A DNA stretch of 64,000 nucleotides from a virus (lineage: Duplodnaviria; Caudoviricetes), in the IMG/VR virus record IMGVR_UViG_3300031134_000004, positions 128,001 to 192,000 of that record. One strand, 5' to 3'. Of the stretch, positions 1 through 64,000 are shown one piece after another. Each line of letters begins with the position of its first letter. The first letter of the stretch is position 1. Made by a program: the position numbers and the translations under genes. The notes under the pieces were generated by a model. That model was not told the DNA's origin. It did not search any database and saw only the letters and a program-made list of their open reading frames with translations.

Positions 1-744
1 CGTCCAGGTTGGTGCATCAGCTGACAGCAATGCTGCCGAACGCTGCTTGACTGCTTGGTAATCAGCGCGTTGTATTTCCTTGACGTTAAAGTGGCGAGCG
101 TGGGTTTTCTCAGACCACGTCATGGTGGTGAACATCGGTGCTGGTCCTTCAATAGACCAATACCCTTTCTCCAAGAACAAACCCTTACTAAACTGGATGC
201 CATCTTCCTTGGTGACTTCCACGTACATCGTCACATCCGCTTCAGGCGACTTACCTTCTCGGGCCTTGTAACGGATCGATTCAATGAAGACTTTACCAGC
301 AGATTCAGGCTTGTACAGAGCAGTTTCTTTACTGTAGGCAACAAGCCACATCTCTTCACTGTGTTTGGCGTCATATACGAGCTTTTGAGACGGTTTTAGC
401 GCTGCCTTGAAGGGAATAGTGTAAATCTTCAATCCGCCCTTGTAGGTGGCATTAAACTCGTTCTTCTCGCCTGTGACAAAACCATGAAAAACGTTCTCCA
501 TGTCAGCGTAACCGGAGATACTTCCCAAGAGTGTGGGCGTAACACAGATGCGCGGTACAGTACGGTCTTCCATCGGTGCTTGACGGCGACCAATCATGGG
601 AATGAAAGCTTTGATGTTGGTATCAGGTGAAACGTGGACAAGGTAGTCTTGTTTCAAATCTTCCGGTGTGACGATGTCAACGTTACGCTGGACCTTCTCA
701 CTGGTATTGTCAAGCCACTCGTCGAGTTCTTGTTTGGCGTTCAT
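1..744 (-). CDS. Hypothetical phage protein, truncated at window edge (MNAKQELDEWLD...)
   Basis: Translated by hand: ATG at 744, open to position 1. Contains LVHVS...FIP...EDRTVPRICVTPTLLG. Missing from the ORF track because the stop lies outside the window. Confidence 0.75.
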   Translation of the reverse strand, partial: MNAKQELDEWLDNTSEKVQRNVDIVTPEDLKQDYLVHVSPDTNIKAFIPMIGRRQAPMEDRTVPRICVTPTLLGSISGYADMENVFHGFVTGEKNEFNATYKGGLKIYTIPFKAALKPSQKLVYDAKHSEEMWLVAYSKETALYKPESAGKVFIESIRYKAREGKSPEADVTMYVEVTKEDGIQFSKGLFLEKGYWSIEGPAPMFTTMTWSEKTHARHFNVKEIQRADYQAVKQRSAALLSADAPTWT

Positions 745-820
745 GAAAGTTTCCTAAGTCGATGAGGCGGAATAAGCCGAGAGACCGAAGTCTCTCGGCT
801 AGTAGTATCACAAGATGAGC

Positions 821-2395
821 TTAGATCCCGTCAGCTTCCCAGAATGGGGTTTCTTCACCGGAACCAATCGCACCACCACCAACCTTCTTACGCGTCGTAT
901 CAGCGCCTTCCACGTCTGGCAGCAAGCCAAACACTGGATGGAATTCCAGCACGAAGTACAGGTATTCAAATGGCGTTTTACGCACTTGGTCTTTACGGTG
1001 CTTACCACGCTGCACTGCCAAGTACCATTTACCATTGACTTGTTCGATGTGTTGGAACAGTTCGCCATCAACGACTTGACCCAATTGCTTGGAGCCTGCG
1101 TAGTAACCACCGCCGATCAACAGCTGCACGAAACCAGTACGGCCTTCACGGATCAGCATCTTAGCGTCCGTGGAGATTTGGTGTGGCGTCTTGAAGATGT
1201 AACCGTGGTGCTTGGCGTGCGCTGCCATGCGTTCGTACATGTTGCGAAGTGGTTCACCAGCACTTGTACCGTCGCAGCCCGTGGTAGGGATTTTGAGCAG
1301 GTAGTCCACTGCCAGTACTTTGACTTCGTAGCCCTGGGCCTCCAAGTCCAAGACAATGTTTTGCAACGTTTTGTACGTCGCCATGCTTGGGTTCAGATGG
1401 TAGAAGAAGCATTCAAAGCCATTAACCCGCAGTGCTTCGTGCACGTAATGGGCCAACTCTTCTTCCGTCTTTTCCGCAATCATCGCCGAGACACGTTCTT
1501 CCGTCATCGATTCAAGCGTACCGTTACGCTGGGCTTCAATGCCGATCAAACGCTTGTAGATGAATTGGTAGTTCATCTGCAAGGTGTCTTCACAGGAGAC
1601 GTGCACCATCGCCGCCTTCTTGCTTGGATCTTTCAGGATCGGCGTGTTAAAGAGCGCCATGTCTACGTGTTCCGACAAGTTCATGCCGGTCTTGTAGTTG
1701 TGCTCCAATGCCGCCTTGACCCACTCTTCACCGAAGCGATAGCCGCCATCCAATGCTCGGTTCAAGCCTTGCCAACCAGTACGCATGACAGACGTGCCAG
1801 AAGACTCGTCCTTGACGTTCTTAAACACTTCCTTACCACTTTCAAGGTCAGTGGTATTGGCCGCGCTAATGATCGATGGATCACGCACTGCCGAGTCAAC
1901 TTGATACGGTTCGAGTTGCGCGCACACTTCAGCGACGAACGCTTTCATGTTAGGAATCTTGTTACGACCGAACTTCATGGCAGTAGCTGCCTTGGTCATG
2001 ATCGTGCGAATCTTCTCTTCTTTCAAGAACTCGATCAAGGTGCGCTGGTAATTCATGCAGGTGCGCTTGAGCGTTTGTTCCGACAACTCGTGCTCGATGC
2101 CGTCTTTGAACGCATCGTACATCACGTCTTCATCCATGCAAATCATCTTGATCTGCTGGAGCAGTTCCATCGGCTCGTATTGGTAGTTAGGAGGCGCGTC
2201 GCACATGGCGATCGCAATCTGTTTGAGACCAGCTAAGATCTCGAATTCGTGGTTGACACCGATGTTGATCTCAGGCGTTTGAATATTCTGCACGATCTCC
2301 CGCACGAGCACGGCGGAGTTTTCCTGCAGATTCTTCAGCTGGCTTTCTCGGTACAACAGCGTGATGGCGTGGACTAACAGTAATTTATTATTCAT
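821..2395 (-). CDS. dnaB: DnaB-like replicative helicase (phiKZ gp118-like)
   Basis: RTGWQGLNRALDGGYRFGE, degenerate Walker A ALEHNYKT, Walker B-like VLAVDYL, TPHQIS, QRGKHR. Lies divergent from the capsid gene as in phiKZ-like phages. Confidence 0.85.
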   Translation of the reverse strand: MNNKLLLVHAITLLYRESQLKNLQENSAVLVREIVQNIQTPEINIGVNHEFEILAGLKQIAIAMCDAPPNYQYEPMELLQQIKMICMDEDVMYDAFKDGIEHELSEQTLKRTCMNYQRTLIEFLKEEKIRTIMTKAATAMKFGRNKIPNMKAFVAEVCAQLEPYQVDSAVRDPSIISAANTTDLESGKEVFKNVKDESSGTSVMRTGWQGLNRALDGGYRFGEEWVKAALEHNYKTGMNLSEHVDMALFNTPILKDPSKKAAMVHVSCEDTLQMNYQFIYKRLIGIEAQRNGTLESMTEERVSAMIAEKTEEELAHYVHEALRVNGFECFFYHLNPSMATYKTLQNIVLDLEAQGYEVKVLAVDYLLKIPTTGCDGTSAGEPLRNMYERMAAHAKHHGYIFKTPHQISTDAKMLIREGRTGFVQLLIGGGYYAGSKQLGQVVDGELFQHIEQVNGKWYLAVQRGKHRKDQVRKTPFEYLYFVLEFHPVFGLLPDVEGADTTRKKVGGGAIGSGEETPFWEADGI

Positions 2396-2509
2396 CGCTA
2401 TGAGGGTCTTTGCATTTTTTGCGCAGCAACATTACTGCCGTGTATTCTCTTCATAGATAAGTGCCTGCTAGATTTTTAATTACCATCCCCCCTGTAGGAG
2501 TTTTTTACC

Positions 2510-3058
2510 GTGACCATCAAACGCATCGTCTTGATCCCATTTTGGGTGCAAGACATTCTGGCGCGTAACAAGATGCAGTTAGCCGACTGCTTGAACGTTG
2601 CCAAACTCAAACCCATCATGGCACTGAACGACCTGTTGGCGTTCGCTGCATTGCAACGCCATATTGTTCAGCTCGTCGGTGCACCTGTCATCGGTGACGA
2701 ACTGTACTGGATCTGGGCAGAAAGCGTCGCTGCTAATCCAGAACTCAAAAAGTTCTTGAACGAGTCGATCTCGGTCCTCTCGGGCGACCCAACGTACAAC
2801 CGGGAAATCCAAAGCCGGTTGTTCGATCCAGACGCTCATACTGCTCAGTATGAAAAACCGTTTATTACTTATGACTTATCGCCGGAGGTTCTCGGTGTCG
2901 TCATCTACCCCGGCTACTTCACCGACAGTGGAAATAATGACTTGCAGAAATCTTTGGTTTCGGCAATTCTTAAACTATTGTATGTGTACGAACACGATCA
3001 CAAGGTGGCCAAAACCCCTTTGTTTAAACGTTACCTGGAATTATTGTCGGCGAAATAA
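2510..3058 (+). CDS. Hypothetical, probable virion protein upstream of major capsid
   Basis: 182-aa ORF with RBS (taggag); position between helicase and capsid gene. Confidence 0.65.
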   Translation: MTIKRIVLIPFWVQDILARNKMQLADCLNVAKLKPIMALNDLLAFAALQRHIVQLVGAPVIGDELYWIWAESVAANPELKKFLNESISVLSGDPTYNREIQSRLFDPDAHTAQYEKPFITYDLSPEVLGVVIYPGYFTDSGNNDLQKSLVSAILKLLYVYEHDHKVAKTPLFKRYLELLSAK

Positions 3059-3122
3059 CCGATATATTCTGAGGCAACATTGCCCCCAAGTACTTTTTCC
3101 AACTGTATAGGAAGCACAAGAA

Positions 3123-5291
3123 ATGAACCTGTTCACTAACAAGAACCGTCCCGGCTCGGCTCACGTCAGCACCGCCCTGGACAACCTGGTCGCCGGTATC
3201 CAATCGCACCTGAACCAATCGGGTTCGACCTTCGTGTCGAGCGCAGTGGCCAAGGGCGCAATGTCGATGGAATCGATCGATCCTGTCATTCAGCAAGAAC
3301 TGGGCAGCGCCTGCGACGACCTGAACACCGCGCTGGAAGGCATCGCCACCGAACTGAACATCTCGGCACAACTGAGCACCAGCCAGAAGAACGCTGCAAC
3401 GGCCGCCGGCATCATCGCCTCGGACATCCGCGGCTTCCTGCACGCCCCGATCAAGCGCGACGTCGTCGCTCAAGAAAACATGGCGTTCATCTCGCCACGC
3501 GGCGGCGACGCCTTCGACGCACGTATGAAGCCAGCCCTGGAAGCATACGACGAGAAGGAAAACAAGAACGCCGTCGTGTACTCGGTCGCGTACAACATGC
3601 AAGCTGCTCGCCAGGACGAGTTCGCTGAAACGTTCTACCCAACCGTCGTCGTCACGCCTGACCAAGTCGGTTTCGCCGTGTCGATCCGCCTGATCCAAGT
3701 GTACCGCGAAGTGCGTCGTCAGACCAACGGTAACACCGACAAGTTCAACAAGCAGAACATCATCAAGGCCGTCATCGATCCAACGATCCTGCGCAACGAC
3801 CAGATGAAGATCGTCCCGGTCTACCGCGATGAATCGCGCGCACACTTCGTCGACAGCGCCCTGGTCAAGCCACGCGACCTGGACCTGGAAGGCACGATGA
3901 TCCCAACGGCGCCGCTGGCAATGGGCAAGAAGTTCTCGCTGCTGGCCATCTCGCAAACCGACGCCCTGCTGGAAACCGGTCTGCAAGACACCACCGATTC
4001 GATCGACACCGCTGTCGTGCTGAACGCACTGTACGTGCAAGTCGGTAACGAAGTGTTCAAGTTCAACACCGCGCGTCTGCCGACCGCGACCTTCAACTAC
4101 GCTGTGCAGGGCAACTATCGCCAGATGAACCTGCAGTTCGAAAACAGCTCGCTGAAGATCGACAAGGACACCAAGACCGTCGCTCAAGCCGCATCGGTCG
4201 TGCTGGCTGACATCGCATCGGGCGAATACACCGTGCGCCTGAACGCTGCTGTCTCGGGTTCGGTGAACCTGGAACTGGCTGACACCAGCCTGTTCGCATC
4301 GGACGTCATCGTTGCTCGCGTGACCAACAAGGACGGCGAAGTGCTGGCCCTGGACGGCGCCGAAGCCAAAGCGATCGTGGACCTGTTCAAAGCAGCCAAG
4401 ATCATCGGTTACGACCTGGACGCACAGCGTACCAACCTGAACCGTCGCATGCGTGGTGACCTGCTGGACACCACCTTCTACAACCAGGTCTACGCGGTGC
4501 CACTGCGTTCGCCAATCACCATCCCACGTCCGCTGACCGCTGGCGATCAGAACGACAGCTCGGATCTGGCTGCCCTGATCACTGCAACGCGTATCCGCAC
4601 CAGCAACGCGGCCGTCGACGAACTGCTGCGCGTCGAAGACATCCTGAAGGAATTCGTCAACAGCAAAGACTCGATCCACGATTCCCCAGAAATCCTGGGT
4701 ATCTCGCGCTTCCTGGTCCAGCCGTTCTTCGAAAAGGCTGTCCTGGACGTGGCCAAGGAAATCGACTCGCTGCGTTCGTTCGAACGTGCAGCCGACGTGC
4801 AAGCACTGCTGGTGAACAAGCTGCGTGACATGGCTTACCGCATGTACCGCGACTCGGGCTACAAGGCAGCTGCTGACGCGCTGGCCGGCGGCATCTCGCA
4901 AGTGCCAACCGTCATCATCGGCACCGATCCAGTCCTGGCTCGCTACCTGATGGTCTCGGGCGACTTCCGCACCCTGGGCAACGACTTCAACGTCAAGGTC
5001 GTCTCGACGCTGAACGAGCGCATGGCTGGCAAGATCATCATGACCTTCGGCGTGTTCAACGGCGAAACGGATGGCGTGCCAAACCCAATGCACTTCGGTA
5101 ACATGGCCTGGAAACCAGAACTGACCCTGGTGCTGCCGCTGCATCGCAACGGCGCCAACAGCAAAGAACTGACCGTCCAGCCGTCGTTCATCCACATCAC
5201 CAACCTGCCGATCATGGCTTCGATCGAAGTCGTGGGTATCGAAGACGTCGTTGCATCGAAGAACGCCGTCCTGATCACCGAAAAGCCGTAA
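3123..5291 (+). CDS. Major capsid protein (phiKZ gp120-like)
   Basis: 722 aa with strongly biased codon usage typical of high expression. N-terminal propeptide with SME/ALE prohead-protease-type sites (AMSMES, PALEAYDE). C-terminal ELTVQPSFIHITNLPI. Synteny with helicase and RNAP. Confidence 0.9.
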   Translation: MNLFTNKNRPGSAHVSTALDNLVAGIQSHLNQSGSTFVSSAVAKGAMSMESIDPVIQQELGSACDDLNTALEGIATELNISAQLSTSQKNAATAAGIIASDIRGFLHAPIKRDVVAQENMAFISPRGGDAFDARMKPALEAYDEKENKNAVVYSVAYNMQAARQDEFAETFYPTVVVTPDQVGFAVSIRLIQVYREVRRQTNGNTDKFNKQNIIKAVIDPTILRNDQMKIVPVYRDESRAHFVDSALVKPRDLDLEGTMIPTAPLAMGKKFSLLAISQTDALLETGLQDTTDSIDTAVVLNALYVQVGNEVFKFNTARLPTATFNYAVQGNYRQMNLQFENSSLKIDKDTKTVAQAASVVLADIASGEYTVRLNAAVSGSVNLELADTSLFASDVIVARVTNKDGEVLALDGAEAKAIVDLFKAAKIIGYDLDAQRTNLNRRMRGDLLDTTFYNQVYAVPLRSPITIPRPLTAGDQNDSSDLAALITATRIRTSNAAVDELLRVEDILKEFVNSKDSIHDSPEILGISRFLVQPFFEKAVLDVAKEIDSLRSFERAADVQALLVNKLRDMAYRMYRDSGYKAAADALAGGISQVPTVIIGTDPVLARYLMVSGDFRTLGNDFNVKVVSTLNERMAGKIIMTFGVFNGETDGVPNPMHFGNMAWKPELTLVLPLHRNGANSKELTVQPSFIHITNLPIMASIEVVGIEDVVASKNAVLITEKP

Positions 5292-5506
5292 TCAACGACG
5301 GCCGGCTAGTCTTGACTCCTGAGTGTTTTGGCGCTCAGGAGTTTTTACGAAGAGTCGGTTACCTTTGGTTTGGCAAATCCGGCCAGAGGTCGTTGGAAAA
5401 AACGGGGCGTTTCCCTACTCACTGGTGCAACGCCGGTGAGTAGGGTTTATGCCGTCTTTTTTACAGACAACACTTATAGTGTGTCTAACTAATAGGAGGA
5501 ACGATT

Positions 5507-5743
5507 ATGTTCATCTTTAAGCTCATTTATTTGTTCTCTGTCTTTATCTCTGGCTCTGTGGTACTTTTTCACTCAGGTGAATTTGTCCGGGCACTGTATA
5601 ACGACGACCGCAAACTCGGTAACGAAGACATCGCTGCATTCTTGTTCATCTGCTCGATCTTCATCTTCTTACCAATCATGAATACGTTCGTGGCAATGTG
5701 TGTGATTAAACACTATCTGGGTAAGAACAAACAACGGAGTTGA
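5507..5743 (+). CDS. Small AT-rich membrane protein
   Basis: RBS ataggagga; two hydrophobic segments. Confidence 0.6.
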   Translation: MFIFKLIYLFSVFISGSVVLFHSGEFVRALYNDDRKLGNEDIAAFLFICSIFIFLPIMNTFVAMCVIKHYLGKNKQRS

Positions 5744-5774
5744 TTACAATGGATTTCAGGCATATATTCCAATT

Positions 5775-6113
5775 GTGAGTAGCAAATACTATTCTTATTT
5801 GTCTGTAAGATCATCCGTAAGTCCACTTATAAAAAGGCACGCTATCGTGACGAACACTGTATTTGAAATCCTCTGGTATGCTTACCACATTAGTGTCTGG
5901 GGTGCGTTTGCATTCTTCTACATCCACTACGACATCATCAAGGTAAGAGCGTTCGCAATTGTTGCTGCGCGTATCAATCGCCATCTGCGTTGGGGCAAAC
6001 GCAATGAAGCAATGTACATGACGATGATGATGGTGTGCGTTCTTGCACCGATTGCCAATAGCTTCTTTGCTTACCTCACCTTGCGTTATTGGTGGCGTCG
6101 GCGTAAAGCGTAA
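5775..6113 (+). CDS. Hypothetical membrane protein (start uncertain)
   Basis: 112-aa ORF with hydrophobic stretches and a basic C-terminus; shares P..N.F.A with the preceding ORF. Confidence 0.5.
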   Translation: MSSKYYSYLSVRSSVSPLIKRHAIVTNTVFEILWYAYHISVWGAFAFFYIHYDIIKVRAFAIVAARINRHLRWGKRNEAMYMTMMMVCVLAPIANSFFAYLTLRYWWRRRKA

Positions 6114-6279
6114 GCGTCATAGACCGGAGGGAATTCCCTCCGGCCTTTATGCCCTCTTTATTTTTTTGTTTGAATTTAAAATGATTCAGTCATATATCAC
6201 CTAATTGACGTAGTATTCATATTGCGTGTTATGTGTTTAGGGAACGCTTAGGGATAAGTTGTTTTCAAGGAATAGAATC

Positions 6280-7413
6280 ATGATGGACATTAATCACGTA
6301 GCCCAAACCTTGTTCGGGAATGTCAACGTTTCACCGATCAAACCACAGGATCGACGGATAGGCCACAGTCCGATCGAGTTTCGAACAACCTACTACAATT
6401 ACTTACCAACCGCAGCAACTGTTGTGTGGCGCAGTGGACTTAAGTGTACCTTGGCACCAGAGCCGAGCTTTGAGACGAACCATTTGGTCATCAGAAATGA
6501 GATCACGATCCAGCACGCAGTAAAACTTGACATACAGCGTGTATTAAGTGCTGTAGCGGATGATGCCAGTCAAGAGATGCGAGCGCTAAGAGATGCGTTC
6601 AAAATCTCGATCCGGCACAACCACTTCAGTAGTGTTACTTTGATTTTAGACTACCATCTGTCGCTGGAACAGCTGAGAGATTATGGCGGGAGCGTGTACT
6701 ATCACGAACTCGACATCGTCGTATCACTGATGAGTTCAGACAAATCTCCCCCGCATCCGTATAGCGCTGCGGGTAGAGATTTATGCCTCGTAGAATCCGC
6801 TCCTAGCAAGATCGGGTTTAACTACGGTATTGAGATCATCGACAACGCAGGCAAGTATGGGGACCGTTACCTAAACATCGGTAACAAAGTCTATCGCGCA
6901 CCGGCCGAGAAAGATAGCACCAAACGTGACGGGGTGTATATCGTGGCGAATGAACCGGTCATCGGGGAAGTCGACATGAGCGAGCGCGAAGTGCAGTACT
7001 ACCCATTTGAAATGGCTGAAGAGCAAGTGGGTTTGTATCGCACACCAGAGGAAGCACTGAACTTAGGTGATTTGTCTCAAGCGAGAAAAGAAGAACTCGT
7101 TCAATTAGAGCATGAACTGCAAATTGGGAAAGCTGAACTTAACAAAGAACGGCAAGAACATGAAGCGGCAATGCTGGACAAACAACGGGCACTTCGAGAG
7201 GCTGAAGTAGAACGTGATCGCCAAGCGCGTGTGATTGAAGAAATGCGTGCTGATCACGAGCACAGACTCAAGCTTGAACGGGAACGTGTCAAGGATTACT
7301 ACGACGACAAATCTTACGAAAGGAAAGACAAAAGTGAAACACTAAAATTCATACCAGCCATTGTTGTCGGTATTGGTGGAGCGCTCATGGCAATTAAGAA
7401 GCTCTTCTTCTAG
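6280..7413 (+). CDS. Hypothetical protein with C-terminal coiled coil and membrane anchor
   Basis: RBS aagga; E/R/K-rich coiled coil followed by FIPAIVVGIGGALMAIKKLFF; directly upstream of the RNAP subunit gene. Confidence 0.7.
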   Translation: MMDINHVAQTLFGNVNVSPIKPQDRRIGHSPIEFRTTYYNYLPTAATVVWRSGLKCTLAPEPSFETNHLVIRNEITIQHAVKLDIQRVLSAVADDASQEMRALRDAFKISIRHNHFSSVTLILDYHLSLEQLRDYGGSVYYHELDIVVSLMSSDKSPPHPYSAAGRDLCLVESAPSKIGFNYGIEIIDNAGKYGDRYLNIGNKVYRAPAEKDSTKRDGVYIVANEPVIGEVDMSEREVQYYPFEMAEEQVGLYRTPEEALNLGDLSQARKEELVQLEHELQIGKAELNKERQEHEAAMLDKQRALREAEVERDRQARVIEEMRADHEHRLKLERERVKDYYDDKSYERKDKSETLKFIPAIVVGIGGALMAIKKLFF

Positions 7414-7457
7414 TATCACTAGCTGGAATTAACATCTCGAAACAAGGAAACAATAAC

Positions 7458-9065
7458 ATGATGGATGCCTTTATGGGCCCGTTGGTGGACGCCGACACAC
7501 CAGCGCTTAATCCCGACATCGCTAACGGCTTAGCCGTCAAGCACTTCAAGGATGTCGAGAAACATGTACATCTGGTTTTCCAATCGGCAGCGAAAGGCTT
7601 TCCCGAGGGTTTGAAGTACCTCGGGTGCCGTCGTTGTACACCGCCAGAAGAATTGGCCATCGTCACCAAGAAGAAGGGCAGTAAGCGCCTGTATGATGTT
7701 GCACGTTCGGACATCTACATGATGCAATACCTGTTCGAGTACAAGGGTGAGAAGCTCGACCCACGTTACATGTATTTGCCATTCGTTGGTGAAGCAGGTA
7801 GTTTGACGATGGGTGGTAGTCACTTTAACGTATCGCCGCTCTTGACGGACCGCGTGATCTCTGTGGGTGTCTCGAGCATCTTCATCCGGCTCTTGCGTGA
7901 CCGCTTGACGTTTGAGCGTATGAGCCAGCACTACATGATCGATGGTAAGCGTGAGACCGTGCAAGTTGCTTGGTCGCAAATTTACCATAAGAACGCGAAG
8001 ATGAAAAAGCTTCGTCCGACAGTGAAAGCCAATTGCACGCTGATGCACTATCTGCTTTGCAAGTTTGGTTTTGCTGAAACGTTCTTGAAGTTCGGCAATT
8101 GTAAGCCCGTTGTCGGTGGTGCAGAAATCAATAAGAACGTCTATCCAGAAGACGAGTGGGTCATTTGCAGTAGCACGCAAGTCAAACCCAAAGGTTGTGG
8201 TCGTGGCTTTTACGAGCCTACGCAAATTCGCGTTGCTGTGCGTAAGGAAGAACTGACCCCCATGGTGAAAAACATGCTGGGTGGTTTCTTCTACATTGCT
8301 GACCATTTCCCCACGCTGCTCCCGCCTGAGTGGGTGGAATCCAAACGCCAGTGGATGATCCTTTTGGGACACATCATCTTTTCTGGTTCGATCAACGCAG
8401 GTAAGCTGTACGACGACATTGCTGACCACATGACGTCGCTCGATGAGTATTTGGATAGCCTCATCATGGTCAAGCTGCAAGACATTGGCATTCATGTCGA
8501 TGACATCTACCAAGTGTTCGGTATCGTGATCGAGCGCTTTAACGATTGGTTGCTCTCGGCAACTGATAAGGTAGCGAGTATGTACGAGAAAGAACTGTCG
8601 ATCCTGCCGTTCTCCTTGTACGAAATCACGAGTGCAATCTTCAAGCTGTACTTCAAGCTTAAGGCGGCATCCAAGAAAGAACTGACGGCAAAAGAAATCG
8701 TTGCTACGATGAACTTGACGCTGCGTACCGGCTTGATTTTCTCCTTGACCAAAGGCCACGGGGAAGTCTCGACGATTAGCTGCCCAGGGGACAATAAGGC
8801 AACAAAGATCACCTCGCTTTTGGTGCCACAGTCGGCATCGAACCGTCAGAGTAGCCGGAAAGACCGGGCAGTATTGAATGACCCTTCCAAGCGCCTGCAT
8901 GTCTCGGTGGCTGAAGTCGGGGGCTATTCAAACTTGCCTAAGAGTGAACCTTCGGGCCGCTCACGGATTAACCCCCACGTTAAGGTTGATCCCAAAGGTG
9001 TGGTGTTGCGTAATCCTGCGCACATGGAGATGCTCGATAACGTGCAAGAACTTATCAGGCGTTGA
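7458..9065 (+). CDS. Non-virion RNA polymerase beta-like subunit, N-terminal part (phiKZ gp123-like)
   Basis: 535 aa with YLPF...GSLTMGGSHF.VSPLLTD and C-terminal LHVS.AE.G......K..P.GR.RINP motifs; located just downstream of the capsid gene as in phiKZ. Confidence 0.8.
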   Translation: MMDAFMGPLVDADTPALNPDIANGLAVKHFKDVEKHVHLVFQSAAKGFPEGLKYLGCRRCTPPEELAIVTKKKGSKRLYDVARSDIYMMQYLFEYKGEKLDPRYMYLPFVGEAGSLTMGGSHFNVSPLLTDRVISVGVSSIFIRLLRDRLTFERMSQHYMIDGKRETVQVAWSQIYHKNAKMKKLRPTVKANCTLMHYLLCKFGFAETFLKFGNCKPVVGGAEINKNVYPEDEWVICSSTQVKPKGCGRGFYEPTQIRVAVRKEELTPMVKNMLGGFFYIADHFPTLLPPEWVESKRQWMILLGHIIFSGSINAGKLYDDIADHMTSLDEYLDSLIMVKLQDIGIHVDDIYQVFGIVIERFNDWLLSATDKVASMYEKELSILPFSLYEITSAIFKLYFKLKAASKKELTAKEIVATMNLTLRTGLIFSLTKGHGEVSTISCPGDNKATKITSLLVPQSASNRQSSRKDRAVLNDPSKRLHVSVAEVGGYSNLPKSEPSGRSRINPHVKVDPKGVVLRNPAHMEMLDNVQELIRR

Positions 9066-9183
9066 CCTAGCGTAGATTCAATAACGCAACAACCACATAT
9101 TACAAAAGAGCAATGCATTACGTATTGTCACGCAACGACCCGCTAGGGACGCCTAGCGGGAACATAAACAAGGAAAAAATCTC

Positions 9184-11217
9184 ATGAGCTGGAACAACAA
9201 CAATCAACCGAACTTGCCGTACAATGCCACTGGTCCAGAGCGGCAACCGCTGAACCTGAGCCTGGGTAATCCGCCGTACGTGCCGGCAAGCTTCAATGGC
9301 CCACAACCGCTGCAACAGATCCTGCCCTTGATCTGCGCATCGGCTGCCATCGAAATCCAACAGCGTGCGCAGAACAATCCACTGCGTACGTTCATGTTCA
9401 ACCAGTATTCGCGCAACAACTTCAACAATGAGGATTTCGCAGCCCTCATCGAAGCGACGATCGAATACATCATCCTCGAGATGAACAACAATCGCTACAG
9501 TGACGTGGAACGCGCAGCGCAGAACTGCGTACCACAAATGTGCGAGATGCTGTGCGCAATCAATCTGCGGGTCTTCCCAGACCTGGAAGCGTACATCAAC
9601 CAGAACGTCGTCCAGACGCTGCGTAACACGATCAGCAACTTCGACAACATCGCGAACCGCATCAAGCAAGCGCGTTCGGGTAACAGCGGCTGGAACAACG
9701 GCAACAACAATAACAACAACCAAGGTAACAATGGTTGGAACGGTGGTAACAACAACAACGGCAATACCTGGAACAATGGTAATGGCGGTGGTGGTGGTAA
9801 CAACTGGAACAGCAACAGTGGTAACAACAACAGCGGTGGTAGCCAAAACCGCTGGAGCAATACCGGCAGCTGGAGTAGCGGTACAGCCAAGCCAAGCACT
9901 GGCAACACCGGCGCGCTGTTCAATAGCCAGAGCAGCAGCGGCAATGCAGAAGTCAGTGGTAACTTCCGCAGCAAGTACGACGACAAGCAACCACTCAAAC
10001 AACCCTATGAAGCCCGCAAGGAGAATCCCGTGAGCCAGCAACAACAGCAAGAAGAAATGCACGTCCTGGAAGCACCACTGAACTCGGGTGAAATCAAGTG
10101 GGTGCCAAGCAACCGCTACCCGTACGTACCTGCAATCGCCCCGACCGTCGGCGAAATCTGGCTGCGCAAGCATCCAGTTTCCCGCGATAACCCCAACGGC
10201 CTCATCGAGCCGTTCCTCAAAGAAAAGGACACCTCCGTGGACTACGACAAGCACGACACCGGCAGCATCTTCGGCCCACCACCGCGTACGCTCGACATGA
10301 GCAACGCTGCCAAGACCATGGCCAAGATCGAAGAAGGCGTGCGCAAGGTCAACAACACGGTGACGATGTCGGACGACGAAAAGAAAGCACCTGAAGTCAC
10401 GACGCTCGTGAACCAGAAGGTGATGATCGAAACGTCGCTCGAATCGGCCTGGGTTTCCGGTTCGCTCAATCGCCTGACGGCGCCGGCTGGTCAACTGCCT
10501 GACGTGTATCGCACCTACGCACGCATCGCGCTGCCACTGGTGACCCAGGAAGACCTGACCGATGTCATCACGAACTTCGGCCAGTCCAAGACCTACATCG
10601 AGCTGCGCGAAAAGCTGCAAGCGGCGATCGAAGAAAAGAAAGCACCACAACTGTGGGGTACGGTCAACACCCGCCTGACCGACATGATCAACCGCATCCT
10701 GTCGCAAAAGCTGGCACTGCCGGGCGAGAACGGTACGGCTGTGTCGATCGACTCGTTCCTGGGCGATATCGAAGATCTGATTTCGTTCCTGGGCAAGAGC
10801 TACGGTCAGAACGTGCAGCAAGCGTTCCTCAAGCATCAGAAGCAAGAAATCCAGAGCATGTTCATCACCCTGGACGAAAAGCTGACGAAAGACCTGTCGG
10901 ACGGTTACGTGGCGGACATGAAGTTCGACGACGCCAACAAGCCAACCTTCACGTTCCTGGCCAGCGACTATTCGCTCACGTTCCTGGACTGCCTGTCGTA
11001 CGAACTGGACGTGGACATGGTCAAAGGCATCGGCACCCTGATGACGGACGCCGGCACCCCGATCGTGCACAACATGCTCTCGGGTCTGTTTGCTGACATC
11101 GAAGAACGCGGCGGTTCGTTCGAGCGCCACCTGTTCATCACCAACGACGGCCGTACGCTCGAAGCGGTGCGCGGCTACCTGGGCGAGAAAGCCTACATGC
11201 TCACGCTCGTGAAGTAA
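9184..11217 (+). CDS. Large hypothetical protein with N/G-rich low-complexity region
   Basis: 677 aa, RBS aaggaaa, phage-typical codon bias; Asn/Gly/Trp tract at about aa 165-260. Confidence 0.8.
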   Translation: MSWNNNNQPNLPYNATGPERQPLNLSLGNPPYVPASFNGPQPLQQILPLICASAAIEIQQRAQNNPLRTFMFNQYSRNNFNNEDFAALIEATIEYIILEMNNNRYSDVERAAQNCVPQMCEMLCAINLRVFPDLEAYINQNVVQTLRNTISNFDNIANRIKQARSGNSGWNNGNNNNNNQGNNGWNGGNNNNGNTWNNGNGGGGGNNWNSNSGNNNSGGSQNRWSNTGSWSSGTAKPSTGNTGALFNSQSSSGNAEVSGNFRSKYDDKQPLKQPYEARKENPVSQQQQQEEMHVLEAPLNSGEIKWVPSNRYPYVPAIAPTVGEIWLRKHPVSRDNPNGLIEPFLKEKDTSVDYDKHDTGSIFGPPPRTLDMSNAAKTMAKIEEGVRKVNNTVTMSDDEKKAPEVTTLVNQKVMIETSLESAWVSGSLNRLTAPAGQLPDVYRTYARIALPLVTQEDLTDVITNFGQSKTYIELREKLQAAIEEKKAPQLWGTVNTRLTDMINRILSQKLALPGENGTAVSIDSFLGDIEDLISFLGKSYGQNVQQAFLKHQKQEIQSMFITLDEKLTKDLSDGYVADMKFDDANKPTFTFLASDYSLTFLDCLSYELDVDMVKGIGTLMTDAGTPIVHNMLSGLFADIEERGGSFERHLFITNDGRTLEAVRGYLGEKAYMLTLVK

Positions 11218-11277
11218 TCTTACCTTGCATGCCTGCTGGAGTTATTCTAGCAGGCGTGTATGACCTAGGAGAACAAC

Positions 11278-11793
11278 ATGGGTTTTCAGTTATCAATCGG
11301 TAATGCGCAGGCGGACTTTGACGATCCACGTAAGTATGTCAAGCAAGGCGAGGTTGCTGGTCAGTACGATATCTTCTTGTACGTACCAAACATCACGCAC
11401 TGGAATGCACCGTCGTTTCCTAACGCGGTTAGTTCGGCGCGCACGAACCAGATGTCGAGAAGTTATTCGTCGTTTGGTCAGTTCTGTGATATGACGGGAT
11501 TGGGTGAGGTGCTTGATAAACACGCTGGTGGCGAAATGGATCATCCTGACGCCATTGTCATTACGCCGATGCTCATTCAAGACGTGGCGGCAGTACGTTT
11601 TCGTTGGGAGCATTCTCGTCCTGCGAAAAAGCCTGCTGGTTATTGGAATGAAGTGTGGGAACCGAACACGCGTCAGTACATTGACCAAGATGGCGAAAAG
11701 TACGATTACACGTTGGCTGATCTTCTTTGGTTTGAAGGTTGGCTTAACTGGGCGTACCGTAACGTTCCTTACCCTTGCTTTAGGAATTCCTGA
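11278..11793 (+). CDS. Hypothetical protein
   Basis: RBS taggag, 171 aa. Confidence 0.7.
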   Translation: MGFQLSIGNAQADFDDPRKYVKQGEVAGQYDIFLYVPNITHWNAPSFPNAVSSARTNQMSRSYSSFGQFCDMTGLGEVLDKHAGGEMDHPDAIVITPMLIQDVAAVRFRWEHSRPAKKPAGYWNEVWEPNTRQYIDQDGEKYDYTLADLLWFEGWLNWAYRNVPYPCFRNS

Positions 11794-11794
11794 C

Positions 11795-12268
11795 ATGGAA
11801 AAAAATCCCTTTGAAGGCTTGCGCATTGCGGTGGCAGGCGAGAATTCGATGGCGCGCGAATACGCCACGAGTTTGATTGCCGACACGCTTTCGATGAATC
11901 ACTTCACGAACGTCAAGGTGCTCAATCCAGCAGCCATGGTGGTGCAGCACGGCACGACGCGTTCGTTGTATGATGTGGTCAAAGAACACGCTGCCCATAT
12001 CTTCAACGAGCCAGTGGAAATCCAAGGCAGCTTCGCATCGTTTGAGGACAAGAATATCGACGGTGCGTTCGGTCCTGAACCTGTGGGGCGTTTCCAATGG
12101 TCCAATGCTGACAAGCTCTGGGTCCAAACACCTGACGATGATCCGAAAGGTATCACGCTGTACGTGGCTGAAAAAGACGGCGAACGTGCACGCGAATTAT
12201 CAGGTCAGAAAGCGCTCGGTGTAATGACAGAATACCCGAACACCGGCAAGCGCACCATCGAAGCTTAA
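11795..12268 (+). CDS. Hypothetical, degenerate P-loop-like paralogue family member 1
   Basis: True start probably MEKNPF (ATG 11795, RBS agga); LRIAVAGENSMAREYATSLIADTL...FTNVKV. Confidence 0.65.
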   Translation: MEKNPFEGLRIAVAGENSMAREYATSLIADTLSMNHFTNVKVLNPAAMVVQHGTTRSLYDVVKEHAAHIFNEPVEIQGSFASFEDKNIDGAFGPEPVGRFQWSNADKLWVQTPDDDPKGITLYVAEKDGERARELSGQKALGVMTEYPNTGKRTIEA

Positions 12269-12320
12269 ACCTTCATGCCTGCTGGGAAACCGGCAGGCTA
12301 TATGCCATTAAGGAGAAGTT

Positions 12321-12767
12321 ATGGCACGCACTGCCAATGTGAGTGTTCAGTACACAGAGTCCCATCCAATTGGTTCGGGGATCTATACGTTGCTGACGGA
12401 AATGCTCAAGTCGTACAAACCGATGGAAAAGCACAGCATCGTGAGTGTGGAAGTTGTCGAGACGTATATCGAGAACGACGACACGGAAAGTCCTCGGATC
12501 AATGCAACACAAATTACGTGGGATGATTCGCAAGGATCGCCTTATAGCAAAGTTGCGGTGTTGGTCTTTGAAGCAGACCGCACTGCCCAGTATCGTGAAC
12601 CGAAGTTTGTGGTGCGTTACGCTGACTCAGTGTTTTCGCACGATGAACCTCGTACGAGCGACATTCATTACTACGTCAAAAGCATGGGTAATGCGTTGGT
12701 GGAGATTTGCAATGTCTTCCTCAACACTCACCCCATGATTCCCCGTTCCCGCAAGTTCCCCCAATAA
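12321..12767 (+). CDS. Hypothetical protein
   Basis: RBS aaggag, 148 aa. Confidence 0.7.
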   Translation: MARTANVSVQYTESHPIGSGIYTLLTEMLKSYKPMEKHSIVSVEVVETYIENDDTESPRINATQITWDDSQGSPYSKVAVLVFEADRTAQYREPKFVVRYADSVFSHDEPRTSDIHYYVKSMGNALVEICNVFLNTHPMIPRSRKFPQ

Positions 12768-12779
12768 GGAGTAACAAAC

Positions 12780-13226
12780 ATGAGTACCAAAGACAAAAAA
12801 CTGAGCGTTACCATTAACCTGGCCGGCACGAGCAATACGGGCAAGACCCTGCTCGCTGCAAAACTGAGCGCCTTCTTCAAGAGCCTCGGTATCATCGAGA
12901 CCAAGGTGCATGACGAAGAAATCCATCCGGAAGACTTCGGCGAACTGTGCATCCAAGCACCGACGACGTCGTTCGATTACGCAGCGCAAGACACCAGCGT
13001 TGACATCAGCGTCTCGCCGATCTACCACCCAATCGACACCAGCGACGAGCCAGCTGCGCAGCGTCACATGCTCGAAGCGAACCTGTCGGCCGAACAGCTC
13101 GAAGCGCGTTTCAGCAAGTCGTACCAGCACCCGCAACATCCACGCACTGCCTGGTTGGCTGAAATCCACGAACGTCGCATCACTGACGGCTACTGGGTGT
13201 GGCTCAAGCGTCAACTGGCAAAGTAA
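12780..13226 (+). CDS. P-loop-containing small protein (family member 2)
   Basis: INLAGTSNTGKTLLAAKL is an intact Walker A; C-terminal HP..AW..EI......GYW.WL module. Confidence 0.75.
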   Translation: MSTKDKKLSVTINLAGTSNTGKTLLAAKLSAFFKSLGIIETKVHDEEIHPEDFGELCIQAPTTSFDYAAQDTSVDISVSPIYHPIDTSDEPAAQRHMLEANLSAEQLEARFSKSYQHPQHPRTAWLAEIHERRITDGYWVWLKRQLAK

Positions 13227-13324
13227 TTTCTTGTCAGAAAGAAAACATCTTTTTACTGGCCTAGCTAGTTCTATGTAGCACATTTTCAACGTAGTCCACT
13301 ACACTTAAACAAGGAAAAAGTATC

Positions 13325-13642
13325 ATGGCACAAGGCACTTTGCACATCGAAATCACCGGCGACCAAGACTCGGGCAAGACCCTCATCGGGAACATCATCC
13401 ACGATGCGCTGGAAAAGAACGGCTTTAAGAACGTGACCCAAATCGCCGACACGGGCGAACCGGTTGCTCGCATCGACAATACCCCATCGGTTCTGGACCT
13501 GGTGCGCGAATCGCGCCCTGACATGTTCGACACGCCCGTGACCATCTCCGAGACGACCTGGAGCGGCGACGACGACATCAACGTTGTTACCGACACCGGT
13601 CTGGAAGACCTCGAGACCGAAGCGAACGCAGCGCTGGGCTAA
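13325..13642 (+). CDS. P-loop-containing small protein (family member 3)
   Basis: IEITGDQDSGKTLIGNII is an intact Walker A; SVLDLVRESRPDMF. Confidence 0.75.
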   Translation: MAQGTLHIEITGDQDSGKTLIGNIIHDALEKNGFKNVTQIADTGEPVARIDNTPSVLDLVRESRPDMFDTPVTISETTWSGDDDINVVTDTGLEDLETEANAALG

Positions 13643-13711
13643 TATAGCAGCGGCATAAACGACAGGAAGGCTTTGCGCTTTCCTGTCTTTCTTTTTTTCT
13701 TGGAGATTACC

Positions 13712-13891
13712 ATGCCACTTGCTCGTGTGCAGCGAATTGAACTTGAGTTCGCCGAATCAGAGAAGTGTCCACCCTTACCTGCTAAACCATCGAAGCATCA
13801 ACCCAAAGCCATAGCGCAGTTGGGTGAAAGTGCGCAGCGTAAGAAACAAATGGCGTGGCGCTTCTTAATGGCTCAAAGGGGGATACGGTGA
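13712..13891 (+). CDS. Small basic hypothetical protein (MPLARVQ...)
   Basis: RBS ggag before ATG 13712; its stop overlaps the next GTG. Confidence 0.55.
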   Translation: MPLARVQRIELEFAESEKCPPLPAKPSKHQPKAIAQLGESAQRKKQMAWRFLMAQRGIR

Positions 13892-14313
13892 GTATGAAGC
13901 ATGGCATACCGCATTTCGATCATTCAAAGGACATCGCAATGAGTCTGAAAAATGTCTGTGTTGCATTGTCGGCCTTTGCACAGCCAACCAATAGCGACAA
14001 TCCGATTCCTCTTAACAGAACCGCGCCTGAACCGGAGAGTCGTAACTTGTTGGGTCCGCTCTTTTGGAACGTGGTATTGCAACGCAATATCTCGGATGAG
14101 CAACTCAAGAAGATGCTGCGCAACTACGAGCAAGTGCTGCGCAATCGGGGTGTGGGAACACGCCACCGTAATCTGGATGGGGATATTTACAATCAATTAA
14201 AACGCGGCGATATGACGTGGAAGATCTTTTGCATGGGGCTTGAAGCCATTGGTGCAGAACTCATCGATGTGCAGCTTGGCGTTAGTTTTAAGGAGGCAGT
14301 TAATGTCGGATAA
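13888..14313 (+). CDS. Hypothetical protein, paralogous to the C-terminus of 29474-30016
   Basis: GTGA overlap start; LGPLFWNVVLQRNIS...QLKRGDMTWKIFCMGLEAIG. Confidence 0.65.
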   Translation: MSMKHGIPHFDHSKDIAMSLKNVCVALSAFAQPTNSDNPIPLNRTAPEPESRNLLGPLFWNVVLQRNISDEQLKKMLRNYEQVLRNRGVGTRHRNLDGDIYNQLKRGDMTWKIFCMGLEAIGAELIDVQLGVSFKEAVNVG

Positions 14314-14923
14314 GAAAATCGCGGTGACGGTCTCAGGCGGTGACCTTGTCGAAAATGAATTGGTGGCGATTTCAATTCACCACCACCTAACGCACGGTGG
14401 CTGGGGTAACGTGACGGTGGAAGACCCAGCTGGTCAACCTACCAAAGAAGCCTTGGAAGGCATTACGCTGTACGACATGGTGGATCGTCTGCGGCCTGAA
14501 CTCTTTGACACGAGTATCGTCGTTAAAGGGTCGTTGCCACAAAGCTTCCCAGACCAACCGATTGTGACCGATTCCCACGGCACCGAGCGGTATAAGACGA
14601 ACGAAGTGGTTCGTTACCTGCTCGATGAAGGTCCGTTTGACATGAACCATCTGGCACGTATTCCTTTCCCACTGGAAGACCGTCAGCAGTTCGCGCAAAT
14701 GATCGGTTACAGTACCGGCGGTTACGATACGCTGAGTTACTCGCCAGCCTCGCTCGCTGCAGAAGCGAGTGAACGGGCGCGCGATGAAGTCGAGCGTGTC
14801 AAGAACCATGGCGCGGCGTCCATGTCGCACACGGAAGTCGAAGCGCGCGACTACGACCCGGTTGACAACAAAACCTTCGCTGTGGAAGTTGAACAGCCCA
14901 GCACGGACAATACGTCCAATTAA
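14303..14923 (+). CDS. Degenerate P-loop-like paralogue family member 4
   Basis: RBS aaggagg, ATG 14303; IAVTVSGGDLVENELV...LYDMVDRLRPELFD. Confidence 0.7.
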   Translation: MSDKKIAVTVSGGDLVENELVAISIHHHLTHGGWGNVTVEDPAGQPTKEALEGITLYDMVDRLRPELFDTSIVVKGSLPQSFPDQPIVTDSHGTERYKTNEVVRYLLDEGPFDMNHLARIPFPLEDRQQFAQMIGYSTGGYDTLSYSPASLAAEASERARDEVERVKNHGAASMSHTEVEARDYDPVDNKTFAVEVEQPSTDNTSN

Positions 14924-14932
14924 GGAGAAACG

Positions 14933-16075
14933 ATGAACAATGGAACAGATATCCGCGTTCAAGTCACGGGTGGCGATTCTTGGAAAGAACGCGAACTCGT
15001 GGCAGACACGATCGCTGTTGCAATGCAGGATCGCGGTTTCAATCAAGTCACTGCGCTCAATAGCATGGGCGGTGAGAGTGAGTTGTATGGTGTTAAACCA
15101 CGCACGGTGTGGGAAGCGGTCAATGTCGTAGCATCCAGTTTGGTCAATCGCACTATCACGGTCGATCCTGGTCTTGACAGTAAGCATCCTGGGTTGGCAA
15201 AAGACTTCGGCTTTGGTGGTCACTGGCAGCATCTGGCTAACACTGGTATGTCGGTGTACAATCCGGACGAGCAAGGTCATCCTGAATCGGAGCCAGCCCA
15301 GTTCGATAACACCACGGTGATGGTTCGTTCGGGTGAACACTCGGCCATCATGGACCTGCGAAACCGCAACAGTCCAGAAGGCACAATCAACGGCTGCCGG
15401 GAAATGGGTATTGAAGCTACGCATGTCGGCATTCGTGCAAGCGACATGGATAACGCGGTCGCGGCTGTTGCGCAAGCACTGCGCGCAGCGCCGGGTGCTT
15501 ACGTGACGGTATCGGTGCGTGAACCGAATAGTAATCGTGGCGGCGAACCACCGGAGCAGTTGTACTTTAACGATCCGGCACCAAAAACGATCCATCCATT
15601 CCAAGTGCAAGAGTTGCCTGGTCGTGGCTTCCGTCCCTTTACCGAAACGTTCGACCGCTCGATGGTGTTGCAAGACAATCCGGGTTCGTTCTTGCTCGAC
15701 GATGTCGTTGAGACCGATCCGAACCACAGTAAGATCGTGGAGATGGTCAAGCAGCGGATCGAGAACACCTTGCAAGACTCGGAAAAGTCGCTTGCAAATG
15801 CACGCGAACACCTCGCTGCAGCACAGCACTCAATCGACCAAGTCGAGAAACTCGAAGCACCTGGTCTTAAAGACCAAGTCACGCAAATGGTGAAAACCAA
15901 TCTGCAGGCTTCGGGCGGCTACGACAACCTGTCCGATAAAGCGGTCGAAGAACTGGCTGCTGTCGCCGTCGGCAAAGGTTTCCAGAACGCAAAGAGCAAG
16001 CTGGCTGTGCAAAATGGCGGCTACACACCACCCACCGAGGACGAACCGAAGACCGGTCGTCGTAACAAGAAGTAA
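14933..16075 (+). CDS. Degenerate P-loop-like paralogue family member 5
   Basis: RBS aaggag; IRVQVTGGDSWKERELVADTI...RGFNQVT; C-terminal coiled coil. Confidence 0.75.
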   Translation: MNNGTDIRVQVTGGDSWKERELVADTIAVAMQDRGFNQVTALNSMGGESELYGVKPRTVWEAVNVVASSLVNRTITVDPGLDSKHPGLAKDFGFGGHWQHLANTGMSVYNPDEQGHPESEPAQFDNTTVMVRSGEHSAIMDLRNRNSPEGTINGCREMGIEATHVGIRASDMDNAVAAVAQALRAAPGAYVTVSVREPNSNRGGEPPEQLYFNDPAPKTIHPFQVQELPGRGFRPFTETFDRSMVLQDNPGSFLLDDVVETDPNHSKIVEMVKQRIENTLQDSEKSLANAREHLAAAQHSIDQVEKLEAPGLKDQVTQMVKTNLQASGGYDNLSDKAVEELAAVAVGKGFQNAKSKLAVQNGGYTPPTEDEPKTGRRNKK

Positions 16076-16104
16076 TAACCATCCACAACTAGAAAGGAAA
16101 CACC

Positions 16105-16755
16105 ATGTTTAACCAAAACGCCACTTACAACCCAAGCCCGAACCACAACCACACCGAGTTCAACAGCGACCTGAACATCCACGTTACCGGCGGCGACCGT
16201 GTCGAACGTGAACTGCTGGTCGATGCTGTCTCGAGCGCCCTGAAGAAACGCGGCCTGGAAGGCGTCAAAGCCATCGGTCCACACGGCTGGGCTACCGGGC
16301 ACGAAAACGTGCAGCCGAAAACCATCCTGGATCACGTCGAAAAGCTCCGTCCTGACCTGATGAACAAGAACATCGCTGTGACCTCGCAGCAAGACAAGTT
16401 CGCAATGCACGCCGGCTTGTCGCCAATGCCAGTCAAGTTCAGCGCAAGTAATGCTGACGGCAAGAGCATCAGCAGCTCGAGCGGCACCGCCAAACAGTTC
16501 CTGGCTGAAGCAAGTGAAATGGGCGTGTCGGAAAAGATCACCGTCTCGGGCACCTACCAAGACTCGCTGATTCGTGCAGCCCAAGAAATCCTGCACGCAC
16601 AACCGGCCACGGAAGTCACACTCAAGATGGAACTGCAACCGTGGCAAGTTCGTCAAAACAACGACGCCTACTACGCACCGCCGTTCGAACCAGGCAAGGT
16701 CGTCAGCACGCTCGATCCAGCCGGCATCCCACTGCCAGCTTCGCAACCGTTCTAA
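16105..16755 (+). CDS. Degenerate P-loop-like paralogue family member 6
   Basis: RBS aaagga; LNIHVTGGDRVERELLVDAV...TILDHVEKLRPDLM. Confidence 0.75.
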   Translation: MFNQNATYNPSPNHNHTEFNSDLNIHVTGGDRVERELLVDAVSSALKKRGLEGVKAIGPHGWATGHENVQPKTILDHVEKLRPDLMNKNIAVTSQQDKFAMHAGLSPMPVKFSASNADGKSISSSSGTAKQFLAEASEMGVSEKITVSGTYQDSLIRAAQEILHAQPATEVTLKMELQPWQVRQNNDAYYAPPFEPGKVVSTLDPAGIPLPASQPF

Positions 16756-16817
16756 GTCGCAGCTGGTAAGTTCTAACGCGGCATAAGGGCCAGAGGGGAG
16801 TTACCCCCTCTGGCTCT

Positions 16818-17441
16818 ATGACACAAATTATGAAAACGAAAAACACAACGTGCACCTATCGCATAACTCATCATAAGTCTGGTAAGTTCTACATTGGCAG
16901 TACTGGTAATTTCCAACAAAGAAAATTAGAGCACGAAAGCGCACTTCGTAGGAATTGCCATACGAATTCAGAACTTCAACAAGCCTATAATGACGATCCC
17001 AATATCGCGATTGAAATTGAAACTATTGCAAAGGATAGGGAAGAAGCTTATAACCTTGAACAAAAACATTTAGACGAGCACATTCGATCAGGCACGCTCT
17101 TCAATAAAGATACTGAGGCAAAAGGTTGGTTGCAAGGACAGCCTTGTTCTGATGAGAGAAAAGCAGCTATCTCCTACGCTAACTCAGGACGAACACATAG
17201 TCCTGAAACTAAGAAACAAATCGGAGACACTCAGCGGGGCCGAAAGCGAGCTGAGGAAGCAGTTGAAAAGATGAAAGAAACTCTTCGTAAGAAGTCTAAA
17301 GCAGTTTCTATTAAAGGTGTAATTTATCCAAGCATCGGAGTAGCGATCGAAGCATTAGGTGTAGATTACAATACCATCAGTAATCGTGTCAGAAGTCAAA
17401 CTGACGCGTTTAGTGATTGGTTCTTTGTCGAGCAGGCATAA
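16818..17441 (+). mobile_element. Free-standing GIY-YIG homing endonuclease (Seg-like) with NUMOD3-like segment
   Basis: TYRITHHKSGKFYIGST...R...H; GRTHSPETKKQIG (NUMOD3-like); more AT-rich than neighbours; flanked by hairpins on both sides. Confidence 0.88.
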
Positions 17442-17505
17442 GAGCGAGAAGGGATTTCTCCCTTCTCGCCTATGACCTACTTTTTTTTTCGGTCTTTAAC
17501 CAACT

Positions 17506-20349
17506 TTACGTTTGGTCAGTTCCGTCTGGTTGGGTGTCGTCGTCGGTTTTGGGCTCTTGCTCTCCTTCACCCTTGCCTTCTTCATTTTCACCACCTTCCG
17601 GGGTTTCACCATTTGCTGCATCATCGTTGCCTCCCGCATTGTCATCAGTTGGAGTATCGACACTAAACGGATCACCACCACCGGCATCGAGACTGAAATC
17701 GTCTCCCGTATTGCTGCCGCTGTCATCTGTCGTGTTGTCCGAATTACTGCTGGTCGATTCTGCATCCACACCGCCATGCGCTGTCATGACCGTGTTACTA
17801 GCGTCGCGTACTTGCTCGACCTTGATCATGAAGTCAGTGAACGTCTTGGTCAAGTTACCCAAGTGCGTCGTTTGCATATCCCACACGTCAACCATTGGTT
17901 TGCCGTCAGCATCAACAGCAGTCAGCTTGGCCAGTTCAGGCAGCACACCGTTTTCATTCATCCACTGACGAATGTAGTACGCTTTGACCACTTCACGCAT
18001 GGTATTCACTTGGTTAGCAATGTCGCCACCTGTGTCAGTCGTGAAGAACTTGTCGCTGATGATCGCTTCGAGGAACGCGTCGAGTGCTTTGGTGTACGTC
18101 TCGAGCGCAGTCAGTTGGTTCTCCAGCGTGACCGAATTAGGACGTGGCAATTCCACCGTGAAGTTCATGATGAATTCGCTCAAGAGCTGGTCGACCGCGT
18201 AACGCTTTGCAGCGTCCAGTTGGTGCTGAGCATCTTTGTCCGCTTTACCAGCACGCACCGCTTCGATGATGTTTTTGCCTTCCTCAGTCTCTTCCATCTT
18301 AAGACGGTCGAAGTTGTTAATGAGGATGTCACGCAGATCATTGATGAGGTGTTCGGAATTCATCATGCACTTACGCATGTGATCCGACAAGAGTGGACAG
18401 AACTGCTCCTGGATCGTCATGACGCGTTTGGACAGAAGGATGTTGTTCGTCACAACCGAAGTAGCAAATTCGGCCTGGAACGTTGCATCGACCGTCTCTG
18501 GCGACAGACCTGTGGACATGATGGCTCGCTTACGCAAGTTCTCTTCCAAGTCAGTATCTGGCTTGGTGTAGTTATCGTTCTTTTGCTCGAACGACACAGC
18601 AACGTCCGGCAGACCAGGGTGGCCTTCGTAGACGAACTCGAAACCAGCACGCTGCAAGAAGTCCGTAATGTCCGTTGGGCTATTAACACCCAGTGGGAAA
18701 TACTGCTGACGGGCACGGATGATTTCGTGCTGCATGATTTCAAGCGTCTTTTGTGGGTTCGGGTCCGACTCATCGAGTTTCAAACGCACATTGGTACGAC
18801 CAACCGAATTCTTCACCGAAGCCATGACGTTTGCGAACATCAGCATGGTGCGCAGACTGTTCAGAATCTTCATGTCTTCCATGAGCGACTTACCGATACC
18901 GTCTTCCGTATAACGGAAAGCGAAGTACGTCATGAGTTCAGCTGGGATGAACAGCATTTGGGTATGTTGCTTAGCGAGCGAACGGGCCAGCATGATGCGG
19001 TAGACTTCATCACGCTTTGCCAGTGCTACGCCATTACCATACACGCCGTTACGCAGACGGGCCAAGAGTTCTTGCTCGACCATGTCGCCGTAGATGCGGG
19101 CAGTGTAATCGAGGTGCTCACGGTTGTTCGTATCAAAGCCATTCATCATGCCTTTAACGCGACCCAGCATCGCTGATGGGAAGCTGCCGTTGGTGTTCAG
19201 ACGCTGCGCCATCTCTTGATAGTAGTCAGCGTTTTCCGACATCGACACAGGGTGACCGTCAGCATCGATCAACAGGTAAGCGCCCACTTGCTGCTCAGGA
19301 CAACCCGGCACGTACGCAGGAATCACCGCTTCCGGTGGAACGTGCATGATGAGTGGGTTACCCACAGTGCGGCGGTTAAGCTGCTCTTGCGTTTTGAGCG
19401 TATTGATCGGCTTGTAGTTATAGTTGCGCTCTTTATAGAGTAGACCAGCCATTTGGCGATCATTCATTGGCTGCATCGTTTTCTTTTGCTGCAACGGCGA
19501 GAACGATTCCAAAGCGCGCGTACCGACAACTTCCATGATGCGTTGCTCACGGATCTTTTGGTTCACTTGTGGGAACTTGAGCAAGTCGAAGTTATCGGTC
19601 ACGGTAATGAACGTTTCGACCTTCTTCTTAAATTCCCCTTCCAGTGCCATTGCGCCATCGACCGATTGTGGAACCGCGTAGTCAGCAAACGACTCCATGG
19701 CAAAGCCCGGTGCATTGCGGTGCTTGGTTGGTACTGGTTTCACAGCTGGACCCAACAGACCCAAAGACCGAACCGAGCCGTCTTCGTGAATCGAATCTTG
19801 CATCGACTCGAACGAGACGCGCTTTTGACCGTTGATGACTTCGTCGATGGACGACTCTGGAATGACAAGCACAGGGTAGCTGCCGTCTTCAAACAGAATC
19901 GAGCGCAGCATTTTCGAGAGCAGCGGCTTTATTTTATAGTCCTGCTCGAAATACGCCTTCGCCCGGTTAATCAGTGCGCCACTGACATCGGGTGCCATTA
20001 AGCCTTCTGTGACCGAATATGTCAGTTCGGTTTCCATCATGTCTTTTGGCGAAAGAATCGAGCTTACCAAAATCTGCGCCGACAGTTCCATGTCAGGCAA
20101 GAGCTGCATGACCGTCTTAGCATCCATCGAGCTTTGCGCGGTACGCTGGGAGATTTGCTTGAACGCTTGCGTGTTCGGTGGTGTCGTTTCGCGATTACCA
20201 TTGTTATCGTAACGCTGCACTTCCCGATCGGGAACGAGCTTACTGATTGCTGCGAGCAGTTCGGGGTTCTCACGAACAAGCGGCATCACGGGGAAACTCT
20301 TGCCGGTGCCTGCTTGACTTACTGCGCGCTTAAATTCTTTCGATGCCAT
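17506..20349 (-). CDS. Probable portal protein (phiKZ gp129-like)
   Basis: 947 aa with AMES/ALES processing-type sites and a long acidic tail; head-to-head with a large structural gene, as in phiKZ-like phages. Confidence 0.7.
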   Translation of the reverse strand: MASKEFKRAVSQAGTGKSFPVMPLVRENPELLAAISKLVPDREVQRYDNNGNRETTPPNTQAFKQISQRTAQSSMDAKTVMQLLPDMELSAQILVSSILSPKDMMETELTYSVTEGLMAPDVSGALINRAKAYFEQDYKIKPLLSKMLRSILFEDGSYPVLVIPESSIDEVINGQKRVSFESMQDSIHEDGSVRSLGLLGPAVKPVPTKHRNAPGFAMESFADYAVPQSVDGAMALEGEFKKKVETFITVTDNFDLLKFPQVNQKIREQRIMEVVGTRALESFSPLQQKKTMQPMNDRQMAGLLYKERNYNYKPINTLKTQEQLNRRTVGNPLIMHVPPEAVIPAYVPGCPEQQVGAYLLIDADGHPVSMSENADYYQEMAQRLNTNGSFPSAMLGRVKGMMNGFDTNNREHLDYTARIYGDMVEQELLARLRNGVYGNGVALAKRDEVYRIMLARSLAKQHTQMLFIPAELMTYFAFRYTEDGIGKSLMEDMKILNSLRTMLMFANVMASVKNSVGRTNVRLKLDESDPNPQKTLEIMQHEIIRARQQYFPLGVNSPTDITDFLQRAGFEFVYEGHPGLPDVAVSFEQKNDNYTKPDTDLEENLRKRAIMSTGLSPETVDATFQAEFATSVVTNNILLSKRVMTIQEQFCPLLSDHMRKCMMNSEHLINDLRDILINNFDRLKMEETEEGKNIIEAVRAGKADKDAQHQLDAAKRYAVDQLLSEFIMNFTVELPRPNSVTLENQLTALETYTKALDAFLEAIISDKFFTTDTGGDIANQVNTMREVVKAYYIRQWMNENGVLPELAKLTAVDADGKPMVDVWDMQTTHLGNLTKTFTDFMIKVEQVRDASNTVMTAHGGVDAESTSSNSDNTTDDSGSNTGDDFSLDAGGGDPFSVDTPTDDNAGGNDDAANGETPEGGENEEGKGEGEQEPKTDDDTQPDGTDQT

Positions 20350-20378
20350 ACCAACCTCATTTTAAATTGGGGATAGTT

Positions 20379-22637
20379 GTGTCCAACAATCACTATTTGC
20401 TGTACAGAGAAAAGGTGCTTCAGCTGGCTGAAACCATCGTGATTCATTCGGTGGAGTCAGCGGAAGCTTTGAATAATTATATCGCCATTCAGCACGGGGC
20501 TGATGTCGTGGGGACGTCTGATAAGACGACCTGGAAATACTACCGCAATCTTGCAGGCATGTACCATACGATCGATCAACCCATGCGGGTTGTTTCGATG
20601 GACACCTTGGAGACGATTCTGTTTTCCAAAGAGAGTCTGGCTATTCACCGTGCTACGGCAAGAGCGTACGCGTATGGGACACGCCAATATCGTGAACTGG
20701 TCTCGCAATACCCAGACCAAGAAAATCTGATCCTGGGCATCTTGTACCCGATCGATATCGAGAAAGCCATTACTGCCGCTGACCGGGAAATCCTCGGGTA
20801 TCCACCAGGGCTTGTTGAAGTCAATGAATACAGCTTGATTGCCAACTTGCAAAAGTGGATCAATGGCTACACGGGTCGTTGGTACAATCGTCAGTTTGGA
20901 TTAAGTGACGACCTGTATCCGGCAACCTCGTTTGGCATCATGTTTTTGTTCATGGTCAAGGAAATCTTGAACTTGCGCAAAGCAGCGTGCAAAACGCCTG
21001 AAGCCCACAGCTTTCATGTCCGTCAATATCTGGCCAGTCATGGTTTGCTTGACGCGTACTTAGATTCGATGACCAAGAAGCAAGCCCTGTTCTTTTACCG
21101 GAACATCGCTTACATCGAGCGCAATGTCGGCAAACAAGAAATCTTCGAGTGGCTCGTCGAACATATCATGACCGAGAGGTACTTGCCTTTGGGTGAGTTC
21201 ACTATGCGGCACGATTTATCCAACCAGCCGGACGAATTGTATCCAACGCTGTTCTTTAAAAAGACACCGCTGAACTTGGGGTACTCGTCCGATGGGCAAG
21301 ACCGGGTGAACTTGCAGCAAATGCTCAACAAGCAAGACCGGATGGCACGCGACAACATTCTGTACAAGAGTGACGTTTTGCCTGTCATTAAAGAGACGAT
21401 GGAAAACTCGTCAAACAACGTGATGGCAACGAAGGTGCTCGAGTCGTCAGTGGTGGACATGAGTAATAGTTCACCCTATTCGATGGAAGACATTTTGCTC
21501 AACCATTGGATCTGGCTTGCCACCCAAGACAAGTACACTGCTATTGTGGGGGTGAACAATCCTGCCACGGGTGAACGCATGGCGTTGTCTGCAAAAGAAG
21601 CCTACACGTTCTTGTGGTACGCCTATTGTAAGTCAATCGGTATTGAGCTTGACTTTGTACCGAAGGTCTTGGCAAAACGCGTACAGCGCCTGCCAGCGGT
21701 TCGCAGTAGTGTAGCACGCGTGGCTAGTAACGAACCAGTAGCAGGTTCGAAAGAAGACTTGCGTAGTGTGGTTAGTTCACGCATTACCGATAGCGTGATT
21801 GAACAAGCGCTCTCGATGCAACCACAGATCGACACAGTCATCTCAACGGCAGGCTTTTACGAATTGTGTCAGCAAATCTTCAACGCAGCCCAAATGCAGC
21901 GTGGTTTGATTTCCTCGCAAGAGCATGCAGTCAAGCGCGGGATGGTCCACACAATGGTTTCGCGGATCTATAGCGACTCAGTGTGCGACTTGGAGGAAGA
22001 AGGCACGACGTACGATAGCTGGTTCTCCTCACGCAACATCGACATCGCTGCAATGAGCCGGGATGATTTGGCGGTCGTCTACCAAGACATCGTTCGTGAA
22101 GCCACGGGCGCTGCACTTAACGACAAGAGTTCACTCAAAGACTTACAAGCTGCCATGGTGCGCATGCTCACGCAACTGTCGAGTTACAGTGTGCAGATCA
22201 TCGCTGAAATTAATAGCAGCAACATTCGTCAAACTGATTGGACCGTGGTGCGTGTGGGTGATGTGGACGGCAAAGGCTCGATGCTGCGTACTGCGCCAGA
22301 CATGACTGTCGGCGTACAAAGTGCAAAAGCTGGTGGTTCGCAAGAAGTGCAATTGCAGATGGGTGGTTGTGAGTTGCAAACGGAAGTTAAGGTTACTGGC
22401 AAGGTTGTAGCTTCGCTTCCGATTAACGTCAAACCAATGCTCAACAAGAACACGGCGACACGTTACCACGTCTATCACCGCTTAACACGAATTTGCATCA
22501 AGCCCCAAAACAAGTTGGTGGCAAACGACCAAGGCATCATTCCCGTCATGGGAATTGAGCATTACTTAAACTTGACTTCCGAACAGCAACGCCGGATGGG
22601 AGACATGTACAGTAACGGTTACAAGCCACTATCGTAA
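20379..22637 (+). CDS. Large virion structural protein (phiKZ gp128-like)
   Basis: Likely GTG start (VSNNHYLLY); HSFHVRQYLASH...QALFFYRNIAYIERNVGK motif; synteny. Confidence 0.65.
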   Translation: MSNNHYLLYREKVLQLAETIVIHSVESAEALNNYIAIQHGADVVGTSDKTTWKYYRNLAGMYHTIDQPMRVVSMDTLETILFSKESLAIHRATARAYAYGTRQYRELVSQYPDQENLILGILYPIDIEKAITAADREILGYPPGLVEVNEYSLIANLQKWINGYTGRWYNRQFGLSDDLYPATSFGIMFLFMVKEILNLRKAACKTPEAHSFHVRQYLASHGLLDAYLDSMTKKQALFFYRNIAYIERNVGKQEIFEWLVEHIMTERYLPLGEFTMRHDLSNQPDELYPTLFFKKTPLNLGYSSDGQDRVNLQQMLNKQDRMARDNILYKSDVLPVIKETMENSSNNVMATKVLESSVVDMSNSSPYSMEDILLNHWIWLATQDKYTAIVGVNNPATGERMALSAKEAYTFLWYAYCKSIGIELDFVPKVLAKRVQRLPAVRSSVARVASNEPVAGSKEDLRSVVSSRITDSVIEQALSMQPQIDTVISTAGFYELCQQIFNAAQMQRGLISSQEHAVKRGMVHTMVSRIYSDSVCDLEEEGTTYDSWFSSRNIDIAAMSRDDLAVVYQDIVREATGAALNDKSSLKDLQAAMVRMLTQLSSYSVQIIAEINSSNIRQTDWTVVRVGDVDGKGSMLRTAPDMTVGVQSAKAGGSQEVQLQMGGCELQTEVKVTGKVVASLPINVKPMLNKNTATRYHVYHRLTRICIKPQNKLVANDQGIIPVMGIEHYLNLTSEQQRRMGDMYSNGYKPLS

Positions 22638-22745
22638 GGTTGTTTTTTAAATGTATGTTGGGTAAGGACAATCTTACCTAGCATGCCCAATACTGTGACT
22701 ATGCTAACTTAATAGTTAGCTCTTGATAATACAAAGGGAAGTTTC

Positions 22746-23588
22746 ATGGACAACATTAACCGGACCATCTTCGGTAGCCATCTGCAAACGTGCTTGCTGA
22801 TGAAGCTCGCTTACGAGGTTCTCGCCAATTCGACGCTCAATGAGCGCTTCAGTATCCAACAAGGCGTCATGCCTGCCAAGGGTGAATTGCCTGACTTTGG
22901 TTACTTCGTGATCGGCAATGGCGGCCACAAGTTCACCATGACTGCAAGTGGTCGCAGCAAGCCTGAACCAATCCAGCACTTGGGTACGGATGCTTCGTGC
23001 TTTGAGCCGCTGCCATTCGTGCTGCGCGAAGCTGCCAACGACCTCTCGCCTGAAGAGCGTGCCAAGTACGGCCTGCGTCGTAGCGAGATCCATGGTGGTC
23101 GTCCGTACTTTGCGTACTACGCACGCCGGATCGACAAGAGTAACATCAAAGCGATCCCGCAAGTCATCACGGTGCGCGATGGTGTTGAGTCGGTCAAGCC
23201 GTTCGTGCCAACGAGCGAGAACTTGAATCCAGTGCCACAGAACCTGTCGCCAACCGGTGTCAATACCGTCAAGGGTGACAACGTGAGCGTCTCGGCCAAG
23301 ATGGCCTTGATTCTGAGCGAGAGTGAGATCAACGAAATCAAGAACGCCTGCAAGGTGCTCTTTGACGACGAAGAACTCGCAATCATCTCGGAAGTCGGTC
23401 TGGTCTCGGGTGTGGACAAGTGGGTTACTTCCCCTGGTCCGAACAACTCGACGATCAACCAAAACGAAATCATCGCCGCGCAGATCATCTCGTTCGTGCT
23501 GGCGTTTTATCCACTGGTGTACCTCAACAAAGAGTGCGAAATCTTGCTCGATGTGGGTGCCACGGAACCATTGTTTAATCTGGAGTAA
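22746..23588 (+). CDS. Virion structural / baseplate-region protein
   Basis: 280 aa; STLNERFSI...YFVIGNGGH...PLPFVLRE...YFAYY, a phiKZ-like conserved pattern from memory. Confidence 0.6.
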   Translation: MDNINRTIFGSHLQTCLLMKLAYEVLANSTLNERFSIQQGVMPAKGELPDFGYFVIGNGGHKFTMTASGRSKPEPIQHLGTDASCFEPLPFVLREAANDLSPEERAKYGLRRSEIHGGRPYFAYYARRIDKSNIKAIPQVITVRDGVESVKPFVPTSENLNPVPQNLSPTGVNTVKGDNVSVSAKMALILSESEINEIKNACKVLFDDEELAIISEVGLVSGVDKWVTSPGPNNSTINQNEIIAAQIISFVLAFYPLVYLNKECEILLDVGATEPLFNLE

Positions 23589-23592
23589 TCCC

Positions 23593-24180
23593 ATGCTAGT
23601 GATGCCGCATGGGTCTTCGAACATCGTGACAATCATCGGCATCGATCCGGGTAGCTTTAACATGGGCGTAGCAGTTATCTTCTTTAATGTCGATACGCTT
23701 GAGATTGTAGCTACCCGTGCATGGACACTGTCTGGCGTGAAGCTAGGCCGTAAGCAAAGCTGGATCACTGATACCCATGGTGATCTTGAAGGACGCATTA
23801 CCGGGATGGGGGAAACCTTGCTCGAGATTTTGCAACACTTCCAGCCAGTGCTCGTGTGTTCTGAGTCACCCTTTATTAGCAAGAAGTTTCCGCAAGCCGG
23901 ACTCGTCTTGACAAGGGTGGTCTCTGCAATTCGACAAGCCGTGCAACGTTACGATATCTGGAAGACCCTCGATATTATCGATCCGCCTTCAGTAAAGAAC
24001 GCGGTTGGTGCTGCGGGTAATGCACCGAAAGAAGTCATGAAAGAAAAAGTAATGCAACTTCCTATTTTCTACGATGGGAACACGCCAATGCATTTACTCG
24101 ATGAACACTCCATTGACGCGATCGCTGTGGCGTATGGTCGTCTTCAAAATTGGTTGAGGGATTTATGCTTAAAAAACTGA
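23593..24180 (+). CDS. ruvC: RuvC-like Holliday junction resolvase
   Basis: IIGIDPGS (D), CSESPF (E), VKNAVGAAGNAPKEVM, HSIDAIAVA (D): complete RuvC catalytic set. Start reassigned to ATG 23593. Confidence 0.9.
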   Translation: MLVMPHGSSNIVTIIGIDPGSFNMGVAVIFFNVDTLEIVATRAWTLSGVKLGRKQSWITDTHGDLEGRITGMGETLLEILQHFQPVLVCSESPFISKKFPQAGLVLTRVVSAIRQAVQRYDIWKTLDIIDPPSVKNAVGAAGNAPKEVMKEKVMQLPIFYDGNTPMHLLDEHSIDAIAVAYGRLQNWLRDLCLKN

Positions 24181-24608
24181 ACGGAGTCAACGCCCAATTG
24201 GGTATTTTCTTCTTTGTGGTCTCGATTGTTTTGTTCCTGTACTTTCGCTACGAAGGCAAGAACGACACGATCGACGTGCTCAAGAACACGGTCGTGACAC
24301 AACGCGTGGAAAACGTGACTGCGAAAAAGGTCATCACTGACCAAACGCAAAGCGCTGCCATTAGCGAAGAGGTCGTGGCCAAAGCGCATGCTGAATCGAC
24401 TGCACTGCAACAAAAGGGTAACAGTATCGCTAAGCGTACGGACGAAAAGGTCGCGCTGATCGAGAAGACCTACGAAGCTTTACCGGCCACGCCTGCCAAT
24501 GTGCAAGCGAAGGAAACGGAAAAGTACACCACCATTGCCAGCAGCATGTGGGAAACTTACTGCGCTGCGGCGCCAGAGTCGGAACAGTGTATTGGTAAAA
24601 CCTTCTAG
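24165..24608 (+). CDS. Putative i-spanin (Rz-like)
   Basis: N-terminal transmembrane segment, periplasmic coiled-coil-like region, C-terminal Cys pair; directly upstream of a lipoprotein. Confidence 0.65.
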   Translation: MLKKLNGVNAQLGIFFFVVSIVLFLYFRYEGKNDTIDVLKNTVVTQRVENVTAKKVITDQTQSAAISEEVVAKAHAESTALQQKGNSIAKRTDEKVALIEKTYEALPATPANVQAKETEKYTTIASSMWETYCAAAPESEQCIGKTF

Positions 24609-24641
24609 TCTTGATGGCTAGTATTTTAAAGAGAGAAAATC

Positions 24642-24953
24642 ATGTTCCTCACCCGAATCATGAGCGCCGTTTGTTTGACCTTGATGCTTGGTGCTTGCGC
24701 TACGACCCAGCCAGTGGTTGTGCACAACACAGCTACCATCTTGCCAGAGGACGTGCAGTTGCAAGACTGTCCTGTGGAGCCGCCTCCTGAAGAGAAGGCG
24801 TTTCTGGCAATGGACAAAGACGAGAAGATCGTTACCCTGTCCAAAGCGTACAAGAGCCAAACGCTCAACGTGGGCGAATGTAACATCGACAAACGCAACT
24901 TGCGGTTGTGGAAGAAAAAGCAGCTTGACCGTGTTGGAAGGAATGGGAAATGA
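24642..24953 (+). CDS. Putative o-spanin lipoprotein (Rz1-like)
   Basis: Lipobox LGAC; LQDCPVEPPP and ECNIDK.L..W resemble o-spanins. Confidence 0.7.
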   Translation: MFLTRIMSAVCLTLMLGACATTQPVVVHNTATILPEDVQLQDCPVEPPPEEKAFLAMDKDEKIVTLSKAYKSQTLNVGECNIDKRNLRLWKKKQLDRVGRNGK

Positions 24954-25426
24954 ATCTCGCCCATGCCATCCTCAAGGGTATTGCCAATGAGCGCTCCCTT
25001 GACGGTCACTTCCATGTCGCATCACCCTTGCGCGATTTGGTCGAGCAATACAACAAGCTGGCCATGCACGACGATAGTGCGGTAAAGATCACTGCGCTGT
25101 CAACCGGTTCGCAATTGAAAGCTGCGATTACGGCGATGGACCCAGAAGTACAAGTGACGCTCTTGCACAAGTACAGCAAAGCGACGCGTAACCTCGATAC
25201 GCCAAGCGAGTACCGGGAAGATCCTGCCAAACAAGAGCTGCGTCAAATGCGCATGTTCATGTTCAAGGCGTGCGTCTTTGTAATTGGCGTGCTGTTTTGC
25301 GTCACGGTCGGCGTGTCAATGTCTGTGGCTGCCAAGACCGGCACCATCCCCAACCAGAACGTCTTTTCGACGCTCATTTCCACCGCTGGTGAAATCCTTA
25401 AGGTGATCTTAAGTGGCGGTAAATAA
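24950..25426 (+). CDS. Membrane protein with C-terminal hydrophobic segments (holin-like candidate)
   Basis: ATGA overlap with the spanin gene; ACVFVIGVLFCVTVGVSMSV plus a further hydrophobic helix. Confidence 0.5.
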   Translation: MNLAHAILKGIANERSLDGHFHVASPLRDLVEQYNKLAMHDDSAVKITALSTGSQLKAAITAMDPEVQVTLLHKYSKATRNLDTPSEYREDPAKQELRQMRMFMFKACVFVIGVLFCVTVGVSMSVAAKTGTIPNQNVFSTLISTAGEILKVILSGGK

Positions 25427-25435
25427 GGAGTTAGT

Positions 25436-26059
25436 ATGCGTAAGCTTTTGCGATTCGCACTAGAAGAACGCAACGACGGTGCGGCGCAAGTGGAATGTGA
25501 ACACACGTTCTACGGACGACTCGAGAACTTCGAGGAACTCAAGCGCGCTGTGGCCAAGGAACATCAGGAGCAATGGGAAGTACGTCTTCCTAAGACTGAC
25601 GCCAATGGCGGTGCTGGCCGCATCCGTGTACGCAAGACCATCGAGTCAAACAAAAACCCAGAATACGTATTGACCTGTAAGACCAAGGTTGGTACAGACG
25701 GGGATGAGATGGAAGTGCCAGTGCCAACTACGGAAGGCATGTTCGAACAATTCAAGCTCATGGCTGAACAAGGGATGATCAAAGATCGTTTCATGTTCCA
25801 AGTCGAAGGCATGGATTTGGTGTGGGAAATCGATTTGTTTTATTTGCCGGGTCAAGAAGTTGGTTCTGGGCAATACTACGAATGGTGCAAGATCGATCTG
25901 GAAGTGGCTAACCGGACCGACCCAATCCCTCCACTGCCGTTTCATTTCGCTGAACTCATCACAGCGCCTGAAGGGCGTCGTACGGAAGCGGAAGAGCAAC
26001 GCGTGCGTGGTTTGTACGATACAGTCTTTGTCACGAAGAACGTGCATGTCAAAACCTAA
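25436..26059 (+). CDS. CYTH / triphosphate-tunnel family protein
   Basis: ECEHTF (ExExK-like), RIRVRK, LTCK, EMEV, IKDRF, WEIDLF, IDLEV appear in CYTH-fold order. Confidence 0.7.
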   Translation: MRKLLRFALEERNDGAAQVECEHTFYGRLENFEELKRAVAKEHQEQWEVRLPKTDANGGAGRIRVRKTIESNKNPEYVLTCKTKVGTDGDEMEVPVPTTEGMFEQFKLMAEQGMIKDRFMFQVEGMDLVWEIDLFYLPGQEVGSGQYYEWCKIDLEVANRTDPIPPLPFHFAELITAPEGRRTEAEEQRVRGLYDTVFVTKNVHVKT

Positions 26060-26104
26060 CGGTCATATCCCCTGCCCTTAACTGGGCAGGGGTTTATGCC
26101 GCAT

Positions 26105-26130
26105 TGTAAATTGTTTCAACCATATATTCC
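26105..26130 (+). promoter_or_regulatory. Putative early (virion-RNAP-type) promoter upstream of the array
   Basis: TGTAAATTGTTTCAACCATATATTCC. CATATATTCC recurs at 5761 and 30594, with variants at 6191 and 9094; it resembles the phiKZ early TATTAC element. Confidence 0.5.
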
Positions 26131-26194
26131 CTAATAGTAATACTTGGAGTATTCTTACCTCCGTGACAACATTACATGTAGTCATAAGCGTCAA

Positions 26195-35468: not shown

Positions 35469-35843
35469 ATGTATCACACTTACCGACCCTTCTCGCAAGA
35501 AGAACCTTACAACTTGCGTCCTTTCTCGTTTCGTTCTGAAGGACCTGCTGATGCTGTTCAGTTTCTCGGACTGATCGCAAGAAAGATTCAGCTTACGCAC
35601 TTGAGTGAAGACGAGCGTGTGAAGAAGCTTTACTTCACCGAGCTGTTCATCGAAACCGACACCCGCACTCACGAAAGTGTCGTTGAGTTCCAAAGCAACA
35701 TGAAGCTCGAAGAGATGCAGAAAATCATCCGCTCGAGCGTGGAGATGAAAGAGTCGCACCAAGAGTACATGGAAGTTGTTCTTCAAACGCTGCGCGAACA
35801 ACCTGCCCATCTGAACTCGATGGAGCGCGACCGTTCGCTTTAA
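35469..35843 (+). CDS. Hypothetical protein (paralogue of 35110-35457)
   Basis: PFSFRSE...TLR...NSMERDRSL. Confidence 0.7.
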   Translation: MYHTYRPFSQEEPYNLRPFSFRSEGPADAVQFLGLIARKIQLTHLSEDERVKKLYFTELFIETDTRTHESVVEFQSNMKLEEMQKIIRSSVEMKESHQEYMEVVLQTLREQPAHLNSMERDRSL

Positions 35844-35844
35844 C

Positions 35845-35895
35845 GGCATAAAGCCAGGGGAAGTTCCCCTGGCTCGTATGACCTCTTTTTTTTTT
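35845..35895. terminator. Terminator between convergent operons
   Basis: GCCAGGGGAA GT TCCCCTGGC stem followed by a long T run. Confidence 0.8.
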
Positions 35896-35903
35896 GCTCG
35901 TTT

Positions 35904-36584
35904 CTAGTCGAGCATGCCTTGGTATTTCTTGGAACGGGATTCCACACGACCAGGGTACTTACTATTGATCATGCAGAATGATTCCCCGTAGCCGGCAACC
36001 TTGACATTCGATTGAGCGCACTTGGTTTCAAGGTTACCATACCAGTACTCCGGATCACACTTAGCGTCCATGCGACACAACCGGATGCGTTTGGAAATGC
36101 TACCAGCCCCGCCATTGTATTTGGCAGCCTCGCAGGCAAGTGCTTCACGCGGATTGGCCATCTGTACTTCGCAACTACGGTAACCAGCCTTTTGCTTGAG
36201 AAGCATTGCACGCAACTGGTATTGTGCGTTGGTGCAGTCTTCCCAGCTCCATTCCTTCAAGGACGGATGCAATCGTTTGGTTTCTTCCAGCGCGTCGAAA
36301 CGCACCTTGCCGTTCTTGTCGTAGGCGATGGTAAATTGCCCGAAGCCACATCCCCATTCACGGGAGGTCTTCAATTGCGCATTGACCTTCCACAAGCTCT
36401 CTTGTTCGACCGAGCCTGCTGCGTGTTCGCGCAGTGGGTGCCATGCCCAGTGGGTGTCGATCTCGTACTTGAGCAAGGGGAGGTATTGCTCGGCTTGATT
36501 CGGAAGCTTAACCGAACCTGCTGCTGGCGAACACAGCAGGAACATGGTCAAGATCAGAAACAGCCAGTTAGTCAGACGTTTCAC
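35904..36584 (-). CDS. SLT-type lytic transglycosylase with N-terminal hydrophobic/signal segment
   Basis: GTG start overlaps the upstream stop. EQES (catalytic Glu), GFGQF and AKYNGGAG motifs; Cys-rich C-terminus. Confidence 0.8.
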   Translation of the reverse strand: MKRLTNWLFLILTMFLLCSPAAGSVKLPNQAEQYLPLLKYEIDTHWAWHPLREHAAGSVEQESLWKVNAQLKTSREWGCGFGQFTIAYDKNGKVRFDALEETKRLHPSLKEWSWEDCTNAQYQLRAMLLKQKAGYRSCEVQMANPREALACEAAKYNGGAGSISKRIRLCRMDAKCDPEYWYGNLETKCAQSNVKVAGYGESFCMINSKYPGRVESRSKKYQGMLD

Positions 36585-36958
36585 AGCAGCCCCGACATCA
36601 AGAGGACAAGGACAATCCGGGTGAGCGTCGTGAGCGTGTTGATCGCATAGACAGCGATGCCGGCGCGGGTATCGTTGTTCATGATTGCCATACACGCAAG
36701 CTCTTGAAGATCAACCTTGGGCTGGAACGTAACGCGAATCCAGATCACGGAGATCTCGACCCAGGTCAAGAGCGTCAAGGCGCCCAGGACCATCATGACT
36801 TCTGGGAACTGAGAGACGAAATCGCCGTGGTTTTGGCGAGCGTACTCGACCATGAAGTGCATCGCGAAGAAGCCGATGACGGTCAGGGCGAGCAGGACGG
36901 CCGAGCGCAGGAACAGACGCTTGGTCATTTCTTTGGTTTTCTTCGAAACGTTTTGCAT
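36581..36958 (-). CDS. Multi-TM membrane protein, putative holin
   Basis: RBS aggaag, ATG 36958; about three hydrophobic helices; translationally coupled to the transglycosylase. Confidence 0.55.
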   Translation of the reverse strand: MQNVSKKTKEMTKRLFLRSAVLLALTVIGFFAMHFMVEYARQNHGDFVSQFPEVMMVLGALTLLTWVEISVIWIRVTFQPKVDLQELACMAIMNNDTRAGIAVYAINTLTTLTRIVLVLLMSGLL

Positions 36959-37040
36959 GATACTTCCTAGTAATGAAATTAAAAGAACCGAGGGAAGCAA
37001 ATAGTTTCCCTCGGGCACTACATGATTACTACATTTTCAT

Positions 37041-40000
37041 TTACACTCCTGTGGATTCAGAGTACAACTTCACACGGAATCGCACGAACTTGTTGGTGTT
37101 ACTCTTAGCCCGGATCGTAATTTCCATCTCACCACTCTGTGGGTTGACAGCTGCATTAGATCCAGTATTTGCTTGAGCAAGCCAACCACGGTCCAGAGCA
37201 TACCAGCCAGAATTACCAGGCGGGATCGGGAAGGAAATAGCACTCAGTGGCGAGTAGTACAGTTCGTAATCAGACGCTTTAGATCCTTGTGGAATCCAGC
37301 GACCGCGAGCTGTTGCGCTATTTACACCGTAGCCGTAGAACGTACCGTCAGGATTGATTTCGAAGATAACCGACGCACCGCCATCGCTAACGCCTCTGAA
37401 ATTCAGATTTTCGTTAGGGTATGGCATCATTGGCGCTGCAATTGGGTCGTATCCGCAATCAACACTGTTGTACTGCAAGACGTCAGGATACTCGCCGTAG
37501 TTACCGTCAGCCCGAACAGCAACCAACGTTGTACCGTCACAATAGCGACGCAGTTCCGTACCACGAGGCGTTGGTGCAACATAACCGCAAGACACACTGT
37601 TGTATTCGGCCACTTCCACGTAATAGCTACCAGTGCCATCAGCACGACGACGCATCAAGTTAAGACCCTCGCAGAACGTTCCCAGATCCGTACCAGCTGC
37701 TGGTGGTGGAATGTAACCGCAATCAGTGCTATTAGGGAATGGACGCTCAGTAAAGAAGCCATCGCCATTTGCAACACGAATAACCAACGTCGTGCCAGAG
37801 CAATAGCGCGACAGTTCTACACCAGCATTGGTGAAGTCCATGTACATGCTAATGGCATCGGACCATTCGCTTGTCAAACCGTTGTTGCTATTGTGACGCA
37901 TCCGCACCAAGTACCACGAACCGTCAATCAGGTCTTGCGTTGTCGTACGAGCAGCAGTTGCACTACCACCTTCAGTCCACTCGCGAATCACACGCGTAGC
38001 ATCACCGTTCAAGATCTGGTAAGTCTTGGACTTCCAGCTATCGTTCGGGTTCGTACCACTCATGGCAAAGTCGGAATTGGTAAAGAAGATACCGTTACTT
38101 GCGTACGAGTCACCATACGAGCGACCCGACTCTGGCGAGATGATCGTTGGCTTGGCCACAAACGGCACAACGTAACCGCAGTAACCAGCGTTTCGTTCAA
38201 GCAGCGTTTTGATTTCACCGTAGTTACCATCAGAACGTTTATCGTACTTGTCGTAGCCTTCGCAGAACGTATCGAGCAAGGTGCCCGCTGCTGGCGAATT
38301 TGGCCACTCTGCACGGAAGTTGAGCCACTCCGACCATTTCGAGGACGGCAGCTTCATGCCGTTGTGACGCACACGCAGACGATAATCCGTGTGGTTTGTC
38401 AACATCGCTGACGGCAAGATGAACTGCTCACTGTTATCGTACACGAAGCCGTTCTTAAACAGCTGCGTACCCAAGTACAGTTCCCACTCAAGGTTATCGA
38501 ATTGCTCCGAACCGAACGTGATTTGGAATGGCGAGCACATTGCTTTAAACGCACCCAGACGGTCGGTCTGTTGTGTGTTGTTTGGTGTAGCCCACACTGG
38601 CGTTTTGATTTCTGCTGGTGCAAAGCCGCACACCGCACTGTACTCTTCTGCCAGAATCCACGTACTACCGTAGTTCCCGTCAGAGACAAGATTGTACAGA
38701 TCAAAACCTTCGCACTCAGTCTTTAAGACTGTACCGGCAGCAGGTGAGGCAATCTTGGTGGTAAAGGCAATCGAGTTGGACCAACCCGACAGACCCATGT
38801 TCACACCCTTGTACTGCACCCGCGCATGGTACATCGTGCCATACGTGAGAGCACCTGAAGGAATCGATACTGCCATTTTGCTGACAGCATCGTTGTAACG
38901 TGACCACACAAGTGTACCAGTGCCATTTGGACCCGTCCAGATTTCCCAGTCCGTAGAAGCATGGGTGTCCGTGCCTTTTGTCGCTGCAAAGACAGACGAA
39001 GTCAAGCCAGGTTGAAGAGCAGTCTCTGTAGCGCCGTTGACAGGGGCAGTAATACTTGGCTGGCGAATCGCACCTTCAATCGTACTAAAGACCGTTGGGT
39101 TCGACCAGTCGGACCATTCGTTCTCAGCATTCATGTAGCGTACTCGCCAGTAGTAGCGCATCACCACACCAAGTGTCGTCGACAAGGTGTATGACAAAAC
39201 GGGACTATTGATGGTTTCGTTCACCACCAAACTCTTCATGTCTTCCGTACTGGAGACTTGGAACTGGCTGGCTTTGTGAGGCACCCGGTAGATCGAACCA
39301 TAGTCGTCCGACACGAGCGTCGCTTTAAGCACCACATTCGTTTCGTCCTTGGCAGGCAGGCGATTGACCGGCTGACGCACCTTTGGATAGACGGGCTTTT
39401 CATCACGGCGGAAATACTGCGGATGAGGATCGCGCTCTTTGCGGTGAAAGGCAATGGCTGAACGCATCGACAACTGAGCGCGTTCAACCAAGTCAGGGGT
39501 GATGAGACCGATGTTCGCTTCGAGATACGCGTAGACACTATCGTAACCGACAGCGCTACCGGCGAGCAAGCTTGCGTTGATGCGGTCAAGTGCTTGCACC
39601 ACATACTCAAACCCAAAGCGCGTGCCTTTGCCCATCAAGCGCACACTCTCTGGCGTGTCTTCTACACTCCATACTGGCAGTGGCCACGCTGGGTTGCGTT
39701 GATCGAAGTTGAAACTATTTAGTACAGCCGCCAGATCATCGTCACTGTTACTGTATTGTGCACCTACACTTTGGTACGAGAGCGTAACGCCACCACTGGC
39801 TGGGACATTTTTCAGTACCAGTAAGCCCGCCACGTCCTTGTCAGACAAGCCCGTTGGAATAGCGTGCAGCTCAGTGATGATGTAATCTCGTCCGCGTGAG
39901 AGGACTTGTTTCGTTGCGGTATTAACGACACGCATCGAATCGACATAGAAGGGTCCATACACCGGAGCGATGGCAACGACCTTCTTTACAGGAAAACGAT

Positions 40001-40076
40001 GTTCTTCTGCCCGCACCAAGTTAGCTTCACTCGTGCCGGACAGATCAAGCGGATAGGTAACGCTAGGGATTGTCAT
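37041..40076 (-). CDS. Tail fibre / baseplate-attached protein with FN3-like and Cys-pair repeats
   Basis: N-terminal YPLDLSG...N...E.H attachment-like domain shared with 40138-42285 and 44150-44824; W-rich beta modules; five C-x(26-28)-CG modules. Confidence 0.75.
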   Translation of the reverse strand: MTIPSVTYPLDLSGTSEANLVRAEEHRFPVKKVVAIAPVYGPFYVDSMRVVNTATKQVLSRGRDYIITELHAIPTGLSDKDVAGLLVLKNVPASGGVTLSYQSVGAQYSNSDDDLAAVLNSFNFDQRNPAWPLPVWSVEDTPESVRLMGKGTRFGFEYVVQALDRINASLLAGSAVGYDSVYAYLEANIGLITPDLVERAQLSMRSAIAFHRKERDPHPQYFRRDEKPVYPKVRQPVNRLPAKDETNVVLKATLVSDDYGSIYRVPHKASQFQVSSTEDMKSLVVNETINSPVLSYTLSTTLGVVMRYYWRVRYMNAENEWSDWSNPTVFSTIEGAIRQPSITAPVNGATETALQPGLTSSVFAATKGTDTHASTDWEIWTGPNGTGTLVWSRYNDAVSKMAVSIPSGALTYGTMYHARVQYKGVNMGLSGWSNSIAFTTKIASPAAGTVLKTECEGFDLYNLVSDGNYGSTWILAEEYSAVCGFAPAEIKTPVWATPNNTQQTDRLGAFKAMCSPFQITFGSEQFDNLEWELYLGTQLFKNGFVYDNSEQFILPSAMLTNHTDYRLRVRHNGMKLPSSKWSEWLNFRAEWPNSPAAGTLLDTFCEGYDKYDKRSDGNYGEIKTLLERNAGYCGYVVPFVAKPTIISPESGRSYGDSYASNGIFFTNSDFAMSGTNPNDSWKSKTYQILNGDATRVIREWTEGGSATAARTTTQDLIDGSWYLVRMRHNSNNGLTSEWSDAISMYMDFTNAGVELSRYCSGTTLVIRVANGDGFFTERPFPNSTDCGYIPPPAAGTDLGTFCEGLNLMRRRADGTGSYYVEVAEYNSVSCGYVAPTPRGTELRRYCDGTTLVAVRADGNYGEYPDVLQYNSVDCGYDPIAAPMMPYPNENLNFRGVSDGGASVIFEINPDGTFYGYGVNSATARGRWIPQGSKASDYELYYSPLSAISFPIPPGNSGWYALDRGWLAQANTGSNAAVNPQSGEMEITIRAKSNTNKFVRFRVKLYSESTGV

Positions 40077-40137
40077 GCTTACCCTCTCCTTGTGGAAATG
40101 AATAAAAAGGGGAGGGCACTGCCCTCCCCAGTATGCC

Positions 40138-42285
40138 TTACGTTTTTGGAATCAAACGAATAGCACGGATACGCGTTGCCACGTTCTTCGCACCATTGGT
40201 TACAGCACCAGTGGACATGTTCACGCGCCGATGGTCAAACACAGGCGTACGAACGTCGTGGTAAGCACCAGGGGTATAACCGACAACTTCAGTGCGGTAT
40301 TCCGACACCGCGCAGTTCCAGTTCACTTCCCAGTAACCGACGTATTCGCCCCACGGCATTTGCTGACCGTTGGTACTAAAGTGCGACTGTACATCGTTCG
40401 GACCTTGTTCGCCACGGGAGCACTTGACAGACGAACTTGGATAAGCCGACTCACCTTGCGGACCTGCACTGTAGCTACGCGGTGAAGCGTACTGGTGCAG
40501 ATACGAACTGTAAATCGGCGTATCTGGGTCGCTGTAACTATCGTTACGGATGTAGTCGTAGGGCGAGGACGAACCATGCACGACAGCATTCATCGCTTGG
40601 GCTGCACCGGTTTTGAAGATCACTGGTGAAGTAGCGCGAGTTGGACCCACGTTAGTGTAGATCGACTGAAGCGCGGCCAGTGAAGGTACTTGCCAGTCGC
40701 TAAAGCCACCCAAGGTCAATGCCTTGGCCCAGTTCGCAGCATCACTACCGAACGCTTTGAGGTTGGTGGTATTAAGCACCGAGTCAGCGTCGTTACCGGC
40801 CACCTTCGTCGTTGCATTGGCCATCTTCAAGTCCGTCTCACCACCAATCTTCGGTGCGAGAATGATGCCGTACGTAGTGGGACCAACCACCACATCGCCT
40901 GCGTAATAACCACCACCATAGCTCTCGCCAATGGTAGTTGGAAACGGCGGGTAGTCCACCAGCAACGAACGATTTGCCGACCAAGCCGACGCACCCACAA
41001 CTGCACCTTTGTGAGCAACACGCGGGTAGTACGTGGTTTTGTTTGCCAAAATCGTGTGCGGTACTTGGATACTGGTTTTGTTGACCGTGTCGTTGTACGA
41101 GCTAAACAGAAGGTTGCCAGTACCATTCTCACCAGACCAGATTTCCCAATCGGTTGAGACGTGGGTGTCAGTCATGCCTTGCACAGCGAACGCTGAACTG
41201 GTCATGGTAAAGCCATTGGTGACGACTTTCTGTCCGTTGACCGGTGCGGTGATGGATGGTTGCATCACAAACACAGCGCCGGTATCGAACGACCATGTGG
41301 CTGACCACTTCGACTTCTTCTTGTCCACATCGAAGTGACGCATGCGCCAGTAATACGTCGTAGACGCATCCAAGCGTGGCAACTGGTACGACTTGAGATT
41401 CGCTCCATTGAGAACCTGGTCCACCACCATTTGACCTGCGAAGTTTGCCTGCTTAGACACCTGCACTTCGATCCCGCCTTGCGAGAGTGCGTACAAGGAA
41501 TAAAACGGCGACGTCTCCACCGTGATGGCAAGACCTGCGCGTTGCAAGCCATTGGTTGGTGCGATGTTGATTGGCTGACGTACCATCGGGATGATGATGT
41601 CGTCCGCTTCTACTTTCGTCAAGTACTGAACGTGTGGATCAGGATGGTCAACGTGCGTCTTCATGACCGCCGTAACCGATTCTGCAATCTTGGCCAGCAC
41701 TTGTGGCGAGACGAACCCAACAGCCAGATCGATGTACGCATAGAGCGAATCGAGCTTGGCAGCATCGCGCAGCTTCATCGACGAATTGACCCGTTCAAGG
41801 GCATTGTAGATGAATTCCCAACCGTACGTATCGCCCACATCGTGCAAGTGGTGGCTAGGTTTAAATTCAGATGGCCAGTCAACGATGTCGTTTTTCGACA
41901 CAGGACGCTCATCGAGCATCAAGGCAGTTACGAGCTGCTCAATTGCTTTGGCATAGTTACACCAAGGACCACCAGCTGCTTGGTATTGGATGGTAACTTC
42001 ATCGTGCACGTTCGTATCGGTGATGAGGATGAGTGAACACACTTCCTTACCCGACAGTTCCGTGGGGTCCTCGAGCATTTCCGTGGCAACGAATTGCTTG
42101 TTAATGTCGAGCACTTTTTGGGTAGCGGTATCGACAATGCGCAGCGACTCAGTAAAGAAGCCGCCGTGCACTGGAGCGATTGCCCGCACCTTCCGACGGA
42201 CCATCTGGTGAACCTCCCCTTGGACAAGGTTATTTTGGTTCGTACCAGACAAGTCCTCCGGGTACTTAATAATGACGGGCGCCAT
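40138..42285 (-). CDS. Tail fibre-like protein, paralogue of 37041-40076
   Basis: Same N-terminal domain and two FN3-like modules; GESYGGGYYAG...W.VPS...L distal domain (DUF1566-like). Confidence 0.7.
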   Translation of the reverse strand: MAPVIIKYPEDLSGTNQNNLVQGEVHQMVRRKVRAIAPVHGGFFTESLRIVDTATQKVLDINKQFVATEMLEDPTELSGKEVCSLILITDTNVHDEVTIQYQAAGGPWCNYAKAIEQLVTALMLDERPVSKNDIVDWPSEFKPSHHLHDVGDTYGWEFIYNALERVNSSMKLRDAAKLDSLYAYIDLAVGFVSPQVLAKIAESVTAVMKTHVDHPDPHVQYLTKVEADDIIIPMVRQPINIAPTNGLQRAGLAITVETSPFYSLYALSQGGIEVQVSKQANFAGQMVVDQVLNGANLKSYQLPRLDASTTYYWRMRHFDVDKKKSKWSATWSFDTGAVFVMQPSITAPVNGQKVVTNGFTMTSSAFAVQGMTDTHVSTDWEIWSGENGTGNLLFSSYNDTVNKTSIQVPHTILANKTTYYPRVAHKGAVVGASAWSANRSLLVDYPPFPTTIGESYGGGYYAGDVVVGPTTYGIILAPKIGGETDLKMANATTKVAGNDADSVLNTTNLKAFGSDAANWAKALTLGGFSDWQVPSLAALQSIYTNVGPTRATSPVIFKTGAAQAMNAVVHGSSSPYDYIRNDSYSDPDTPIYSSYLHQYASPRSYSAGPQGESAYPSSSVKCSRGEQGPNDVQSHFSTNGQQMPWGEYVGYWEVNWNCAVSEYRTEVVGYTPGAYHDVRTPVFDHRRVNMSTGAVTNGAKNVATRIRAIRLIPKT

Positions 42286-42339
42286 AGTTAAAGCTCCTAC
42301 TAATAAGAGTGAGTGGTCGGCTAGTTGGCCGACCTTGTA

Positions 42340-42516
42340 TTACGCTGCAGAGGTCTTAACGAGTTCTGCACTCACCGTGTATTCGCCCGGATTGGTCGTC
42401 GAGAAGACGCCTTTGTCCGTGACCCAGCCTTTGGCTTTGGTGTCGTAACGTGGTTGGGTAGCACCCACAGGGATTTTCTTGCCCGCAGCATGCAGGAAGT
42501 ACGTCTTGGTGTTCAT
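42340..42516 (-). CDS. 58-aa protein (MNTKTYFLHAAG...), not in the ORF track
   Basis: TGATG overlap with the upstream stop; open to TAA at 42340. Confidence 0.6.
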   Translation of the reverse strand: MNTKTYFLHAAGKKIPVGATQPRYDTKAKGWVTDKGVFSTTNPGEYTVSAELVKTSAA

Positions 42517-44096
42517 CAGTGGATTCCTTTCAGGAACGCAGTATCGCCAACAACGGCCAGGTACTGACCCGGAATCGCTGCTTCACGATGGTCGCCCCGG
42601 TAAGGGAGCTTAAATGGCGTATTGATCTGCACATCGCCTTCGATGGCAACGACGATGGTTTCGCCGTCAGAATATGCTTCTTGCTGCGCCACGCCAAGTA
42701 CGCTTTGCGCTTGGATGGTGTAGGTAGCCATGATGTCGATTTGCACCATCTCGTTGTCAACGTTACCGCCCGCAAAGAGCATGGTCGATCCTTGGTAGGG
42801 CAGCGTGCTGGCGATCTCACCAACAACAATTGCGCTATACGGATTAGCCGCCTCCACAGCCGTCATGGCGACGTCGCCGTACATCAGTGGACCGACATGG
42901 CCTGCGTACAGTTGCAGCGTGCCATCGTCCTCGTTGATGCCTTGGAAGGCAACCACAGCACCTTCGGCCGCAGCAGCTACTGCTACCGAACCTGCCGAGC
43001 GACCGAAGTAAGCGCGGGTAAAGACTGGGTGACCTTGTGGCGTGTAGACCGAGCCGTAGACGTAGTCGGTTGCAAAGAGCACACCGATGTTGCCGTTGGA
43101 CAGTTGGGTCAAGGCCAGACGGTTGGGTTTTTGGTAGTTGTCGAACGGGGCCAGGATGATGTTGTTGCCGTTGATGTCGCCCGAGGCTGCAACGATGTTA
43201 AGTTGGAAGCCCGGACCGACACCACCGTAACTACCAACAGCAAAGCCACCTTCTGCCAGACCGAATGCCGTGACGAATGGTGCATCTTCACAGCGTGCGA
43301 TGTTTTCACCCACTTGGTGACGAGGACGCGTTTCCACGCCGCCGTTACTGTAGAGCTTGAAGAACACCTTACCGTCCACACCGTCGGTTGCGCCGTACAC
43401 AACAGCAAAGCCTTCGGTCAATGCAGTGACAGCGACGCTTTGTTTGTAGGTGGTGACTTTGTCGAAGAAGTCCACACGACGCATGCCACCAACTGCTTCA
43501 GCATTGTCTTTAAAGACTGCGAAGTTGATTTCATGGCGGGACTTGTCGTTAGCGTACACGGCGACCGCATTACCGTTACTCAGGGTAGCGATACTGATCG
43601 ACGAGGAATCTTCACTCTGCCCGATCAAGGCCGAATCGATCTTCTTGCCTTCTTCATCGAGGACAACAACGTCCACGCAACCGCTCGAACCAGCTTTGAT
43701 GGCCACAGCAATTTTGCTATTGGCAAAGCCAGCCAGTGCGATTTCAGCATCCGTCGAAGCAAAGCCCAGGTCGGTCTTGCTGATCAGATTGCCTTCGTGC
43801 GAATACAGGGCAACTTTGTATTTGGTATCAGCCGTGAAACCGACAGCATAATTGCCATTGGCCAGTGTCACGCTCGACATGGCTTTTTGATCTTGACCTG
43901 GCACCGGACTCATGCCCAAAATGAAGGCCGTCTGAGTCTTGCTTTTCTCTTCGATGCGTTGTGCTTGGAACAGGGGACGCGCTTGTGCGCCTGGGGTGTT
44001 GGGTTCGAGGACGTAGCGTACTTTGCCGTCTTGACCAACAGCGACGATATCACCTTGCTTGATCGCTTCGCCTGCAACCACTTTGGTAGTCTTCAT
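42516..44096 (-). CDS. Probable virion accessory protein with repeated beta modules
   Basis: L(S/A)NGN repeats; N-terminal AGEAIKQGDIV and C-terminal LGVAQQEA..GETIVV...G segments. Confidence 0.6.
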   Translation of the reverse strand: MKTTKVVAGEAIKQGDIVAVGQDGKVRYVLEPNTPGAQARPLFQAQRIEEKSKTQTAFILGMSPVPGQDQKAMSSVTLANGNYAVGFTADTKYKVALYSHEGNLISKTDLGFASTDAEIALAGFANSKIAVAIKAGSSGCVDVVVLDEEGKKIDSALIGQSEDSSSISIATLSNGNAVAVYANDKSRHEINFAVFKDNAEAVGGMRRVDFFDKVTTYKQSVAVTALTEGFAVVYGATDGVDGKVFFKLYSNGGVETRPRHQVGENIARCEDAPFVTAFGLAEGGFAVGSYGGVGPGFQLNIVAASGDINGNNIILAPFDNYQKPNRLALTQLSNGNIGVLFATDYVYGSVYTPQGHPVFTRAYFGRSAGSVAVAAAAEGAVVAFQGINEDDGTLQLYAGHVGPLMYGDVAMTAVEAANPYSAIVVGEIASTLPYQGSTMLFAGGNVDNEMVQIDIMATYTIQAQSVLGVAQQEAYSDGETIVVAIEGDVQINTPFKLPYRGDHREAAIPGQYLAVVGDTAFLKGIH

Positions 44097-44149
44097 TCTT
44101 TTATCCTAAATAGAAAGACCGACAGCAATGACGCTGCCGGCCGAAGGTA

Positions 44150-44824
44150 TTACAGTTCGTCGATACGGGTATTGACGCGTTGGAACATCAAGTCGATTTC
44201 ACGCTTGTCGTACGCTCCCACGTCCACCGCTTGGGTGCCGTGTGGATTACGTGCGTTCTTGTGCGCTTCAAAACCATCGACCAAGCTACTGCGAATAGCA
44301 GCGGCAATGTCGGTCATCTTGGCAGTCACAGAACTCATACCGACCATGTCTGCCAGATTCCATTCATGGTCAATGACCGGGAACGAATAAGGCATGTCGA
44401 CAACCACATCCCACGACGTCTTGCGTGGATTGTGCAAACGGTCAGCCAAGATTTGTGCGATCTTCGCTTCGTTCTGGGTCCACACACCACCGACTGTTTG
44501 GTAATCGATAGTGATGGTGCCCACGAGTTGCAGATCGAAGAAGCTGATCGAACCGTAAAGGGGATTAGTGCAAGCACGGGACGCGCTGATGAACCAGTGC
44601 GAGAATTGGTAGTCCACCCCGAGGACTAGCGTACGGACATTACCTTGCGTATCCTTGTACGTCACCTTGGCGCCGTCAGTAAAGAGCGGTGCCATTTTGG
44701 GGACGATAAAGTGAAAGTCGCGGTAATTGGACGAGGTCAGCGCATGCTGTTCGCCCACGATTTTGTTGGTGACCTTCTTACCTGTGGGGTCAAACGGGTA
44801 AGACGTAGTCAAGTCGGCCGGCAT
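44150..44824 (-). CDS. Short virion protein consisting mainly of the shared fibre attachment domain
   Basis: YPFDPTG...N.I.GEQH; PLF; GSISF; YQTVGG; W..V...P..FP...HEW; H....NPH. Confidence 0.7.
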   Translation of the reverse strand: MPADLTTSYPFDPTGKKVTNKIVGEQHALTSSNYRDFHFIVPKMAPLFTDGAKVTYKDTQGNVRTLVLGVDYQFSHWFISASRACTNPLYGSISFFDLQLVGTITIDYQTVGGVWTQNEAKIAQILADRLHNPRKTSWDVVVDMPYSFPVIDHEWNLADMVGMSSVTAKMTDIAAAIRSSLVDGFEAHKNARNPHGTQAVDVGAYDKREIDLMFQRVNTRIDEL

Positions 44825-44916
44825 TTGAGCCCTCCAGAAGTATTCAAATATGTTATAGGCTGAGTCTTTCGACTATATAATTTGCAGTTTTTTGCTTCCA
44901 GTAAAGGCAATTTTCC

Positions 44917-46155
44917 ATGTACCAACTCATTTCTGCAATCGCCAAACCACTCGGCGGCGATGGCCACTGGATTAACGTGGAGATCGGTAACGTGCCGATG
45001 CATGTTCTTTATTCCACTTATTCCCGCATCTGGGCTATCTTGTCCAACCCATTTCTACCCACGAACGTAGCGCTTGACGTGGAGTTAATTCGGATTGACC
45101 ACGGCGGTAAATCCACCACCTTTAACGAAGTGCTTGAAAGCATCGGTAGCCACGCGCTGCCAACGACCAAGAAGATTCCTACAATCCAACCACGCTACGC
45201 CAAGTACCAAGACTTGTTCCGGGCTGGTTACCAAGTCTCACCGATCCATCCACATTACTCGCTCGATGCACCAGTGCCAGATGCTGACAGAACTTGGCTT
45301 CACATCACCCGCCCTGAACTGGATCATCAACTGTTCTACAAGAACTGTTTGGTCAACATCAACGGCTTTTACCATTTGACCGATGCAAGTGATGAAGCGG
45401 TGTATGTGGTCGACGGCATGAAGTCGGTTCGCTTGGCGCGTGAAAACCAACTGGGTTTCGTTAGCTTTGCAAGCTTGGGTAACATCAAGCTCGTGCCGAT
45501 TAAAACGGACATGATCTACAAGCAAACTGATGAACAACTGTTTCGTCACACCGCTTACGTCGACCTGAAAGAAGATCTGGAAGGCAAAACCGTAATGCTC
45601 GTGTTGGGTGGTTATCTGCACGCCATCGACAATGCGACCTTTAGCCGGGTTGGCAATTCTTCCTTCATGATCGACTTTGCCAACCTGCCTTTCATCGAGC
45701 GGTACTTGGAGTCCAAGCACTTCATCGATCTGTCTTCGATGAATTTGTCGACAACGGATCGCAACAAGAACCAAGTCTCGTTGGATGAACTCATGGGTGA
45801 CGAAGCGATTACTGCGTACTTGACGCTGTCGCAATCTTTCTTCGTGATTTTGAACCACAACGACATCTTCGCTGAACTCGAACCGATGGAGCCGTCGGTT
45901 ATCCCGAATCTGTTTGTCACTGATGAAGTGCCTATCTACCCAATGGTAACGGGAGTTGGGCGGACAGCGAACTATTGGAGTAAGTTCGATCACGGTAAGT
46001 ACGCACTCTTTACCGGGGAGAACTTGCGGGATCGTCCTTTGCACAAAACGATGCACCCAACAGGTTTGCGTTCGGTAACAGACCAACGTGTTCCATCAAA
46101 GCCTGTCTACTACGCTAACGCAGCGTTCTTTAAGATCGGCACCGACTTGTCTTAA
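44917..46155 (+). CDS. Virion structural protein (phiKZ gp130-like)
   Basis: 412 aa; NCLVNINGFYH and MLVLGGYLH motifs; synteny with the fibre cluster. Confidence 0.55.
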   Translation: MYQLISAIAKPLGGDGHWINVEIGNVPMHVLYSTYSRIWAILSNPFLPTNVALDVELIRIDHGGKSTTFNEVLESIGSHALPTTKKIPTIQPRYAKYQDLFRAGYQVSPIHPHYSLDAPVPDADRTWLHITRPELDHQLFYKNCLVNINGFYHLTDASDEAVYVVDGMKSVRLARENQLGFVSFASLGNIKLVPIKTDMIYKQTDEQLFRHTAYVDLKEDLEGKTVMLVLGGYLHAIDNATFSRVGNSSFMIDFANLPFIERYLESKHFIDLSSMNLSTTDRNKNQVSLDELMGDEAITAYLTLSQSFFVILNHNDIFAELEPMEPSVIPNLFVTDEVPIYPMVTGVGRTANYWSKFDHGKYALFTGENLRDRPLHKTMHPTGLRSVTDQRVPSKPVYYANAAFFKIGTDLS

Positions 46156-46205
46156 CGGCATAAGCCCCCGGCTAGTAAGGCCGGGGGTCTATGACGCCAT
46201 GAGCG

Positions 46206-46808
46206 TTAATTGAGCTTGTCTTGCAGATCCATGAGGGCCGTACGAATGGAAGCGAGGTGGTTGTCGAATTCCTCTTCCTGCATCGCGTCCATCGGACCAT
46301 GGTCTTTGTCGAGCTTACCTTCTGGGCTGATGTAGTACATGAGCACTTCGGTTCCCGGCAACGATTCGATCATGTAGATGCCGTTGGCAATGAGCAGCAA
46401 CTGCGTCTCTTTGGTCCGTGCGTTACGGTAGAACCCTTCTGGCCAACTGAGTATCCGGCCAGTTGGCGTACTCATCAAGCATTCCTCAAATTGAGCAAGC
46501 TTGGGTCCGGCTTCGATAATGCCAGTGCCGCCATCAATTGCAGTAGGCGACAAGTAAAGACGCAGCAGCGTAGCGAGCTTTTGCTGCCGATCAGTGTGGA
46601 TTGCTTTGTCCATATCGAGCTGACGCTTAGCCTCGAGTTGGGCGAGCATCTCTTGCATCTCTTCTGGACTTGTACTGGTCACGTCAACCGTGGTGCCAAA
46701 CTGTTGTTTAACCAACAGCGTCAATTCCTTCAGCTCTTGCTGAAAGAGATCCGCAAACTGGTGTAAGCGGACCATGCGCTGCAGAATTGTCTGTTCGCTC
46801 TCTTTCAT
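46206..46808 (-). CDS. Hypothetical protein
   Basis: RBS aaggag, 200 aa. Confidence 0.7.
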   Translation of the reverse strand: MKESEQTILQRMVRLHQFADLFQQELKELTLLVKQQFGTTVDVTSTSPEEMQEMLAQLEAKRQLDMDKAIHTDRQQKLATLLRLYLSPTAIDGGTGIIEAGPKLAQFEECLMSTPTGRILSWPEGFYRNARTKETQLLLIANGIYMIESLPGTEVLMYYISPEGKLDKDHGPMDAMQEEEFDNHLASIRTALMDLQDKLN

Positions 46809-46820
46809 GTTACTCCTTTT

Positions 46821-49388
46821 CTAGTATTCGATGGTGACGTGCTGGTTGTATTTCGATTCAGCAGGGGTGGTAATGTTGTTGGGACAGGTTACGCAGATCT
46901 CGGCGTTGGTAAAGGAACCGTGGGTGGACTCGTAGTGGGAGATCATGAACAGCTGGGTAAATGGCTTTTGGTCGAGCAAGGATTTGATGACATGCATCGC
47001 TTGGGTACGGTGCACTTCGTCAAACGTCTTACCGAATTCATCCATGTACAGTGGCGACTCTTGCAGACCCAAGTAAAACATGGCGGTCACTTTAAACGCC
47101 AAGTCCACAATTTCAATCATGCCACTAGAACCCTTAGACACGTCTGAGACCACATTCGATTCCTTATTCACCATGAGGGGGAACTTGTAATCGAGTTCAG
47201 CACCAGTACTACCTGCAACACCACAGTCAAGCACCTTTAACGGATACGCCCAGATCTTGCGGATAAGCGTATTCATCTGGCTATTGAATTTGCGGATGAA
47301 GCCAAAGAGTCCTTCAGCGATCAATCCGTCCGTGGGGGACAGTTCCACAACCAGTGCCTTGGCCGCTTCTTCTTCAGTTGTCAAGCGCTTGATCTCGTTT
47401 TCCAAGCTCACGATCAAAGCACGTTGGGTATTGGCAGCGTTGAGCGTGTCTTGCTTAACAGCGAGCGTGTGGGACAGTTTGTCGATGCAATGGCTAAGCG
47501 TTTCACGACGCATCATCTCAACCATGTCAGCGGTGCACTTTTCTGCCCCTACCATTAAATCCTTGATCTTCTTAGACAGCGATTCGGCTTCCATTACTTG
47601 CGAGCGATACCGCATGTAGTTACCGATCTTGCCCCGCAATTCTGTCAACGCTGCCGTCATGGTGCTAATCTGTAACGAGCAATCATCGAGCTTGTGCTTG
47701 GTGTCAGTCAAATCTGCATCACCGACTTTCTGCGCTGACTCGATCAACTTCATCGTCTCAAGGATACTGTCCTCAATCTTAGCTGCTTGACGCTCCAACT
47801 CCAAGTCAGCACGAAACACACCCATCTCAGACAAAGCTTTGCGTGGACTGGTAATGACGTAATCGGACTCGGTCAGGTAATTCCAAAACGGTTGCAAGAC
47901 GGGCCAGTTACGCACGCAGTTCATGTAGTCGCGGTACATGGTGCTGTACTCTTGGATCTTAACGATCTCTTCGTGTACATCGACCACTTGCTTATCAATC
48001 GCCACCATCTCATCTTCCAGCGTTTGGATGTGAGCGTTGTATTCTGCAATGCGACCAGCATCGTATCCGGGACGCCAACTGTGCACACACTTCGGACAGG
48101 TAATGGCTTCAGCATCCTTGTGGGATTCCAAATGCGAACGACGAGCAATAATCATCGTTTGCTTTTGCAGCTTTTGTGCCCGCTCATGCTTGAGCTTATC
48201 GTGCTGCTCTTGCAGTTCTTGTAAGCGTACCCGCGAATAGCGCTTGTCTTCATTTGAAGGAATCGCACTAAAGACTTCCGTTAAGATGTCTTGCACCGAA
48301 TTTAATGCACTGATCGCATCACGCGCATTGATGCCTTCGATGTGGAGCTTACGACGCGACAAGACCTCATCGCGTTCTTGCCGTTGCACCCGCATCTTCT
48401 CTTGCAGGGACGCCACACCTTCTTTACCAGTACGCTCAAGAATCGCCACCATCTCTTCAAGCTTGGTATGTTCTTGCACCGCTTTGTTAATAAGCGTTTC
48501 TTTGGACGTGGCTTCGTGACGCAGTTGGTCTACCAGACTGTCAATGTCTTCGATTGAGGAAAACACAGGGTAAATCAATTCACGCCATTCGTCTCGCTCG
48601 ACTGGCCGACGTGGGTCAATCGAGTAAGGGTCCGTGACACCGTAAGGCGCCGCTACTTTCAGCCGCACCAAGCGTTGGGACAGGCGATGCAGTTCATCTA
48701 AGATACTGCGTTGGTTTTCTTGGTACGTCGAGACAGGTCGGTCAAGTGGTGCTGACTGCGAAATGAGAAGACGCAATTCCTTGGTCGTCTCTTCCACGTC
48801 TTTACGAAGCCGCCCTTCTTCTTCAGCGCTAATGATCTTGGCTGTCTCGATAACGATACGCTTTTTGTTGTTACGCAAAGCACCGGTCGTATCGCGACTA
48901 TAGTCTTTGAGCTTACCGAAGATCGACAAGGCAAAGTCGTAACTGATGTCTGATAAACGCGTGAACCATTCACGACGCTTTGTTGCCCCCATTTGCGTGA
49001 AGGTGATTTCATCCGTCAAAAGTTTGTGCACATCAGGAGTGAGGTTAAATTCTTTCTCACACAGCGTCATGAACGCGCCGACCGTGCCACCTGGGTTTTG
49101 TTCTTCCCCGTCTTTGACGAACGAGTGGTGTGGGGTCTTTTGTTCAAACGTGGACTTTAAAGCGTAGTCGCTACCCCGGTGTTCTATTTCTATGAATTTC
49201 CAGCCATTCTTACGAAAGTCTTCTTTATCAGGAGGAAGTGGGGTGAGCATCTTGACGATCGAACTCTTTCCACTGCCATTGCTGCCCAAAATCAATTGGA
49301 CGAGTTGCTTAGGGCGAATCACAAAACGCTGAATGCTTTTGGTATTCAGACGATTGCATTCGACCAATTCGAGCGACTTAATCCGCAC
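46821..49388 (-). CDS. sbcC: SbcC/Rad50-like SMC ATPase
   Basis: Walker A GSNGSGKS, long coiled coil, CPKC zinc hook, signature SKGSSG, Walker B LYMDEFG, ISH. Confidence 0.92.
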   Translation of the reverse strand: MRIKSLELVECNRLNTKSIQRFVIRPKQLVQLILGSNGSGKSSIVKMLTPLPPDKEDFRKNGWKFIEIEHRGSDYALKSTFEQKTPHHSFVKDGEEQNPGGTVGAFMTLCEKEFNLTPDVHKLLTDEITFTQMGATKRREWFTRLSDISYDFALSIFGKLKDYSRDTTGALRNNKKRIVIETAKIISAEEEGRLRKDVEETTKELRLLISQSAPLDRPVSTYQENQRSILDELHRLSQRLVRLKVAAPYGVTDPYSIDPRRPVERDEWRELIYPVFSSIEDIDSLVDQLRHEATSKETLINKAVQEHTKLEEMVAILERTGKEGVASLQEKMRVQRQERDEVLSRRKLHIEGINARDAISALNSVQDILTEVFSAIPSNEDKRYSRVRLQELQEQHDKLKHERAQKLQKQTMIIARRSHLESHKDAEAITCPKCVHSWRPGYDAGRIAEYNAHIQTLEDEMVAIDKQVVDVHEEIVKIQEYSTMYRDYMNCVRNWPVLQPFWNYLTESDYVITSPRKALSEMGVFRADLELERQAAKIEDSILETMKLIESAQKVGDADLTDTKHKLDDCSLQISTMTAALTELRGKIGNYMRYRSQVMEAESLSKKIKDLMVGAEKCTADMVEMMRRETLSHCIDKLSHTLAVKQDTLNAANTQRALIVSLENEIKRLTTEEEAAKALVVELSPTDGLIAEGLFGFIRKFNSQMNTLIRKIWAYPLKVLDCGVAGSTGAELDYKFPLMVNKESNVVSDVSKGSSGMIEIVDLAFKVTAMFYLGLQESPLYMDEFGKTFDEVHRTQAMHVIKSLLDQKPFTQLFMISHYESTHGSFTNAEICVTCPNNITTPAESKYNQHVTIEY

Positions 49389-49459
49389 AGAAAACTCCTA
49401 GTAGTCGTTAATCAAAGAATGAGCCGGGCAAGTATTTTTACGAATAAATAAGGTTAGCC

Positions 49460-50386
49460 ATGGATATCTCTAAACTGCGGTTCTATTCTATCGGCACGGT
49501 TGCTGAGAATAAACTGCCGGGCAGTAACACGATTGAAGTCGTGGCATTAGAAGTAACGTCGTTTGTGGATGGGGAACTTACCAGTAACGTGGACATGAGT
49601 AAGACCAGTGCTACAGACGCCAATGGTGAATCGTACCAGTGTGAAGTAGAAACAACGGTGACGTTGCCCGCTACGTGGTTAGCGATCGGGCAAAGTAACC
49701 GCTTAACCGCCCCTGACGTAGAGCGTGGTGCAACGGTGGTACTGTACCGCTTAGGAAATGACGACACCATCTGGTGGACGACACTCCAAAACGACATGCA
49801 TTTGCGGCGCTTGGAAACGGTGATCTTCGGAATCAAAGCGACCAAGAAACTGGACGAAGAACCTAACGCTAACAACATGTACTGGATTGAATGGTCTTCC
49901 CACAAGAAGCTCATTCACTTACACACATCCAAAGCCGATGGTGAATTTTGTACGTACGACTTCCAGATCGATACCAAGAATGGCAAGGTAGCCTGGCAAG
50001 ACGACGTGGGTAATGAATTTTGCTTTGACTCGAAAGAGCGGCGCATCGAAATGCTCAATGCTGATGGTTCGCACATCGACATGAACAAAACGAAGATCCG
50101 CATCTTTGCCAAAGACCAAATCGACATCGAATCGAAAGTCATTAACTTGACAGCCGGTGAGACAATCAACGAGAAATCGAAGACGCACAACGTCGAGTCG
50201 ACCAAAATCAATATCAAAGCGAGCACCGTGGCAAGCGTGGCAACGTGGAGTCACAAAGGCACGATGGCATCGACCGGTATCATCAAGAGTGATGAAGATG
50301 TTAAAGCAGGCGACATCTCCCTTACAAAACACCGTCACACCGGTGTGCGTGGTGGTAGCGACACGAGTGCAGGTCCTGTGGCATAA
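49460..50386 (+). CDS. Baseplate central spike (gpV-like; phiKZ gp164-like)
   Basis: OB-like N-terminus, beta-helix-like repeats and C-terminal SLTKHRHTGV (HxH metal tip). Confidence 0.8.
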   Translation: MDISKLRFYSIGTVAENKLPGSNTIEVVALEVTSFVDGELTSNVDMSKTSATDANGESYQCEVETTVTLPATWLAIGQSNRLTAPDVERGATVVLYRLGNDDTIWWTTLQNDMHLRRLETVIFGIKATKKLDEEPNANNMYWIEWSSHKKLIHLHTSKADGEFCTYDFQIDTKNGKVAWQDDVGNEFCFDSKERRIEMLNADGSHIDMNKTKIRIFAKDQIDIESKVINLTAGETINEKSKTHNVESTKINIKASTVASVATWSHKGTMASTGIIKSDEDVKAGDISLTKHRHTGVRGGSDTSAGPVA

Positions 50387-50430
50387 CGTCATAAGCCCCC
50401 GGCTCAAGTGGCCGGGGGTGTATGCCGCCA

Positions 50431-51051
50431 TTAGCGGGCAGGAGGCAAACTCCTGATGAACGTTTCCAACTCAGCGATCTTTTCCTGGGCTGATTCGAGT
50501 TGTCGTTGGGCTTGCACGTACTTGGTGTAGTCCGTAATTACCACATCGATTTTCGATTGGCGGGCTGACTCGACGATCTTGGCTTGGTCAACGGTAAGCA
50601 GGGTTGGCAAAGACAACGCGACAAGCTGCGTAACAGCATCCACACCCAATAGTTCAAGTACATCGTCAGAGATCTTTTGTTTGACCACGGACAAGTCTTG
50701 ACTATTAGGTAGCGCACCGAGCTTAATGGTGAGCATGAGGGCAGTGTATGGCACACCACCGACTTCTGGGTGACCCAAGATAAAGGTACTTGGCACTTGG
50801 ACAGCATCGTAGCCTGCCGCTTCGAGTGTGACGATCGTAGCGTTGGTCGATGCATCGCGTGCAAAGTCTTCATCGGTCAATCCATACGGGGTGTAGAACT
50901 GTTCTTGCGGATTACCACCACCACCTGTGATCTCCGAGAGCTTACGCAGCGCTGTGCATGCGTAAGACACTTGTGGCACCATGAGCGTATCGAACGGTGC
51001 TTTCAGTTGGTAGATTCCCGCCGTACCGTACGTTGGGATGAATTCGCTCAT
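50431..51051 (-). CDS. Hypothetical, probable virion protein
   Basis: 206 aa; GIYQLKAPF; C-terminal coiled coil. Confidence 0.6.
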   Translation of the reverse strand: MSEFIPTYGTAGIYQLKAPFDTLMVPQVSYACTALRKLSEITGGGGNPQEQFYTPYGLTDEDFARDASTNATIVTLEAAGYDAVQVPSTFILGHPEVGGVPYTALMLTIKLGALPNSQDLSVVKQKISDDVLELLGVDAVTQLVALSLPTLLTVDQAKIVESARQSKIDVVITDYTKYVQAQRQLESAQEKIAELETFIRSLPPAR

Positions 51052-52385
51052 TGCAACACTTCCACCGGCGCGGCTGGTGCGTTGAAGTTCATCTTAGCAG
51101 CCACGAGGTAATTGATGTTCTCGTAGCGTGCTGCCAGATAAAGCACACCGTTACGCGTGAGCTTACTCATCTCCAGTGGGATGGACGTGTACTGCCCCAT
51201 CTTTTCCGCTTCGATCAACATGCGGTGCAAGAGCTTGGCCCAGTTCTGCGTCTTCAAGCTCATACGGCCAAAGTCACTGCTCGTAGTCGAGACAGCAATG
51301 TAGTCCGAGAAGATATCGAGCAGCTCGTAGAGTTGGTCACGGTTGTCGACACTACCGATCACTGCCAGAGCAAGCGATTTGAACGGATGGTGCGTCACGT
51401 TCAAGTGTTCATCAATATGAGCACCTGGGTAGCTCGAGACGACTTGCTTGATGAGTGCAGGCACGCTCTTCAAGTTAGTCGTTGGCGAGTGTATGCCTGC
51501 TTGCAACGTACGCTCAGCAATAGCGTAGTTGCGCCACATTGGCACGATGATGAATTCCGTGCGACGGAACAAGTCCGGCAGGATCTTAATCCACTCTTCC
51601 CGCGTGCGGGTGCTGTTGGTGAGCAAGTGCTCGACGATCGCATCGTTGATGTTGTCGATGTTGTCGCCCGCAGCGCCGTAGATCAGAACGTGAAACGGTG
51701 CTTGTGCTTTGAGCCGGCTCTCGTACGGATCATGGTAATCGTACGATTCAGCGCGGATGGTCGTCTCTGGATAACCGCCCTTGGCTTCTTGCACAGCGTA
51801 CATGACGTCGCGGGCAGTGCGGGCCGAGAGCATCTTGACCACATCGTCGCCGACTTTGAAGAATTCTTCGAGGTTGTCCGTTGGGGGAATGACGACAATT
51901 TCAAAGCCATCATACTGACGACGAAACGCATCGTCGCATGTCCAGACCTTGATGTAGTTCTCACCAGTGATACCTGGAACATCGCGTGCTTTCCAAGCCA
52001 CCGATTCAGGCATCCAGTAACCGTTGTTGTCCTCGACCATTTCGCCAAGTTCAAAGCTCTCAGCGCGGTCCGAGAACTTCAGGAGCAAACTGGCGTACAG
52101 TTCGTCCGTATAGAGTTCACCAGCCACAGCCAAGCTGCTGTCGTAGATGAACTTCAAGATACCAGCGATATGATCCACCTGCTCCTGGGTCAGTACCGCG
52201 TGCTCTGCGTTATTTGCCGTGGTGAAGGTGAACAACTCCATCTCCGCTGACAAGTTTGACTTGTAGATGCCTTTTTCACGGGCATAAGTCAATGCAAGAG
52301 TCGAAATTTCACCGAACGCTGCAACTTCACCGAAGGTGTTGTCAGCGAATCGGGAGTGAGGCATGAAGCCTTTAATTACCAACAT
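51048..52385 (-). CDS. Probable virion (head) protein (phiKZ gp162-like)
   Basis: RBS aggag, ATG 52385; AAFGEISTLALTY and W..ILPDLF..TEF.IVP.W motifs. Confidence 0.6.
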   Translation of the reverse strand: MLVIKGFMPHSRFADNTFGEVAAFGEISTLALTYAREKGIYKSNLSAEMELFTFTTANNAEHAVLTQEQVDHIAGILKFIYDSSLAVAGELYTDELYASLLLKFSDRAESFELGEMVEDNNGYWMPESVAWKARDVPGITGENYIKVWTCDDAFRRQYDGFEIVVIPPTDNLEEFFKVGDDVVKMLSARTARDVMYAVQEAKGGYPETTIRAESYDYHDPYESRLKAQAPFHVLIYGAAGDNIDNINDAIVEHLLTNSTRTREEWIKILPDLFRRTEFIIVPMWRNYAIAERTLQAGIHSPTTNLKSVPALIKQVVSSYPGAHIDEHLNVTHHPFKSLALAVIGSVDNRDQLYELLDIFSDYIAVSTTSSDFGRMSLKTQNWAKLLHRMLIEAEKMGQYTSIPLEMSKLTRNGVLYLAARYENINYLVAAKMNFNAPAAPVEVLQ

Positions 52386-52499
52386 GATTTCTCCTGCGAT
52401 ACGCACGATACGCTTGACGTAACGGTGCGTTTTCTGTTAGACAATTCGTTTCATTATGGTTATAATGAACCTATAAAATACGTCGGAAAAAGGACTACT

Positions 52500-52982
52500 A
52501 TGTCACTTATTAAAATCTTCCTATTCATCTGGCCTTTCATTAAGGAAATGGTGCTGGGTGAAAAATCGATGCGTGAAGCTGCGCGCGATAACAAAATGAA
52601 AGTGTTGCTGGCCATTGTGCTCTCGTGCTCTTTGGTGGTGAACATCTTTTCAGTGAACCGGCTGTGGACGCTCTCGCAAGAGTATCTGGATTTGCGTAAG
52701 GAGCATGCGCTCTTGGACGGCAAATACAAGAAGATTGCTTCGGGTGAACACAGTCCCCTCAAACCTGTGGCAGCCATTCGACCACCGCAAGTGATTGATG
52801 AATCGCCTGACGCACCAGTTACAAAGAAGCCAGCTAAGAAGCACAAATCCAAAAAGACCACTCACACGGAACCGGAGGATATCGACGACATCAATGCTGA
52901 ACGTATTCGTCAATTGAAACAAGACTTCGAGAAGATTAAACAACGTGAAGAAAGCCACAACAAAACTGTGGCCAGCCATTAA
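52500..52982 (+). CDS. Membrane-anchored coiled-coil protein
   Basis: RBS aagga, ATG 52500; TM VLLAIVLSCSLVVNIFSV followed by a coiled coil. Confidence 0.65.
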   Translation: MSLIKIFLFIWPFIKEMVLGEKSMREAARDNKMKVLLAIVLSCSLVVNIFSVNRLWTLSQEYLDLRKEHALLDGKYKKIASGEHSPLKPVAAIRPPQVIDESPDAPVTKKPAKKHKSKKTTHTEPEDIDDINAERIRQLKQDFEKIKQREESHNKTVASH

Positions 52983-52997
52983 TACGAGGAACTGATC

Positions 52998-53396
52998 ATG
53001 AAACGACCTTACGCAATTGCTTTGATGATTGTCGCGATGACTTTCATTAGTAGCTGCAATAGCTTTAACCACTACGTGCTGCCAAACACACCCACACCTA
53101 CCATCATTGCACCAGCGCCTGCGCCAACGCACAATGTTGCTGTGGAGAGCAGTCTGAGTAAGCAGTGCGAGATGTACATCTTGCCTGCTTTCACGGGTAC
53201 GCCGGATTTGCCGTTTGATGAAATCTTGGCAGCCGATAAGGATAACCCCAAGTCGCTTGACAAGATTAACAGCAAACATATCTCAGAACTGCGTGATTAC
53301 ATTGCGCGGTTTAAGTCCGACATCCGGGCATCGCACAACGAATACTTGCGTCGCTGCTACCGGGATCACGGCATTCGTTACCCTGGCGAGAAGTAA
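52998..53396 (+). CDS. Lipoprotein
   Basis: Signal peptide ending ISSC; Pro-rich linker; two further Cys. Confidence 0.65.
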   Translation: MKRPYAIALMIVAMTFISSCNSFNHYVLPNTPTPTIIAPAPAPTHNVAVESSLSKQCEMYILPAFTGTPDLPFDEILAADKDNPKSLDKINSKHISELRDYIARFKSDIRASHNEYLRRCYRDHGIRYPGEK

Positions 53397-53454
53397 CGGC
53401 GCTTTTTTACGAGGCTGGCTCATCCTGTAGTTGACACTCATTGGAGAAGATTGC

Positions 53455-55062
53455 ATGGCTCAGGATACCATTTTGCCTACCGAAGTAACACAGGGCATGG
53501 TCGCATACACGGACGGCGGCGCACGTCCTACCAATCCCGGTTATGCGGGATCGGGCATTCACGGCTACCTGTATTTGGCTGAACCGCCAAAGAAACCAGC
53601 TGGCGTACCGGATCACATCGTGACGATGCGTGGCTACGTTGCCAAGACCGACGCACAAACACAACCGAAAGCGGTGAAAGAAGAACTCGGCATCACGGGC
53701 GAGATGGCACCAGCACCGGGTGGCAAAGAACGCCGCAGTTACGACCGTATCATCGAAGTCACGCCAGTGCACTACTTCGACATCTACGCAGCTTACGACG
53801 ACCCGAAGACGAGCAACAACGCGGCTGAAATGAGTGCGGCGAAGTTCGCCATGCTCCACGCGCTGGACTACGACGTCAAAGAACTGCAAATCCTCTCGGA
53901 CAGTGAATATACCTGCAAGGGGATGAACGAGTGGGTCAAGGATTGGAAAGGCAACAACTGGCAAAAGGCCAGCGGTGAAATTCCCAAGAACGTCGAACTG
54001 TGGAAAGAACTGGAAGAAGTGCGTGAGCGTCTCGTGCAACGGGGCATTCGTGTTCGCTTTAACTGGGTCAAGGCGCACACCAAGATCAGTGACGAACTGT
54101 TCCACCTCGGTAACAACATGGCGGACTGCTTGGCCACCATCGGTTGCATTGCTTCGATGCGCCTGCAAGAGTCGCGTGTGGTCAAGAGTGTTCGGGTGGC
54201 TGAAGGCTATTGGAAGTACAGTGTCGATAAGCATCCATTCATCTCGCATCGCCGGATGTATTTCAACACGATGCGTGAACACTTGATCCCTGGTGAATAC
54301 TACCTGGGCGACCATGGCAAGGATGACGACCTGCTCGGTAAGCGCACGAGCGATGGTTCGTTTGCCGTTGTCATGCTCGAACAACCCGATCCTGTTCTTG
54401 AAGGTTTGCGGATGTTCCAATCTGATCTGGCAGAAGGCACTGACCAGATTATCTTTGCCCGACTCGATTCACTATACCGGGCAGAGACGCATCGCCAACT
54501 GGCAGAATACGGTATGCTCGCTACCGAACAAGCCAACAAGTACCGTCTCGATCTGCGCTGCATTGACAAGGAACCGTTGACCCGTCAGTGCCAGCCAGCC
54601 AAGCTTGCCATGCGTGCTGTAGACTCAGTTAGTCTGCTCGCGGCAAAACTGCATCAGTATCTGCGCGGTGACGCAAATGTCATTGTAACGAATCTGACGC
54701 CTATACTCTATGAGACCACCGGCAAAGTCAATAAGAAAGGGGAGACCCTAACTGAGATGAAGCTGAAGGCTGAGTACAACGTGGGTTACGCAGCCTTAAA
54801 TGTCGACGCTTACTACGCTTGCGGTGATGTGAAGGATGAGCTTAAAGCAGCTCCCATCACGCTCACGCTTGGCATTGACATGCTGGATCGGAATTCTCTG
54901 AAACGGCTGGAAGATCGCAATCCTAAAGTATCCTTGATTACGTGGCGGGAATCTCCTACGGTTTTCCGTTACGCTACGGTTGTCGAATGTGGCAACGACA
55001 AAGGTATTTGGGCGGGCGTGTACTCCAACATGCGTGTGGTCTCGGAAAAAGTAGCGAAGTAA
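53455..55062 (+). CDS. rnhA: RNase HI with large C-terminal extension
   Basis: YTDGG, NNAAEM, LSDSEY, WVKAH, GNNMAD: RNase HI catalytic residues in order. Confidence 0.9.
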   Translation: MAQDTILPTEVTQGMVAYTDGGARPTNPGYAGSGIHGYLYLAEPPKKPAGVPDHIVTMRGYVAKTDAQTQPKAVKEELGITGEMAPAPGGKERRSYDRIIEVTPVHYFDIYAAYDDPKTSNNAAEMSAAKFAMLHALDYDVKELQILSDSEYTCKGMNEWVKDWKGNNWQKASGEIPKNVELWKELEEVRERLVQRGIRVRFNWVKAHTKISDELFHLGNNMADCLATIGCIASMRLQESRVVKSVRVAEGYWKYSVDKHPFISHRRMYFNTMREHLIPGEYYLGDHGKDDDLLGKRTSDGSFAVVMLEQPDPVLEGLRMFQSDLAEGTDQIIFARLDSLYRAETHRQLAEYGMLATEQANKYRLDLRCIDKEPLTRQCQPAKLAMRAVDSVSLLAAKLHQYLRGDANVIVTNLTPILYETTGKVNKKGETLTEMKLKAEYNVGYAALNVDAYYACGDVKDELKAAPITLTLGIDMLDRNSLKRLEDRNPKVSLITWRESPTVFRYATVVECGNDKGIWAGVYSNMRVVSEKVAK

Positions 55063-55126
55063 CATTCCTTTAACCATTTGTATTGGGCACTCCTCGTAGG
55101 GGGTGCTCGCCCCCACAGGAGTATCC

Positions 55127-55549
55127 ATGACTATGTCAGGATTAAGTTGTGCCATCAAGGGTTGCTTTGGCAACTTCTTGGAAAAGCACTTACCCAACCG
55201 CACTAAGCGGATGATGTTTATTGCTTCCCTTAGTGCACGTCTCAAAGGAACGGAAACTTTCGATAACATCACGCTGCTCAAACTCAATCAAGTAATGGCG
55301 CTGAGCAATACCGAATCAGCGCTGAAGTTGCCAGTCCAGCTAAGTCGCGCAATCTGGCGCGGGAGGTCCTCGTATGAGATCTTCAATGCCGATGTGCAGA
55401 AGGAGTCAACCCAACCATCTCGCATCAAAGACATGGCTGTACAGGCCGCTGGCAGCATGCCTGCTTGGCTGCGTTACGACAAAAACGAAGGCATCGAAGA
55501 CGATGTCGTCCTTTTGCTCAACAACAGCAAAGTTGTTCTCGGGGTCTAA
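55127..55549 (+). CDS. Hypothetical protein
   Basis: RBS aggag, ATG 55127. Confidence 0.6.
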   Translation: MTMSGLSCAIKGCFGNFLEKHLPNRTKRMMFIASLSARLKGTETFDNITLLKLNQVMALSNTESALKLPVQLSRAIWRGRSSYEIFNADVQKESTQPSRIKDMAVQAAGSMPAWLRYDKNEGIEDDVVLLLNNSKVVLGV

Positions 55550-55620
55550 GTCCCTTGCGTCATAAACCCTACCCGTGCCTCACAAGCATCGGGTAGGGTC
55601 CTATGCCCGTAAAACGGGAG

Positions 55621-56490
55621 TTACTTCTTGAACACGCCTTCGAAGTGCTCGATGGTGCGGTTCAGGGAATTGGCAAACGCTTCGACCTTGTAGTAGATGG
55701 CCGAGAAGAATTCCAGTTCGGATGCGATCTCGTAAGCACCGGATGCGAGGTTGTCAAACGACTGTGGGGACAGGTCGTCAAATTCACCACGACGCACCAT
55801 CTCCATGATCTTTTCCAGCAGCAGCGTGCACTCTTCGACTTTCTTGTTGAGCACCTTGCGATCCACGCCATTCATCAGGCGCATCATGTTTTCGCTGTTG
55901 GCAAAGATATGCTGCCAGTCGCCATTACGTTCGGTGACTTTACCCAGGGTCGATTCAGCTTCGGTCGAACCCTTTGCGAAACACTTGCCCAGTTTTGCAT
56001 TGTGCTTTTCGCGCTCAGCAGCCAGTTCCTTGTGCACCTTGCTCGAAGAGAGCGTCGAGAGACGTTGCTCTTTGTTCGTGACGATCTGGCTCAGGAACAC
56101 CGTGTAGGCGGACATGGGGCCGGACAGGACACGCGAAGCATGCATGACTGCTATTAGCAACTCGCTCGAATACTCGAAGTACGTAGCGTTCATGCCTTCT
56201 GGAACATACGCTTTGAGGGCGGAGATTTCCATGTAGGCGTGTTTGCCGAGCGAACGGATGAAGTCGTTTTGCTTGGAGGTCAGTTTGATGCCCGAATCAT
56301 TCGGGGAGAAATGATTGAAGAAGCCCTTGACTTCTCCGATGAACGAAGGGAAGGACTTGGTCAAGAGCGCTTTGATATCCGCGCCGGACATTGCCTCAAG
56401 CGCGAGACGGTCGCGCTGGATACGAAGCGAGTTATTCATGGTAGAATCCAGAGAAATGTTACGTGATGAAAAATACTGCAATGATTGCAC
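55621..56490 (-). CDS. Probable head/internal protein with ALE processing site
   Basis: RLALEAMS near the N-terminus; largely helical. Confidence 0.55.
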   Translation of the reverse strand: MQSLQYFSSRNISLDSTMNNSLRIQRDRLALEAMSGADIKALLTKSFPSFIGEVKGFFNHFSPNDSGIKLTSKQNDFIRSLGKHAYMEISALKAYVPEGMNATYFEYSSELLIAVMHASRVLSGPMSAYTVFLSQIVTNKEQRLSTLSSSKVHKELAAEREKHNAKLGKCFAKGSTEAESTLGKVTERNGDWQHIFANSENMMRLMNGVDRKVLNKKVEECTLLLEKIMEMVRRGEFDDLSPQSFDNLASGAYEIASELEFFSAIYYKVEAFANSLNRTIEHFEGVFKK

Positions 56491-56562
56491 AACATAAAAT
56501 TACTGAGTGGCGAAATTATTTGTAGAGGCCGCATACCGGTCGCCAACTAACAAGGAACTTTA

Positions 56563-56904
56563 ATGAATAAGCCAATACTACAAGGTGACGACAAGTACGA
56601 CATCTTGCACGACTTCCCGGCCCACTATACTGTCCGCGCCGTGTATGTGAAAGACGTTCGCTCCGAGTCGCATATCCCTGAAGATAAGATCCTCAAAGTC
56701 TTCACACGTTTTGAAGCTGACGTCGTTGCAGCAGACGGCAAGGAATACACGATGGTGTTTGACAACCTCGAATTCCTCAAGCACTTCCGTGTGTGGAAAG
56801 ACAGCTACATCGTTATGTTCCCATTCGGCGACGTTCGCTGCATGGCAGCATCGAGTTTCCAGAAACTGTACGGCACGCCACCTGCGCCCGTTCAAAACCC
56901 ATAA
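56563..56904 (+). CDS. Hypothetical protein
   Basis: RBS aaggaa, 113 aa. Confidence 0.65.
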   Translation: MNKPILQGDDKYDILHDFPAHYTVRAVYVKDVRSESHIPEDKILKVFTRFEADVVAADGKEYTMVFDNLEFLKHFRVWKDSYIVMFPFGDVRCMAASSFQKLYGTPPAPVQNP

Positions 56905-56924
56905 GACGGAGTACCATCTTGCAC

Positions 56925-58514
56925 ATGCCCCAAATTAACCAGCTGCTGCGCCCTGTGCATCAAGCGGCACCTTCTATTAAGATCATGCTCAATGTCGGTG
57001 CATGTCTTGATATCCCAACCGGCGTCTTCCTTGAAGGTCCAAATGGCGAACACATCTTAAATGGCGGCTTGGCCCCATTGACCGGCGTGGTCGGCATTGG
57101 CAACAACTTCAAGTCCACGCTCATGCACTACATGATGCTCACGGCAATGTCGCGTATGGCAGGTTCGACCGCTTCGACGTATGACACCGAAGTGAACATC
57201 CACGAGTGGCACTTGGCTGAGATGATCCGTCGTCAGATCGCCTTCTGCGGTGAAGATGTTCTCCAGACTTCGCGCTGGGTCATTACCGACAAGACGATGT
57301 ACACCGGCGACGAGTGGTACAAGATGCAGAAGGACTTCCTCGAAAGCAAGATCAAGCACGCTGCCAAGATCGAAGTCATCACGCCATTCTGGAACCGCGA
57401 TCGTTCGGGTCCAATGAAGATGCCAGTGCCAACGTTCACCGAAGTCGATTCGTTCACTGAGTTCGAAACGTCCGACGTCATCGACATGCAAGAACACGAC
57501 CTGGGTGACTCGAAAGGCAATACCATCCACATGCGTCAAGGTCTGGCCAAGCTGCGCTTCTTGATGGAAGCCCCGCGTCTGAATGCCGGTTCGTACAACT
57601 ACCTGCTCATGACGGCGCACATCGGCAAAGAGTCGACGATGCAAAACGCTGGTCCAGCAGGTTCGGTCCCAATCGTCAAGCTCAAGCACTTGAAGAACGG
57701 CGACAAGATCAAGGGCACGACCGACAAGTTCACCTTCATCACGCACAACTGCTGGCACTCGTACAACGCCAATCCACTGATGGCGGCAGACAAGAACGGC
57801 CCAGAGTACCCACGCGATGCAGACGACAAGGCAAAGCTCGATACCGACTTGAACACGGTCTCGGTGCGTAACCTGCGTAGCAAGTCCGGTCCATCGGGCA
57901 TGGCCATTACGCTGATCGTCTCGCAAACTGAAGGCGTGCTGCCATCCTTGACCGAGTTCCACTACATCAAGGAAATGGGTCGCTTTGGTCTGGAAGGCTC
58001 AAACATCAACTACGCGCTTTCCCTGCTGCCAGAAGTCAAGCTGGGTCGTACGACGGTGCGCTCGAAGATCGACGCCGACGCTAAGCTGCGCCGCGCTCTG
58101 AACATCACTTCGGAGATGTGCCAGATGGGCGAGATGTGGCATCACCTCGATGGTGACCTGCTGTGCACGCCTAAGCAACTGTACGATGATCTGAAGGCCA
58201 TGGGTTACGACTGGGATCGCCTGCTCAATACGCGTGGCTGGTGGACGTACGACAACGACAAACAGACCGATCCATTCCTGTCGTCGATGGACTTGCTGCG
58301 CATGCGTATGGGTTGGTATCACCCGTACTGGATGGAACTGCTGCCAGGCATGACCGAGCGTCCAACCAAGGACAATCCAAACCCACTGGCAAAAGCCAAC
58401 GGTGGTGGTCTGGATAAAGAAGCACTCGTGGCCAAGGCAACGGCTGACGCAGTGTTCGCTGCCATCCGCAACCGTGTCAAAGAGCAGGAAGCTGCTGAAG
58501 AAGAACTGGCGTAA
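56925..58514 (+). CDS. uvsX: UvsX/RecA-like recombinase (phiKZ gp152-like)
   Basis: LNVGACLDIPTG, Walker A GIGNNFKST, YDTE, Walker B EVDSFT, KSGPSG. Confidence 0.85.
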   Translation: MPQINQLLRPVHQAAPSIKIMLNVGACLDIPTGVFLEGPNGEHILNGGLAPLTGVVGIGNNFKSTLMHYMMLTAMSRMAGSTASTYDTEVNIHEWHLAEMIRRQIAFCGEDVLQTSRWVITDKTMYTGDEWYKMQKDFLESKIKHAAKIEVITPFWNRDRSGPMKMPVPTFTEVDSFTEFETSDVIDMQEHDLGDSKGNTIHMRQGLAKLRFLMEAPRLNAGSYNYLLMTAHIGKESTMQNAGPAGSVPIVKLKHLKNGDKIKGTTDKFTFITHNCWHSYNANPLMAADKNGPEYPRDADDKAKLDTDLNTVSVRNLRSKSGPSGMAITLIVSQTEGVLPSLTEFHYIKEMGRFGLEGSNINYALSLLPEVKLGRTTVRSKIDADAKLRRALNITSEMCQMGEMWHHLDGDLLCTPKQLYDDLKAMGYDWDRLLNTRGWWTYDNDKQTDPFLSSMDLLRMRMGWYHPYWMELLPGMTERPTKDNPNPLAKANGGGLDKEALVAKATADAVFAAIRNRVKEQEAAEEELA

Positions 58515-58563
58515 TGCCAATGAGCCGGGCCTTCGGGTCCGGCTTATTCCACCGGGAACTAAA

Positions 58564-58950
58564 ATGAATACCAAACAACCAAAATACAATACGGGTGACA
58601 TTCTGTCTTCCAATGGCCAATTAGCTCTGGTCAAAGAGAACTGTGGCGAAGTGGAGATGAATTGCAGCTTCATTGAAGTCTACCAACTCGAATTCTTTGC
58701 GCCTGACGGCAAGACACGCATTGCGTATGTGGAACCGGAATTCGTGGAAAAGTTCTTCAAGCCAGCTACGATGGTCAACGGTCAACCATTACCGGCTGAT
58801 GGCTGGAACAAAACTGCAGTCACGCCAATGCAAGTTGGTTGGGTCGTTAAACGCTGGAACAAACCGACCGGTCCCGTTGTCTGGGCTGGCTATTATAACG
58901 GCAGCGCCAAGTTGGCAAGCTGCGATGAGTGGCTCGCCCTCTCCCTTTAG
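58564..58950 (+). CDS. Hypothetical protein
   Basis: ATG 58564; KYNTGDIL (SH3-like start). Confidence 0.6.
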   Translation: MNTKQPKYNTGDILSSNGQLALVKENCGEVEMNCSFIEVYQLEFFAPDGKTRIAYVEPEFVEKFFKPATMVNGQPLPADGWNKTAVTPMQVGWVVKRWNKPTGPVVWAGYYNGSAKLASCDEWLALSL

Positions 58951-58958
58951 GATCTATC

Positions 58959-59750
58959 ATGCACACCAAAGAATCTTTCCCTCCCAATAGCGACAGCGAA
59001 TACGTAGCGCGGCTGCCGGAGAAGGACGAGAAGGCATCGACACTCGTTTCGGGTCAATACGTACCAGGCGTGGGTTTTGCTACCGTCATCGAATCAAATG
59101 GTCGTTTGCTCGAAGCAGTCTACCCTATCACGAGTGGCGACAGCATCCGTGAAATCACCCGCGAGGATTTCGAATCCCGCTACCAACAACCGATCGACCC
59201 ACTGCACCCCAAGTTCGGGTTCATGCAACGTATCCGTGAGGAGATCACGGGGATCGTCTCGATCGTTCTGGGCTGCCCATCGGACAACTACGTGCTCGGT
59301 GAAACGCTGGAACCTGCGTACATCATCACAGAAGCACCAGGATCGGCTTGGGGCGATATTCAGATGCATCCCAAGAAGATCATCACGCAAAAGAAGATCG
59401 AGCGTGTGGGGGCTTACACGCTGGTTGAAGAGCGTGTCGGTAAAGGAAGTAATCCTGCCATTGAATACAAGCAAAGTTTCCCACTCGGTGTGAACAACCC
59501 GACAGAGACTGTGGATTTCTTGCAAAACGCTGGTAGCCTGAACCGTCAACAACCAACGTCGACCGGGGAAGCCCAACCTGTGAAAGCGCGCGGTATGAAT
59601 AGCGCAATCTTCCACATCGACGACTTGGGCTTTGCTCCAGCACAAGGCATCACTCCGCCTCGTACTGACCCGGACGCCTACATGCGTGGCCACACCCCGA
59701 TTGCCGGCATTCTTCAACCTATCGTCGCGGACGACCAAGCCAGCTATTAA
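58959..59750 (+). CDS. Hypothetical protein
   Basis: ATG 58959 after agga. Confidence 0.6.
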   Translation: MHTKESFPPNSDSEYVARLPEKDEKASTLVSGQYVPGVGFATVIESNGRLLEAVYPITSGDSIREITREDFESRYQQPIDPLHPKFGFMQRIREEITGIVSIVLGCPSDNYVLGETLEPAYIITEAPGSAWGDIQMHPKKIITQKKIERVGAYTLVEERVGKGSNPAIEYKQSFPLGVNNPTETVDFLQNAGSLNRQQPTSTGEAQPVKARGMNSAIFHIDDLGFAPAQGITPPRTDPDAYMRGHTPIAGILQPIVADDQASY

Positions 59751-59753
59751 ATC

Positions 59754-60092
59754 ATGCCGTTTCAGAAACTTACCATTCCTATCGTGTATCCCATCAAGTT
59801 TGGTTTGCACGATACTGTCCGTCATCAAAAGGGCGGACACTACGAGATCTGTGGTTTGCCTGACGAACTCGTGATCGAAGAGACGGGGGAACCAGCTTAC
59901 GCGTATCGTGGACCGGATCAACGTGTGTGGATTCGTGCACAGTCCAAAATGGAAGATGGTCGCTTTGAACTGATCAAGACGGCCAACTACATCAAACTGG
60001 AAAAGCGTCAGAAGCAGCAACGCTTTGACAACATCATACTCGGAACGATACTGTTCTTGATTGGTGTTTTCTGGTGGTGCTCGAAACACTGA
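59754..60092 (+). CDS. DUF1653-like domain protein with C-terminal TM
   Basis: VRHQKGGHYEI...E....AYAY......W.R....MEDGRF. Confidence 0.6.
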   Translation: MPFQKLTIPIVYPIKFGLHDTVRHQKGGHYEICGLPDELVIEETGEPAYAYRGPDQRVWIRAQSKMEDGRFELIKTANYIKLEKRQKQQRFDNIILGTILFLIGVFWWCSKH

Positions 60093-60147
60093 TCTTTTTT
60101 ACATGCCATGCATCTTTTTGTGAACGAGACCATTTACAAGGAGACGC

Positions 60148-60477
60148 ATGGATCATCCGGAACGTGAACGCTACGGCAAACTCGTAGAAGAAGGTGGTGA
60201 GGTCGGCCAAGCAATTGGCAAGCTTGTTGTGTATGGTCGAGAACCAGTAGCCGGTGGTATCAAGTACAACAATGTCGGCAATCTGGAAAAGGAGTTGGGT
60301 CAGTTCTTTGCTGTTGTCGACATGCTCGTCATGGCAGGCGACATTAATCGGGCAAGTATTGAAATTGCTCGTGCTGATAAACTAGCTCTTCTTCCTACCA
60401 CACTGAACCACCAGTCTCCCGAGTTAGCAGCAGCAATGTACCTCGAAGCAAAGTCGATCTGGGCGAAACAGTTGTAA
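60148..60477 (+). CDS. MazG-like nucleotide pyrophosphohydrolase
   Basis: KLVEEGGEVGQAIGK...LEKELGQ (EExxE...ExxD-like; the last Asp is replaced by Gln). Confidence 0.65.
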   Translation: MDHPERERYGKLVEEGGEVGQAIGKLVVYGREPVAGGIKYNNVGNLEKELGQFFAVVDMLVMAGDINRASIEIARADKLALLPTTLNHQSPELAAAMYLEAKSIWAKQL

Positions 60478-60535
60478 AACGTTTCCTTCAGTAAATCAAT
60501 TTCCTAGTTGCAATTTTATTAAGTAAAAAATTACC

Positions 60536-60874
60536 ATGAATAACCATAATGTAGAACAGAATCCGACCACTGAGTCGGTGGTGCCTTCCCCTTACATCGA
60601 CAAGCTTACCGCTGCGCTGGCCGCAGCTGGTCATGTGAATCCTGAAAGCTGGAAGCAACACCTGGAAGCGGATGCGTACATCACCAACGATGACGACATC
60701 CAGCGTTTCCTGATCAACCGTGCCCTGCGTTTGTGCTTGTCGCAAGCGCCAGTGTCAACGATGGACGAGCGTTATTGCTTGGTTGATAAAGGCGACATTC
60801 CTCGCTGGTTCGAACTCGTGGAACAAAAGGTCGTGCCGTGTCTGGTTCAGCACAGCCTGCCTCCCACGAAGTAA
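60536..60874 (+). CDS. Hypothetical protein
   Basis: 112 aa; ALRLCLS motif. Confidence 0.6.
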   Translation: MNNHNVEQNPTTESVVPSPYIDKLTAALAAAGHVNPESWKQHLEADAYITNDDDIQRFLINRALRLCLSQAPVSTMDERYCLVDKGDIPRWFELVEQKVVPCLVQHSLPPTK

Positions 60875-61329
60875 TCTTCGACTACTCTATTCGGTACGTT
60901 GTTGCAGGTTCGCGTGGTTACGATGACTACGTGTTCTTTAGTAAGGCCATCTGGGATACGGTGGCTTTGCATGAAGGGATTGACATCCTCTTCATTTCAG
61001 GCGCTGCTCGAACGGGCGCTGATGCAATGATTATTCGGTTCTGCAAAGAGCATGGATTTACCTGGGTAGAGTTCCCGGCTGATTGGGACCAGTTTGGTAA
61101 GCGGGCAGGATACCTACGAAATACAGAAATGGCACAGGTGTGTACACATCTTCTTACTTTTTATGATGGAGCAAGTCGCGGCACGAAACACATGATCGAA
61201 GCATGTGAAAAACTCGAGCGCGACGTGTTCACGATTTTAATCGACATAAAAAGGAAGAGCCATGCCTGGCAATCGCAAAGCGGCGGAGAAAGTGATTCTC
61301 GAGTACATCGAGAAACTTCTGCCTGGTAG
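60838..61329 (+). CDS. SLOG-superfamily protein (DUF2493/YspA-like), start uncertain
   Basis: VAGSR, ISGAARTGAD, W..FGKRAGYLRN..M, FYDGASRGTKHMI. Confidence 0.8.
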   Translation: MSGSAQPASHEVIFDYSIRYVVAGSRGYDDYVFFSKAIWDTVALHEGIDILFISGAARTGADAMIIRFCKEHGFTWVEFPADWDQFGKRAGYLRNTEMAQVCTHLLTFYDGASRGTKHMIEACEKLERDVFTILIDIKRKSHAWQSQSGGESDSRVHRETSAW

Positions 61330-61930
61330 CCCCAATACCCAACTGTACAAAGATTTGTTTGCCGCGCAAAGCGACAAGCAGTTCGATGACTTCATGAAGG
61401 GAATCGAAGACGGTTCGATTCGATTGGCGATCATTGCCCCGAACTTCGGTGAGCAAAGTTTGTCGAAAGAGCGTAACCTTGACTTGGCTGATGAACTTGG
61501 CCATGACTTCTTCGAACGTATCTGGATTAATCCGGGTAACGACATTCCACCTTACTTGTCTCCGATCAAATACTTGGTCGTGGATTTGCCGCTGCGTCGT
61601 CAAGCGCAGCTGCTCGTGAAGAAGATCTCCATTCCGGAAGACAATAAATCAACTGACGATTACACCGGTCAACCGACTGGCAAATCCAAGGGTAGCAAAA
61701 TCTCCTACCCGGAGACTCAGATCCTCGCGGCGTTGAATCTTGACGCTAACTTGACGGAACTGCTCAAACTCCGGGGTGGTGATAACAAGAGCTTCGATGC
61801 CATGAACACTGTCATTTCCCAAACGGGTAGTGTCAGTCAAGAGGCCATCAAGCATTTGGGTGGACGGGTTAAGTCGACGGAAACGTTGGCTATTTTCTTA
61901 ACCTGCATGCATTTGGGAACGACACTGTGA
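61262..61930 (+). CDS. Virion RNA polymerase beta subunit, C-terminal part (phiKZ gp149-like)
   Basis: KGSKISYPETQILAALNLDANLTELLKLRGGD aligns by eye to RpoB [32 protein letters not shown]. Confidence 0.8.
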   Translation: MPGNRKAAEKVILEYIEKLLPGSPNTQLYKDLFAAQSDKQFDDFMKGIEDGSIRLAIIAPNFGEQSLSKERNLDLADELGHDFFERIWINPGNDIPPYLSPIKYLVVDLPLRRQAQLLVKKISIPEDNKSTDDYTGQPTGKSKGSKISYPETQILAALNLDANLTELLKLRGGDNKSFDAMNTVISQTGSVSQEAIKHLGGRVKSTETLAIFLTCMHLGTTL

Positions 61931-62400
61931 ACACACTGAACCATGAAGGCATGATGGTAGTTGCCGAGACGTTTATCGACGCCTATCAACACGTCATATC
62001 GAACTACACCCAAGAGCAGCGTGATTTAGCCAAGCGCTTTACCGCTGAACTGGTCATGAAGTACGTGTGCTTTACAGCAGTGACGCCTGACGGTATCGCT
62101 AAGCTGAAAGATGCAGTATTTGGTCGTGATGAAAATCGCGACTTTATCTTGACGCTCACGTTCGTGACGTTTTCCCGACTCGGGATGGATGAAGATGGTA
62201 TCGAGGCTTTAGCCAAGAACATCGCGCGCAGTATCTCCATTCCCATGAAAGTCGATGACGTCATGATCCCGGATGACAACATGAAACGTCTGGCTTCGTT
62301 TGACGATGTCTGGACCATCCTGAAATCCAATCTCTGGCTTATCACCATTCTTCTCATGCAACTGTTCATCACGGCAGCAAATGAAGATGTGAAGAAATAA
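61927..62400 (+). CDS. Hypothetical protein
   Basis: GTGA overlap with the RNAP gene; 157 aa. Confidence 0.65.
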   Translation: MNTLNHEGMMVVAETFIDAYQHVISNYTQEQRDLAKRFTAELVMKYVCFTAVTPDGIAKLKDAVFGRDENRDFILTLTFVTFSRLGMDEDGIEALAKNIARSISIPMKVDDVMIPDDNMKRLASFDDVWTILKSNLWLITILLMQLFITAANEDVKK

Positions 62401-62458
62401 CGAACTCTGCACCCTTCGGGGTGTGGGGCTTCCCTCGTCCAAAACGGAAGCTTGAAAG

Positions 62459-63169
62459 ATGACGAAAACAAAAAGAATCGACGCGATCTTAGTATCGCTC
62501 GACGTGTTACTCGACACAAGGATTGGTACGGTTGCACGTATCAGTCAAGAAGCAGCAAGTTACTTGCTCGCCTCAGGGAAGTATTACCAACGCTCGACCG
62601 ATCGTTTCCCTGGTGTCGATGTTGAAGAGTACAAAAAGCTTTACGCAGAACGTGACACTGTAACGTTGGCGCATTCCCAAGTCACCAATGCAATCGAGTG
62701 GTTAAGACGCCTTAGGGGCGTGTTGGCGGATCATGCAATCGAACGGCCGTACAACGACGGCACGAAGATTGTCGTAAATGTCTATCCGTACCAATTAACC
62801 GGTGAGGAGAAGGACGAACTGGTCAAGGCCATTGGGGCCTGGTTGAATTACGAGCTTCTTGTCGAACTCGTGTCAATCCGTACCGAAGATCTCACTCCAG
62901 AGCACTGCAAATCGTCGTACGCGATGATGATGTTTTACGACTTTGAAGACTGGATGGAAATCCACGCAAAGGCGTTCGAACAAACGCGCTTACCTGAAGT
63001 AACGCTGTTCGCACCTGCTTTGTACTTCAATAAAGAACCATCGGCAAAAGAACTAGAAAAAGCAGTTAAGGACGCAGGGCATCCGATGAAAGCATTGGAG
63101 CTTCTCGCATCACCACTGATTGACCTCAAGCTAATTGATGTCAAGTTCTTTAGCATCCTACAGAAGTAA
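62459..63169 (+). CDS. Hypothetical protein (HAD-like N-terminal motif, degenerate)
   Basis: ILVSLDVLLDTRIGT; 236 aa. Confidence 0.6.
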   Translation: MTKTKRIDAILVSLDVLLDTRIGTVARISQEAASYLLASGKYYQRSTDRFPGVDVEEYKKLYAERDTVTLAHSQVTNAIEWLRRLRGVLADHAIERPYNDGTKIVVNVYPYQLTGEEKDELVKAIGAWLNYELLVELVSIRTEDLTPEHCKSSYAMMMFYDFEDWMEIHAKAFEQTRLPEVTLFAPALYFNKEPSAKELEKAVKDAGHPMKALELLASPLIDLKLIDVKFFSILQK

Positions 63170-63405
63170 GAAACCAGCACATGCAGTCCATCCTCGACCC
63201 ATCCCACTTACTCCAGGGATACGGGTCGAGGGGACTCACAGGCTTTGGTTTCGAGTCCAGTAGTGGCGTGATCCTTTCGAGGGTTGCTGCTACAACAGTC
63301 TCGTAGGAGCCCGTTGGAGAAAAGCAGCACTCGAGCGCTCAGGCGCTCGAGTGTATGCCGCGGCATAAAGAGAAGCCCGGTTGCCCAGACTCCTCTTTAG
63401 GGAAA

Positions 63406-63831
63406 TTACTCAGGTTCGGTCATGCGTGAGCGGAACATCTCAACGTTCTCTTGGATGTAGGCTGTACTCGTTTCACCATCGACCAGCACTGGGTCAGGAA
63501 TATCGCTGCCCAGCATCGGGATCTCACGTTCGACAGGCGCTTCTGCTTGACGGTGACGGGTGCCAGAGGCTTGTTGCAACAGCTGAGCAATGATACCGGC
63601 GGCTGCTTCTTGGTTGTTGTTGGCTTTCTCTTCAACCTTGATGCGCTTACGACCCAGGGCCGAGGCGTCCATGTCTTTGAGCGTTGAGAGCAGCAACTTA
63701 CGGTCGTCTGGTTCAAGAGGCAGCTGGTTGTTCTTAAACAGTTCCCCGACCATTGCCACACGTACGGCGTGGGTCTGGGCAAGGATTTGATCTTCTTCTA
63801 CCAATGCTGGCAAGACTTCGATCTGGTTCAT
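63406..63831 (-). CDS. Hypothetical protein
   Basis: ATG 63831 after ggag; LLSTLKDMDASALGRKRI. Confidence 0.65.
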   Translation of the reverse strand: MNQIEVLPALVEEDQILAQTHAVRVAMVGELFKNNQLPLEPDDRKLLLSTLKDMDASALGRKRIKVEEKANNNQEAAAGIIAQLLQQASGTRHRQAEAPVEREIPMLGSDIPDPVLVDGETSTAYIQENVEMFRSRMTEPE

Positions 63832-64000
63832 GGGTAACTCCAAAATTCATATAAGGGGGAAAGCACCGTAACACATTCTAAATATGTTTGGTAACATATC
63901 ATTCAAGTAGCATTACCCGTAGTATCCATTAACTTTATCACTAATTAGCATTGGAACAATCAATGTGGTTCACTAATCTCTTTACGAAATTCTTTGCACG

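Follow-up and report, generated by a model that had tools for sequence, protein, structure and literature searches.

Among described phages, the closest counterpart of the locus analysed here is found in the Burkholderia phage FLC9 (LC667451), in which gp81 to gp85 and gp88 bear one common N-terminal module and lie between gp89, the gp124-like gene, and the portal gene gp80. All six are annotated as hypothetical, and a single one, gp81, has a Walker A motif (GHGNMGKT). Within one clade of phiKZ-like jumbo phages, the gp124-like gene is followed by 1 to 6 members of this family (6 in FLC9 and 1 each in two Paraburkholderia-associated jumbo-phage contigs), and phiKZ itself has no family member. 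A public phage resource already contains a cluster for part of the family, since phrog_38013 (PHROGs v4) matches 6 of the 109 members scanned (best E 3e-31); this cluster is unannotated, covers only a small branch of the family and matched none of the copies described below. The early-promoter core of phiKZ is TATATTAC (PMC7058600, Table 2).

Here, a locus of the same kind is described from a jumbo phage, in a 64,000-nucleotide stretch of a Caudoviricetes record (IMGVR_UViG_3300031134_000004, positions 128,001 to 192,000), referred to as the window throughout. Its features are, in window coordinates:

9094..9103, + strand: early-promoter-like motif CACATATTAC, resembling the phiKZ core; putative promoter
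9184..11217, + strand: gp124-like gene, Asn/Gly-rich product of 677 aa, assigned by matches to phrog_36323 and phrog_15010 and by synteny
11278..11793, + strand: interspersed ORF, 171 aa, module absent
11795..12268, + strand: paralogue A, 157 aa, module at residues 7-79 with loop GENSMARE, then an A-type C-terminal part
12321..12767, + strand: interspersed ORF, 148 aa, module absent in Pfam, PHROG and module-profile searches
12780..13226, + strand: ORF B, 148 aa, Walker A GTSNTGKT, first half of the module only
13325..13642, + strand: paralogue C, 105 aa, module at residues 4-77 with Walker A GDQDSGKT
13661..13697, + strand: intrinsic-terminator-like hairpin (11-bp stem and T run), splitting the array into two units
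13855..14313, + strand: interspersed ORF, 152 aa as listed, start uncertain, module absent; matches phrog_4910
14303..14923, + strand: paralogue D, 206 aa, module at residues 4-77 with loop GGDLVENE
14933..16075, + strand: paralogue E, 380 aa, module at residues 5-80 with loop GGDSWKERE
16105..16755, + strand: paralogue F, 216 aa, module at residues 20-95 with loop GGDRVERE

The product of 9184..11217 is the counterpart of phiKZ gp124 and FLC9 gp89 and serves as a conserved anchor upstream of the family locus, with synteny to FLC9 gp89 and to the Paraburkholderia-associated phage contigs. The promoter-like motif lies 81 nt 5' of this gene, which heads a co-oriented block, and the window contains 5 instances of the pattern CAYATATYMC, where 0.49 would be expected. 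The family array is co-oriented with an RNA-polymerase-subunit gene. All six ORFs A to F start with ATG at the coordinates listed and carry a Shine-Dalgarno-like AGGA or GGAG 6-9 nt upstream. The ORF at 11278..11793 gave no match to the module profile, Pfam or PHROG. The preliminary description spoke of six tandem paralogues; the ORFs are indeed neighbours, but the array is loose, being interrupted by unrelated ORFs at 11278, 12321 and 13855 and by a strong terminator.

The claim that all six share one module was confirmed for A, C, D, E and F over ~75 residues, and had to be reduced for B to the first ~45 residues, without full membership. Leave-one-out profiles, from which the tested copy was excluded, were run against 1,997 six-frame ORFs of the phage genome and recovered each of the five (E 3.4e-9 for A, 1.9e-13 for C, 4.1e-12 for D, 1.4e-14 for E and 2.6e-17 for F), and the best unrelated ORF of the genome reached an E of at least 0.046. 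A profile built from external relatives only found the same five with E from 1e-14 to 7e-28. By profile comparison, A, C, D, E and F are homologous through the N-terminal module, far above chance. The six loop motifs quoted earlier are all as stated. Walker A, GxxxxGK[ST], is present in B and C in the loop between strand 1 and helix 1; A, D, E and F have x-[R/N]-E where GK[ST] is expected and do not qualify as Walker A, and the loop of E has a one-residue insertion.

ORF B was not recovered by full-module profiles (E 1.5-240), but a match to the Walker-A subgroup was obtained over residues 2-47 alone (hmmsearch E 0.019; hhalign P 4.3e-5), better than the other Walker-A ORFs of the genome that served as the hhalign control (P at least 8.6e-4). 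The recognisable part consists of strand 1, the loop, helix 1 and strand 2; the second half of the module is missing. Its identity to the N-terminus of FLC9 gp81 is 42% over 38 aa. No relative of B was found among 5.8 billion proteins, so B is an orphan, and it may be a further decayed offshoot of the Walker-A subgroup.

Beyond the window, the family comprises 184 cluster representatives at E ≤ 1e-3, in which the module nearly always starts within residues 1-10. The profile search and copy count over related phages that had been proposed earlier thus gave 184 representatives and 1 to 6 copies at the locus, and the idea of an expanded family whose domain is too short for a whole kinase is supported. 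No Pfam or NCBIfam model covers these proteins. They constitute a real, old, unnamed phage family of acidic proteins, with a median pI of 4.4. From its N-terminus, the module runs through a hydrophobic strand, a loop rich in Gly and a first helix to GFxNV (strand 2), and on through a GEP loop and a second helix (S/T-h-L-D..R-P-x-L-F) to strand 3 (P-I-x-I); the three strands are read from this sequence pattern, and the models display only the two helices. The downstream motif S/T-h-L-D...R-P-x-L-F, noticed earlier in three of the copies, proved real and family-wide: of 157 rows, 152 have P64 and 120 have D57. G10 is retained in 144 of 157 alignment rows, and K or R occupies the Walker-Lys position in 108 of 147.

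It was also claimed that most copies lack GK[ST], and this is borne out: Walker A is canonical in 17 of 147 external representatives (~12% of members), and 88% are without it. In the 18 Walker-A members, which share ~35% identity, G12, G17 and K18 are invariant and E76 is nearly so. A Glu two residues past strand 3 occurs in 17 of 19 sequences with Walker A versus 16 of 138 otherwise; paralogue C has Glu76 at this place, followed by an acidic tail (pI 4.05).

A stepwise loss of the P-loop, as first proposed, is not supported by these data, as only two motif states exist and the four degenerate copies of the window all carry x-[R/N]-E. When the Walker-A rows were constrained to one clade, the tree was not rejected (p-AU 0.72), and therefore one transition suffices for the two states. 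The Walker-A members may form one clade, and for the same reason the association of Walker A with the Glu may be a single event. The module tree was built without an outgroup, and the direction of change (loss or gain) is one that we infer. Nor is a decay series of recent tandem duplicates supported, as orthologues specific to each paralogue occur in other phages. Sequence comparison indicates that the paralogues are old and that each has its own conserved C-terminal part. The A-type tail is also present in 6 other external cluster representatives. The D tail, a C-terminal domain at residues ~83-160, is common to 5 external representatives and is also found as a stand-alone phage protein at 9 IMG/VR loci without the module. 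Orthologues of E are P0008 and P0023, and those of F are P0002 (56% identity) and P0003 (50%). On the module tree, E lies next to F. After the module, F has a small alpha/beta domain (residues ~110-175; AlphaFold2 pLDDT 80-87 over residues 110-180), and E has a middle domain that shows weak relatedness to its counterpart in F, and then a long helical C-terminal part. The second domain said to be common to E and F is thus weakly supported (hhalign P 1.8e-4, probability 48%).

The Walker-A copies weakly resemble P-loop kinases at the profile level. Against the PDB, the Walker-A profile matched cytidylate kinase 1q3t (E 0.002), AK6-like 1y63 (E 0.004), thymidylate kinase 4tmk (E 0.027) and the APS kinases 2yvu/5cb6 (E 0.015-0.08, positions 3-37 only); almost all its matches are P-loop NTPases, kinases ranking first, and the alignments run through helix 1 to strand 2. 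For the whole-family profile, an AK6-like kinase was the second match (E 0.058), behind a repeat-inflated BurrH match. Protein-atlas neighbours are P-loop kinase fragments, and structural neighbours over residues 2-51 are CbiA/ParA, AAA_26 and SRP54. The non-Walker profile alone gave no significant match to a P-loop protein, with kinases at E 0.48, and hence the P-loop link rests largely on the motif-bearing subgroup. In Pfam, the six window proteins had no match at E ≤ 0.1 and the 109 members only sub-threshold scatter (AAA, AAA_18, nSTAND3, AAA_16; E 8e-4 to 5e-2); NCBIfam matches were weak only (RadB, MinD, MobB, shikimate kinase). APS kinase itself was also sought in the six-frame phage genome with PF01583, which found none at E ≤ 10 and detected the enzyme in 14 of 14 control genomes.

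The fold comparison with APS and thymidylate kinases that had been suggested did not succeed: structure prediction yielded no confident fold, and searches with the predicted ones returned nothing usable. For C, the AlphaFold2 model (109-row alignment, pLDDT 78) contains helices and no paired strands, Foldseek with the predicted folds found nothing, and VIA-align peaked at Z 2.7 for 1rz3 (uridine kinase-like), followed by Z 2.4 for 2yvu (APS kinase). The length of the module allows three strands only, versus at least five in the parallel core sheet of P-loop NTPases. The Glu two residues past P-I-x-I is, as read from the sequence, a candidate for the acidic residue of Walker B.

The explanation that we tentatively prefer, at somewhat less than an even chance, is that the locus is a local expansion of an old family built on a truncated P-loop-derived module that acts mostly as a nucleotide-independent adaptor. 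The module would most likely be the first three-fifths of a P-loop NTPase domain of the kinase type, the last two strands of which were lost. The Walker-A subgroup, represented by C in the window, keeps the invariant Gly and Lys and the Glu and has probably retained the binding of phosphate or nucleotide. In A, D, E, F and the other degenerate members, Arg and acidic residues in the loop would preclude classical nucleotide binding, and the module may be a structural unit for docking or self-association, to which either an acidic tail or a conserved C-terminal domain, of which there are several, is joined. The proteins are probably made early or mid-infection and are probably accessory proteins that bind host or phage partners rather than enzymes. 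Besides the profile, motif, age, locus and pI results given above, this explanation is supported by the early-promoter-like motif at 9094 and by the co-orientation with the RNA-polymerase-subunit gene. Against it count the failure to obtain a confident fold, the Pfam P-loop models that all stayed below their cut-offs, the empty APS-kinase search, the non-Walker profile that barely detects kinases, and the possible single origin of the association between Walker A and the Glu.

An alternative that we regard as unlikely holds that three-strand modules pair to complete the sheet of a heteromeric switch, the Walker-A copy (C, or gp81 in FLC9) giving nucleotide dependence and the degenerate copies bringing different C-terminal effector domains into one complex. 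The AlphaFold2 monomer strands are unpaired despite good local confidence, two divergent phages each have one Walker-A copy and four or five degenerate copies at the same locus, and C-, E- and F-type genes occur together on a related 69-kb contig. However, RP12 and two Paraburkholderia-associated phages hold a single degenerate copy and no Walker-A copy, which means that the degenerate form must work alone.

A common N-terminal part with variable C-terminal parts is an established pattern of capsid-targeted proteins, such as the T4 internal proteins and the head paralogues of phiKZ and 201phi2-1. By analogy with phiKZ-like inner-body and head paralogues, the family could be packaged in the head or ejected, with the module as a capsid-targeting or assembly domain, and the position of the locus between the major-capsid region and the portal gene fits this proposal. 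We consider it improbable: the genes follow, in the same orientation, an early-like promoter motif and the gene of a non-virion RNA-polymerase subunit, the module does not end in a conserved S/A/G-x-E protease site, phiKZ lacks a member and gp124 and gp125 are absent from the text of its virion atlas, and the RP12 copy, which has no virion-protein annotation, adjoins dihydrofolate reductase, far from head genes.

The preliminary description raised the possibility of sponges, decoys or adaptors for host defence factors; sponges or decoys would sequester nucleotides or cyclic-oligonucleotide immune signals or mimic a host NTPase against defence. This reading seems decidedly doubtful, since the acidic loop residues of most members should repel phosphates, no defence-related context was seen, and Pfam and the curated families gave zero matches (known sponge families being outside the direct comparison); small size, acidity and variable copy number, the phosphate-binding residues kept in the Walker-A subgroup, and a fast-turning-over accessory locus adjoining a homing endonuclease, as often for counter-defence genes, speak for it. 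Least probable of all is convergence, in which an unrelated small alpha/beta domain acquired GxxxxGK[ST] by chance in one clade: the non-Walker profile, the empty fold searches and a possible single Walker-A clade would suit it, but the motif occupies, as in kinases, precisely the loop that joins strand 1 to helix 1 at the very N-terminus, the family as a whole retains the first Gly and has a basic residue at the Lys position, an acidic residue stands past strand 3 where Walker B would be, and the PDB matches run through helix 1 to strand 2.

If the preferred explanation is true, a nucleus-forming-type jumbo-phage clade carries ~75-residue remnants of the most common nucleotide-binding fold, of which one branch keeps catalytic-site residues under strong constraint and the remaining members have been redeployed to carry acidic tails and several uncharacterised domains. 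This would provide a natural test case for the smallest working P-loop unit and for the recruitment of pseudo-NTPase domains. The locus itself, variable (1 to 6 copies) and accessory at a fixed genome place, is a sensible site at which to seek host-takeover or counter-defence functions. A bolder proposal, for which we see a slim chance, is that C and its orthologues (~100 aa) are natural minimal P-loop proteins and the degenerate paralogues their pseudo-enzyme partners in a nucleotide-gated adaptor system; the three-strand half-domain, with its invariant Walker A Lys and Walker-B-like Glu, might bind and perhaps hydrolyse nucleotide only after self-association, and would be a living counterpart of the laboratory 'P-loop prototype' proteins.

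Compared with kinase-type P-loop NTPases, the module, where Walker A is kept, has the N-terminal strand, GxxxxGK[ST], the helix and the second strand in the same order at the extreme N-terminus, and an acidic residue past the predicted third strand. It differs in its length of ~75 residues with three predicted strands, in the lack of strands 4-5 and in having neither a lid nor a substrate-binding part. In size it is similar to the designed 'phosphate-loop' prototypes 6c2u/6c2v, which are likewise short beta-(P-loop)-alpha units far below a natural NTPase and which the Walker-A profile matches at E 0.013 over positions 10-45; the prototypes are laboratory constructs from consensus P-loop sequences, whereas the phage family is natural and its loop is mostly decayed. 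The array of FLC9 differs from that of the window in its C-terminal parts and interspersed genes and in the 622 aa of its Walker-A copy, gp81. FLC9 is a cultured phage with the host Burkholderia glumae, and these questions can therefore be addressed at the bench.

PHROG matches of the proteins encoded by the 224.6-kb virus record, of which the window spans bases 128,001-192,000 and for which a completeness of 84% was estimated, show by sequence similarity that the virus is a phiKZ-like jumbo phage. Its closest cultured phage is Burkholderia phage FLC9 (55% portal identity). The array of six open reading frames, here designated A to F, lies on the + strand and is bordered by a 677-aa gp124-like gene and a portal gene on the - strand.

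Features of the virus record and of the array
722-aa protein: major head protein (PHROG match)
535-aa protein: RNA-polymerase subunit (PHROG match, phrog_2943)
764-aa protein: gp128-like protein (PHROG match)
9184-11217, + strand: 677-aa Asn/Gly-rich protein, counterpart of phiKZ gp124, upstream border of the array
Starts at 11795, 12780, 13325, 14303, 14933 and 16105, + strand: A, B, C, D, E and F
17506-20349, - strand: 947-aa portal-type virion protein (PHROG match)

A homing endonuclease gene of the GIY-YIG type, whose DNA-binding parts are of the NUMOD and I-TevI types (16818-17441, + strand), separates the array from the portal gene and points to local plasticity of the genome.

The motifs that the preliminary description had ascribed to the six reading frames are all present in the sequence, and each frame is preceded by a Shine-Dalgarno-like sequence. 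Pairwise BLAST joined A, C, D, E and F over their first ~80 residues, which hold a module of ~75 residues (strand 1, a Gly-rich loop, helix 1, strand 2, helix 2 and strand 3, the strands being read from the sequence pattern). In leave-one-out searches, each copy was sought among the genome's complete set of 1,997 stop-to-stop ORFs with a profile built without it (for F, its two external orthologues were also omitted); the E-values were 2.6e-17 for F, 1.4e-14 for E, 1.9e-13 for C, 4.1e-12 for D and 3.4e-9 for A, compared with 0.046 or worse for the best unrelated ORF. Profile searches revealed no further module copies in this genome. B was not recovered with full-module profiles (E 1.5-240), and only its residues 2-47 resemble the subgroup that retains Walker A (hmmsearch E 0.019, hhalign P 4.3e-5), a match about twenty-fold better than that of the genome's next-best Walker-A ORF. 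B lacks the stretch corresponding to helix 2 of the other copies, and a search of 5.8 billion proteins found no relatives of it. On these grounds, the array consists of five sure members and one probable remnant; the earlier claim of six paralogues is supported for A, C, D, E and F and not for B as a full member.

The family is real, old and unnamed. When 1.84 billion representatives were searched with a profile, 184 proteins scored at E <= 1e-3, of which 40 reached E <= 1e-10; nearly all come from Logan metagenome assemblies, and the clusters of the family are listed as viral in the protein atlas. These proteins are mostly 90-200 aa long, begin the module inside their first ten residues and are acidic (median pI 4.4; pI < 5 in 81% of members). 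About 60% consist of the module and a short acidic tail, and the remainder carry longer C-terminal parts; a search for such longer, fused versions returned only E. The best-kept positions are G10, L27, G31-F32, V35, S/T54, D57, P64, L66-F67 and P70. The module has no counterpart family in Pfam or NCBIfam, the six proteins and their long relatives could be placed in no family of Pfam, PHROGs or NCBIfam, and phrog_38013, whose function is not annotated, takes in a small branch. Among 50,697 phage records, the array DNA, E and the external family protein P0013 had no match, C matched FLC9 only, and the external protein P0020 matched RP12/RP31 only. Searches of viral and metagenome contigs with family alignments recovered no related loci.

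In FLC9, six module genes (gp81-85 and gp88) occupy the same site between gp89, which is gp124-like, and the portal gene gp80; one of them, gp81, carries Walker A. Two jumbo-phage contigs in Paraburkholderia assemblies encode, in this order, the major capsid protein, a 384-aa protein, an RNA-polymerase subunit and a gp124-like protein, followed by one degenerate module gene. Based on this conserved site, the family occupies a constant place in one clade, in 1 to 6 copies. In RP12 and RP31, a single degenerate copy lies at a different site, adjoining dihydrofolate reductase, and no copy was found in phiKZ, LucasX, SURPRISE13 or RSL2. A 69-kb Logan contig, to which the external proteins P0002, P0007 and P0008 belong, carries C-, E- and F-type genes. 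The two Paraburkholderia contigs, from Paraburkholderia sp. GAS448 and P. adhaesiva ZD32-2 (284 kb), are both phiKZ-like and have the gene order of 3123-11217 in the window; they give a lead on the host of the clade, and may reflect a carrier state or the co-sequencing of a phage. Walker-A-type, module-like N-termini of about 40-70 aa were also observed in large proteins of two other jumbo phages, Xanthomonas phage Xoo-sp14 gene 92 (713 aa; 6590-8728 of locus L011) and FLC9 gp81 (622 aa; 14951-16816 of locus L003), which are unrelated outside the N-terminus and contain no Pfam domain.

A, D, E and F each fall in a separate group with its own tail kept in other contigs (3 to 7 representatives per group, the copy of the window included), and in the module tree the row nearest to C, E and F is in each case an external orthologue, not a copy from the window. 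These two observations indicate that the duplications predate the split from related phages. The tails of E and F are weakly related (hhalign P 1.8e-4). An AlphaFold2 model of F from a shallow alignment showed a poorly formed module and a C-terminal domain of generic alpha/beta fold, the best structural match being to a designed protein (Z 5.9). Residues ~83-160 of D (14549-14782, + strand) form a C-terminal domain that stands alone in proteins of ~100-190 aa from nine unrelated IMG/VR contigs, one of them 467 kb long, with the pattern QP..D..G..RY..N.IVRYL.D.G..D.N.L...D..QF.Q.IGYS; it has no Pfam family and only weak phrog_5848 and phrog_28084 matches, and a protein-atlas search with it gave nothing informative.

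Upstream of the gp124-like gene, a motif at 9094 resembles the phiKZ early-promoter core (PMC7058600), and the window is enriched for related sites. A loose search within the array found no further cores above chance, and no second promoter was recognised. A strong terminator past C (13661-13697) divides the array in two. Expression early or in mid-infection is probable for the degenerate copies. The leader of the gp124-like gene, between the motif and the start codon at 9184, contains a perfect 9-bp hairpin (9139-9162, + strand; CCCGCTAGG GACG CCTAGCGGG) without a T run after it. Directly after the terminator lies a small ORF (13712-13891, + strand; 59 aa from ATG, GGAG 8 nt upstream), and the start of the next ORF, at 13855, is uncertain.

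Of the 147 external representatives, 17 carry the canonical GxxxxGK[ST], and 108 have K or R at the position of the Walker lysine. The commonest degenerate loop forms are ERE and ARE, the states also seen in A, E and F. In 18 Walker-A members of ~35% identity, G12, G17 and K18 do not vary and E76 hardly does, which points to selection on a putative phosphate-binding site in this subgroup. A Glu two residues past strand 3 is present in 17 of 19 Walker-A members versus 16 of 138 others, an association for which too few branches are supported to allow phylogenetic correction. With the motif columns removed, an AU test did not reject a tree with the Walker-A rows as one clade, which scored higher than the unconstrained tree (p-AU 0.72); one transition between motif states would therefore suffice, and the association may go back to a single event. 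Because a single Walker-A clade is acceptable and only two discrete motif states are seen, the stepwise loss of the P-loop proposed earlier is not accepted.

The functions that we favour are adaptor or binding roles independent of nucleotides for the degenerate copies, and some remaining binding of phosphate or nucleotide for C-type copies. The rival readings of these roles are a heteromeric switch, a sponge or decoy, and packaged proteins.

An AlphaFold2 model of C from a 109-row alignment had good local confidence, no sheet and no paired strands, and fold searches, by Foldseek against PDB and BFVD and by a wide VIA-align search, gave no usable match. The Pfam APS_kinase model had no match in the genome, and the profile of members without Walker A did not by itself reach P-loop kinases (E 0.48). 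The likeness of this non-Walker profile to BurrH (E 1e-8) was dropped, as it adds up from about 20 weak repeat matches that are individually not significant. Each 33-residue repeat of this TALE-like DNA-binding protein (4cj9) is weakly matched by module positions ~27-59 (for example, 13400-13500 in the window), the common pattern being L..xGF[ST]..[DN][IV]......G......[ST].LD.

The most economical reading, though not proven, is that the module descends from kinase-type P-loop domains. It looks like the truncated front part of such a domain, with the site apparently preserved in one branch and decayed in the rest, which carry varied C-terminal parts. The protein atlas agrees with the P-loop resemblance at the level of a lead. 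Against PDB, the matches of the Walker-A profile were almost exclusively P-loop NTPases, and likeness was detected to cytidylate kinase (E 0.002), to an AK6-like kinase (E 0.004, positions 2-47), to a designed phosphate-loop protein (E 0.013), and to APS kinases and thymidylate kinase, with which the alignment extends up to position 58.
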